Shown here: positions 1-64,000 of the stretch, one piece after another
Layout of the letters: each line of letters begins with the position of its first letter
Numbering within the stretch: the first letter of the stretch is position 1
DNA from: Gnetum montanum
Taxonomy: Eukaryota; Plantae; Gnetophyta
Reading direction: 5' to 3'
Assembly (NCBI GenBank): GCA_015680685.1
Contig: MNCI01002119.1
Coordinates: forward strand, 462,923 to 526,922
DNA length: 64,000 nt
Program-made: the position numbers and the translations under genes
The notes under the pieces: generated by a model
Told to the model about the DNA's origin: nothing
Databases searched by the model: none
What the model saw: only the letters and a program-made list of their open reading frames with translations

Positions 1-2956
1 GTTATCATCCTTACAACACATTGTACCTCGCGCGCCATGTGGCGATGTACTTTCAGAACCCATAGGGGACTGTCTACTGTATTGGTGGGTGCGTTTCATA
101 TCTTTACTTTGCTTGGTTGTGCAACATCGACCATGCTTGGCTGAGTGTTAATAGCATGTGCTTGTCACCAGGTTCTATCTTGATCACGGCGAGATTCATG
201 ATCAGCCGGGTGAGTTGACCACAACACAACTAGCCCTACAAGAATTTGCCTCGACCAAGAGCCTACGGGTGGGCATGATTGCTCATTGCAGGGAAGGATA
301 CCATTCCTACCTACACACACTCACCTCTCTCTACAGTATTTTTAGGATGAAGGGTTGGTTGGACAAGGAGTGGAGATAACCTTTTAAGCAGGTTACGCTC
401 GAAGCAGTCTTAACGGCTGAACTCCCACTATTCCCTTCACCATATAGACCTGGTGGGTTAACAAGCAGGCATCGCAGGCTCAATTTTTTTTCATAGTTTC
501 TTCTCTCTTTTATGCTAAGCATGTTTCATGATCCTTGCTGTAGAAGAAAAGAAGCCTCGTGAAGTGACGGTGGTGAGTGAAAAAAGACAAGGGGAAAACA
601 TCTACTTCAAATATGGTGAAGTATCAACAAGCCAGAGCTGGCTAGAACAAGGGGCTCTGGGCCCTTTGCTCAGAAGAATCTGGATGGCTGGGCTTATGAA
701 TTTTTTTATGATGCCGAATCTAGGCGTCCCTACTGCCGAGATGCTTTCCTTCATCAATTCATTTTCTAGGCAAGCGAGCCACTTTTGCACGTATGTGTGG
801 GGTGTGCGGGTGGTCATGGACATCAATGATAGCTATTTGCAGATTTTTTTGGCGTCCCTACTGATGGCGCCGATGTGATGTCAAAGGGCAAGCAACAATT
901 GACCCTCGAGAAGCAGCATATCGAGGAGTGGCTAAGGCTCACCAAGAAGCGAAAAGGGTTCCATATGGACAAGCTTAAGGATGGTCCTGTCATGAGGATA
1001 TACCTGATCTTTTGTGCCCGTGCATTCCCTCAACTGCTCACCCAAGGAAATGTCTTGGGGCTTGAGTAGGCTTGGGTAATGCGGGAAGTCGTGGAGGAAT
1101 GGGCCTGTTATAACTGGGCCGAGTTCCTATGTAGTGGTTTGTAGGGCGAGATTTTGGGGCTCCGTGAGCAAATGGAATCCCACTCTTACATACACTACGC
1201 TTTCTACATAGGCTATTTAAAGCGCTTTGCAAAGTTCCTGGTGGTCCAGGAGGATGGAGTCTAGTTCGAGCTAGATCGTGACCAGATTCTTAAGCCATGG
1301 ATTCGATAGGTCCTTCAGACCATGCAAGCCAAGGCTCCCCCGAAGATGGTCGAGGATTCGTTTTCTGTGACGACTAAAGATCTGGTAGTTCATAGCGCTT
1401 GCGGCCAGGACAGCGTAGGGGAGACCCCCCCTACCATACTTAGCCATGTGACACAGGGTGAACATCTTATGGCTGAGATCATACCCATGGAGTTGCGGAG
1501 AAAGAGACCTCCCCCAACTAGGGAAAGCCCTCATGAATAGGAATGAAGACTACGGTGAACGTAATCCCCCATTAGTGAGCGTTTAGGGAGCCTTCTATTC
1601 AATGCTTAGTTAGATAGTGCTTTGTAGCATGGTATTAGTTTTGAGTTAACCTATCTTGATTTGTTGTGTGTATACCCTTTTGCAGGCAGCAGAAGAAGAA
1701 GAAGAAGAAGAAGGTGACGAGGAAGTGTCGACCCTTAGAATGGGGGTGACAAATAAAGACGTGGAGGCCCTGACTTTGGAAGAAAGGGCCCTGGCTAGTA
1801 ATAATGGAGCTCTTGTCTCAAAGGCAAGGGCTCTTGCTATTAGGGAGCCTCTTCCTACCGACAAAGAGGTGCCTCCCCGAAATAAAAAAGACGCTACTCT
1901 CCTGAAAGGAAAAGCACCAGCACATGAGGTAGGAGTTTTTATGGACTTGGCTGGGCCTTCTACCAAACCTACCATGATCTTCTTGCACCAGCAAGAAACA
2001 AGACAACAGTCGGATGATGGTGAGTTTAGGCTTTGGATGTGCCCTACCGTAGTCCATTCCAGCCATTGCTGACATGCTTAATCATGTAACAAGTACTAAT
2101 GTTGATGTCTCAGGACCTCCTCCACCCCAAACGAGGTCATGAGTTGAAGTTCTTGACAAGTTTACGTTTTTTCATGGGCTTCTTGATGACATGGTCAAAT
2201 GCCTTCAGCAGGAGGATCCTTGTGCAGGTAAGTAGGAGTGTTGACAGCCCCTATGCTGCTACACTGAAACTCTTGAACATATTGATTTATGTCATGTTAA
2301 CGTGATTGTTACACTTTCTACGTTGAATAGCCTCTCGGCTTAACTGGGACCTGGCTCGACCTATGGAGATTGGCACAGTGCCCACACTCTCATCTGACGT
2401 GACTGAAGTGTCTTGTCGTATATTTGACAAGAATTAAAAATGTGTCTTGCACTCGACACGCTCTCTATGGGAATGTAGATGTACCAATGAGGACCTGTGG
2501 AAATGAGTCCATAGGGGCGAGCAAAGAGAGGCAAAACTGGTCACCGAGGTAGAGAACCTTAGGTCAAGGATCAATTTCCTCATAAACTGTAATCCTAACC
2601 CTGTTGATTTGCTGAACCAAGTGACAGGCGTTGGATGTATATTTTGATGGAGGAGATTGAGAGTTTTCTCAGGCTTGGTCTAGCCTAGATACCTCTTGTG
2701 ACCAACGTAGGATCCCCTTAGGTTAGTTACTTTAATGCTTTACTACAGCTTTCATTTATCGCATTTGTTGTCCCTACTAACTACTTTATTTTTTTGGGAT
2801 ACAGGCTCTCAACAAAGGTGTGAGGCCCGTGGAGGGAAGCAATGAGGTGTCGACATGGTGCAATATAGGAGCAGGCGATGCAAAAGTGAATGAAGTAGGG
2901 ACAAACGATGAAGGCGATGGGAATGGAGATAACTCATGAGATCATGGGGCTTGACT
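1..2956 (+). pseudogene. Antisense accessory gene of element A (end of exon 2 to last exon), degenerate
   Basis: Starts with ...YHPYNTLYLARHVAMYFQNP*GTVY, then exons homologous to copies B, C and D (KGWLDKEW; FKYGEV...; IFCARAFPQLL...YNWAE). GT-AG introns are present and there are several stops. Confidence 0.8.
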
Positions 2957-3107
2957 CCCGCTCTTTTTTTTTATTTTTTTATTTTTTTTGAGAGAATTTA
3001 CAGACACTACCAATAGGCGAAAAATTTTAAATGGAATGTAAGACTTCAAAAAGGAAACCAATTTTGTATTATCATGTGTGTTATGTAAATTTTTCACGCT
3101 CTCGTAT

Positions 3108-3216
3108 GCTAGTTTTGGACCATTTCAGGCCGTTTGTTAGTTTTAGGCCATTTCGGGCCGTTGCGTAATGAGTAAAGTGAAAGGTGATAATGCTTGTTTT
3201 AGGCCATTTTGGGCCG
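3108..3216. repeat. Hairpin-motif array (TAGTTTTAGGCC-N6-GGCC), 3 copies, between the antisense gene and protease of A
   Basis: Direct reading, e.g. tagttttaggccatttcgggcc. Confidence 0.8.
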
Positions 3217-3362
3217 TCGGTGTAGCATGCTGAAAGGATGACACACTGAAGAGCTAAGTAGAAAGTGAATATGTGAGGATGGCAATTGGGTGGGAGGTTG
3301 CAAGGCTTCTATGCTATGTGTAGCTACCTCTTGATCTTTTGTGGGTTGATCGGGACGTAAGG

Positions 3363-6300
3363 TCAAGGAGTTTCGCCAGGGCCTTCACTCATGTCACTAT
3401 CCTTTGCTTGAAAGGGCAACTCCATCCATGTTTTTTCGATTTGAAGGTCGCCTCGTTGGGCCAATCCCTTCGTTGTATTATTAGTGTGTGTGTGAACAGG
3501 CACTTCATCTTCAGAGGTTGTAACCTCTGAACCTTGCTCTATGTTTACATTGCTAATTGCTTGCATTACCACCCGATCACCATGGATTATCACCTCCCTA
3601 CCCACGTATGGTAAGTGGATTTCTTGGTGTATAGGCGAGGAGACAGCCCTGAGTTATGCTAACCATGATCTTTCCAAGATTAGGTTAAACCCGGGCATTT
3701 CTTCGACTACGATGAACGTTGCGTCTGTGAGGAGCTCGTCCCCTGCTACGAAGTTTACATGAACTGTGCCCTTCACCAAGACACATGCCCCGTTGAAGGG
3801 CCATAGACACGATGTCATTGTTGGTTTGATTTGGTCGACCAACCCTAGCTTATCTATAATAGGAAAGGAGATGACATTTGTTCCTGCCCCATCATCGACA
3901 TGCACCCTTCGGATTCGGTATTGGCCGACCCGAATTGTGATGAAGAGAGGCACCATAGTCACTTGACCCTCTTCGGGAACTTTCTTAATGGTGTCACTGC
4001 TAAAAGTTAATTGAGGTATTGCAGACTCCGTGGGTACAGAGGGGAGTATGACCGAGTGGATCACTTTCTCGTCTGCCAGCATGTTTTCGTCAACCAGAAT
4101 TACCATTACCATGCAGACTAGAGCCTCATGGTGAGGGGTAGATGTCATGACTAGGTCGTATAGGATCAATGTGGTGTTTTTCTGCCTTAGGACTTGCCTG
4201 ACCTAGATGAGGGCATCTAAGAGTTCTTGGTTGCCCATCTGTTTGACACGCTCCTCCTCGATTTTTCCTAGAAGACGAATCTCCCAAGGGGAGACGACCT
4301 AGACCTAGGTTCAGATTTTTGGTGGCAAGATGCCATAGGCTGTGTAATCGCGTAAACCTTTGTCTTTGGTGACAAAGGTGTAAACTTAAAGGAAAAATGC
4401 ATAGTTTTGGAAATACTTTTGACGGTATTCTCCTCGATGCCTCACCCACCAAGTAGGTTACTTGCGTTGTAGGATGAGGAGGTTGTTTAACGTTGTTGCA
4501 CGGGATGGGGGCTATCGAAGATGTTGGCCCCCTGCTGATGAATGGAGGTAGAGGTGTTAGTTGACGAGGTCATGTGGTCCTGCCAACAAGTGGTGCAGAG
4601 GTAGATGCCCGTGGTGGGACTTTCAGGATGAAGGATGACTGCATGCTTGGACCAGCCATTGGTGGCATTGGTGCACTACGCTAAGGCACACGAATCACAA
4701 ACGGTTGGAAGGATGGTGTGGGATCATTTTCAATACCAATGGCATTGATTACGTAACCAGCATTATTGGAGTTGAGGGGATCTGTGTAGACATGCATGAA
4801 TTGGTTTTTAGGACGTACTGGGCTACTTTCATCTAGCACCAACTATCCCAGGTCAATCAATCTTTGGATGTCATCTTGCAACGACAGACAATAATCTATA
4901 GTGTGACCACATAACTAATGGTAGTTGCAGAACCTATCAAGCCTAAAACCCCTAGGAACTGGAGGCTCATTGGACAAGGCTAAAGAGGGATTTCTAAGGA
5001 GCTCACAGTAGTGTTAATGCCTCATGTTTGATTCTTCTGACATCTACTTGTGTTGGATGTATCCTGCTGCCAACAGTTGCTTCAGGAGTTCTGAAGGTTT
5101 GAGGGGCAGTGGGGTGTATTTTGAACGATCTTTGCAATCAAAGTTGGGTTTAGTATATGCAGATGTCTCGGGCCAAGTGTGGCAGGTTGTAATGCTTGGC
5201 CCAGTTTGGGCGCTGAGTCGGCCGCAGGTGTGGGTAGTTTCTTGTTATTCTTGTTTTCGCTGTAGTTATGTTTGGGCTTAGCCTCAGCTACCATAGTAGC
5301 CACCATGGTTGTTGGGGCCTTACCCTTATCCTTTTTTGCAAAACAGTTCTTGTAAGTGATGTAAGCCAGGTCTTTTCTTACCTCAGCCACGTCTTGTATG
5401 CTTTTCGTCTGAGCGAAAGCTTGGCTAAGTGAGCATGGAGCGAGGTAATATAGTTTTGACTTGATGAAGTCATTCCCCACACCCTTAAAGATGGCTAACA
5501 AGTAAGCCTCTCCAATAGGTTCACAGATTTTGTTAAGGGTTGCGCTCCAACATTAAATGAATTTTTGGACTGGTTCTAGTAGGTCTTACTTTATGCTCAT
5601 CAGCTGATCTAGCATGGTTTCTGGCTTCAAGTTATATTTGAAGCATGTCACAAATTGGGTCAAGAGTTCTTCCAAAGTTAAAATGTATGAATGTGGCAAC
5701 GTGCGATACCAATCTAGGGCTTTTTCCAGCTAGGGACATGGCGAAGATGCGAATGATCGTATGTGGTCATTGTTGCAGCAACAAAGACTCTAACCGGAAA
5801 GTGACAAGATGTGTATTGGGAACTCCTTCTCTATCATACTTCATGAAGTGCAAGAGGGACATCCCGGGTGGTAATATCAAAGCAGGGATTGCAGGGTTGA
5901 TGGGATCATCTTGATAAAAGTCCATGACTTGTACTGTATCAGACCCAACAGCTTTGAGGTGTTTTACTTCCTCGATTAGGGTCCAAATGAGCTAAAACTC
6001 TTGGTCCAGACCCGGCAACGTTGTAGACGGCTAAGGGACTGTGGAGGAAACTCCCACATGTGGCATGGTAGCTGTGGCAATTTGACCCATGGGCTATGCC
6101 GTTGGGGCCACCCCTACTAAAGGTGTTGTTTGCGTTGTCCACCATCTGGTGGGTGGTATTATTAGAGTAGTAATAGCAAGTTGCATTGCCAGATAGGCCG
6201 CTTGGGTCACCAGTAGGATAGCCCATAACCCTGTGCTAGGATGAACCATTTGTGGGGTTGAGTAGGCCTGAGGGAGAATGTAGTGAGATGTCTGTGATGG

Positions 6301-7118
6301 CTGTAAAAGAGAGGAAGAAGCGAATGGAGTCCACCATGTGGATGGGCCTGGGCCCATCATAGTGGGTGGAACAGATGCATATGTAGGAATTGTTATAGGA
6401 GTTATGTGTGGTTGCAAAGTAGATACAGTATGGACATGCAGTAGGGTAGCCATGATAGGCATGTTGCGTATTGTGGTAGTGTGCTGATAAATAGTTTGTG
6501 GTGGCACAATTGCTACGGGTGCAACCAGGGGATAGGGGTGATGAGGCACTGGGAATGTGGTATGGCTACCCACTGTAGTTGCAGTTGTAGGCTGCTGAAG
6601 TGTAGGCATGATGATGAAGGGGATGGCGACAAGCAGCAGGTTGGCCCAGAAGGACTAGGTAGGCAGGACAGGAACGGGGTTGGCTGGGCCTCCCTCGTCA
6701 GATTGGGAATCGAGCTCCTCTTACCCATCTTGAAAGGTGTCATCCTAGTTGGACGCTGTGTCTTGTTGCTCCCTAAGCCTTGTCAACTGGATTAGTTGAT
6801 TTATCAGCCTTTGATACACTTGTGTTAAAGACAGAGGAATGCCCTGGTTAGAAACGAATTCCTCCCCGTTGTAGTAAGCGAACTCGAAGCTATGTTTTTC
6901 TTCAAGTTCATGTAAATCCAAGGTCTAACCTTTGCACAAACGAAACTATAATGCTCATGTTGCTGGGTTAGTCCCTCAGGTCCTCAGTTTTGGATTCTAA
7001 GAGATCAACATGCTTCTGGCATTGTATTCAACCATTGTTTGGCACGAGTAGTGCCTTGGACCGCGAAGGGCACCTCCATGTTGGAGGCACCAACGGTGGT
7101 GGTGGCAGAAGCCATCAT
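3363..7118 (-). pseudogene. gag: gag-protease of element A (retrotransposon gag, C-x2-H zinc-knuckle-like motif, aspartic protease), frameshifted with stops
   Basis: ORFs 5082-5501 (FIKSKLYYLAP) and 3654-4169 (VHVDDGAGTN...FNLILERSWL); collinear with the other copies. Confidence 0.85.
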
Positions 7119-7199
7119 CAAGTAAGTGATTATGCAAAAAAAAAGTGCTAGAAAATGTAGAAGAATAGAAGGATTTAAAAATGACAACAGGTGGCTTTA

Positions 7200-7880
7200 C
7201 ATCTTGCAGGATCCTGGAGGGACCGTCGAGACCAACCTGCACCACACAAGGCGCAAACAACCTAAAAGGTGTCACATTTTTGCTTATGATGGCTAGGGTG
7301 CAAGACGCATGCAGGCCTACTGTAAATAGAAGAGGTAAGTTAAATCGCCGTCGAGAGGCTTACTGTCTCATAGGATTTCGGAGGAACTATCAAGGCCACC
7401 GATCTACACCGCATGAAGCATAAACAACCACAAAGGGTGTCAAGTCTACGCTAATGCAAGTTGGGGTGTGGAAGGCATACGAGACTACTGTAAGACGAGC
7501 AAATTAACTAGCGACCAGGTAAGTTTTGTGTCTCGTAGGATCTCGGAGGGACCATCGAGGTGACCGGTCTGTAGGACATGGAATGGGATATAGAACGCAG
7601 GCAAGATAACTATAGGATGGGCAAGCTAGCTAGCAATCAAGCAGGCTTTATGTCTCGCAGGGTCCCGAAGGGACCGTCCAGGCGACCGGTCTACACCACA
7701 CAAGATGGGGTGCAACACGCATGCAAGATGATCATAGAATGAGCTAGTTAACTAGCGATTGAAGGCCTTGTGTTCTATAGGGCTCCAAGGGAACTGTCAG
7801 GGTGATCGATCTGCATCGCATAGAGCGCAAACAACTGCAAGAGGATGTCACATCTAAGCTCATGTGTATCAGGGTGTAGA
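7200..7880. repeat. About 5 degenerate 120-165 bp tandem units in the 5' leader of A
   Basis: Units start near 7203, 7365, 7530, 7653 and 7772 (tc-cgcagg...gggaccgtc...accggtct-cacc); B has a single copy near 20782. Confidence 0.7.
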
Positions 7881-7924
7881 AGGCTCATAGAACTACCATG
7901 ATATGTAACAAAGGCACCAAAAGG

Positions 7925-7941
7925 CCCTCCTTCTAGCACCA
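7925..7941 (-). other. Primer-binding site of A (tRNA-Asn-like)
   Basis: Minus strand TGGTGCTAGAAGGAGGG, 6 nt from the LTR end; complementary to the plant tRNA-Asn 3' end as recalled (CCCUCCUUCUAGCGCCA). Confidence 0.8.
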
Positions 7942-7947
7942 GAAAAC

Positions 7948-9666
7948 TATAGCGACTGAAAACATTGGCGGCTGGAAGAACGTCAAGGTCAAAGGATGCA
8001 ACAGTTCCAACCCCATGCCTTTGGGAGGACAGTGTTGGGTGTGTGCGAACACGGGGTGCCCTGAACGATCTGGTTGATCAGACAAGGACTTACATTGGCA
8101 TCAATATAGCCTTTTGCAATATAAATCATACAAATTTTAAGATAGTGTTTACGGGTAGATACAGCAAAAAAGGGAAACTATAAAAATGCAACAGTAATGC
8201 AGAGTATTGAACAAAGTAGAGATGCGATGGTAATATGAAGTGATGTTGAACAAGAGAAACGTAAATGTGGTAGTAATACGAGATGATGCTTAAAGGTAAA
8301 TAAGACAAAAAATAATGCAAGAAAGCTAGAAAGTAAATGAGAGTAAAGTAAAATATGGTTAGAAACATGCATCGCTTCAGAGTTACAAATTTTCCCGGTC
8401 AGGGTGGATACAATCGACTGCACAGCGTGACGGAGTGCAGAAGTTCCAAGGGTAACCGAAGCATTCCAAGAAGCAAAAAGAGCTATGTGCTTGGGCATGG
8501 ACTTCACGTACAAACAACATGGGATTCCATCAAGGTGGTAGAACGAAGACCGGGACCTTACGCCAGCCGGGAGAGGTTCTAGATTGCTGGCCTTTTCTTT
8601 TCTTTTTGCCAAATCGCAGGTATCTTTTTCTTTTTTTTTAGCCAACAATTTTTTTGGACCTTTTGTATGTTGTTTTCCATGATATTTATAAGGCTGAAGG
8701 TAAGCAAAAGAGGTTGTTTGAATGCTACGTGCCACAGACTTGTGCTACCTCATTGGCATTACTCAAGCCATCTCTGACCGTTGGGCTTATAAGACCGTTG
8801 TGATGCGAGCCTATCATGCAATAACTGTGATCCTACTACGTCACAACTATGGCATCATCTCCTAGAGACATGTGCCAACGGTTCGATTGGGTGGAGTGCA
8901 TTGATGTCGCACGACCACCTGCATGTTGCGTTGTGCTTTGTGACGTGATTTTCTTGGCATGGCGTAGCATCTTGCCGCGCATCTTGCCATATGTCACGTA
9001 CTTGCTATGCGATGCTACGCTACGTAGCGTAGCATAGCCTAGCAACTGGCCTCAATTATGACATTTTTGCTAATTTTCAACCCATTCTCCTATGATGCAA
9101 GTTTTGTGAACTTTGTTGATTTCGCATTTCGAACTACCTTCTGTCCCTTTCGTAGGATTGTTATGCCTTGCTGCGCCATGTAGCTCAGCATAGCGTAGCA
9201 GCAAACATGGTCCACCGCTTCCTAGTGAAAAGAGACATTACTGCAGAACTCAAAGTTGGGCAAGGGGAGCGGGTAGTGAAGTCATTGCTATGCTACGCTG
9301 TGTAACATTGCATAGCGTAACATTTCATTCCGCCATTGTTTTCTAAAGCTTGCTACGCTACATATCATAGCATAGCGTAGCAAGCTTCGTGACTTAGAAA
9401 ACTTGCCAAACTACTTTTTTGTGCATCTAGGATATAGCCGCCGATTCTGCACACCATTTCTGAGCATGTTGTCAGCTGTTTAGGCTACTTTGATGGGTGG
9501 GCAGGATGGTACAGGCCGTGTCCATGCCCAAAGTAGAAAATTCACTGAACTGGCTGTCCTGGACTCAGAATTTTCTTCTTCCGATGAACTGCCACAGTGC
9601 TATGCAGACCACAAGAGCCTGATGAGGCCAGGATGACCCTGCATTTTTATTTTTCTAGGTGTTTCA
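7948..9666 (-). repeat. 5' LTR of element A (~1.72 kb)
   Basis: Starts TGAAACACC on the minus strand, as all LTRs here do; ends with a decayed TG/CA terminus next to the PBS; TATA-like CCTTATAAATA near 8683-8692. Confidence 0.8.
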
Positions 9667-11446
9667 TGGGGGTTCACCATGCTGTAGGTAGTCTTTCACA
9701 TTAGCGTACCACTCTTGGGCGTTAGTAGCGCTTACGAAGGCCACGTGTACTTCTTGGATGATAGGGTCTATGCACTCTATTATCAAAGCAGGTAAGGTTG
9801 CAAATAGGTGTGGTGGCACATTTAACGCTAGCATAGCTAAGACATCAGCTACGCTTTTTTTTCCACGTGACACATGTTGGATGTCTGTTGTAGTGAACTA
9901 CTTTAACAATTTTTTGGCCAAATCATAGTAAGGCTATAGATGCGAGGCTTTACAGGCATAGACCTTAGTGATTTGATTGACAAAAAGTTCATAGTTTCCT
10001 CGAACTACCAGATGTCGAATCTTTAATTTCTGGGAAGCTAAGAGGCCCCTAAGGAGTCCTTCATACTCAGCCACATTGTTCATACAAAGGAATGTGAAGC
10101 ATAAGCAAAAGGTTGCATGTCCCCTGAGGGGAATGTAATGACAATGGTAGCACTACCACCTCGCATGGTTGACGTGCTGTCAAAATGTAAAGTGGCCTCA
10201 AAATGCAATGGTACAAAATTGACACTGCTAACATGTTCATCAGGGAATTTAGGTTCTATGGTCGCCTAATCGTCAACGAGTGAGGTTGCAAGTTGCGTAG
10301 CTATCTCTTGTCCTTTCATTGATGATTGGGCTATATAGTGTAAATCGAATTCTGCTGTTATTGCTTTCCATCAGGCTATCCTTCTACTTTCATATAGGTT
10401 GTTCGTGATAGCCTGAAGTATGTTGCTTTTGAATATGATGTTTACTTGGCTACAGAATAGGTAGTGTCTCCACTTCTTTAGTGTGAACACTAGAGAGAGA
10501 AAATTCCTTTCGAATTTGTTGTATTTCACTTCATATGCTATTAATGCATGGCCAAAGTAATAGACTGGGATCTTAGAGCCATCTTCTCTTTTTTGGCATA
10601 ATAGCACTGCGATAGATGTGTCCAAGGTGGCAAGCTAGATATAGAAAGGCTTATCCCTCTGTGGTGGGTAAACCATTCGGAGATGTAAAAGCTCTTTCTT
10701 TAATTCATCGAAGGCTTGTTGTCATTTTGTTGTCCATTCAAAGTTAACCCCCTTCTTTAGTAAGTGTTGCATGGGGTGTAACTTGTCAGTCAACCTTACT
10801 ATAAACCTTTTGATGAACTATATTCTACCTTGCCACCTGCACAATTCTTTAAGGTTAGTAGGGGGTGCTAGGTTAACGTTGGCCTTAACTTTGTCAAGGT
10901 CCACTCGTATTCCAGCTTCCAACACTACAAACCCTAGCATGCATTTGGTTCTAATGCAAAAAATAGATTTCTTTGGGTTTAGATGCAAATCATGCCTGTG
11001 ATAACGTTTGAGAACTACCTTTAGATCCATGGGATGATCGATAGCCATCTTAGACTTGACCACTATGTCATCCACGTAATTGTTGAGTCTCCATAGGAGG
11101 TAGTCGCTAAAGATGTAGGTCATGACTCGTTGATAGGTTACTCCAGCATTCTTTAAACCAAAGGGCATCATAGTGTAACAAAAAGTTTCCTAAGGGGTCA
11201 TGAAAGTAAATCTCCTCTAGATGTTGTTACCAGTGCTTAGATGAGAGGATCCTCAATCACATCCCCAACCTCTAAGTCTAAGGCTTGGACGAAGTGTTCG
11301 GGCCAATCTAGAGACGTTTCCAAGGTTGCTACAGTGTTATCAGTAGAGGAATCCCAGTCTATCAAATTTAAGTTCAGATATCTCACAAGCTTGCCATGAG
11401 GACCTGTCAATGTTAGAAGTGAGTGTAGATCATGCTACATGGCCAT
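9667..11446 (-). pseudogene. pol: pol of B (pre-RT extension, RT with internal deletion near 11211, RNase H, archaeal-type RNase H)
   Basis: MPFGLKNAGVTYQR...NNYVDDIVVK (10818-11171), RH at 10371-10625, aRH HFDSTS...NNVAEYEGL. The N-terminal half of RT is missing relative to C. Confidence 0.9.
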
Positions 11447-11582
11447 CTTATTCAACCTGCCACAATAAGAGAAGCATGGTCAAGTGAGACCTGTTTGTAG
11501 CCATAGTGCATAATAATGAATATTTGCAAAGCAATAATGAAACATGCAATGATCGTCAAATATCCAGCCGAGTTTGCATGTT

Positions 11583-11860
11583 ACTAATTTAAGGTCTTGG
11601 CGGATCGTTAGCAAGTGGAGTTCAGAAGCTAAGACTAGTAGTTTAAGGTCTTTGCGGACCGTTAACAAGTGGGCTTCATAAAATGATACTAGTTTAAGGT
11701 CCTTGTGGACTGCTGATGTGTAGATTTTATGAAATGTTACTAGTTTAAGGTCTTTACGGACCGCTATATGTGAAATTTGTAAAGTGTCATTAGTTGAAGG
11801 TCTTTGTGAACCATTAATAGGTAGCGCAAGCTTTGTAAAGGTAAGTTGCTAATTTAAGGT
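11583..11860. repeat. Hairpin-motif array upstream of pol in B (TAGTTTAAGGTC-N6-GACC), 5-6 copies at ~50 bp spacing
   Basis: e.g. tagtttaaggtctttgcggacc and tagtttaaggtctttacggacc. Confidence 0.8.
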
Positions 11861-12001
11861 GGGACAAAACTTTCGGTTGGGCCCCACCTGCAAACAATGA
11901 TGCCACGTTAGAGCAAAATTATGACATGAAAGAGTTACGATATATGGGCATTCCACATTACTCGAGGTACAAAAATGGCAAGTTCTTTTCACTGTGTTGG
12001 C

Positions 12002-12009
12002 TATAAATA
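12002..12009 (+). promoter_or_regulatory. TATA box of the antisense gene in B
   Basis: TATAAATAGGGG about 135 bp upstream of ATG 12142; equivalent TATA boxes occur in C and D. Confidence 0.6.
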
Positions 12010-12141
12010 GGGGTTTACCCCTAGTAAACTTGTTGTTTTTATTGTCAAAGTGCAAAGCCCACATCTAGAGCATAGCGCAATCGTGCTGAGAGAAAGAAAA
12101 ATGGTGTAGCGTAGCAACTAACAACATCCACAAGTAAAGCA

Positions 12142-14908
12142 ATGGCACCTAAAGGAGAACGTAAGCACCAAGGACTTACTAAGGTGGATGAAGTCAAGCA
12201 CACTTTGGGGTGCCTGATCCAGGTGTGTGTTAAAGTGCTTGAGGAGGCTCTGTCTGCTCGGTAAGTTGTTGCACCGCCTTTTTTTCAGACTTCTACAATA
12301 GTTATTATTTGAAATCCACGTCTTTTACCATCTTTTTAGTCACCATTTTGGCTGCTATGCTACTGCTGTTGCTGGTTGGCCATAGCGGCTATACGAATGT
12401 TACGCTGTAGCTTCATGTGGTATTGCCTCGGCCGCCATTGTTGTGACTACCTTGTTGTGGGGGTTTGGGTGAGTCTTGACAGCTTAGCGCATGGTTAGCG
12501 TAGCGCGCTACCCTCAAGAGGGTTTGGCCACCTACATGATTTGACAAATGAACCACGTGTTTATTTTGGTACAATGCAAATTATTTTGTATGGCCGAATT
12601 ATAGTTGGGACAGTTGTAGTATAATAAATTCTTACTTGCTTGCGCTTAGTGTTTTTATTGCGGTATGCTTTTATGTCATGAGGTCATTAGGTTGCTCACC
12701 TTGCTATGTTGTTGAATCTGCAATATCGCTACGTTGCTTAATTTTTCTTTTGTTGATTTTGCCATAATGCTACGCTTGTCCTAGTGATGTGTTAGTTATG
12801 TCGTTGTATGGCTATATGTTCGCTTGTTCTTGTATATGTCATCTAAGTGTTGTTGCACTATGTGAAGCTTGATGACCATGCTATGCTGAAAGGCTTTCTT
12901 TTTTGTTGTTTGTTTGCACTGTGTTTGTTGCCTTTTATATATATATATATATATTTTTATTTTGCAACTAATGTAATCACGATACACTACATCCAATGAA
13001 AATGTAATGCTATGCTACACATAATCAAAGGGTCATGCTACACTATGTGTAAACTTTGCTTGTTCATTGTGCTAACGTTTGGTTCTTCGTTATGCAAGGT
13101 CATGTTGAAATCCATTTTGATTATCTTGGAGATCATAGGAGTCCTGTGTTGCCTTAGTGAACCAGTGGTCAATGTCCCTCCTTCCCACACATGTGTGGAG
13201 CAGCAATCGATCTAGTTTTGAGAGGGCATGTGGGACTTCCTACAGTTACTCCTCCAACACTTTAGTGTGATCGTCTAGTCACACTTGTCTGTGGAGACAG
13301 CAGCCACGATCACAAAAACCCTATTGCCTAGAGAAAATCAAGGTATTCTAAAATTTTTTACTGATGGGTTAATTATGGGCGAGCAAGGAGAAGGTTCCAA
13401 CCAACATCCAAAAAGCCTGAAACACTTAAGCTAGATTTGGGACATGCCCAAGTATAAGTGTTATCACTTATACAATACATTATTTGTTGCTCGTCACATG
13501 GGCACCTACTTTCAGAACCCACCTAGAACTGTTTATTTTGCCGATGGGTGAGTTGTACGAAGGTATTTTGTCATGTAATCTATGCTATGCTAGACACATG
13601 TATTAATAGTGTATTCATGCATTTTTGTGTGTTACCAAGTTTTTTATTGACAAAAGTGGTCTCCATGGTGACACTGATGCCTTGGCGTTGGCACAGATGG
13701 CCCTACGGGAGTTTTCCTCCACTAGGAATGTGCACATCGGCATGATAGGCGAATTTGGGGGTGAATTCTAAACCTATCCAACCCAGTATTCCGAATTTTA
13801 TGGGAAGTGTAAAGAAGCTGGTTGGTTGGATAGGGAATGGGCATCCCTTAGACTGCTCACTGTCAAAGACGTGTTGGTGGATCTCCTACCATTTCCCATG
13901 CCATTCAAATCTGGTATGCTAGAGTGCGAGTTCACTATTACTTGTTCGGATGATGTTTAGTTTTTGTTAACCCTCTTTTTTTTTTATTTTGTTTTGTTTT
14001 TTTTTTGTTTTTTTTTCGAATCATTTTAGTAGCAAAGAAATCCCAGGAGGTGACTATGATTGCCTCTAGGTGAAACGAAACCAACCTCTTTTTTAAGTAC
14101 GATGAGGTGGAGAAGACCCAATGTTGGCTTTGCAATGGGGCCCCAACCATGTCGATCCATAACCTTCAGGAGGTTGGGCTTATGGACGTATTTTTGGCTG
14201 TTAACCCAAGCATCCCACCTTCCGAGATGCTTTCCCTAACTAAGTCCTTCTCTGAAAAGGTAGACCGCTTCTGCACATGTGTTCACAATGTTCGTGTAGT
14301 ATTTGATGTCAATAATCAATTTTTGTAGATCTTTTTAGTGTTCCTTCTGATGGTCTCCCCATGGGAGAAAAATCCAAAAAAGATGCACACAATCAAGAGG
14401 ACATTGAGGAGTGGCTAGGGGCTGCAAAGAACCAAAAGGGGAACTATATGGAGAAAGCTAGGCTATGGGTGGCCAAAATGGTTTACCCTATCTTCCGTGC
14501 CCGCGCCTTCCCCAAGCTACTATCCCAAAGAAAAATCATTTAGATTAAGCAAGCTCGAATAATGATGGATATCATGGAAGAAGGGACCCGTTACAACTAC
14601 GCCAAGCATCTTTGTATAGGCATGCAGGCTTAAATGATTAAGCTTTGCGGGAAGAGTGAGTCCCATTTCAACGTGCACCATGTCTTTTTCATAGCCTGCT
14701 TATGGTGTTTCATAGAATTATTGGTAGTCCGCAAGAATGGGGTCTAGGTACTACAAGATCGTAACCAAATTTTTAAACCATGGATTTGCCAAGTCTTTCG
14801 TACCACCTGATCTCAGGATCCTCTGGAAGCTATCGGGGAATCATTCTCGATGACGACAAGGGATCATGTGGCATGCAACTTTTAGGCCAAGGAAAGTGTG
14901 GAAGAGGC

Positions 14909-14948
<40 letters not shown>

Positions 14949-16875
14949 NGGGGAACGGCTCATTCAAAGATAGTGATGACCAAGCTGCATTGTAAGAGGT
15001 CCTGCCTTGCTGACGAGACCCCCCGTACTAACGAAGAGAGGGGGAAGAAGCTACAATTCAAGCTTCCCAGAGTGCAGCCCTCAATTGGTAAGTTAAGTTT
15101 TTTTTCACTACACTAAGTTATGCTAGGTAGCTTAGCTCAACGTAGCAACCACTTCGAATTAATGTTATTTTCTTACTACGATTACGTTTTATTAGTTGAG
15201 GAAGAAGGAGGAGAAGAGGTAACGACTCCTACGACAAGGGTGATTGGTGAAAATACAAATGCTCTAGCTATAGAGGAGGAGGCCTCGACTAGTGAAGAAA
15301 GAACCCTTGCTACAGAAGAAAGGGCCTCGACTAGTGAAGAGGAGGTCCCTACTGATGAAGAGGAGGCCCCTGCCAACAAAGAAAAGGGACTGGCGAATGA
15401 TGAAGAGGCCCTTGGCAAGTAGGGCGAGACCCTTGCTGATGATCCTTTTGCAGAGAGCAGCTCAATGCCAGAGGGGCACACGAGCATCAAGGATGTTGCT
15501 ACGCTATTAGGTCAGTTGGATGTAGAGGGGCTCCATTTGGATGCTGGTGAGTTTTACCACATATTTGACATTATGCCGATGGGTGAACCCCTTGCTATCA
15601 CCCCTAAGGGTTTGGTGGGTAGGAGCTTGACACTGTCATATACACTATTCATCAATCCTATTATGGTTCTCTCCACTTTTGCTAACATGTCTTACCATGC
15701 AGTTGACACCACTGTTGACACTTCTGGCCCATCCTCGATGCACTTGTGACCATGGATTGAGACCCCTGATAAATTTACTTTCATGGAAGGGGTGGTCGAT
15801 GACATGATTGACCGTGTGAGGTGGGTCGACCCAAAAGTAGGTAAGTTAAAGTTCTATGCTAGACTCTAAATTATTGTTGTATTTACCATGCTGCCGCGAC
15901 TAATGCCCCTCTCTTTTTTGTGCAGTTCGTAGCCTCTCATCTCAAGTGGGACCCCAAACAAGTGGTTAAGGTCGACACCATGCCTGAATCTCCATTGGAG
16001 GTGATCGAGGTACCTCATCGCGTATATGAAGAGGCAAGTCAATGTGCCTTATACTCGGCATGCTGCTTGTGGGAATGCAGGCACATGAACGAAGACCTCT
16101 AGAAATGGGTTCAAAGGCTTCAGAAGGAAAAGGCCAACCTAACCGCTGAGGTAGGAGATCTCCATTCTAGGAATGAGTTCCTATTGGTCCAAGACACCAA
16201 AGATGGCAATTGCCACATGGCCATCATTGACTACGCGAGGTATTAGATGACTGTGTAGCACAACAATGAGGCCACCCATGAAATAATAGAGCAATGCATG
16301 CAAATGGACTTGTTATCCCATCAGAACAAAGATTGGAAGGATTATAGTGCCAAGGTTTATGAGTGGGGGCAGGCACAGAAAAACCACAAGCATATGTATA
16401 AGCTAGAGCATGACACCTACCATAACCAATATAGGAATGCCTTAGTCAAGTTACATACTTATAAGGTACTCTTCAACATCATTGGTGCTTTTTTGGGCTT
16501 ATGAAAAGTTCATGCAACAGGTGACCTTCCTCATGGGTGAAACCGCCACTGCTGCCTTTTCTCCAGGACCTCCAAGCTGGACATTCATAGAGAAGGAGAA
16601 GGTTGCTGCAAGCGCTGATCTAGGTGATAGGAATTGGGCTGATATCATGGAAGAGGAGATCTTGGGTCGCCTGGTGGTAGGCCAAGATCGAATACCCCCT
16701 GAAATAGACACGAGGCCATCTTGGGTGAATTACCTTTCAATCTAGCAATAATTTATTTTGTTTGAGTCTTTATTGTAGCTTTAGCTAACTAGCTCATTTT
16801 TTCCATGATGAAGGATCTAAGTGAAAACATGGGGCCTAATGAAGTAGGGAATGATGGAAGGAATAAGGGGTCATA
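12142..16875 (+). pseudogene. Antisense multi-exon accessory gene of B (NIF/FCP1-like domain + plant transposon domain + acidic + coiled coil), degenerate
   Basis: Exon 1 12142-12260 ends at a phase-2 GTAAGT donor. Exon 2 (~13099-13547) reads LKSILIILEIIGVL...YNTLFVARHMGTYFQNPP. Later exons are homologous to C and D (YPIFRARAFPKLLSQ; LKWDP; ADLG...WADI..EEIL.RL). Confidence 0.8.
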
Positions 16876-17054
16876 GCGTAGCAGTTGACCCTTTTGTTTG
16901 AATTAAAAATATGTTACAAACATTATTAATTTATGAAAGAAAAAATGAAATACAAAAAAAATTGATTTTGCTTATGTGTTATGTGTTACATCTATTTTCA
17001 TTTTGTTTTGCTTTATTTTTATTTATGAATTAAATTGGTTAGGAGCATCTTGTT

Positions 17055-17213
17055 TTAGTTTTAGGCCATTTCAGGCCGTAATGATAGTTTAAGGCCATTC
17101 TGGGCCATTGCTAGTTTTAGGCCATTTTGGGCCATTAATAGTTTTAAGCCGTTTTAGGCTATTGGATGATAGTAAGACAAAATTTTGTCAATTTTAGGCC
17201 TTAGCAGGCCATA
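17055..17213. repeat. Hairpin-motif array after the protease of B (TAGTTT(T/A)AGGCC-N6-GGCC), ~5 copies
   Basis: Direct reading. Confidence 0.8.
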
Positions 17214-17394
17214 GTGTAAAGTAAACAATGTATGTTATGCGAACAGTTTAAAGAATGAGTTAGGCACTTAGCATAGACAATTGAATGTGAAGCGAAGATG
17301 AAACAAATGCATAATAAGCGTTAATTAGGTAACGAGCAGTGGAGTGGTTACGCTACATGAGTAATGATCATTCTCGCAACTGCCTTTTGATCCA

Positions 17395-20300
17395 TCATGG
17401 GCTTGGTGACCCGTAAGGCTGAGGAGCTTTATTATGATATTTTATTGCGTTGTCTACCACTTGAAAAGGCAACATAGTTTCATTTTCTAGGCTAGAGTCT
17501 TGTGCTATCTCTTTTGCCAAACAAGTCATTTCGGTGGAGATTGGTACTTTGTTCTCGGAGGTTATGACCTCTAAACCTTGCTCCATATCAACGTTGTTTA
17601 TCACCTGAGTTGCCACTTCGTCACCATGGATCACCACCTCCCCGCCTGCATAAGGTAGGTTGATTTCTTGATGTATGGGTGAAGAGACAGCCCTGAGTTG
17701 GGCTAACCACGACCTCCCTAAGATCAAGTTAAACCTAGGCATCTCTTCTACCATGATGAACATTGCACTCATGGGGAACTGGTTCCTAGCCACGAAATCA
17801 ATGTGGACAGTGTCATTCACCACTACCCACACTCCATTGAATGACTTCAGGCATGACATTGTTGTGGATTTGATTTGGTCCACCAAACCTAGTTTGTCCA
17901 CTATATGGAACAGGATGACGTTTGTAGTAGCCTCATCATCAATGTGTACTCTTCGGATCTTGTGTTGACCAATCCAAATTGTATGAATAGGGGTGCTGTC
18001 ATCGCTTAACCCTTTTCAAGGTCATCCTTAATGGACTCATCATGGAATGTCAACTGAGATGGCGATGGTTCTTCAGGCGTATCAAGGAGCATAACCACAT
18101 GGATTTCCTTCTCCTCTGCTGGCATGTTTTCGTTAATTGATATGGACATTAACATATGAACCAAAGCCTTGTGGTGTGTGGTTGAAGTCATTACTAGATC
18201 GTACAGGCTCAAAGATGTGTTCTTTTGTTTTAGAGCCTATTTGACCTAAGTAAGAGCATTTAGGATGTCTTGCCCACCTTCCTATTGTTTACTTCACTTC
18301 TCTTCTTCCATTCATCCTAGAAGATGAATTTCCCAAGGAGGAGAAATTTCAAGTTTGGGGCTAGACCTTTTCGGGCAGGGTAGCGATGATTGTGTACACA
18401 TAGTGATGTTAAATTTTGGTGATGAGATAGGCATAGATGCAAGGGATGAAGGGGTAGGCTTGGAAGGACCTTTTCTTGAATGTCATCTTTTAAGGCTAGA
18501 CAGTAATCCATATTATGACCACAAAGTTGGTGGTAGTCACAAAATTGCTCCAGCCTAAAATTCTTAGGAACTGGAGGCTTGTTGGGCATAGCCAAGGATG
18601 GGTTCCTAAGGAGCTTATAATACCACTAATGCCTTTTGGTTGCCTCCTCTGATATTCACTTATGTTGGATTTACCCAGCCCCCAACAATTTCTTCAGAAG
18701 TTCTGAAGGCTTGATAGGCAAAGGCATGTATTTGGAGCGATATTTATGCTCAAAGTTTGGTTTAGCTAGGGTTGATGCCTTTGGTGTCGATGTGGAGTGT
18801 TGGGTAGTGTTACTTGGGTTAGGTGTAGGTTTAGTTGACGTTATTGTTGCTTTCTTATTTTTTGCTGTTGGGCTTGCCCTCGTTTGCCATGGAAACCACC
18901 GTGGCCATTGCGGATTTGCCCTTCTCTTTGTCCTTTTTAGTGTGTGAACTTTTATACATAACATAGGTCAAGTCTTTACTAGCCTTGGCCATGTCTTGGA
19001 TGCTTTTTTTCTGGGAAAAAGCTTGACTGAGGGAGCATGGGGCTAGGTAATACAGCTTGGATTTGATAAAATCATTCAGCATCCCCTTGAAGATGGCCAG
19101 TAAATGGGCCTCCACAATAGGCTCATGGATCTCGTTCAAGGTAGCGCTCCATCGCTGTATAAACCATTGCACTGACTCCAGTGGGTCTTTCTTAACACCC
19201 ATCAACTGATCCAACATGACTTCAGGCTTCAAGTTATACTTGAAGTGAGTCACGAACTAGGTCAAGAGCTCCTCTAGTGTCGAGATGGAGGAGCGCAGAA
19301 GCACACGGTACCAATCTAAGGCTTTTCCTATCAGAGACATTACAAAGATGTGGATAATGGTGTATGGCCATTATTGCAGCAACAAAGACTCAGATCTAAA
19401 TGTAACTAAATGCACATTAAGGTTGCCCTCCATGTTGTATTTTGTGAAGTGGGGGAGTGGCATCCCAAGAGGTAATGCAAGCATAGGAACCACCAGGCTG
19501 ATGGGGTCATCATGGTAGAAGTCCATGACCTGTACCATGTTAGAACCGATGACTTTGAGGCATTTAACTACTTCAGTAAGGATCTGGATAAGTTGAAATG
19601 CTTGATTCAAACTCGAATACGACATAGACGATTACGGGGTTGCAGGGGCAACCATCGTTGGTAGCATAGAAGGGCAGCAGCCTAGCTCACTGGGGATGTC
19701 ATTGGGGCTACCCTTGCAAAGGGGGTCATTTATGAGATCCACCACCCTATGGGTGGTGCTGCTAGAGAGGTAGTTATTGGTGGTGCTGCAGGGTTAGCCA
19801 TCTGTGCGACTGATGGAATAAGCCATAGTCTCACACTTGGTTGTGACACCTGTGGGACTTGGTACGCCTGGTGGTAAGGGTACTATGACATCTGGTGGGC
19901 TGCGAAGTAGGAAGTAAAGTGGCTGGGATCCACCATGTGGTTGGGAATGGTCCTACTGCTAATGGTGGAATAGATGCAAACGATGAAATAGGAGCCGAGG
20001 CCCCAAGTAGTTGTGAAGTAGGCGCAGTGTGTACATAGGGTAGCATAGATGTGACCGATGTTTGATACGATGATGGGATAGAATGAGGAGGGAGAGTGCT
20101 TGGGCAAAAAACTAAGGGAGGTGTATACTAATACGCTGAGGATGTAGGATGGCTGCCCATGGCTAATGAAAATGTGGATTGAGGTAGATTCATGGAAATC
20201 ACAAAGGGAGCTGTCGCAAAAAGTAGGTTTGACTTGAAGGTCATGGTGGGAGGGATGGTTGCAAGGTAAGTCTGGCCACCACCCTCAGATTGGGAGTCCA

Positions 20301-20709
20301 TATCTTCCTATCTGTCCTGAAATGCTTCGTCATAATGAGAGTCTATGTCCTGCTCCCTAGTCTTATTGACTTGTAGCAACTGATTAAAGATCCACTTATA
20401 CATCTGTGTCAAGGGGATGGCAATGTCGAGGTTAGGGATAAACTCCCTCCAATTCTAATAAAGGAACTTGAAACTGCACTTGTGCTTAAGTTCTTGGCAA
20501 TCTAGGGGCATATCTACCTAGATCTTTGTGCAGATAAAGTCATAATGCTCTACATATTGTGCTAGGAACTCGAGTGACAAATGTCGAATCCTAAGAGACT
20601 GGCGTGGAGCCAGCACTGAGCTAGGTTGCCACTCAACACCCATGATGCTTTAGGCCGATAAAGGAGCCTCAAGGCTTCAGGTAGAAATAGCGGTACTTGT
20701 TGGAATCAT
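17395..20709 (-). pseudogene. gag: gag-protease of element B, degenerate
   Basis: ORFs 18855-19253 (gag core), 18317-18595 (FCDYHQLCGHNMDYC) and 17395-17901 (protease C-half, FNLILGRSWL). Confidence 0.85.
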
Positions 20710-20932
20710 CTTTGCGTGATAAAAAATAGGAGATTACAAGGTAGAACTAGGGAAATTGATGGGAAATGGGAGGCTTTTGATCCTTCCAGGTTCCAAAGAA
20801 ACTGTCGTTGCGACTAATCTGCACCACACAATGCATAAACAACCACAAAAGGGTGTCAAGTTTATGCTAGTGCATGACAGGGTATAGAGTGCGTGCAGGA
20901 CTACCCATAGGACATAGAAAAGGCATCAAAGG

Positions 20933-20949
20933 CCCTCCTTCTAGCACCA
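20933..20949 (-). other. Primer-binding site of B (tRNA-Asn-like)
   Basis: Minus strand TGGTGCTAGAAGGAGGG. Confidence 0.8.
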
Positions 20950-20954
20950 AAAAC

Positions 20955-22825
20955 TATAGCAACTGAAAACGTTGGTGACTAGAAGACCGAGAGGTTGTCA
21001 GGTGAATAGTTTAACCCCAGATCCGTGTGAGGGTTGTGCTGTAGAAGACGAAAGCAAGGTGCCCTGAACGATTTGGTCGATCAGATAGGGACTTAATCAA
21101 TGTATCTTAACCTTACATAAACGTTCATTTTGAAAGCGAAATGTGTGAGATAAATTGAAAATTAATAAATGCAAAATGATGAAGATAATGCAAAACAACA
21201 GTTTTAATGAGAAGATAGCAAAATGAACTTGAGTGAGAAAATGCACCACCCCAAAGTCATAGATTTGATTCTTTGCCTTATTCGAAAAGGATGTACAACA
21301 ACTTATGCGATGCCGGAGAGACACTGCTTACACCAAGTGGTATAGTCATAGTTCTTCTACTCGCTGATCAATTTTCTAGGATGTCAAAATGCTTGACTCA
21401 TAAAGGGATGCTTGGAGCCAACCAGAGAGCTGAAAGATAACTAGAATGCTCAAGAAAAATGCCAAGTACACTTTCTAATAGCTAGCTCAAAAGCCAACCA
21501 GCCAACGTGAATAGCCAACAAGCCAATTGCTCTTGTTAATGCCAAAACAGTTAACGCAAATGCCAACCCTTTGAGCATTGTCTACTGGGGTATTTATAGG
21601 GGCCAAGAGTAGGAGAGAAATATTGTCTAGGTGCCACGTGTCCTAGACCCCACAAGATGCTAACATGTCCATACTGTGTAGGTATGCAATACTAGATGTG
21701 AACTTTGCTATGCTATGACTATACCATTGGGACTGCACGCGTTGAGATCCAGTGTGCTAATGGTGCAAGTAAAATGGAGGTCATGCTCTGGGACTACGTC
21801 TTCCCTACCTTCACAAGTAGGGTTAAGCATAGGAACAATGTTTTGGGAGCTAACCAGGGGGCATGCAAAACAAAGTGGAACTGTTGATTCTACCAAGGAG
21901 ATGCCAGAGTGAGGAAGATTGTTGTCACCAAGTTCTAAAGCTTCCTAAAGATGTCTTGCTGCTTGTGTACTAGTGTTTCACTACTCACATTGTTGAACAC
22001 ATTGGCATAGCGTAAGTGGCTGCTTGCTATGTTGTGCTACGCTATGTAGCGTAGCATAGCGTAGCCACTAGTATTGACTGAAATTTGTGTTGAAGCCATA
22101 AAGCATTTTTTTGCAACTTTAATTCTTTATGCCGGAGATATTTTGAATTAATGGAACTCATGTCTGAAACATTTCCTACTTTTGCATTGTTGCTACGCTA
22201 TGTAGCATAGCACAGCATAGTGACTAGTGTATCCTACTTCCTCGTTTAATTCGCCAATTTCTAGCAAGAAACTTTGCTCAAGACTTGTGAATCAAGTGGG
22301 GCAAGAAGTTTTGGAGGCTGAAGTCTTGTCAAGCTATCATTTTCCTATTGGAATCACTTAGCAAGATGGACTTTTCTGCTTTTCTTTTGCTACGTTGTGC
22401 TACACTACATAGCATAGCATAGCGTAGCACCTTGCATTAACTAAATCCTACCTTGTCTTCCCAATTACTTTGTTACTTTGCACTTAGACACTTGAGAAAC
22501 TATTTTTTCAAGGCTTGATATGCTGCATAGCATAGTGTAGCATAGCATACTTCTTCACTGGAAAACTTGCCAAACTATTTTGCTCATCCCAAACACTTTC
22601 GACAACTCCTAGCCTGGTTTATGCATACATTGTCAGCTAGGTCGATTGTCCAGTTGGGCAGGCTAGAGAGTCTGACGAGCCTGTCAACCTTGGACGTAGA
22701 AAACTTGTTGGACTAGATAGTGTACCCTTAGCATGAACCATCATGATGCTACACTTGTGGAAATCCTTACCTAAATTTCAAGACTCTACTGAAGCATGAA
22801 AGTCTTGAAATTTTATGGTGTTTCA
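20955..22825 (-). repeat. 5' LTR of element B (~1.87 kb)
   Basis: Ends ggtgtttca at 22825 (TGAAACACC on minus); PBS-proximal end similar to LTR A; TATA CCTATAAATA near 21591-21600. Confidence 0.8.
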
Positions 22826-23539
22826 AGATGCAATTTGGCCATCAAGTAGATGAGCTTTATTTTCATGCAACTACCTCGCATCTATAGGATAGGTGTTTCC
22901 TCCTAGGGTGAGTTCTGTTACATCCATTTGGGTTTTGACTAGCCAACAAAAGCTTTCCATGTGATGAGTTACATTACATCCACCAAGGGTTCTACAATTG
23001 ATGTGAAGAGAATGTCATGTGCATTTATAGTGTGTATGCATCAAAGGGTTTGCATGCAAGGGAATGTAGAAAATGCAATAGCGTATGGAAATGTGGGAGT
23101 GAGTGCATAAGCTAAAACAAGATGGAGAGGGATGTGCACTCTTGACTAGCTTTGCTAGCCCAATGATGCACATCAGAGTGATGTGGTGATTTGTCGCTGC
23201 AATGAGATGCATCTTTGCACAACCACATTTTGAGCTTCATCTTGCAAATACAACTCTGAGAAGATAAGAAAATCATACAACATGAAATGAAAATGCAAAT
23301 TCCAGATGTGAAGATACTGCAACTGATAGATGTGAAGATGCTATAAATGCATCAAATGCTATGCCAATTACAAGTGCTCAAGAAGCTAATGAAAGTGCTA
23401 GGGCAATGATGTTGTGAGTCCTATGAAGGTCGCACTATTGGCAAGTGCTCCAAAATATTAGCAGAATGCTGGGAGGCAATGATGCTACGTGTTCCCCAAT
23501 GGTTTCACTGATGGTAAGTGCTCCAACAAATTAGCAACA

Positions 23540-23765
23540 TGACAGTTTAAATTCCTAGTAGACTATGAACCCAATTTAAGGTCATGGCAAATCATGATGT
23601 GCTAGTTTATAATCTTAGTATACTTCTAGGTGCCAGTTTAACATCGTAGTGAATTATGGATATTGTGTTAGTTTAACGTCATGACCTAAGGACAATCTGT
23701 GCCAATTTATAGTCATAGCACACTACTACACTAGTTTATAGTCATAGCAAATTGTTTATGCCAGT
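23540..23765. repeat. Hairpin-motif array of post-integrase type in F (~8 copies)
   Basis: cagtttaacatcgtagtg and tagtttatagtcatagc resemble the D array at 38900-39230. Confidence 0.65.
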
Positions 23766-23985
23766 TTTTTGTGTTTTGGAGGATAAGTGCTTACCTTGCT
23801 TGTATGAGGTGTGATGTTGCATGCATAGTCATGCTATGGGCTTGCAAGATCCTGCAAAAATCAAATAACATCAAGTGGCACCTATCGTAACATGAATGAA
23901 AGAAAAGCAATGCAAAAAGCAATAATTTTGTTCTAGGCTATGGGCTAGTTTAAGGCCTTCTTAAACCATGTGTTTTTGTAGTTTT

Positions 23986-23987
<2 letters not shown>

Positions 23988-24016
<29 letters not shown>
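23988..24016. repeat. (TA)n microsatellite
   Basis: Direct reading. Confidence 0.9.
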
Positions 24017-24019
<3 letters not shown>

Positions 24020-26266
24020 TTTGATGTTTTTCAAATGCAATGTGTAAGCCAAGTGGATGGATGTGTAAACAAAGTAGAAATGTGTAAACAAAGTGAAGTA
24101 GTGTGTAAACTAGGCAAACAAGTGAAATGTAAATGCATGAATAAATGCAATGCAAGAAAAAACCAGAAATGCATGGCCCATGGAGGCAAGGGGTAAGCTG
24201 GCACTTACTGTGTTTTTGGCCAAGGAAAAGTCTTGATCATGTAGTTGCTTCCTAACTGAGCATGGATTAGGGGATGTGCAAGGCTTAGGATCCTCTAGAA
24301 GGTAGTTGGCCTCAACCACTCATTTGGATGTGTTCGCCTTAAGTGTTGAATTGGTTGCCATAGATGCATCACCAAAAAACTCCACCTTCGACACTTGCAC
24401 CATCTCTATGTTGTGGATAGCTAGAGAGGAGGTGTTATCATTGTGGATGATAACTTGACCACCTTTGTATGGATGGTGGACTTCTTGGTGGATGGGAGAG
24501 AAGACGGTCCATAGTTGAGCTAGCCAAGGCCTACCAAAGATCAGGTTAAAGCCTGGCATCTGTTGATGGTGCACTTCCCAACATGTATGCTAATGGATAG
24601 TGAAGATATAGTGACCTCCCCTTGTTCAAGGTTGACCTTGACTACATCATCACAAAATGCTAGGGATATTGAACTTGATTCTAGTGGTATAGGGGGCAAC
24701 ATCATTACACAGATTGTGTTCTCACTTGCAAGGATGTCCTTTGTAACAGGAATGAAGGCCAACATCTAGGCTAATTCTTGGTGGTGAGAAAATGAGGTTA
24801 GGACAATGTCATACAAGATCAACATTATGTTCTATTACTTGAGCATTTTTTTCACCTAGGTTAGTGCAACTATGAAGTCCTTGTCATTGGTCACTGTGTT
24901 GGCTTTGATTTCCTCCATGCAGCTTAAGATATGGATCTCTCATGGAGGGGACTTGGGCTTGGGTTACTTAGCCTACTTGGGGGCAAAGACCCTAATGTTC
25001 AATTGTTGCTTACTAGTTATAGCCTTTGCTTTGGCCATTGGGCTTGTGAGGTGCTCATTTGTCCTCTTACATTGCCATTTGGTAAGCCTACCCAGGTTAC
25101 TAACAAGGTTGGACCTTGAAGAAGGGACCAAGATGTTCCCCACTATTGGGCTTTAGGTAGGTGAGGAGCCATCACGTTATGGCACCCTCATGAAAAACGA
25201 TGGTTTAGGAGTTATTTCAAGGCCACCTTGTTGTGGCACCTTGATGATGAAAGGTTGCTTAGCAGTTGTTATTACTGCATCATGCCAATTTACTGTCTTA
25301 GCAAATGATTAGTTTGGTTGTCAATTTAACATCTTAGTGGATGATTTTTGTGGGACCTTGACCATAAAGGATGTTGTGGGTGCTTAAGGTGGCACCCTGA
25401 TAACAAAGGAAGACCTCTTTCTTGTGGAGGCTGAGGGGATCCTTGCCTTATTAGGAGGCACACGGATCACAAAAGGTTGTTATATAGGTTTAGACTTGTC
25501 ACCTATGCTAATGAAGTTTATGACATAGGGGGTGTTGTCTGGATTGGATTGGCTCACTGTGTCAAGCACCAATTGGCCCCATTCTATTATTCTTTGTAGG
25601 TTGTCCTACAAAGCATAATAGTTATCTATACTATGAATAAACAGTTGGTGATAATGATAGTATTGGTCTAGTTGGAAATGTTATGGGAATGGGGGCTCAT
25701 TCAGTACTATTGAGGTAAGGTTCCTTAGTAGTTTACAGTACTTGTCATGTCGTTGGTGGATAATTTCTAATACTCATTTATGTTGGATTTTCCTGACTTT
25801 CAAGAGTTTCTCCAATAGTTTAGAGGGTTCCATTGGTAGTGGTGTATACTTTGAATGATCCTTACACTCAAAGTTGGGCCTTGGGATGGCCCCTGCCAAT
25901 GTAGGTGAGTTGGTGCCAGATTTGGTAGCTTTGTCAGCTAGGGCCTTAGGCTGCTTGGCCATCAAACCTCGGTTGGTTGCTTTTGTACTTGTGTCCACTA
26001 TTTCCACTATTTCATTTTGCTTACATTCATGTTGATTTTTGTAGGCCACATAGGCTAGGTCATTGGTAGCTTGCGCTGCCTCCTCTATGCCCTTTTTTTA
26101 GACAAAGGCTTGGCTAAGAGACTTTGAGGCTAGGTAATATAGTTTGAACTTGATGAAGTCATTCAATGCACCCTTGAAGATGACTAGTAGATGCATCTCT
26201 GCTAGGGGTTCATACATTTTGCTTAATGCATCATTCTAGCATTGGAGGAATTTTGGCATAGGCTCT

Positions 26267-27095
26267 AGGGGCCAAGTGTTAGTCAAACAGATCCTTGGGG
26301 TTGAGTGTTGTTCAAATGGACCCTCAAGATCAACTATTCTCCAAATGGACCCTCGACACTAAGGGTTGGCCTAACGGACCCTTAGAACTATGTGTTGGCC
26401 AAATGGACCCTCAAGACCAATTGTAGGCAAAATGGATCCTTGAGACAAAATGTTGCCCAAACAAACCCTTGGAACAAACTATAGGCAAAATGGACCCTTA
26501 GGACAAAATTTTGTCCAAATATATCCTAAGGACCAATGGTTGACCCAATAAATCCTCTAGACAAAGTTTTGGCCACACAAAACCTTAGGACCGACCAAGG
26601 GTTAATCCAATAGACCATCTAGACAAAGTGTTGGCCACATGGACCGTTGGGATCAAGGGTTGGCCCAATGAACCCTCAGGACCAAGTTTTGGCCAAACAG
26701 ACCATCAAGACCAAGTGTTCACCAAACTTATTGGAACCATTTACTATAGGCAAAATGGACCTTGGGGACCGAGTCTAGGCAAAATGGACCCTTGGGACTA
26801 AGTATTTCCAAAATGGACACTTGAGACCAATTGTTGGCCAAATAGACCCTTGGGACCATATGTTAGCAAAATGGACCCTTGGGACGAAGGGTTGATCCAA
26901 CAAACCCACTAGATAGAGTGTTGGCCACATAGACCCTCTAGACCAAATGTTAGCAAAAGGGACTCTCAAGACCAATTGTAGGAAAAAAAACCCTCAAGAC
27001 CAAGTGTTATCCAAATTGACCCTTGGGATCAATTGTAGGTAAAATATACCCTTGAGACAGATGGTTGGCCCAATGGACCCTTAGGACCAAATTTT
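26267..27095. repeat. 29-bp tandem satellite (~28 copies; consensus ~AAATGGACCCTTGGGACCAAGTGTTGGCC)
   Basis: aaatggaccc-like starts recur at 26314, 26343, ~26372, 26401, 26430 and onward. Confidence 0.9.
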
Positions 27096-30000
27096 TAAGG
27101 GGGCAGGATAGTATGGCTGAGCCTGGCCCAATCAACATATATAAGAAGAGGTAGCATTCTCCCTGGGAGCAACTCATGGTGTCCTCATGAGAGTGCTCTT
27201 CATGGGAGTGCCTCACATAGCTGTGTAGCTGAGAGCATTCTCCCTAAGAATGCCTCCCACAATGCATGCGAGAGCATTCTCCCTAAGAGCGTCTCACATA
27301 GTGCTCTTGAGAGTGCCTCACATAGCACTTGCAAAAGGGCTCTCCTTGGGAGCACCTCATGCTATGCAAAAAGAGAATTCTCACTAAGAGTGCCCTCCCT
27401 AATAATACCCTCCCTTAGAGTGCTCTCCTTGAGCATGACCTCCCTGAGAGCATCCTCCTTAAAAGCATTCTCCCTCAGAGTGCCCTCCTTGAGAATGCCC
27501 TCCCTGAGAGAGCCCACCCTAGGAGCATTCTCCCTAAGAGAATCCTCCATGAGCATGTTCTCCTTGAGAGCACCCTCCCTAATACCAAATTTATAAGGAT
27601 GTAGGATAGTATGGAAAATCCTAGCCAAATCAACATATATGGGAAGAGGTAGCGTTCTCCCTGAGAGCACTACACAACACTCTCATGAGAGTGCTCTCCA
27701 TGGGAGCACCTCGCATAGTTGCACTAGCAAGAGTGATCTCCTGAGAGTGCCTCATGTAGTGCTTGTGAGAGCACTCTCCCTAGGAATGTCTTGTGCTATG
27801 CACATGATAGTATTCTCTCTAAGAGCATCCTCCCTAAGAGAGCCTTATGCTACGCATGTGAGAGCATTCTCCTTAAGAGAGCCCTCATTGAGAGTGTTCT
27901 CTTGTAGAGAATTTTCCCTAAGAGTGCCCTCCCTAAGAATTCCCTCCCTGAGAGCATTCTACTTAAGAGTGCTCTCCTTGAGAATGTCCTCCCTAAAAAT
28001 AATCTCCTTGAGAGCATTCTCACTAAGGGCACCCTCTTTAAGAACACCCTCCCTAAGAACGCCCTCCTTAAGTGTGTTCTCCATGAGCATGCTCTCCCTA
28101 AGAATGCCCTCCCTAAGAGCACCCTTCATGAGAGGGCCCTCCCTAAAAGTTTCCTTCCTAAGTGCATTCTCCTTGAGAGCACCCTCCTTAAGATCATTCT
28201 CCTTAAGAGCACCCTCCTTGAGAATACCCTCCCTAAGAGTGTTCTCCTTGAGAGCCCCATCCTTGAGCACATTCTCCTTGAGAATGCCCTCCACAAGCAT
28301 GTTCTCCTTGAGAGTGTCCTCCGTGAGAGCAACCTTACTAAGTGTGCCTTCCCTAAGAGTGCCTTCCTTGATAGCATTCTCCCTAAGATTGCCCTCCTAG
28401 AGAGTGCCCTCATCGAAAGCATTTTCCCTAAGAGCATCCCCTCTCAAAGTGCTCTCATTGAGAGTGTCCTTAGTCAAACTGCCTTGCACTACATATGTGA
28501 AAGTGTTTTCTCTAAAGGGGCCCTCTTTGAGAGCATTCTCCTTGAGAGCACCCTCACTCAGTGTAGGCTCTCTAAGCGCTCTCTTCTTGAGAATGCCCTC
28601 TTGGAGACCAAATTTATAAGGGTGCAGGATGGTTTGGTTGGACATGATCCAATCAACATATATAGGGGAAGGTAGGTTGACTCCCCCAAGATGCACTTTT
28701 AGGAGAAGTTAAGTTCATCTTAGGCTATCCTGGATGCACTTTTGAGTGATGCTAAGTGCATTCTTAGCCTTAATTAACACGCTTTTAGGTGATGTTGAGT
28801 GCATCCTAGGTTATCATAGATGTACATTCATGAGAGTGCTCTTCTTGGAAGAGTTGTGTGGTGTGCATCTGAGAGTATGCTCCTTAAGAGTGCCTTGTGC
28901 TATGAACATGAGAGCATTCTCCTTGAGATTTTCCTTCTTCAGAGTGGTCTCCCTAAGAGGGTTGCTAATGAGAGTGCCTTGCACTGCACACATGAGAGCA
29001 TTTTCTCTCAGAGCATCCTCTTTAAGAGTGTTCTCCTTGAGAGCACCCTCACTTAGTGCAATATTTGTGAGAGTGCTCTTCTTGAGAACGCCCTCTTTGA
29101 GACCAAATTCATAAGGGTGCTGGATTGTCTGGCAGAGCCCAACACAATCAAAATATATAGGGGGAGGTAGGACAACTACCCTAGGATGCACTTTTAGGAG
29201 AATTTGAGTGCATCGTAGGCCATCATGAATGCACTTTTGGGTGATTCTATGTCCATTCTTGACCTTAACAAACACACTTTTAGGTGATGTTGAGTGCGTC
29301 CTAGGCTATCATGGATGTACATTTAAGTGTGATTATGAGTGCATCCGTGGCCTCCATGGATATGCTTTTAGGGAGGATGCTCCCAGAGAGAACGCACTCA
29401 TGAAGTACATTCTCAAGAAGAACACTCTCAAGGTAGGCTCTCCTAGGGAGAACACTTTAATAAAACACACTCTTGAGAATGGCATTTTCAAGGAGGGTGT
29501 CCTCCTTGAGGGTGCCCTTGGGGAGAACACACTAAGAAATACCACTCTTAGGAAGGATGCTCATAGGGAGGGTGCTCTTAGGGTGGGCACTCTTAGGGAG
29601 AGTGCTCTCAACGAGGGTGCTCTCATGAAAAATGCTCTCAAATGCATAGCACAAGGCACTCTTCAGGAGGATGATCCTAGAGAGAACACTATCACATGTG
29701 TAGCATGAGACACTCTCAGGGACAGTGCTCTCGCAAGTGCTGCATGAGGTGCTCTCAAGAGAGTGATCTTTCCAACGTAGCTATGCGAGGTGTTCCCATG
29801 GAGAGCACTCTCATGAGAGCACCATGTGGTACTCTCAAGGAGAAGGCTACCTCTCCCCATATATGTTGATTAAACCAAGCTCTACAATACTATCTTGCAT
29901 CCTTATAAATATGATGTCAAGGAGGGCACTCTCAATGAGAACACTCTCGTGAAGTATGGTCTCAATGAGAACTCTCCTAGGAATGGCATTCTCAAGGAGG

Positions 30001-30895
30001 GCACTCTCAGGGAGAACTCTTTCAAGGAGGTCACTCTCAAAGAGAATTCTCTTGGGGAAGAATGCTCTTCAAGAAGGTGCTCTCACAAGTGCTTTATGAG
30101 GTGCTCTTGAGAGAGTGCTCTTACCAATGTAGCTATATGAGGTGCTCCCACGAAGAGCACTCTCACAAAAACACCATGCAGTACTCTCAAGGAGAATGCT
30201 ACCTCTCCTCATATATGTTGATTGGACCAAGCTCTACCATACCATCTTGCATCCTTATAAATTTGGTATCAAGGAGGGTGCTCTTAAGGAGAATTCTCTC
30301 ATGGAGGGTGCTCCCAGGGAGAACTCTCCCAAGGAGGGCACTCTCAAGGAGGGCGCTCTCAAGGAGAACTCTCTTAGGGAGGTTGCTCTCAAGGAGAATG
30401 CTCTCAAGGAAGGAATTCTCAAGGAGGGCATTCTTAAGGAGAATGTGCTTAGGGATGACACTCTCATTGAGAATTCTCTTAGGGAAGGCACTCTCAAGGA
30501 GAGCATTCTCACAAAGGCCATTTTCAAGAAGGTCGCTCTCAAGGAGTTTGTTCTTAGGGAGTGTGCTCTAATAGAGAACACTCTTAATGTGGGTGTTCTC
30601 AATGAGGGTTCTCTATGGGAGGGTATTCTCAAGGAGGACACCATCAAGAAGTACATTTGCATAGAAAACACTCTCAAGGAGGGCGTTCTTAAGGGGGGCA
30701 CTCTCAGGGAGGACGCCTTTAGGGAGAACACTCTTAGGGAGACCTATCTTAGGGAGGGTGCTCTCATGAAGAACAATCTTAAGGAGGGCATTCTTAGGGA
30801 AGGAACACTTAGGGAGGGCACTATTATGGAGAAAAATTTTAGGGGGATCACTCCCAGGGAGGTCATTCTCAAGAATGGCATTCTTCTTAGAGTTA
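27086..30895. repeat. 15-bp minisatellite (CTCTCAAGGAGGGCA-type) in higher-order blocks with ~70-bp spacers; orientation inverts near 29350 (foldback)
   Basis: 5-aa periodic ORFs (LKEGA/SLRAP) on both strands. The spacer ccaaatttataagg...caacatatat...ggtag occurs at 27086, 27585, 28608 and 29103, and is inverted at ~29846-29915 and ~30198-30266. Confidence 0.9.
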
Positions 30896-30899
30896 CCTA

Positions 30900-31732
30900 G
30901 TGTTTTGGATGCAAGAGAGTTGTTTCTTGGAGGTGCCTCAATCGGCCAATACAATAGTGTTTTCCTTGAATGTGCCTAGGCTTCATCATTGTGAGATCAT
31001 TCTTCTTTGAGGTGCCTTTTTTCACCAATGTGAGAGCACTATTGTTGAAGATGGTTAGCATTGAGGATGTGAGAGCACTCTCTTAGGAAGTGCCTTGAGT
31101 GTTCTACTTGGAGATGCCATGAATAACATACCTCAAAGATCTCTACTTGGTGATGCAAGAGAAATTTCCTTGAAGGCTCCCATCCAACAAATGTGAAAGC
31201 ACTTTTTCTAAAAGTGCCTGGCATTGCAAATGTGAGAGTGCTCTTCTTGAAGTTGCCTAATGTTGTGGATGCAAGAGCATTGTTCTTGGAGGTGCCTCAA
31301 TCAACCAATGCGATGATGTTTTCCTTGAAGATGCCTAGGCTTCATCATTGCAAGATCATTCTTCTTCAAGGTACTTTGTTTTTGCTAATGTGAGAGCACT
31401 GTTGTTGAAGGTGATTAGCATTGAGGACATGAGAGTGCTCTCTTGGAATGTGCCTTACTCCTTGGATTTGAGAGTGTTCTCCTTGGAGGTGCTTCATTAC
31501 ATAGATGCAAAAGGCATCCTTCTATGAAGTAACTCCCTTTGTGAATGTAGAAGCAGCCTTTTGGGAGTTTTATTGGGCTAGGTAAGGAAGATCTATCTCA
31601 TATGAGACTATTTGCACTAAGGGAGAGAGATTACTCTTCTCAAAACTGGTTTGCTCCTTTGGTTAGGAGAAGGCTCTCCTTGGGGTTATCTTGTGCCTGG
31701 TAGGCGAGAGTGATCTTCATTGAAGTGCCTTG
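30900..31732. repeat. Degenerate continuation of the repeat block, including a direct duplication at ~360-bp spacing
   Basis: 30907-31100 matches 31267-31460. Confidence 0.65.
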
Positions 31733-33056
31733 TGAAACACCATAAAATTTCGAGCCTATTACTTTTCCAACAAGAAGCAGGTCACTGCGACCCGCAAATG
31801 ACCACGACTACATCTGGTATTAAACATGGCAATTTCGAAGATCAGATATTTAATTTTCACCAAGTATGCAGTCTCAGCGTATATGCCCAGCGTATACGCT
31901 CAAGTTCACATCCATAGCGTATACGCCCGACATTCTCAGCATATACATCCAGCGTATATGCCTAGCATAGACGCCCAGCGTAGACGCTCAGCGTATACAC
32001 CCAGCGTAGATGCCCAGCGTAGACGCTCAGTGTATAAGCCCAGCATGGACATCCAGTGTACGCGCCCAACGTACACACCTCACATGTATGCCCAGCAGGT
32101 ACAACCGATGTATACGCCCAGCATGAAATCCTCAAAGACGGCATGGAAGAAGCATTGCAGGGCAAGATTTGGCATAATGCAGCAACCACCAGTGTATATG
32201 CCCGGTGTATATGCCCATCTACCATCAGCGTATACTCCCGGCATATACACCCAGCAGCCATCAATGTATACGCCCAGCCACCAACAGCGTATATGCCCAG
32301 CCACCAGTAGCGTATACGCCTAGAGTCTATGCTCGCTTGATACAGCGTATACACTCAATGTATACGCCCAACAAATGTAACATATTGTACACTTGTAAAT
32401 TTTACGCTTTTGCACCCGGCCAATGCGCCACGTGTCACCCAACCCGAGTCTAACGTCAAAACCTGTATAAAAGCCTGAATTTTTACTAGATCCAGGCGGT
32501 TGGCAAATCCCAGAGCAAACCAAAGAGAAGAGACGCTGAGAACTAGAGCAGAAAATTGTATACGCTGGACAACCCTGTACACTGAGCATACAGCCTCTAC
32601 ACTATGCCTACAGTGCGAACCAGCCCGCAGTCATCCCTGCATCCACTGGGGCTTTACGTCCGCCTTGTGTCAATCCACAACTGCGTTAGACCGGTGCATT
32701 GTACTCTCATTTTGAAATGCCATTGTTACATTTTCTTCCTACAATCTGTTACAGTCTGCATTAATCATTACATGTATTCTATTTACGCTCTTTTACATTT
32801 ACGCTCCGTTTGCATTAGTCACGTTGTTTACGCTCTGTTTTGCATCTGTTACACCGTTTACGTATAACCAAGCGTATTGCACTTCAGTGTATGTTCGGGG
32901 AAATCCTTGTCTGATCCGCATGCGGACCACCCAAGGTACTCTGCCTTCATTCATTTCAGCTCGCGCTCAGGTGAAGGTAGGATCTTCTATGTGTGTCCTG
33001 TGATCCCCCGGTTTCTGTTTCCTTCCAGCTGGAGACCGACGATTTCGTACGGTACA
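31733..33056 (+). repeat. 5' LTR of element E (1324 bp)
   Basis: TG...CA termini; homologous to the LTRs at 36636-37837, 40630-41867 and 56392-57637; TATAAAA at 32466-32472; many GCGTATACGC palindromes. Confidence 0.92.
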
Positions 33057-33061
33057 GAAAT

Positions 33062-33078
33062 TGGCGCTAGAAGGAGGG
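33062..33078 (+). other. Primer-binding site of E (tRNA-Asn-like)
   Basis: TGGCGCTAGAAGGAGGG, 5 nt after the LTR end. Confidence 0.85.
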
Positions 33079-33734
33079 CCTCTACCTAAAACCTTACCTG
33101 CAAGCTTCCCATCATTTACGCTGTTGGGTGTTTACGCTGTTGACCATACGTCGATTTCTCCCAAAAACCCTCTCAACGTTTACGCTGCTCAGTTTAAAAC
33201 CCAGTCGGCAAACTATCCAGCATCTACGCTGCTTAGCGTCTACACCGTTCTGTTCAAACCCTACCATTTGCAAGTCTTCCAGCATCTACGCTGCCAACCA
33301 TACACTGACTCTGTCTGCAAAAACCCCTGTGTCTACGCTGCTGAACATACTCCGCCCACTTTACGCTGTAGACCTTGTCTACACTGCACATAAGACCCTG
33401 TCCACGCTGTATACACCACCGCCAAGTTTACGTTGAACATCCTATGCTGTAAACCCATTTACGCTGCCGTCTGTATATGCTACACTCTGTACGCCGTAAC
33501 CTTGTTTACGCTGTACGCTGCCGCTATATACGCTTCTTAGCGTATACGCTGTACGATTTACACCGTAGATTCTCTACACTGACATTATACGCTGCATACC
33601 TATACATTGTATACACTATCGTTATACGCCGGTCACTGAAGCGTATATGCTGTACACTTCCAACCTAGGTTTGCACTATACTAGGCACACTGACTTCGCA
33701 TCTCTACATTGTGTCACATCCTCAACTTATCATC

Positions 33735-36635
33735 ATGAACACCGTAAGCACCACCGCTACAACCACACAAGTCACTAACATCGTAGGCACCATGGCTGTC
33801 CAACAGCCCGTGGTCTAACAGCCCGCGGCACAACCCACAACGGGGCCTTGTCGGTCCTTTAGGTTGCAAGGAAGAAACCCATCATCCAATGTCATAACCC
33901 AAGACTAATACAACTTCATACACGTGAAGATACAAGCCGGCCTACCCGTGGACCGAACCGAAATAGAAGTCAAGAGGCAGTACGAAATCTTCTACAGGGG
34001 AGGGCAAGAGTTCATTCCTACCCCGTACGATGTCATCCCTATCCCAGAGTCTTACTCTGAGCTAATCACATAACTCCTCCTGCAAAGGAGTCAATCTCGG
34101 GGTCAGCCTGCAGCAGATCCTCAATCAGAAGAGGAGGATGACTTCGCTGCCCAATCCGAACATGAAGACTCGTATCACACCCTTAGCCCGCAAACCCATG
34201 TTAACCCCATGTTTCATCTAGGCATAGGGGAAATCATGCCCCTCCAACCCCTCAGATTCACCCAAGCGCAAATGCCTTCACCAAAAACATCTGCATTCAT
34301 TCATGTTCCTCCTGCAACCGACCCGCAATTCAGCACACTCCCTCTCGCTATCATCCCCGCTGCAGCTGCAGGCCCATCCTCGCAAGTACCACCCCCACAC
34401 AATAATGTGGGAGCAACCTTCCCACCCCAAGTGATCAGGATGCCACATGTGATACCGGCATCTACGTCTGCTCACTATATCCCCCACATCCAAACACACG
34501 AAGCCCCTTCCACAGTTGTAACCCAACAGGGGGTTCCTCCACAAAACATGACCGGGCAATGGGCAGCGATGGGTGCTCAACCACATTAACCCCCTCATTA
34601 CAGCATGCCACCCCACTCAATTCCACCGGCCAACATTCCCCAAGTACAGCCGCAACCACAGCAACAAGGACCTCTCGCTTATAATGTGCCATCCCTAGTG
34701 CCACCCGCTATAAGTATTCCACAAGCACAACCGTTGACCGCACAGCTTTTAGCCTTTCAACCTACCATCCAACAATCCAATCTGTACAATATACCACATC
34801 CCCAAGCTGTCGTGTTACCTAGAGCCCAAGACTGGGCAGATGCTAAAAAACTAATGCAAGAACTAACTGACAAGGTCAAATGCCTCAAAATGACTGCCGA
34901 CGGAGAGTTGAAGGTAGTGGACTTTTACCACGATGACCCCATCAGCCGTTCCTTCCCACCCCTAACCTTTCCCAAAGGCATATCATTGCCTACACTAACT
35001 AAATATAAAGGGGAAACAGACCCTAATGCTCACCGTATAACATTTAGATTAGAGTGCGCATTACTCCAGGTGTGGCTACATGCCATTTTGCGAGTGTTCC
35101 CTATGTCCCTCGCCGGGAGAGCACTCGATTGGTACCGGCCCTTGCCGAGAAATTCCATATTTTCCCTAGAAGAGCTATTACATCAATTCGTGACCAGGTT
35201 CAAGTATAACTTGAAACCTGAAGTGACACTGGATAGCCTTATGCAAGTTAAACAAGCACCTCTGGAACCTGTACAAAAATTTATCCAGAGGTGGAGTGTC
35301 GCTCTCAACGAGCTACACGAGCCAATCCCACAGACATACCTGCTCACCATTCTAAAGGGGGCTGTTAACAATTTTTTAAAATCTAAGTTATATTACCTCA
35401 ATGTGCGTAACCTTAACCAAGCCTTTGTACAAATTAAAAATATAGAGGAGGAGGCCCAAAATAGCCATGATCCTGCGTATCTAGCCTTTAAAAATCAACA
35501 TAGTAAAAAGGCTAAAAAAAAGGCTAAAGTAACTATAGCAGCAATAGCGGAAATGCAACAACCAAATGTAGCACAACAAAATAAACCGTCAGTGACCCCT
35601 ACTAATTATGCTAAACCTACTCCCGCGACTGCACCAGAATCATCATCATCGTAGAACCCAACACAAAACCGTATGAGAAACTTTGAGAGGAAAGAGCCCT
35701 CCCAATATATTCCACTGCCTATGAAGCCATCCCAGCTATTCGACCAACTCCTGAAGGCTGGGTTAATGAAACACAAACAATTATCCCCTATGGCCATCTA
35801 GAGACATGATCAGTTCTATCAACTCGTTCAAAACCCAAGCCTAGCAACACCGGATAAGCCTCCAGTACCCAAAACTTTTAGAATGGATTGCTTCTGCAAC
35901 TATCACCAACGCAATGGGCATGGCACGGATTACTGTTTCATCCTGAAGCAGGACATACAACGAATGATCAACGGAGGCCAAATCACCTTTGATGAGGCCA
36001 ACCTTGTTCAACCGCAGAACTAGGCTATGGGAGTGTATAAAGATCCTTTGAATACCAAAGAGGCACCATACGTTATTAACACAATCTGCCTAGATAATGA
36101 ACCTGGAACGCCGACCATTAACACCGTCTACTCTGACTATGAACAAAAAACACCTAACAAGCTGTTTGTAATTCGTATTCCTCCTACTGCATCAACACCC
36201 ACGCCTCAATCATCAGACGCCCTGCAGCAGCCATATGTTGTCTGCGTACCCTCCGCCGTAGCGACTTCCAACGCCCTGACACGCGAAAAATCATACGTGG
36301 TGCGTGTACCTCCCGCCGTCACTACCTCAAATCTACCAACCCCTCCTACTTGGCCTCCCCCTTTCGTAGTCCGAGTACCACCCGCAGTCGCAACAGTGGA
36401 GGTCCAACCTTCGCCTAAACCAACCCCATACATCGTTAGGACACCCGAAAGTCCTAATGATTACCAATCCTCCACCTCACAAATGCAAAGTAAACCCAGT
36501 CCTTACGTCATCAGGGTGCCCATCCAACCTTCTGCTCAACCACATCTGACTATCCAATCGTAACCCCACCTAACTCCATACATCATACAAATCCCAAGGC
36601 AACCTGAGGCCTCCAAACCAACTACGCCCCCACGT
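33735..36635 (+). pseudogene. gag: gag of element E (in-frame stops, truncated before the protease)
   Basis: KYKGETDPNAH...FPMSLAGRALDWY...FVTRFKYN, FCNYHQRNGHGTDYC and Pro-rich repeats. Confidence 0.9.
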
Positions 36636-37837
36636 TGTACCGCCCGAAATCATCGGTCTCCAGCTGGAAGGCAACAGAGACCGTGGGATCGCAGGACATG
36701 CACAGAAGACCCTACCTTCACTTGAGGGTGAGCTGGAATGAACGAAGGTAAAGTACCTTCAGTGGTCCGCACACGGATCAGACAAGGATTTCCCCAAACG
36801 TACACCGAAGTGCTATACACTGGGTTATACGTAAATGGCGTAACGGGGGTAAATCAGAGCGTAAACAGCGTAACCGATGCGAACAGAGCATAACGTAAAC
36901 AAGAAAAAATAGAATAAATGCAACAATTAATGCAAAATGTAAATGATTTTGGGAAGAAAATGTAACAATGGCATTACAGAATGAAAGTACAATGCGCTGG
37001 TCTAACGCAGTTCTGACTGGAACACAAGGCAGACGAAAAGCCCTGGTGGATGCAGGGATGATTGTGGCTGGTTCACACTGTAGGCACAGTGTAGAGGCTA
37101 TATGCTCAGCATACAAGGTTTTCCAGTGTAAAATATTTTATGCTCTGGTTTGCAGCGTCTTTGCTCTCTGGTGTGCTCTAGAAATTTTTCCAACCGACCT
37201 GGATCTCGTGAAAAATTGGGGTTTTCATACAGGTTTTGACGGTAGACTCGGGTTGGGAGACACATGGCGTGTTGACCGGGTGCAAAAGCATAAAATTTAC
37301 AAGTGTACAACATGTTACATTTGGTGGGTGTATAGGTTGGGCGTATACGCTCTCTGGCGAGTATAAACTGTGGGCGTATACGCTGGATGTGCTGGGCGTA
37401 TGCGAACTTAGACGTAGATGTCGTGGACGCTGGCATATACGCTAATGGATGCAGGGTGTATATGCTGGGGGATGCTGGGCGTATACGCTCGTGTGCTGGG
37501 CATATACGCTGGGGCGTATACGCTGATGGTTGCTGCCTTGTGCCAGTTCTTGCTCTGCAGTGCTATTTCCATGCCATCTCCGGGGATTTCATTGTCGGGC
37601 GTATGCATCTGTTGTACCTGCTGAGCGTACATGTGAGGCGTGTATGCTGGGCATGTACGCTAGACATCTACGCTGGGCGTATACGCTGTGAACTTGAGTG
37701 TACACCCTGGGCGTGTACGTTGAGAATTTGAGCGTATACACTGGGAATGTACACTTGGGCGTATACGCTGAGACTACATACTTGGTGAAAATTAAGTATT
37801 GGAGAAGTACTAAGCTCGAAATTTTTGTGGTGTTTCA
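36636..37837 (-). repeat. 3' LTR of element D (1202 bp)
   Basis: tgtaccg...ggtgtttca on plus; preceded on minus by the PPT; flank CACGT is E gag. Confidence 0.92.
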
Positions 37838-37851
37838 TTGGCTTCTCTTTG
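37838..37851 (-). other. Polypurine tract of D
   Basis: Minus strand CAAAGAGAAGCCAA abutting TGAAACACC. Confidence 0.75.
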
Positions 37852-38899
37852 TTGACGCTTGGAGGAATCGACCCGAGAAGTGTCGACAAAGAAGTGTAAA
37901 ACACCACAAGCAACTTGATAGAGACTTTGTCCATTGCCACTTGACTAGACATCATCACACCGTGTTCAGTAGTACATGGAATTGGGAAAGTGGGATTTGT
38001 AACTGGTAGGAGAATGGGGATTGTGGGGACTAGTAAATGCCCAAGGGATTATGCTTGGTGAAGGGGATGCTCTGGTGTGTGTCATGCTAATCCTTGTCAA
38101 TGGCCATTATTTAGCAGACTCAGAATCCAAACATGCAATGCGCATTATTTGATGGAACAGGACTCTTTTTTAGTGTTCAAGAGGACTTGTTGGCAAGGCC
38201 AAAGCCACGTGATGATGCATTGCATTCTTTGGAGGAACAGGGCCCTTTTTTGGTGCTTTAGAGGGAGCCTATTGGTGGAGAGCCAAAGCCATGCAACTGG
38301 ATGTTTCCAGATTATTTTTGACATGAGTACTTGGTTTTAAGACAATTTCCTTCTTGCCTAGGGTGTGTGTGGAAGTGCCAAGTGTCCCCCTTCTTTTTTT
38401 TTGGAAGAAGCTTTGTTTTGATTTTGTACTCATGCTCAAGTGCTATGTTGTGTGTCGCAACCATTTTAAAGTGTTACAATATGCAATAGTGTGCTCAAAT
38501 TTTTGAATGTACTGGGCGTATCAAAGGTGTGGCTTAGTAGAGTGTGTCAGTGAATAGATAGAGAGTGTATCGGGAGATGGGGATGCACTCTCGAATGGTT
38601 TGATTTAGTCTTTCCATGTGTGCTTGTGAAAATTGTCCCATCTTGCTGCTTGTGACGAGCTACATTCTTGTGCGAAAACCTCTGGGTGTCATCCTGTAAA
38701 CATAACTCCAAGGAGACAAGAAAACCATGAGTGAATAAGAGAGCTTAGACTTACACAGCTACAGATGGAACAAAGATGCTGAAGGAGATTTTAGGCACTG
38801 TATACGAATGGCAGTAGCGTTGGTAGGATCGTCTGATGGCGAGCGATGCAGTGATGAAGTTTGAATGTGGCGGCGGATTGAGAAACTAGAGATAAACTT

Positions 38900-39230
38900 A
38901 CCAGTTTATAGTCTTGGTGGATCATCATGGGTTAGTTTTATGTCGTAACCCGTTGGACATTACCTGTTTAACATCGTGGTGGACATTACATTGCCAGTTT
39001 CTAGTCTTAGCGGACAATAAAGAGGCAAACTAGTTTATAGTCTTAGCAGACTCTGGCGAGTGTGACTGTGGCAGTTTACTATCATGCCGGATGGGCACTA
39101 GTTTATCATCATTGTGGACACAGGGTGGTATCAGTTTATCGTCATGATGCCGGGACGAGCTGTGGTATCAGTTTTAAGTCATAATCCAGGACTATTCTGT
39201 GGTATCAGTTTAAAGTCGTGATCCCAGGAC
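38900..39230. repeat. Post-integrase hairpin-motif array of D (~10 copies, YAGTTTA..GTC-N6-GAC)
   Basis: Direct reading; an orthologous array lies in C at 42850-43216. Confidence 0.8.
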
Positions 39231-39252
39231 TCACACGTACCTGAGCTTGTAC

Positions 39253-40624
39253 TCAAATGTAGAATGGTTTTAGGAACAAGTGATTGTTTGGATTCGCAAG
39301 CTCGTTCCCTTCCATATTAGCTAGCTTAAATGCTCCGTTGTTAAATGCTTTGGTGACCAAGTAAGGCCCTTCCCAGTTGGCTGAGAATTTGTCTGGGTGT
39401 TCCCAAACGGCTTTAAGTACAAGGTCACCTTCTTTGATAGGGCGCTTATGAATGTCATGCCAATGTCACTGCCGTTGTTGTTTTTGATAACATTCAATCT
39501 GATCGAGTGCACGTATGCATTCCTCTTCCACTGAGTCCAGGTCAATGATGCGCAGATCATTGTTTTGTCCTTCGTCGAGGAGTCCAGAAAGTGTGATCCT
39601 TAAAGATGGTACCTATAATTCTAAAGGTAAAAAAGCTTCTGAATCATAAACAAGACTATATGGTGTTTTACCTATTGAAGTTCGATGTGTAGTACGATAT
39701 GCCCACAATGCGTATATTAATTGTTCATGCCACCTTCGCTTGCTTTGGGTAAGCATCTTCTTGAGTATTGAAATAATCGTTTTGTTTGTCGGCTCTGCTT
39801 GCCCATTGCTCTAAGGATAGTAAGTGGATGAAAACGAGTGTTTGATCCCTAGATTTTCACAAAAGGTTTTGGTCTCAGCACTGCTAAATTGTGGCCCGTT
39901 GTCAGTGATGATTGTCATGGGAATACCAAAGCGGGTCATAATATTTTCGAGAATGAAATTGCACATGTGTTTAGATGTAGTTTTGCAAAGGGGAGCAGCT
40001 TCTACCCACTTCGTGAAATATTCTGTTGCGGTTATAATAAAACTATGCCTCGCAGAAGATGAGGGTGTTATTGGGCCGATAAGGTCCAACCCCCACTTTT
40101 GAAAGGGCCACGTGATTTGCGCAGTATGCAACTCATTTGGTGGAACATGGATTAGATTGCTATGTTTTTGACAAGTACTACATGTTTTAACCTTAGAGAG
40201 GTAGTCATACTCCATGTGTGGCCAATAGTAGCCTAAGCGTCTTATCTTCGTTGCCATGGCTTTTGGTACTATGTGTCCTCCGCATAGGCCCTCGTGTATT
40301 TGTTTAACAATGGTTTGGACATCGGTACTACCAATGCATGTTAGCAATATGCCTTCGTAGGATCTATGACACAATGTGTCCCCTACCAGGGTATACTGCT
40401 TAGAACATTTCCATACTACATCCTTTTGTGCATTTGTTAGATGTCATGGTGTTTCTCCGCGTAGAAGGTAGTCTTTTATGTCATCATACCATTCTATCGC
40501 GTGTGTTGTACTAACAGATGCGATCGGCAACGTGTCAAGAGTATTGGTTATTGGTTCGGCACAACTGGTTACGGAGCTTGGTAATGCATGGAACATGTTT
40601 GGCGATATGCTTAATGCTAATGTG
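39253..40624 (-). pseudogene. pol: pol of D, 3' part: end of aRH and integrase (HHCC, core, GPY/F; no chromodomain)
   Basis: HEGLCGGH...CSTCQKH, WGLDLIGP, ITDNGPQF, WEGPY; stop at 39253-39255. Confidence 0.93.
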
Positions 40625-40629
40625 GCTAA

Positions 40630-41867
40630 TGTACCGCTTGAAATTGTCGGTGTCCAGCTGGAAGGAAAAACAGAGACCGTGGGATCGCAGGGCGAGAACA
40701 GAAGACCCTGCTTTCGCCTGAGGGCGAGCTGGAATGCACGAAGGTAGAGTACCTTAGGTGGTCCGCATGCGGATCAGACAAGGATTTCCCCGCGCGTACG
40801 CAAAGTGCTATACGCTGGGTTGTGCGTAAACAATGTAGCTAGCATAAACAATGTAGCTAGCGTAAACAAAGCGTAAACGACGTAAAATAGATGCGAACAG
40901 AACGTGAGCGTAAATGGGCATAAACAGAATGCATGCGCCAAGTTGACATAAAACTGTAAACAATCTTAAGCAGCAAATGTAAATAATGGTATTACAGAGT
41001 CAAAGTACAGTGCACTGGTCAAACGCAGTCGTGAGGGAACACAAGGCAGACGAAAAGCCCCGGCATGTGCAGGAATGACTTGGCTGGTTCGCAAGGCAGG
41101 CGGAGCGTAGAGACTATGTGTATGGCATACAGGACTCTCCAGCGTAAGAGGGTTTCAGCTCTTGTGCGCAGTGTAAATGTTCTCTGGTATGCTCTGGGAT
41201 TTTGCCAACCGACTTGGGTGAAGTGAAAAATCGGGGTTTTTATACAGGTTGTTACGCTAGACTCGAATTGGGCGACACGTGGCGTGTTGATCGGGTGCAT
41301 ACATTTTACAAAAATACAATATATTACATCTGTTGGGCGTATACGCTGTGGGGCGGGCGTATACGCTGGGCGTATACGCTGAATGAGGCGGGCGTGTGAA
41401 CATGGATGGAGATGCTGAATGCTGGGCGTATACGCTGTGGATTTGAGCATACACGTTGGGCGTATACACTGATGGATGTGGGCATATACACTGATGGATG
41501 CCGACTAGCTTCAATTCTTGCTCTTCGGTGCCCTTCGAGATTCCATGTCGAGTGTAAACGATTACCGTGCCCGTCGAGCGTACACCGGGTGTGCGAGTTG
41601 GAATGCTTACGTTGGGGGTATACGCTAGGAATTCGAGCGTCCACGTTGGAGGGCGTATATGCTATGGGTTCGAGCATCTACGCTAGGGATGTACTTGAGC
41701 GTAGATGCTGAGCGTATACGCTGGCACTGCATACTTAGTGAAAATGAAGCTTTTTTGACCTCCAAAGTTGCAATGTGTGACGCCAAATGTAGCCATGGTT
41801 GTCTGTGGGTCTCAGGGACCGGCTTTTTGCTGGGAAAGTACAGAGCTCAGAATTTTGTGGTGTTTCA
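40630..41867 (-). repeat. 3' LTR of element C (1238 bp)
   Basis: TG/CA termini; roughly 90-95% identical by eye to 56392-57637. Confidence 0.95.
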
Positions 41868-41881
41868 TTGGCCCCTCTTTG
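41868..41881 (-). other. Polypurine tract of C
   Basis: Minus strand CAAAGAGGGGCCAA abutting the LTR. Confidence 0.85.
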
Positions 41882-42849
41882 TTGACTCTTGGAGGAAACG
41901 ACCTGAGAAGTGTCGACAAAGAAGTGCAAAACACCACAAGAAACTTGATGTGGATGTTGTCCTTGGCCACCTGACTAGACGTGATCGCACTGTGCTTGGT
42001 AGTACATAGGATTGGGGAAGGGGAATTTGGTATCTAGGAGGTCATGGAGAGCGTGGGACTTGATAACTAATCGAGGGGATTAAGCAGGGAAAAGGGAGAT
42101 GCTATGCGGCATGCCGATCCTTGTCAATAGCCATTGTTTAGCAGACTTGGAGTTCAGACATGTAAGATAGGTCCTTTGGCAGAAGACCAAAGCTACAGGA
42201 GGATGCATTACATTCTTTGGGAGAATAGGGTCTGTATTTTAGGAGGGACCTGTTGACGGATAGCCAAAGCCATGCGACTGGATGCTTCTTGACCTTTTTG
42301 GGCATGAGTACTTAGTTTTGAGATGACTGCCTTCCCGCCTGGGGCTTATAGGAAGTGCCCGGGATCTCAGTTTTTTTTTGTGCGTTGGTTTTGTACTCAT
42401 GCTCAGGTGTCAGGCCGTGTGTTGCAACTGCTGTAACGTGTTGCAGTGTGCAATAATGTGCTCAAGGACTTTTGAATGTATTCGGTGTATCGGAGGTCGG
42501 GAAATGGATAATGAGTATACCAGGGATGGGAATGTACTAGGGGACGGGTTGATGTAGTCTTGCCCTGTGTGCTATGAACATTATCCCATCTCGCTGCTTG
42601 CGATGAGATGCACCCTTGTGCGAACACCTCTGGGTATCATCCTGCAAATACAACTCCAAGGAAATAGGAAAAACATGAGTAAATAAGCGAGCTTGGACTT
42701 ACACAGTTGCAGACAGAACGAAGATACTGAAGGAAGGTTTGAGCACAGTGTATTAATGATGACGATGCTGGTGAGATTATCGGACGGTGAGCGATACAGT
42801 GATTCTGATGAGTGACTATGACTATGAAGCGGGAGCTGGAGATGAACGT

Positions 42850-43216
42850 GTTAGTTTATAGTCTTAATGGACTATCATGGGTTAGTTTTGTGTCGTAACC
42901 CGTTGGACATTACCTGTTTAGCGTCGTGGTGGACGTTACACTGCCAGTTTCTAGTCTTGGCAGACTGTAAAGAGGCAAGCCAGTTTATAGTCTTTGCGGA
43001 CCCATGGTGAATGCTACGATAGCAGTTTACTGTCATGCTGGACAGGTACTAGTTTGTCATCATTGCAAACACTGTGGGGTATCAGTTTATTGTTGTGATG
43101 CCAGGACAGTTGTGGTGTCAGTTTTAAGTCGTAACCCAGGACTATTCTGTGGTATCAGTTTACCGTCATGATTCCAGGATGAGCTATGGTATCAGTTTAT
43201 AGTCGTGATCCTAGGA
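42850..43216. repeat. Post-integrase hairpin-motif array of C (~11 copies)
   Basis: Collinear with D 38900-39230. Confidence 0.8.
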
Positions 43217-43242
43217 CTTGCATGTACCTGAGCGTATTCAAA

Positions 43243-45943
43243 CTTCTACCCACTTCGTGAAGTATTCTGTTGCGTTTATGATAAAACCATGCCCTGCAGA
43301 AGATGAGGGGGTTATTGGGTCGACGAGGTCCAATCCCCACTTTTGGAAGGGCTATGTGATTTGCGCTGTGTGCAACTCGTTTGTTGGTACATGTATTAAG
43401 TTACTATGTTTTTGACAGTCGTGTTCCATATACGGCCAATAGTAACCTAAACATCGTATTTTTGTTGCCATGGCTTTCAGTGCTATATGTCCTCCGCATA
43501 GTCCCTCATGCACCTAATCCACGATTGTTTGGGCATCAGTACTACTGACGCATGTCAGCAATATGCCTTCGTAGGATCTACGACACAATGTGTCCTCTAC
43601 TAGGATGTACTGCTTAGAACGTTTTCGTACAGCATCCTTTTGTGCATTTGTTAGATGTCTTGGTGCTTCCCCCCGTAGAAGGTATTCTTTTATGTCATCG
43701 TACCATTCTGTCGTGTGTGTTGTACTAACAGATGCAATAGGCAACGTGTCAAGGGTATCGGTGATTGGTTCAGCACAATTGGTTATAGAGCTTGGCAACA
43801 TGTGAAACATGTCGGGTGATATATTTAATGCTAAGGTTGCTAATGCATCTGCAATGGCATTGTCATTTCTGGAAACGTGTTGCATATCGATGCTCTCGAA
43901 TCGCCTCATTAGGTGCTTCACCAAGTCGCAGCATGGCTGTAGGTGTTAAGCTTTACATGTATAGACGTCGGTGACTTGGTTTAGGACTAGTTGTGAATCG
44001 CCTCCGACTATAAGCTGTGTGATGTCTGAAGCGAGTGCTGCCGCGAGACCTCTAAGGAGACCTTCGTACTCTACTATGTTGTTAGTATAATGGAAGTTGA
44101 AATGATATGCAAAGGGTTGGATCTCCCCGGAGGGATAGGTGACGACAGCGGCTGCACTTCCCCCTCGAGAGGTGGATGCTCCATCGAAGTTTAAAATGGC
44201 ATCGTAGCCATTGGGCACTATGTCTATTGTGTTTACATTTTCATCCAGAAATTCTGGCTCTATAATCATTTGGTCACGCGTTGGTGATGCGGCCATTTGA
44301 TTTGCTATGGCTTGACCTTTGATTGATGATTGCGCTACATAGTACAGGTCAAATTTGGCTATCATGGCTTTCCACCGAGCTATTCGGCTTGTTTCATAAA
44401 TGTTCCCTGTTATGGCTCTTAGTACATTGTCCTTGCAAATTATGTAAACCTGATTACGGAAGAGGTAATGCCACCATTTTCTTAAAGAAACGACCAAAGC
44501 TAAACATGACTTCTCCACGTCGTTGTACCTTTTTTCGTGGGCAACTAATGCGTGGCTCAAGTAATATACAGGGATTTCGGTTCCATCATCTTGTTTTTGG
44601 CAAAGCATAGACGCGATCGACGATTCCGAAGTGGCAAGGTAGATGTAGAATGATTGATCGCTTCAGGGCGGGTAAACCGTAGGTAGTCGGGAAAGTGCTA
44701 TTTTGATGTTTTCTAATGCTTCTTGGCACTGCAGAGTCCATTCATAATGGACATTTTTGCGCAATAGGTGGTTCATAGATTTTAGTTTTTCTGTGAGTTT
44801 TTCTATGAATCGCCTGATAAACTACAGTCTACCTTGTAGACCTCGAAGCTTGGTAAGGTTGCTTGGTGGTTTCAGGCTTGTTATGGCTTTGACCTTATCG
44901 GGGTCTACTCGTATCCCTGCTTTGGAGGCTATGAATCCAAGCATTTTGCCTGTTTTGACACCGAAGACACATTTTTTCGGATTAAGTCTTAGCTCGTATT
45001 TCAAACAACGTTTTAAGACTAAGTCGAGGTCCTGTACATGTTGTTCTTCCATTTTTAATTTAACCACAATATCATCCACGTAATCATTGAGTGAGTGTAA
45101 CAGGTAATCGCTAAAGATGAACGTCATTGCTCTTTGATACGTGGCCCCAGCGTTCTTGAGACCAAAGGGCATCATCGTGTAACAAAAGGTCCCCCATGGG
45201 GTCATAAAAGTTGTTCTAAGTTGATGTTCCGGATTAATACGTATCTGATTGTATCCTGAGAAACCGTCCATAAAAGATAATAAGGCATGCCCGGCAGTCG
45301 AATCAACGAGTTGATCGATACTGGGTAGGGGAAAGTCATCTTTTATGGTTGCTACATTCAGATCTCAGAAGTCAATGCATAGGCGAATGCTTCCGTTTTT
45401 CTTCGGGACAATGACCATGCTGGATACCCACTCAGCGTAATCAACAGCCCGAATGAACCCATCTTGATAAAGCTTGGTGATTTCATTGCGAACTGCCAAT
45501 GCCACCTCGGGTCTAACTTTTCGTGTCTTTTGCTTTATGGGTCTCAGTTTCGGGTCAAGAATGATGTTGTGCTGGACAATTCTAGGATCTAACTTGGGCA
45601 TGTCCGTATAGGACCAAGAGAATGCTTTCATATTTTCCCTAAGCACATTTTCAATATTCTTTGCTAATTGTGGTTGCAGTAATTTGCTCAATTTTAATAT
45701 TTTGATTTCCCCATCAGGCATGGTAATGGGGGTTTCAGCCAATGGATCTTCAGTGATATTTTCGGCCTCTATGTCAAGGAGCTTTGTTATGCCTCCATAA
45801 TCATCTTTTGTTTGTTGTGTTGAGGCTATGACTTCATTGTCCGTTGGTGAACTTAAGTCGATGAAATTTGTGTTAATGTCTCGTGTAATCTCGCCGTGTG
45901 GTCCGTCAATAATTAATGGTGCGATTAGATGTTGGCAGTCCAT
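43243..45943 (-). pseudogene. pol: pol of C: pre-RT extension, RT, RNase H, archaeal-type RNase H, truncated integrase
   Basis: IRLCIDF, MDGFSGYNQI, LNDYVDDIVVK, FDGAS...TNNIVEYEG...GDSQLV; frameshifts and stops; integrase deleted after FTKWVE. Confidence 0.94.
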
Positions 45944-46068
45944 TAAGCTTGCTCCTGCCAATAAACAGAGAGTGGAATAAGCACCAGGGGGAATCGTTCT
46001 ATGTTTTTTGATAATCTTGAACTGTGTGTACATGCATAATGGTGGATTATCATCACACCGGGATGCAT

Positions 46069-46139
46069 GGTAGTTTAAGGCCGTACCGGGCCGTGAGTGG
46101 TAGTTTAAGGCCATACCGGGCCATCAGTGGCAGTTTAAA
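46069..46139. repeat. Hairpin-motif array upstream of pol in C (GTAGTTTAAGGCC-N6-GGCC)
   Basis: 2-3 copies; D ortholog at 59865-59935. Confidence 0.75.
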
Positions 46140-46345
46140 ATAGAATGTTGAGAGTGAACGTGTAAAGTGGGGTCTACGTAATAATCTCTGGTTCTTAGTA
46201 ATTTTTATCATTTTTTATTATTTTTTTCAGGTAAATTTTAGTGAAAAATGAGCAAAAAGGCAAAAAGGCGAAAAAAGGAGCAACGGAAGCATAAACGATG
46301 ATGTCAGCGTCAGCGTCATCGTCAGCGTCAGCGTCAGTAGAGCGC

Positions 46346-46353
46346 TATATAAA
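46346..46353 (+). promoter_or_regulatory. TATA box of the antisense gene in C
   Basis: CTATATAAACAGGGGGG; D has CTATATAAAGGGGGGGG near 60139. Confidence 0.65.
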
Positions 46354-46584
46354 CAGGGGGGGTCCATTTGTTTTACTTTGAAAGCGACAGCATGAGCGAC
46401 AGCGTAAACTGTTAAAGCGTAAGCGTAGACGATTGTGCCCAGTGTAGACGCCGACGACAAACCCTAGCATAGACGCCAAGCACTTAAACCCCAGTGTAGA
46501 CGCCAAGTGTGAACCTTCAGGCGCCGGCGTAGACAGTTCTTCTTTTCGGCGTAAACTCGCATAGTCAGCGTAGAGGAGACGGAG

Positions 46585-49500
46585 ATGGGCAAGGGAAAGG
46601 AAGTGGAGGGCCAGGGGAGAAAGGATCCTGAGTTGACCTTCGCGGAGGAGACGGAGGCTATGCTGTAGGGCCTGCCCAGGCCAAGGCTCCCGTCATGGCC
46701 CGTGACATCTCACAGGTAGGCTCTGATCTCTGCTTCCGTTGTGATTTCTTTTGCTTCCGTAGCGTAGACAATCTCGGCGTGACGTATGAGGTTTTGTGGC
46801 GTACACTCCGAGTGTCGCTTTATGGTGTAAGGTTTTGCCAGCGTGATTTTCTTATTTTAACAGCGTAAGTTTTGTTTACTATGACGGCATATACGTTGAG
46901 GGTTTATTCGGTGTATACGCTATGTGTGTACAGTTATCTTTCCGACGTGATTGTAGTTTTCATCTTTCTGGCGTAAACTTACTCGTTCGGTGCTTGCGTA
47001 GACTGTTTACACTGAACGCGAACTTAGGTGTGTACGCTGAGGATTCCCCCGGTGTATACAAAGGTTTAGGCGTCGGCATAAATCAGTTCATTGTCGGCGT
47101 ATATGCTGAGTTGGGCAGTGTATACGCTCAGTGCACAGCGTATACGCTGAGGTCAAGCAACATTTTACGCTAACTGTTTAGCGTATACGCTGAGGTCGAG
47201 CAGCATTTTATGCTAAGTGTTCAGCGTATACGCTGAGGTCAAGCAGCGTTTTACGCTAAGTGTTCAGCGTATACGCTAAGGTCAAGCAGTGTTTTACACT
47301 AAGTGTAAAATAATTTTTCCGGCGTGTACGCTGGTTTGTGTGGCGTATACGCTGAGTGTAAACAGTTAATGAACTTTGGGTTTTGCATGTCAGTTTATAA
47401 CTTAAACTTCCTCTTTTTTGAGCTAATCTATCGTGGCATTATGATTGTTTTCAGGGACAGTAAGCGTTTCCTCATCGTCGTTGAGCTGGTTGGGGTGTTA
47501 TCATGGGTGGGCCCTATTGAAGATGGCGAGGTTCCCCCGGATCTAACCATGGATGAAAACGGGGTTTGGTTCAGGGAAGGCGCTAGCAAATTTCTGGCTT
47601 TCCTGTTAAACAATTTCAAGGTGGCCATCTGGTCAAATTTTAATGAAGTGATTGCGTGAAGCGTGCTTGATGCAATGTTGCCGGGAGCTGCAGAGGGCGT
47701 CATGGTCTTCATAGAAGACATTGACGAGGGACCTCTTGTGAACGAGGATGGCACTACCTGTGGGCCCAGGTCCACACGCCCATTAACGCGTGTGTGGGTA
47801 CTTTTGCCACGAGGGCTGGATTACCTCAACAATACATTGTTCATAGCTGGCCGTACACATACATTATTCCAGAACCCTCCCAGCATGGTGTATCGAGTGG
47901 CCAGGTAGGAATATTTAAGTTTACTATTTCCGTTCGCTGTTTAACGTTTGTTTCTTGTTTTGACCCATGTTTGCTTACAGACCAAAGACCAACCCAGATG
48001 GGACACTCATTGAAGATGAAGGATTAGCCCTTGCTCGCACTACCCTGGAGGCATTCATGATGGGCCCCACCCTTCGTGGGACCGTACTGAGTCAAACGAA
48101 GGTTTCGATGGTCCATTTTCACAATCAGTTCTTCAGAGCATTTGCGATGTGCAAAGCTCATGGGTGGCTTCATGAAGACTGGACAGATAATGGGCTGGTT
48201 TTCCCTCGCGACTTTGGCAGCACATCGAAATCTACCACTAACGGTAAATGATAACCTTGCCTAGATACGCTGGTGGGTTTATCTAACTGTTTGGAGTTAT
48301 GCTGATATGACCATTTTAAATTGCTTCCACAGTTAATGTGCCTTCTGGTGAGGATCCTGTGACAACAGGGCGAACTGAGACCACTCTGTCAATGAATTTT
48401 GGGGAGGTGGTTAAGGTGCAAAGTGGTTGCATAGGCAAGCTCTAGCATCCCTCACCCGTTGCCTAGATGATGCCAGCCTCATGGAGCTCTTTATGACGCT
48501 GAGTCCAGATGTATCCATCGGGGAAATGATTGGGATCGTGGACTCTTTCAATGAGTCTATCTCACACTACAGCACTCGGATCAAGGGTGTCAAGGTAGTT
48601 TTTCAGTTGTCGCCCGAGTTCTTTTTGAACTTATTTGACGTGCCGGCAGATGGTTTAACTATAGTATCAGACAGAACCCACAAGGAGCTCCAAACGATCC
48701 GCGAGTTGGAAGGTTGGCTAGGCATGGCCAAGGGTACCAAGGGATTCCCGATGCAGGGGAAGGGAAAACTTATGGCAGTGAACGAATTGTATCCCCTGTT
48801 CATGGCGCGGGTGTTCCCTAAAACCCTTTCCCAAGTGAGATGTCTTGGGGTTGAGGCTGTTCATGTTATGCGAACTGTCTTGGAAACGGGCATGTGGTAT
48901 AACTGGGCCCAATCTTTGTTGTCGGGTATGCGCAAGGAGATAGTGAGATTGCGTTCGAACACTGAGGCGCAGTCCCATTTCACTTTTGCATTCTTCGCCG
49001 GTTACCTGCGTTGTTTCGCCGAATTTCTCATAGTTCGTGGAGACAACAAGTTTGTTCTGCGAGATCAAGATCAATTATCCCACCCGTGGGTCAATCATTT
49101 ATTTGATACAGCTAAATCCCAAGACACACCTGAAGGCATTGATGAATCAACTTCTATTACTACGGGGGGATCATCTGGCGCTTCGATCCACACACACGAC
49201 AGCTTGGGGTTGGAGCCAGAAAACGTACCCCTTACTACTAGAAGGGCGGAGCGAGTTATCAAGGAGACCATCGTCCAAGCCAAGTCAAAACTAAAGAGGC
49301 CTGAATGCCCGAGTGAGGAAGTCTCCGATGAGAACCAGCCACGGGTGAAGCGCATTCGTTTTAAGATGCCTGGTAAGCGAAGCTCACCCACTCATGGTTT
49401 TATCATTTTCTCGTTTTGTTTATAACTTTTACTTTAGTCACTTACATGTCATTGCTATTTGGCTCAATTTGTTAAAAGTGAGGAAGCAGGCTTTAGAGAC

Positions 49501-51058
49501 CATCACTAAGGAGGAGGAGACCTACATGGAGAAGAATAATGAGGAGTAGAAAACAGAGAAGAATCAGGGTGGAGGAACGGAGGAGTTAAAAGAGAATACC
49601 TCAGAAACAGAGCCATTGGATGATCAGGATGGTATCAACCAGATGTTCAGCAGCTTTCTCAAGGGAGACCTGGATTTGGGCGACCCCCCAGATGGTGACA
49701 AGGATCATGGTATATTTTCATTTTATTTTAACTTGTCTTGTTAACTGTCATTCCTACTACATCTTGTTTACATTTTTTCATTTTTTTTGTGTTGTGGACG
49801 AAGGCAGTGAGACCAGAACGGTGCGTTTAGATGTACCCATGAAGATGGTTCCTCCTGAGAGGACTACCGAGGTTAGTTCCCACACCCGTGAGCCACTTGC
49901 TTGGTCGGAGGTGCCAAGTAAGATGGATTTCGTGGCTGGACTCGCAGAGGAGATCGTTGAACGGATCCAAGAAGCGCACCCTGATATAATTATAAACCGT
50001 TTGAAAGTTTGTAGTTTCATATCTTGTTTATACGATTCTTTGTTTTTGACACTTATATGTTTCGCGTGGGTAGGTGCTCAATTGAAATGGGATCCTTTTG
50101 AAAGTATCGGAATAGAGGGTTTGACAACGCTTTCCCCAGAAGTGGAGCAAGTGCCAAGGCCTGTTTACGAGGGAGTCATGGAAGGCTTTATGCACAGCGC
50201 TAAGTCGCTATGGACTTGTAGGCTTTCCATCGAATGGTTTTGGCTGCAGATACAGGCAAAAGAAAAGGCCATGTCTAAGTTGTCAGCGGAACGTGATGAT
50301 CTGAAGGCTCGGTACGAGTTCGCCGCTGCTAGACTAAGCAGAGATCCCTCCTGGCGAAAGTCTGAGGTTACGTATACTAGGTATTGGGATCTATTGAATC
50401 GTCATGCGTCGCTGACTCAGAGGATTGCAGAGCGCAAAGCCCAAATTGATCTCCTGAACCTTAAATGTCAAGATTGAAAAGCCTTCGCTTCCAAGGTTCA
50501 TAAGTGGGGTCAGGACGAGAAGAACCATAAACATTACTATAAGAAGTCATTAAAAGAGGTGTCTATCGAACAGCGCCAACTACAAATGTTTGTGGAAGGC
50601 TTAGGTTTGCATTCAGCCTTCGATACTTTTGCTCAGAATACAACTGTGGAGATGGAGTCGCCTACAAGGGTGATCACTACTGCTTCTGGAGAAACATTGG
50701 TCGGTGAGTTCCCTCTAAGACGTCCTACCTGGTCGGCTATCGATAAAGGTAGGGTTTTAGCAGACGTCGACTTAGGCCTCAATGGGACAGATTGGGCCAG
50801 CGTTCCAAAAGAAGAAATCCTTCATCGGCTAGAATTCAGCTTAGGGGGATCTCCTGCGGTAAGCCTTTTGTGTTTACGAAGTTAATTAATTGAATAACGT
50901 TTAAAATTTTGACATGTGCTTATTCTTATGTCGATTGTTCGTTTTGGTGCTTTCAGGATGAAGGTGGCAATGATGCCCAAGAAGCTGGCCCCAGTGGAGC
51001 AGGGGCCCTTGAAGCTAGCGGGTCCAAAGGGGATGATCCTCCTACCCCGGATGTTTAA
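46585..51058 (+). pseudogene. Antisense 8-exon accessory gene of C: FCP1/SCP(NIF)-like pseudo-phosphatase + plant transposon domain + acidic region + coiled coil (~1060 aa when repaired)
   Basis: Exons 46585-46715, 47455-47904, 47981-48243, 48333-49372, 49479-49709, ~49799-49988, ~50074-50858 and 50957-51058. Splice phases are consistent and exon lengths 131/450/263/1040 match D (131/450/263/1041). A few stops, one frameshift and two decayed splice sites. Confidence 0.85.
47136..47306. repeat. 43-bp tandem repeat x4 in intron 1 of the antisense gene, each with the AGCGTATACGCT palindrome
   Basis: Units at 47136, 47179, 47222 and 47265. Confidence 0.9.
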
Positions 51059-51371
51059 TGTGTTGATTTTTAAGTTTTTGCTGCTTCGTTTTTGACTCAG
51101 ATTTAAACGGGGATTGTGACTTGACACTTTTAAGATGGATGAAAACTGTTGAAACTTATAATTGTACAACATTGTATGTAAGAAATTTTTTGTTGATTTT
51201 GAGTTTAATTGTGAACACGACACTGAGATATAAACTGTTTTGATTTGTTTTTTGAGTTTAACTGCACATGCGACACGATAATGTAACATGTCTTTGCATT
51301 TACTTTTCTATTTTAAGCATAGTGTACTGGAGTGATTAGAGATGAAATGTGAAAAGGAAAACAAAATACGC

Positions 51372-51670
51372 ACTAGTTTAAGGCCATTTCGGGCCTTTAT
51401 GCGTAGTTTAAGGCCATTTTGGGCCCCGTCGTAAACAAGCAATACTTTGGATAAAGTGGGTAAATTTCTTGGTGGACCGACCATCTCTGGTCATGGCTAG
51501 TTTTATGTCATTGCGGACATGTTCTAGTTTAACGTCATTTCGGACTGCATATAGTTTAACGTCATTTCGGACGAGGAGTATTGTTTGATTTTCGTTTTTA
51601 CATATTTTTTGTGTTTTGGGCTTTATCGTAGTTTAACGTCATTTCGGACAAAGTGTAGTTTAATGTCCTG
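51372..51670. repeat. Hairpin-motif array at the 3' end of gag-pro in C (~7 copies, GGCC and CGTC stem types)
   Basis: tagtttaaggccatttcgggcc and tagtttaacgtcatttcggacg. Confidence 0.85.
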
Positions 51671-54600
51671 CAGTGTATCAGCTGGTATGATTTTGTACTC
51701 AGTGTCCCCTTCGCTGATCACGTTGAACGGCAATTCAGTCCAGGAGACGTCCGATAGAATGTTTTCGGTATCGGTATTTTCAGGTGCTTCGGTGTCCGTC
51801 GTTGTTTCCGTGTTGGTTTCTTCATGAGGCGATGTGTGTAGAGTGTTAGATGTAGGTGTTTCAGTTTTAGGAGGCTCTTGTCTCATGTTCGAAGGTTTAC
51901 TCTCCACCAGTTGTAGTTTGCTTGTGTCATTAAGCTTGTCAAATTCAACCTCGAAGCCTTGGTCCATATCTGTGTGCGATGAAATGACTGGAGTGGTTAC
52001 TTCCCCATGTATGATGATTTCACCGCCCTCATAGGGTAGGTGAATCTCTTGATGTATAGGGGAAGAAACAGCTCTCAGTTGGGCCAACCAGGGTCTTCCT
52101 AATATTAGGTTGAATCCTGGCATTTCATCGACAACCAGAAAGTCAGCGGATGTGGGGAACTGGTCTCCCGCTATGAAATCTAAGGTTATCATGCCTTTGA
52201 CCAGTACACGTGACCCGCTGAATGACTTTAAACATGTTGTTGTTGTAGGTTTAATTAAGTCAGTAAACCCCAGTTGTTCAATGATGGGATATAGTACAAC
52301 GTTTGTGGCCGCCCCATCATCTACATGGACTCTATGTATTTTGAACTGGTTTACTTATATTGTTATGAACATGGGGATTGTTGTTGTCTCCCCTGTCTTC
52401 TTGTCTACTTTGATGTTATCATCGTGGAAGCTCAAGGGTTTAGGGATGGCACCGTGGGATGGATACATTACGGCATGAATGGCAAGTTCGCTCGGGGGCA
52501 AGTCCTCACTGACCGGGATCGATGTTAGCATGCGTACGAGAGCTTCCCGATGAGTTTGGGATGTTAACACCAAGTCATACAAGCTTAAAGAAGTGTTCTT
52601 TTGCTTCAATTCTTGGGTGACTTGTGTTAAAGCTATCGCAAAGTCTCTACTATTAGGGAGGCTCTTATCAGCGATGACTAGGTCCATTGGGCCCAACAGC
52701 TTTATTTCGTGTCTCGGCGGCCTATCATTCTCGCTCGTTGTCGTAGTTTTGGCTGGTTCATGTTGTTTTGATAGTTCACCCTGACTACCTACGTCTGACT
52801 GATTGTTAGTTGGTGACATAGGTATGGAATTGAGTGGAGTAGGCTTAGGTGGCTCTAGAGCTAACAGTTGGTGTTCCTTCTCCAGGCGTTCACGCGTAAG
52901 CCTATTGGCTAAACGTTCTCGCGTGTGGCGTGGAGGTGGAGCCGGTCTCGGAGCCTCAGATTATCTTGGGATGTGCACCACGTATGGAGGCGGGCGGGAT
53001 TGCGGTTGGTCAGTGGGAGGCATTTGAGCTGAAGGCTGGCTAGGGACCCTAATGATGTAGGGGCGAGGTTTGTCTTGTGCCTGTGAGGTGGAGGTTTGAC
53101 AATCGTTAGGATTTTCAGATGTCCTAACAACATACGGGGTTGGTTTCAGTGGAGGTTGGACCTCCGCTATTGCGATGGTTGGTGGTACTCAGACTACGAA
53201 GGGGGCAGGCCGAGTATGAGGGGTTGGCAGCTTTGAGGATGTAGATATGGCTGAAGGTATACGGATGACATAGGGCCGCTGGGGGGCGCGTGGTGGTTGA
53301 TGTGTGGACGTGAAGACAGCGGGAGGAATCCGAACTACGAAGGGTCTACCCGGTGTTTCATGTTTATGCTCAGGGTAAATGGTGTTGATGTTAAGCATCT
53401 CGGGATCCTCATCAAAGCATATTGTGCTAATAACGTATGGTGCCTCGTTGGCATTCAGAGGATCTTTGTAAACCCCCATGGCCTGATTCTGCGGATGGAC
53501 CAGGTTGGCCTCATCAAAAGTGATTTGGCCATTGTTGATCATCCGTTGGATATCCTACTTCAAGGTGAAGCAGTAATCCATTCCGTGCCCATTGCGTTGA
53601 TGGTAGTCACAGAAGCGATCGATCCTAAAGCCTTTGGGTATGGTCGGCTCATCCAGCGTTGCTAAGCCTGGGTTCTGTACGAGTTGGCAAAACCAGTCAT
53701 GTCTTTGGATAGCCGCAGGGGATAACTGCTTATGTTTCATCAGCCTAGCTTTCAGGAGTTGATCAAAGAGCTAGGATGGTTTCATAGGTAGAGGCGTATA
53801 TTGAGAGGGTTCTTTTCTCTCGAAATTCCGTGTACGGTTTGTTGGATTCTGCGATGATGATGACTCCAGGGCTGTTGTGGGGGCAGGTTTATTGTAGTTA
53901 GTAGGGGCTGCAGGTGGTTTTTGTTGGTGTGTGATGTTCATTTATTGGGCTCCTATTGCTGCTATAGTGGTTTTGGCCTTCTCTTTATCTTTTTTACTGT
54001 GTTGATTTCTGAAGGCCAAGTATGTCGAGTCGTGGATGTTTTGAGCCACCTCCTCTATGTTTTTGATTTGCACAAATGCTTAGTTAAGGTCACACATGTT
54101 GAGGTAATACAATTTAGATTTGAAGAAATCATTGATAGCCCCCTTGAAAATCGTAAGTAGATAAGTTGGAGAGATTGGTTCGTGTAGCTCGTTGAGAGCG
54201 GCACTCCATATCTGAATAAACTTTTGTACAGGTTCAAGCGGTGCTTGCTTGACCTGCATAAGGCTGTCCAGCATGGCCTCGGGTTTCAAGTTGTACTTGA
54301 ACCGGGTCACAAATAGGTGTAAAAGATCCTTCAAGGAGAAAATAGAGTTCCTGGGTAGGGCCCGGTACCAGTCGAGTGCTTTCCCTATGAGGGACATGGG
54401 GAACACTCGAAGGATGGCATGGGGCCAAGCCTGGAGTAACGCGCATTCTAACCTAAACGTTATGAGATGTGCATTGGGATCTGTCTCTCCATTATACTTG
54501 GTTAGCGTGGGTAAGGAGACACCTTTAGGTAAGGTTAGGTGTGGGACTGAGGAGCTGATGGGATCATCATTGTAGAAGTCCACCACCTTCAGCTCTCCGT

Positions 54601-55771
54601 CAGCGGCCGTTTTGAGGTGCTTTACCTCGTTAGTAAGCTCCTGCATTAATTTCTTGGTGTCCACCTAGTCTTGTGCACTCGGTAACACAGTGGCTTGGGG
54701 TTGTGGTATATTATATAGGTTAGATTGTTGTATGGTAGGCTAAAAGGCCTAAAGCTACGCGGTCAGTGGTTGCGCTTGTGGAAAGTTTCCAGTGGGCGGT
54801 ACTACGGATGTCACGTTATAGGGGAAAGATGGTTGTTGTTGTAGCTGCAGCTGGGGCTGTGTATGGGGAACATTGGTTGGTGGAACTACATGAGATGGCA
54901 CATGGTGGTGGGGGATTTGATACGACGACATTCCCCTCGCTGGCCATTGCCCTGCCATGTTGTGCGCGGGGACTCCCTGTTGGGTCACGGCTGTTTGAGG
55001 AACGGTATGCATTTGGATGTGCGGTATGAAGTGAGCGGATGTAGATGCCGGGATCACATGTGGCATTCCTATCACTTGGGGTGGGAGTGTCACTTCCATG
55101 CTATCATGAGGGGGAGGTGCTTGGGAAGATGGGCCAACCGCTTCCTCGGGGATGATGGTGAGAGGGAACGTGCTGAATTGCAGATCAGTTGGAGGTGGCA
55201 CATGAGTAAATGAGGATGTGTGCGATGGAGGCATTTGTGTATGAGTTAGTCTAAGGGGTTGGAGGGGTATGATCTCCCCTGTGTCTGGATGAAAAATGGG
55301 ATTAGCATGTGCTTGCGGGCTGAGAGTGTGGTAGGAGTCCTCATGTTCTGATTGAGTAGTGAAGTCATCCTCTTCCTCTAGTTGGGTCTCTGGTGCACGC
55401 TGACTTAGCGTGTGGCTCCTTTGCAGGAGGAGTCATGTGACGAGTTCCGAGTACTGCTCTGGAACTAGGATTACATCATATGTGGAAGGGGTGAACTCAT
55501 GTCCTCCCCTGTAAAAGAATTCGAACTGTCTCTTTACCTCCAATTCGGCTCGGTCTACAGCCAGGCCAGCTTGTATCTTAATGCATATAAAATTATACTG
55601 ATCTTGGGTTATGATGTCAGAGGCCGGGTCTCTCCCTTGCAACCTTAGGGATTGGCGGGGCCCTGCGGTGGGTTGAACTCCCGGGTGTTGCGTGACAGGC
55701 TATTGGACAGCCATGGTGTCCATGATGGGGGTGGTTTGAGTCATGGAAGCGTTGCTGTTTGCGGGGTTCAT
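51623..55771 (-). pseudogene. gag: gag-protease of element C (stops and frameshifts)
   Basis: ORFs 54080-54664 (gag core), 53555-53740 (FCDYHQRNGHGMDYC), 52355-52819 and 51623-52192 (protease; VHVDDGAATN between them, FNLILGRPWL). Confidence 0.92.
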
Positions 55772-56369
55772 GGTGATATGTCAGGGATATGAATCGGTCT
55801 GGAGACGTGAAGTTAATGTGTTATAGCGTGCAGCGTATATGCTTCAATGGATAGCGTATAGTCACAGCATATAGAGCGTATACAGCGTACGTGGTCAGCA
55901 TAGACACTGGAGAGCGTATACGGCGTAAGATGGGTCACGATGTAAAATAGGACAGCGTAAAATAAGTGGCTGGTGCAAAGCAGGAGACAGCGTACAACTT
56001 AGAACAAGTAATCAGTGTGACACAGGAATATAAAATGAGTTTCAGTGTAAATAAGGCTCAGCGTACAAGTGAGGAGCGTAAAACAAGCTCGGCATAAAAC
56101 AGGTCACAGCGTAAAGCAGTTTCAGCGTAAGACAGAAGAAAGCGTAATGCAGGTGATCGTAAAATAAGTTGCAGCATATAACAGGAGAGCGTAAAACAAG
56201 TTGTAGTGTAAAATAGGAGCTAGCATAAAACAAAGCAGCGTAGGAGTTTCTGAGCAGGGTTTTCAAGAGCGTAAACGCTGTGCAGCGTAGACGCTGAATA
56301 GTAGTGGGCTGGGTTTTCGTACTGGATAGCGTAAACGCCGGGAAAGTTGCGAGCAAGGGTTTTAGGAGG

Positions 56370-56386
56370 CCCTCCTTCTAGTGCCA
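56370..56386 (-). other. Primer-binding site of C (tRNA-Asn-like)
   Basis: Minus strand TGGCACTAGAAGGAGGG, 5 nt after the LTR end. Confidence 0.85.
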
Positions 56387-56391
56387 ATTTT

Positions 56392-57637
56392 TGTACTGCC
56401 TGAAATCGTCGGTTTCCGACTGGAAGGAAAAACAGAGATCGTGGGATCGCAGGGTGAGAACAGAAGACCTTGCCTTCTCCTGAGGGCGAGCTGGAACGCA
56501 CGAAGGAAAAGTACCTTGGGTGGTCCGCACGCAGATCAGACAAGGATTTCCCCGTGCGTACGCAAAGTGCTATACGCTAGGTTGTGCGTAAACAATGTAG
56601 CGAGCGTAAACAAAGCGTAAACGGCGTAAAACAGATGCGAACAGAGCATGAGCGTAAATGGGAGTAAACAAAATGCGTGCACCAAGTTGACATAAAACTG
56701 TAAACAATCTTAAGCAGCAAATGTAAATAATGGTATTACAGAGTCAAAGTACATTGCATCGATCTAACGTAGTCGTGAGGAAACACAAGGCGGACGAAAA
56801 GCCCCGGCGTGTGCAAGAATGACTCGGCTAGTTCGCAAGGCAGGCGGAGCGTAGAGACTGTGTGTATGGCATACAGGGCTCTGCAGTGTAAGAGGGTTTT
56901 AGCTCTTGTATGCAGCGTAAATGTTCTCTGGTATGCTCCAGGATTTTGCCAACCGACCTGGGTGAAGTGGAAAATCGGGGTTTTTATACAGGTTGTTACG
57001 CTAGACTCGGGTTGGGCAACACGTGGTGCATTGATCGGGTGCATACATTTTACAAAAATACAATATATTACATCTATTGGGCATATATGCTGGGCGTATA
57101 CGTTGTGGGGCTGGCATATACGCTGGGCATATACGCTGAATGAGGCGGGCATGTGAACTTGGGTGGAGATGTTGGATGCTGGGCGTATACGCCCAGCGTA
57201 TATGCTGTGGATTTGAGCATACACGCTAGGCGTATACGCTGATGGATATGGGCGTATACGCTGATGGATGCTGACTTGCCTCAATTCTTACTCTTCGGTG
57301 CCCTTCGAGATTCCGTGCCGGGCGTAAAAGTTTGCCGTGCCCGTCGAGTGTACACCGGGCGTGCGAGTTGGAATGCTTACGCTGGGGGTATACGCTAGGA
57401 ACTCGAGTGTCCACGCTGGAGGGCGTATATGCTATGGGTTCGAGCATCTACGCTAGGGATGTACTTGAGCGTAGACGCCGGGCGTATACGCTGGCACCGC
57501 ATACTTAGTGAAAATGAAGCTTTTTTAACCTCCAAAGTTGCAATGTGTGACGCCAAATGTAGCCATGGTTGTCTGTGGGTCTCAGGGACCGACTTTTTTC
57601 TGGGGAAGTACAGAGCTCGGAATTTTGTGGTGTTTCA
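56392..57637 (-). repeat. 5' LTR of element C (1246 bp)
   Basis: Pairs with 40630-41867; followed on plus by TSD GCTAA. Confidence 0.95.
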
Positions 57638-57642
57638 GCTAA

Positions 57643-59741
57643 CGCGTCCGCGATGGTGTTATCATTTCTAGAAACGTGTTGCACATCGATGTTTTCAAAT
57701 TGCCTCATTAGGTGTTTTGCCATGTCGCAGTATGGTTGTAAATGTTGGGCTTTGCATGTATAAACATTTGTGACTTGGTTTAAGACCATTGTGAGTCTCC
57801 TCTAACCACAAGTCGTGTGATATCTAAAGCCAATGTTGCCGCGTGATATCTAACGAGACCTTCATACTCTGCTATGTTGTTGGTACAATGAAAGTTGAAA
57901 CGATAAGCAAAGGATCGGATTTCCCTGGAGGGATAGGTGATGACAGTAGCTGCACTTCCCCCTCGAGAGGTGGATGCTTCATCGAAGTTTAGAATGGCAT
58001 CGTAGTCGTTGGGCACTATGTCTATTGCACTTATATTCTCATCTGGGAATTCTGGCTCTATTATCGCTTGATCGTGCGTTGGTGACGTGGCCATTTGACT
58101 TGCAATGGCTTGACCCTTAACTGATGATTATGCTATGTAGTGCAAGTCAAATTCATCTATCATGGCTTTCCAGCGGGCTATCCGACTCATTTCGTAAATG
58201 TTTCCTGTTATAGCCCTTAGCACATTATCCTTGCAAATTATATTAACTTGGTTATGGAAGAGGTAGTGTCGCCACTTTCTCAAAGAAAAGGCCAAAGCTA
58301 AACTGGAACTCTCCACGTCGTTATACCTTTTCTCGTGGGAAACTAATGCATGGCTTAAGTAATATACAAGGACTTTGGTTCCGACATCTTGTTTCTGGCA
58401 AAGCATAGACGCAATTGATGAATCTGAAGTAGTGAGGTAGATGTAAAACGGTTTATCATTTTGAGGTGGATAAATTATGGGTAATCATGCAAGTTCCATT
58501 TTAATGTTATCGAATGCTTCTTGGCACTATGGAGTCTATTCAAAATGGACGTTTTTGTGTAACAGGTGGTTCATAGGTTTTAGTTTGTCTGTCAGTTTTT
58601 CTATGAAGCACCTGATAAATTGTAATCTACCTTGTAGACCTCGAAGTTCGGTAAGGTTGCCTGGTGGTTTTAGGTTTGTTATGGCCTTAACCTTGTCGGG
58701 GTCTACTCGTATCCTTACTTCTAAGGCTATAAATCTGAGCATTTTGCCTGTCTTGATGCTGAAGACACATTTTTTTGGGTTGAGTCTCAATTCATACTTT
58801 AAACAACATTTTAACACTAGGTCAAGATCTTGTCCATGTTGTTTTGATGTTTTTGACTTAACCACAATGTCGTCCACATAGTCATTAAGCGAGTGTAACA
58901 TGTAATCGCTAAAGATGAATATCATCGCTCTTTGATACATGGCCCCAGCATTCTTGAGACCAAAGGGCATCATTATGTAACAAAAGGTTCCCCATGGTGT
59001 CATAAAGGTTGTCCGAAGCTGATGCTCCAGGTTGATGCGTATTTGGTTGTATCCCGAGAAACCATCCATAAAAGATAATAAGGCATGCCCAGCAGTCAAG
59101 TCGACAAGTTGATCGATCCTGGGTAGGGGAAAATCATCTTTTATGGTTGCGACGTTGAGATCTTGGAAGTCAATGCATAAGCGAATGCTTCCGTTCTTGT
59201 TTGGGACAATGACCATGTTGGATACCCACTCGGCGTAATCAACAGCCCGAATGAAACCAGCCTAATAAAGCTTGGTGATCTCATTACGAACTGCCAATGC
59301 CACTTCGGGTTTAACCTTTCGTGCCTTTTGTTTTACTGATCTCAATTTCCGATCAAGGATAATGTTATGCTGGACAATTCAGGGATCTAGTCTGGGCATG
59401 TCTGTGTAAGACCAAGCGAATGCTTTCATATTGTCCCTAAGCACATCTTCAATGTTTTTGGCTAGTTTCGGTTTTAGTAATGTGCTTAATTTTAATATCT
59501 TGATTTCCCCATCGGGCATGGTGATGGGGGCTTCGGTCAACGGGTGTTCAGTGATATTTTCAGCTTCTATGTCAAGGGGTTTTATCATGCATTTGTAGTT
59601 TTCTATTGTTTGCTGTGTTGAGGCAATGACTGTGTCGTCCATTGATGAACTTAAGTGGATGAGGTTTATGTTAATATCTCTTACAATTTTTCCGTATGGT
59701 CCATCAATGATTAACGGTGCGGTTAAATGCTGGCAATCCAT
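57643..59741 (-). pseudogene. pol: pol of D, 5' part: pre-RT extension, RT, RNase H, aRH
   Basis: ORFs 59379-59852, 58536-59216 (YVDD), 58128-58406 and 57780-58094. Confidence 0.94.
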
Positions 59742-60399
59742 CAGGCTTGCTCCTGCCAATAAACAGAGAGCTGAATGAGCTAATGTGTATCGTTCTATGC
59801 TCTTTGGTAATTTTAGATTATGTGTACATGCATGATGATGGATTATCGTCACACTGGGACACGTGGTAGGTTAAGGCCATGCCGCACCGTCATGGCAGTT
59901 TAAGGCCATACCGGGTCGTGGCTGGTAGTTTACGCTGGAATGTTCGGCGTAAACGCGTAGAATGGGGTTCACAGGGGAACCAGGATGTAGTAATTTTGTT
60001 TCATTTTAGAAATATATAGTTTTTATCATTTTTTGGGCGAATTTCAACAAAAAATAAATAAAAAAGCGAAAAAGAAGAGGCAAAAAGAACAAACTAGGAG
60101 GCAGCGGCGTAAGTGGCGGCGGCAGCAAAGGTGGAGCACTATATAAAGGGGGGGGCATCATTTGTCACATTGGATTCTCTAAGCGTAAACCCGAGCGTAA
60201 ACTTCTCAGCGTGAGTGTAAACTGCAAAGCTCCGGCGTAAGCGTAAACCCAAACCCCAGCGTAGACTCCGATCAACTAAACCCCAGCGTAGACGCCAATG
60301 GCTAAGCCTTAGCATAGAGGCAAAGCATAGAAGGTCAAGTGTAGGTGTACTAAGTTTCAACCCTCAGCGTAAGCCACTGATCCCAGCGTAGACGCTGAG

Positions 60400-63300
60400 A
60401 TGGGCAAAGGCAAGGAAGTGGAAGGAAAGGGGAGGAAGGGTCCGGACTTGACCTTCGTAGAGGAGAGCGAAGCCATGCTGCAGTGCCTACCCAGGCCAAG
60501 GATTCTGTCATGGCTTGGGTCATCACACAGGTAGGCTCTTATCTTGCCTCTATTAGTCATTTTTTCTTATGCATGTTTCATAGCGTAGACAGTCTCGTAG
60601 AGGGCTTTGGTGTATATGCCGAGCGTAGAGAGTTAGCGTAGAGGGTTCTCGGCGTATACGCCGAGCGTAAATTCACAGCGTAAAGTCTCAATAGCATAGA
60701 CTATCAGCGTAATCTGTTTTATCAGTGCACAGCGTAAACACTTTCCTTGCACGCAGGATAGATGATTGTATCAGTGTAAACTACGGCATAATAAGTTTCC
60801 TATGCATGGAGTTTTGTTTTATCAGCGTAGACGATCTACGCTGTGACGGCGTATACGCTGAGGGTTTCTACAACGTAGATGCTGAGCGTGAAGAGTTGAT
60901 CCTTTTCAAGCATGGTACAGCATAGACATATTTTCATGTTTTCAGCGTAAACTATTTGTTCAGTGTCTAGCGTAGACCATTTACGCTGGAGGCTCCTATG
61001 GCGTATACGCTGAGGGTTTCTAGTGCATATACGCTGAGCATAAATAATATGGTCGGCAGCGTAATCAGTTCGTTGTTAGCGTATACACTGGACTAGGCAG
61101 CATATAAGCTAAGCGTCAACAGTTGACAGTGTATACGCTGAGCGTAAACAGTTGACGGCGCATACGCTGGGTTAAGCAGTGTATACACTGAGAGTAAACA
61201 GTTAGCCATTTTTTTGAGTGTTGGTCTACGATGTGAACTTTTGTTTTTCAGGTCGTTTTGATGCATGGTTGATTTATTGTGGCATCTTGATTACTTGCAG
61301 GGATAGTAAGCATTTTCTCCTCATTGTTGAGCTCGTTGGGGTGCTAACATGGTTTGGCCCCATTGAGGCTGATGAGCCTACCCCAGATCTAACTATGGAC
61401 AACAATGGGGTCTGGCTCAGAGAAGGTGTGTGTGAATTGCTGGCCTTCATGCTAGACAACTTCGAAGTGGCGATCTGGTCGCAACTAAGTGAACTGGTGG
61501 CGCGAAGTGTACTTGAGGTAATGCTGCCGGGAGCTGCGGAGGGTGTCATGGTCTTCATAGAAGACATTGACGAGGGGCCATTTTTTAATGAGGATGGTTC
61601 TACCCGCGGGCCCAGGTCTACACGCCCGTTAGCACGCGTGTGGGCACAGTTGCCACGAGGGTTGGACTACCTCAACAACACTCTATTCATAGCTTCACAC
61701 GTGCACACGTTGTTTCAAAATCCCCTTGGCACCGTGTACTGGGTGGATAGGTAGGACCGTTTAAGTTTATTGTTTCTATTCACCATTTGGCATTTGCTTC
61801 TATTCTGACCTCCGTTCGTTTGTAGGCCTAAAGTTAACCCGGACGGGACATGCATTGAGGACGAAGGACTTGCTCTTGCTCGCACTGCTCTAGAGGCTTT
61901 TATGGTGGGTCCCACCCTTTGTGGAACTGTATTGGGTCAAACGAAGGGCACAATCGTTCATTTTCATAAACAGTTCTCTAGAGCCTTCGCGATGTGCAAA
62001 GCTCGTGGGTGGCTACATGAAGACTGGTCAGACAATGGAGCAGTCTTCCCTCGTGACTCTAGCAGCACATCCAAGTCCACCACTAACGGTAAATGACAAC
62101 ATTTCCTAGATATGTTAACATGTTTGTTTAACTACCGAGAGTTATACTGATATGACAATCTCAAATTGCACTTGCAGTTGATGTACCTCCTGGCGGGGAC
62201 CCTATCACAACTGGGCAAACTGAGACAACCCTGTCAATGAAGTTCGGGGAGGTGACTAAGGCTCAAAAATGGTTACGCAACCATGCCCCTCCATCTATTA
62301 GTTGTTGCTTAGACAATGCCAGCCTTATGGAGCTCTTCACGACCCTGAGTCCCGATGTATCTATAGCAGAAATGATCGGGATCGTGGATTCCTTTAATGA
62401 GTCTGTCTCCTACTACAGCACCCGGATTAAGGGTGTTAAGGTAGTTTTCCATCTGTTGCCTGAATTCTTTTCAAACTTATTTAGGGTACCGAAAAATGGC
62501 ATAAATGTAGTTTTAGACAGGGCTCATAAAGAGCTCCAAACGGTGCGTGAATTGGAGGACTGGTTGGGCATGGCCAAGGGTGCCAAGGGATTCTCGATGC
62601 AGGGGAAAGTAAAGGTTGAGGAGGTAAATGAACTGTATCCCCTATTTAGGGTGCGGGTATTTCCCAAAACCCATTCCCAGGTACGGAGTCTTGGGGTTGA
62701 GGTTGTACGTGTCATGTGAACTATCCTGGAAACTGGAATGCGCTATAACTGGGCTGAATTTTTGTTGTCCAGCATGCACAAGGAGATAGTGCAATTGCAC
62801 TCGAATGTCGAGGTGCAATCCCACTTCACCTTTGCCTTTTTTGCTGGTTACCTTCGTCGCTTTGCCAAGTTTCTAGTAGTTCGCGCAGATAACAAGTTTG
62901 TTCTACGGGATCGGGGTCAACTATCTCGTTTGTGGATCAATCACTTATTTGAAACAGCCAAGTCCCAAGATGCTCTTGAGGGCATTGATGAGTCTGTGTC
63001 TATTATGACAGGGGGATCATCGAGTACCTCAATTCATACTCGCGATAGTTTGGGATTAGAGCCAGATGATGTGCCTCTCACTGCAAGAAGAGCTGAGCGA
63101 GTTATCAAAGAGACTATTGGCCAGGCCAAATCGAAATTGAAAAGACAAAAACGCCCAATTGAGGAAGTCTCAAATGTGAGCAAGCCACGGGTGAAGCGTA
63201 TATGATTCAAGATGCTTGGTAAGTAGACTTAGCCCGCTTATTTTTTTATTGTTTTCGTTTTGCTCATAATTTTTTCTTCAATCACTTACATGTCACTGAT

Positions 63301-63838
63301 GTCTTTGGCTTGATTTGAGAAGTGAGGAAGCGGGCATTAGAAACTATTACTGAGGAGGAGGAGACCAACACAGAGTGGAATAATGAAGGGGAAAATGTGG
63401 GGAAGGATCAGGGAGGAGGAATGAAGGAGTTAAAGGAAAACACCACAGAAACTGAGCCATTGGATGATCAGGGTGGTGTCGACCAAATGTTCAGCAGCTT
63501 TCTCTAGGAAAATCTGGACTTAGGGGATCCCCCAGAAGGTGACAAGGGGCACGATATGTTTTCTTTTTATTTTACTTTATATTGCTTCATTAGTTGTCCT
63601 TTGTATGGTCTTTTATTTTCATGTTTTCATTTCTTCCAGATGAAGGCAGTGAAACCAGGACGGTGCGCTTAGACGTACCCATGAAGAAAGCCCCCCCTGA
63701 GAGGACCGTGGAGGTTAGTTCATCCCGCACCCATGAGCCATTTACTTGGACAGAAATGCCAAGTAATATGGATTTTGTGGCTGGCATCGTAGAAGAAGTT
63801 GTCGAACGGATTCAGGAGGTCCACCCCGAAATAGGTAT
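60400..63838 (+). pseudogene. Antisense accessory gene of D, exons 1-6, interrupted by element G
   Basis: Exons 60400-60530, 61301-61750, 61826-62088, 62178-63218, 63323-63553 and 63640-63834. Exons 1-3 appear open; exon 4 has two CGA>TGA-type stops. Confidence 0.87.
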
Positions 63839-64000
63839 TGTATCGTCTGAAATCGTCGGTCTCCAGCTGGAAGGAAACAGAGGCCGTGGGATCACAGGAT
63901 GCGCACAAAAGACCCTACCTTCACCTGAGGGCGAGCTGGAATGAACGAAGGTAGAGTACCTTAGGTGATCCGCATGTGAATCAGATAAGGATTTCCCTGA
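63839..64000 (-). mobile_element. Element G: U5 end of another same-family LTR inserted at an intron donor of the D antisense gene
   Basis: tgtatcgtctgaaatcgtcggtctccagctggaagg... matches the LTR ends at 36636, 40630 and 56392. Confidence 0.9.

Follow-up and report, generated by a model that had tools for sequence, protein, structure and literature searches.

A predicted pseudo-phosphatase domain in an antisense accessory gene of Tat-type retrotransposons

The elements and their antisense gene

The extra open reading frames (ORFs) of plant Gypsy elements are mostly without recognisable origin or function. The window analysed here, a stretch of 64,000 nucleotides, contains Ty3/gypsy LTR elements nested in one another, with their coding sequences on the minus strand, and each of the four copies designated A to D carries a multi-exon gene between protease (PR) and reverse transcriptase (RT), on the plus strand and thus opposite to the coding strand of the element (Table 1). 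Element C, which spans 40630-57637 and is inserted inside element D, shows the features of the Tat clade, namely the order RT-RH-aRH-INT, TG...CA LTRs and a target duplication. Its gag, PR, RT, RH, additional RH and INT correspond to Tat structure #1, which is reported from most land-plant groups (PMC10508981). The protease ORF of C gave no Pfam match.

Table 1. Positions of the element parts and of the accessory gene in the window
Feature	Position	Strand	Remark
5' LTR of element C	56392..57637	-	TG...CA; PBS-like site adjoins
3' LTR of element C	40630..41867	-	88.5% identity to 5' LTR; 5-bp target duplication
gag of C	54080..55432	-	Retrotrans_gag E 2.4e-7
Protease ORF of C	51623..52354	-	D-G-A motif; tblastn matches to loci
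RT of C with its N-terminal region	44822..46123	-	conserved acceptor-like site near 45957
RNase H, then additional (RVT_3-type) RNase H	43946..44662	-
Integrase, N-terminal part, of C	43244..43945	-
~21-bp unit array, RT side of C cassette	46068..46138	.
~21-bp unit array, protease side of C cassette	51375..51650	.	same unit as on RT side
TATA-like box of C, predicted internal antisense promoter	46346..46353	+	read from sequence; putative function
TATA-like boxes in other copies	D about 60140; B about 12003	+	read from sequence; putative function
Exon 1 of C, ATG and short basic N-terminus	46585..46715	+	one stop in C
Exon 2 of C, NIF/HAD pseudo-phosphatase core	47455..47904	+	one stop at 47657-47659
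Motif I equivalent in C	47483..47491	+	E-L-V for D-x-N / D-x-D
Motif IV equivalent in C	47846..47851	+	A-G for D-D
Exon 3 of C, closing helix of HAD fold and extension conserved in A-D	47981..48244	+
Exon 4 of C, conserved domain, then basic NLS-like stretch	48333..49372	+	frameshift near start in C
Exons 5-6 of C, acidic linker	49477..49981	+	borders approximate; by inspection
Exon 7 of C, coiled-coil-like	50074..50858	+	by inspection; one stop in C
Predicted last exon of C, to stop codon	50957..51058	+	predicted from sequence
Exon 2 of copy D	61301..61750	+	open; gene starts 60400, LTR cuts at about 63838
Exon 2 of diverged copy B	about 13099..13547	+	four stops
End of exon 2, copy A	1..88	+	motif IV A-R; motif I outside window

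PR and RT, which occupy separate ORFs, lie 6,646 bp apart in C. Of 80 RT-related metagenome loci, 39 had both domains, and in these the distance was 526-3,372 bp; the best identity among the 80 loci was 60-62%, and none of them contained a homologue of exon 2 or exon 4. A pyrimidine-rich, splice-acceptor-like site lies upstream of RT, just inside the RT-side ORF, at 45957 (minus) in C and at about 59760 (minus) in D, and suggests that pol is reached via splicing out of a 5-6 kb intron containing the accessory gene. Since C and D share this site, the cassette is probably located within a PR-RT intron of the Ogre kind; in Ogre elements themselves these introns are reported to average 274 bp (PMC6317226). 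No RNA joint across the proposed PR-RT intron appeared in four RNA runs of low depth. Arrays of the ~21-bp unit also occur at 3139, 11640-11742 and 17057-17113, so that the cassettes of B and C have them on both sides and that of A has them on the one side within the window; they are possible binding, packaging or recombination sites.

The accessory gene is predicted to have eight exons and about 1,000 codons. The borders of exons 5-8 are approximate and the NLS and coiled-coil labels were assigned by inspection. The coordinates given for exon 2 of C in the sequence-only reading are exact: AG precedes 47455, GT follows 47904, and the reading frame continues from exon 1 and into exon 3. Its single stop, which that reading did not mention, is best taken as a lesion of copy C, as D has no stop at this place and the codon is altered in many contigs of the family. 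The predicted protein runs from a basic N-terminus through the HAD domain, the exon 4 domain, a basic stretch and an acidic linker to a coiled-coil-like tail. Exon 4 matched neither Pfam, PF10536/DUF7745 included, nor any homologue in a word-indexed search; its structure model reached a pLDDT of 34 and its hhalign comparison with six Ogre-type ORF1 rows scored no better than shuffles. A weak lead came from the Atlas, which linked exon 4 to plant clusters; one of these, at a score of 0.81, has PMD in 18% of its members, and PMD is a tentative candidate identity for exon 4.

Several other observations in the window and the loci may be recorded here. One metagenome locus (L022:3695-7067) has a PR-RT gap of 3.4 kb, twice the usual, and is without an exon 2 or exon 4 homologue. 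Long repeat arrays with 29-bp and 15-bp periods, partly inverted and with stop-free repetitive frames on both strands, occupy 26300-30900, and a further related element in opposite orientation lies at 31733-36634 (LTR about 31.9-33.1 kb, gag 34.1-35.7 kb). Another LTR (63838-64000) lies inside the accessory gene of D; the family repeatedly self-nests. A run of 39 C at 14910-14949, inside exon 4 of B and ending at the single N of the window, is probably an assembly artefact.

A NIF/HAD domain with degenerate catalytic motifs

On the sequence comparisons, exon 2 is a NIF/HAD domain and its similarity is more than chance. In support of this we found that: (i) NIF (PF03031) was the sole Pfam family that any of the three copies C, D and B matched (with E of 0.0021, 0.0013 and 0.069, respectively), although the scores of 18.8, 18.2 and 13.3 bits all lie below the 21.8-bit gathering cut-off; (ii) a profile built from the three TE rows alone (C, D and B) and run against 1.84 billion representative proteins gave 29 matches at E up to 0.001, 28 of which are NIF above the cut-off and the remaining one a fibronectin repeat artefact, with a best E of 1.5e-7 over profile positions 3-146 and no match at 1e-10; (iii) all 30 Atlas matches were NIF, the top one scoring 0.93 with 196 of 256 features shared (recognition 3774); and (iv) the structure model (pLDDT 74.5) matched SCP1, SCP2, FCP1, Tim50 and UBLCP1 in Foldseek (E 7e-7), aligning best with SCP2 (Z 15.3, rmsd 2.5, 165 residues aligned) and then with SCP1 (Z 15.0), Tim50 (Z 13.7) and UBLCP1 (Z 12.6). 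The model is not independent of the sequence result because its alignment held 19 of these homologues. In the model the HAD fold runs on into exon 3 (helix 188-206). The NIF ancestry and HAD fold claimed from the letters are thus borne out, and so are the open exon 2 of D and the quoted motifs, which were found in the translations of C (47456-47905), D (61302-61751) and B (13102-13548) and, for copy A, in that of the exon end within the window (15-77).

Against this, neither the TE-only profile nor P0001 found a NIF protein among PDB sequences, giving chance matches only. Word-indexed homologue searches, viral contigs and NCBIfam yielded nothing for exon 2, and the scanned exons held no UBL, BRCT or dsRNA-binding domain. 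We also considered exon 3 as the C-terminal extension of D-x-N proteins and rejected it as not significant, 2 of 40 shuffles having scored higher.

The first Asp is reported to be the nucleophile and to work with Mg2+ (PMC7281111). At motif I this Asp is Glu in all three copies that show it (ELV, ELV and EII in B, C and D); read with the next residue the motif is E-L-V-G or E-I-I-G and never DxDx(T/V). At motif IV, where the copies read AG, AS, AR and AR, the D-D pair is replaced by A followed by G, S or R in all four. Given the role of the first Asp, catalysis is predicted to be lost, and the domain would be enzymatically dead, without Mg2+ or phospho-aspartate chemistry; we regard the pseudo-phosphatase call as strong. 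As claimed beforehand, the loss predates the subfamily split, since B is 33-35% identical to C and D and all share it. The fold residues were likewise said to be kept, and 22 of the 33 columns that are at least 70% conserved in 34 homologous domains are indeed retained in at least one TE copy, mostly hydrophobic or structural ones. The other 11 are lost in all three TE copies and include D10 (E), N12 (V/I), S61, D131 (A), D132 (S/G/R) and K136 (T). The motif II Ser (S60, 3/3) and a motif III basic residue (R/R/K at 108) persist, and these may still hold phosphate.

We give very little credence to the reading that the domain has stayed catalytic by a changed mechanism, using a Glu nucleophile or working independently of metal. 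This reading draws on the carboxylate kept at motif I, on the retained Ser and Arg/Lys and on a His near motif IV in some copies; yet no copy has either of the motif IV acids or the motif I +2 residue, the His is inconsistent from copy to copy (H/R/H, H/H/G), and the residue exchanged at motif I is precisely the Mg2+-dependent nucleophile described above. In the 40 family variants listed for four DNA runs (269 more exist), the codons for the motif I Glu and for the first residue of motif IV are unaffected, and the variant often seen at the second residue of motif IV encodes something other than Asp; a rare Asp form may exist in the family.

Degeneration of this kind is not unique to the TE domain. 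Four of the six tandem-NIF proteins among the matches have a degenerate second domain, and in one case motif I of that domain has Glu while motif IV reads E-N. In the plant tandem-NIF proteins P0004, P0005, P0013 and P0015 the catalytic motifs of the second domain are degenerate, and some of these proteins are fused to DUF724. These proteins lend something to the idea that the TE domain is a structural or oligomerising module without an outside ligand, or that it pairs with a host D-x-N phosphatase as such a degenerate second domain might, and the broad loss of active-site polar residues with the core kept fits it too. The TE-specific invariant surface-type positions E41-G42, F138-Q139 and Y146, seen on comparing three copies, suggest instead a selected new surface, and we consider a purely structural role, or such a pairing, unlikely.

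With regard to the subfamily from which the domain derives, 27 of the 28 NIF matches read D-x-N-G at motif I and one reads D-x-D-G (two spurious P0019 segments and a duplicate P0017 fragment were left out of this tally). The TE motif E-L-V-G-V-L retains the G-V-L of the D-x-N-G subfamily, and the two share motif order and spacing, W-S at motif II, L-x-x-x-W, N-T-L and N-P. The TE domain differs in having E for D, V/I for N, A-x for D-D and T for K, in sitting in a retrotransposon gene and in having no relative at E below 1e-10 among the proteins searched. Members of the subfamily that could be named (10 of the 29 matches were looked up) come from Sphagnum, Asteraceae, Actinidia, chytrids and a red alga, and the Atlas NIF clusters come also from large DNA viruses. 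The best solved sequence relative of the D-x-N-G family is UBLCP1 (E 7.8e-13 versus 8e-7 for SCP1), which is also the only match for P0003, although the structural ranking given above is reversed, SCP2 and SCP1 standing above UBLCP1. From these comparisons the ancestor would have been a D-x-N-G (UBLCP1-like) protein rather than an SCP/FCP1 CTD phosphatase. A search by gene identifier for papers on the function of the D-x-N-G subfamily found none among titles and abstract openings.

The subfamily bears on the emphasis of the sequence-only reading, which had put forward the phospho-CTD of RNA polymerase II, or CPL-type phosphatases, as what the dead domain would read or decoy. SCP1 and SCP2 are the top structural matches, the domain retains Ser at motif II and Arg/Lys at motif III, and LTR elements are reported to be Pol II transcribed (PMC7264820). 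Yet 27 of the 28 NIF matches are of the D-x-N-G and not the DxDx(T/V) type, and UBLCP1 reportedly acts on the proteasome subunit Rpt1 (PMC5451543). UBLCP1 (3shq) and SCP1/SCP2/FCP1/CTDNEP1, while sharing the HAD Rossmannoid NIF fold, keep DxDx(T/V) and the motif IV acids, whereas the TE domain has neither these nor the CTD groove of SCP1: by a rough offset mapping from the motifs, the positions matching the groove residues Phe106, Tyr158 and Arg178 (as named in PMC7281111) are P/P/E, V/I/T and I/I/F-or-gap. This want of a counterpart to the groove lowers the phospho-CTD idea, which we therefore hold to be improbable, and the CTD link of the domain is weak.

The domain had also been described as a captured host phosphatase. 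NIF ancestry stands, as set out above, but a host donor does not follow from the tree, in which the rows of C, D and B group together (support 100/99) and their long branch arises from the poorly resolved base of the tree, outside the land-plant D-x-N clade. Because the tree did not place the TE clade we claim no plant or viral donor, and capture from a host is a putative event.

Selection, abundance and transcription

Exon 2 is, on codon comparison, under purifying selection. By the Nei-Gojobori method, uncorrected for transitions, and for one pair, C versus D, its dN/dS was 0.147 (149 codons), as compared with 0.19 for exon 1, 0.10 for exon 4, 0.088 for RT and 0.20 for RH-aRH; comparisons with B and A were saturated. 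Selection on the accessory gene is thus as strong as on parts of pol. In the same pair exons 2 and 3 are 76-80% identical and introns 1-3 64-70%, and among the family variants listed 22 of 38 were synonymous versus 31% expected (p 5e-4). With this low ratio (about 0.15) and the same position in all four copies, the description of the domain as TE-borne and retained holds up. It counts against our best explanation that each of the four window copies has stops or frameshifts somewhere in the gene.

Contigs matching exon 2 numbered 1,930-2,593 per run in all four DNA runs (three studies, three organism labels), which shows a large family and is not a copy number. Expression was sampled in four RNA runs, at 2% or 26% of each. 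RNA depth on exon 2 was about 1x and came mostly from diverged copies; the oligo-dT runs gave exon 7 reads, again from diverged copies. Also counting against the proposed gene, these four shallow runs gave no reads across the predicted accessory-gene introns. In run X11 the first mate lay on the minus strand for about 90% of depth from 47545 to 56448, the RT side being mixed, and this strand signal is not assignable to accessory mRNA because the cassette and gag alike show the predominance of a single read direction.

Possible function and related systems

We lean, somewhat beyond an even balance, toward the possibility that the accessory protein is a nuclear regulator which acts in trans and in which the dead HAD domain is there to bind and not to catalyse. 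In such a scenario, an internal TATA promoter of the antisense gene carried by this Tat-type Ty3/gypsy family would drive a spliced accessory mRNA of roughly 1,000 codons, and the introns would survive retrotransposition because they are antisense in genomic RNA. The HAD domain would bind a protein partner, and the nuclear protein would act in trans, supporting the element's own expression. Nuclear location and action in trans are suggested by inspection of the predicted protein and by analogy with related elements; the partner could as well be a chromatin or proteostasis factor as Pol II. A role as trans-activator or anti-silencing factor would be plausible.

There is precedent for both halves of this model. 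Yeast Tim50 is described as a dead NIF, with motif and activity lost, that is used for binding (PMC8346121); it resembles the TE domain in its NIF core and lost catalytic motif, but it is a host mitochondrial import receptor and not TE-borne, and its loss is independent. Antisense extra ORFs are known from Tat elements and have been proposed as regulators (PMC7264820, PMC11963269, PMC4408406), and the Grande product GENE23, made from its own promoter, is reported to be nuclear (PMC7264820). Retand TRP28, Grande gene23, TatIII PMD and Ogre ORF1 are like the present gene in their Tat-type host element, antisense orientation, predicted own promoter and combination of an unknown domain with a coiled-coil-like tail. 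Their positions differ, however, being either ahead of gag or in the interval from pol to the 3' LTR and not between PR and RT, and they lack the approximately seven introns and the NIF domain of the present gene. No Transposase_28 (PF04195) match was found in the latter and it does not lie between pol and the 3' LTR, the position by which Retand is recognised; nor does C have an ORF of at least 120 aa between 55432 and the 5' LTR, where the Ogre extra ORF, upstream of gag, would be expected.

Grande GENE23, the one antisense product that has been localised, also bears on a contrary proposal in which the protein acts in the cytoplasm or the particle (RNA packaging, RT or integrase chaperoning, integration targeting) and not on transcription. 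The same-unit arrays flanking the cassette on both sides in B and C could be RNA as well as DNA binding sites, and a coiled-coil-like C-terminus would suit such a protein; set against the nuclear precedent and the basic NLS-like stretches found on inspection in exons 1 and 4, we think this quite unlikely. A more specific version of the regulator model, in which the dead HAD domain traps a host phosphoprotein (a substrate of a D-x-N phosphatase) while the exon 4 domain tethers it to element repeats and silencing is thereby countered, is one that we put forward as a tentative conjecture, itself unlikely as worded. If it were true, no pseudo-phosphatase effector would have been known from an LTR retrotransposon before this one, which would also offer a way into what an orphan phosphatase family does, and the Tat lineage would have evolved a retrovirus-like accessory gene hidden antisense in the PR-RT intron.

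Host-type domains fixed in accessory proteins of plant TEs are known in other forms. An orchid Gypsy ORF carries an AlkB domain reported to be active (PMC9289625), whereas catalysis by the TE NIF domain is predicted lost and the fold differs; the VANC anti-silencing proteins derive from captured host folds, and ATLANTYS elements have captured domains (PMC13547354). In Arabidopsis, MAIN/MAIL1-PP7L and MAIL3 pair PMD with phosphatase in host silencing (PMC7156037, PMC5418596). This is a conceptual parallel only, a phosphatase-fold domain and a TE-related domain meeting in TE control, and it differs in the PPP fold and in being made of host genes.

Our literature search, which covered article listings and texts, found no earlier report of a NIF domain in LTR elements or of an accessory gene at the PR-RT position. 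The NIF accessory gene is apparently undescribed and is a variant of the Tat accessory-gene theme. In the Neumann survey, extra ORFs are classed solely as 5' or 3' of the polyprotein (PMC6317226); the PR-RT position with antisense-kept introns falls outside these classes, and screens by ORF length would miss it. The present ORF combines a traceable enzyme ancestor with a clear pseudoenzyme signature and an abundant family, so that a TE accessory protein becomes directly testable, and it could reveal the ligand of the uncharacterised D-x-N NIF family. One further protein deserves mention: P0027 (912 aa) has a D-x-N NIF fused to a weak Ulp1-type protease match (E 0.0085) and may be a second TE-borne NIF.
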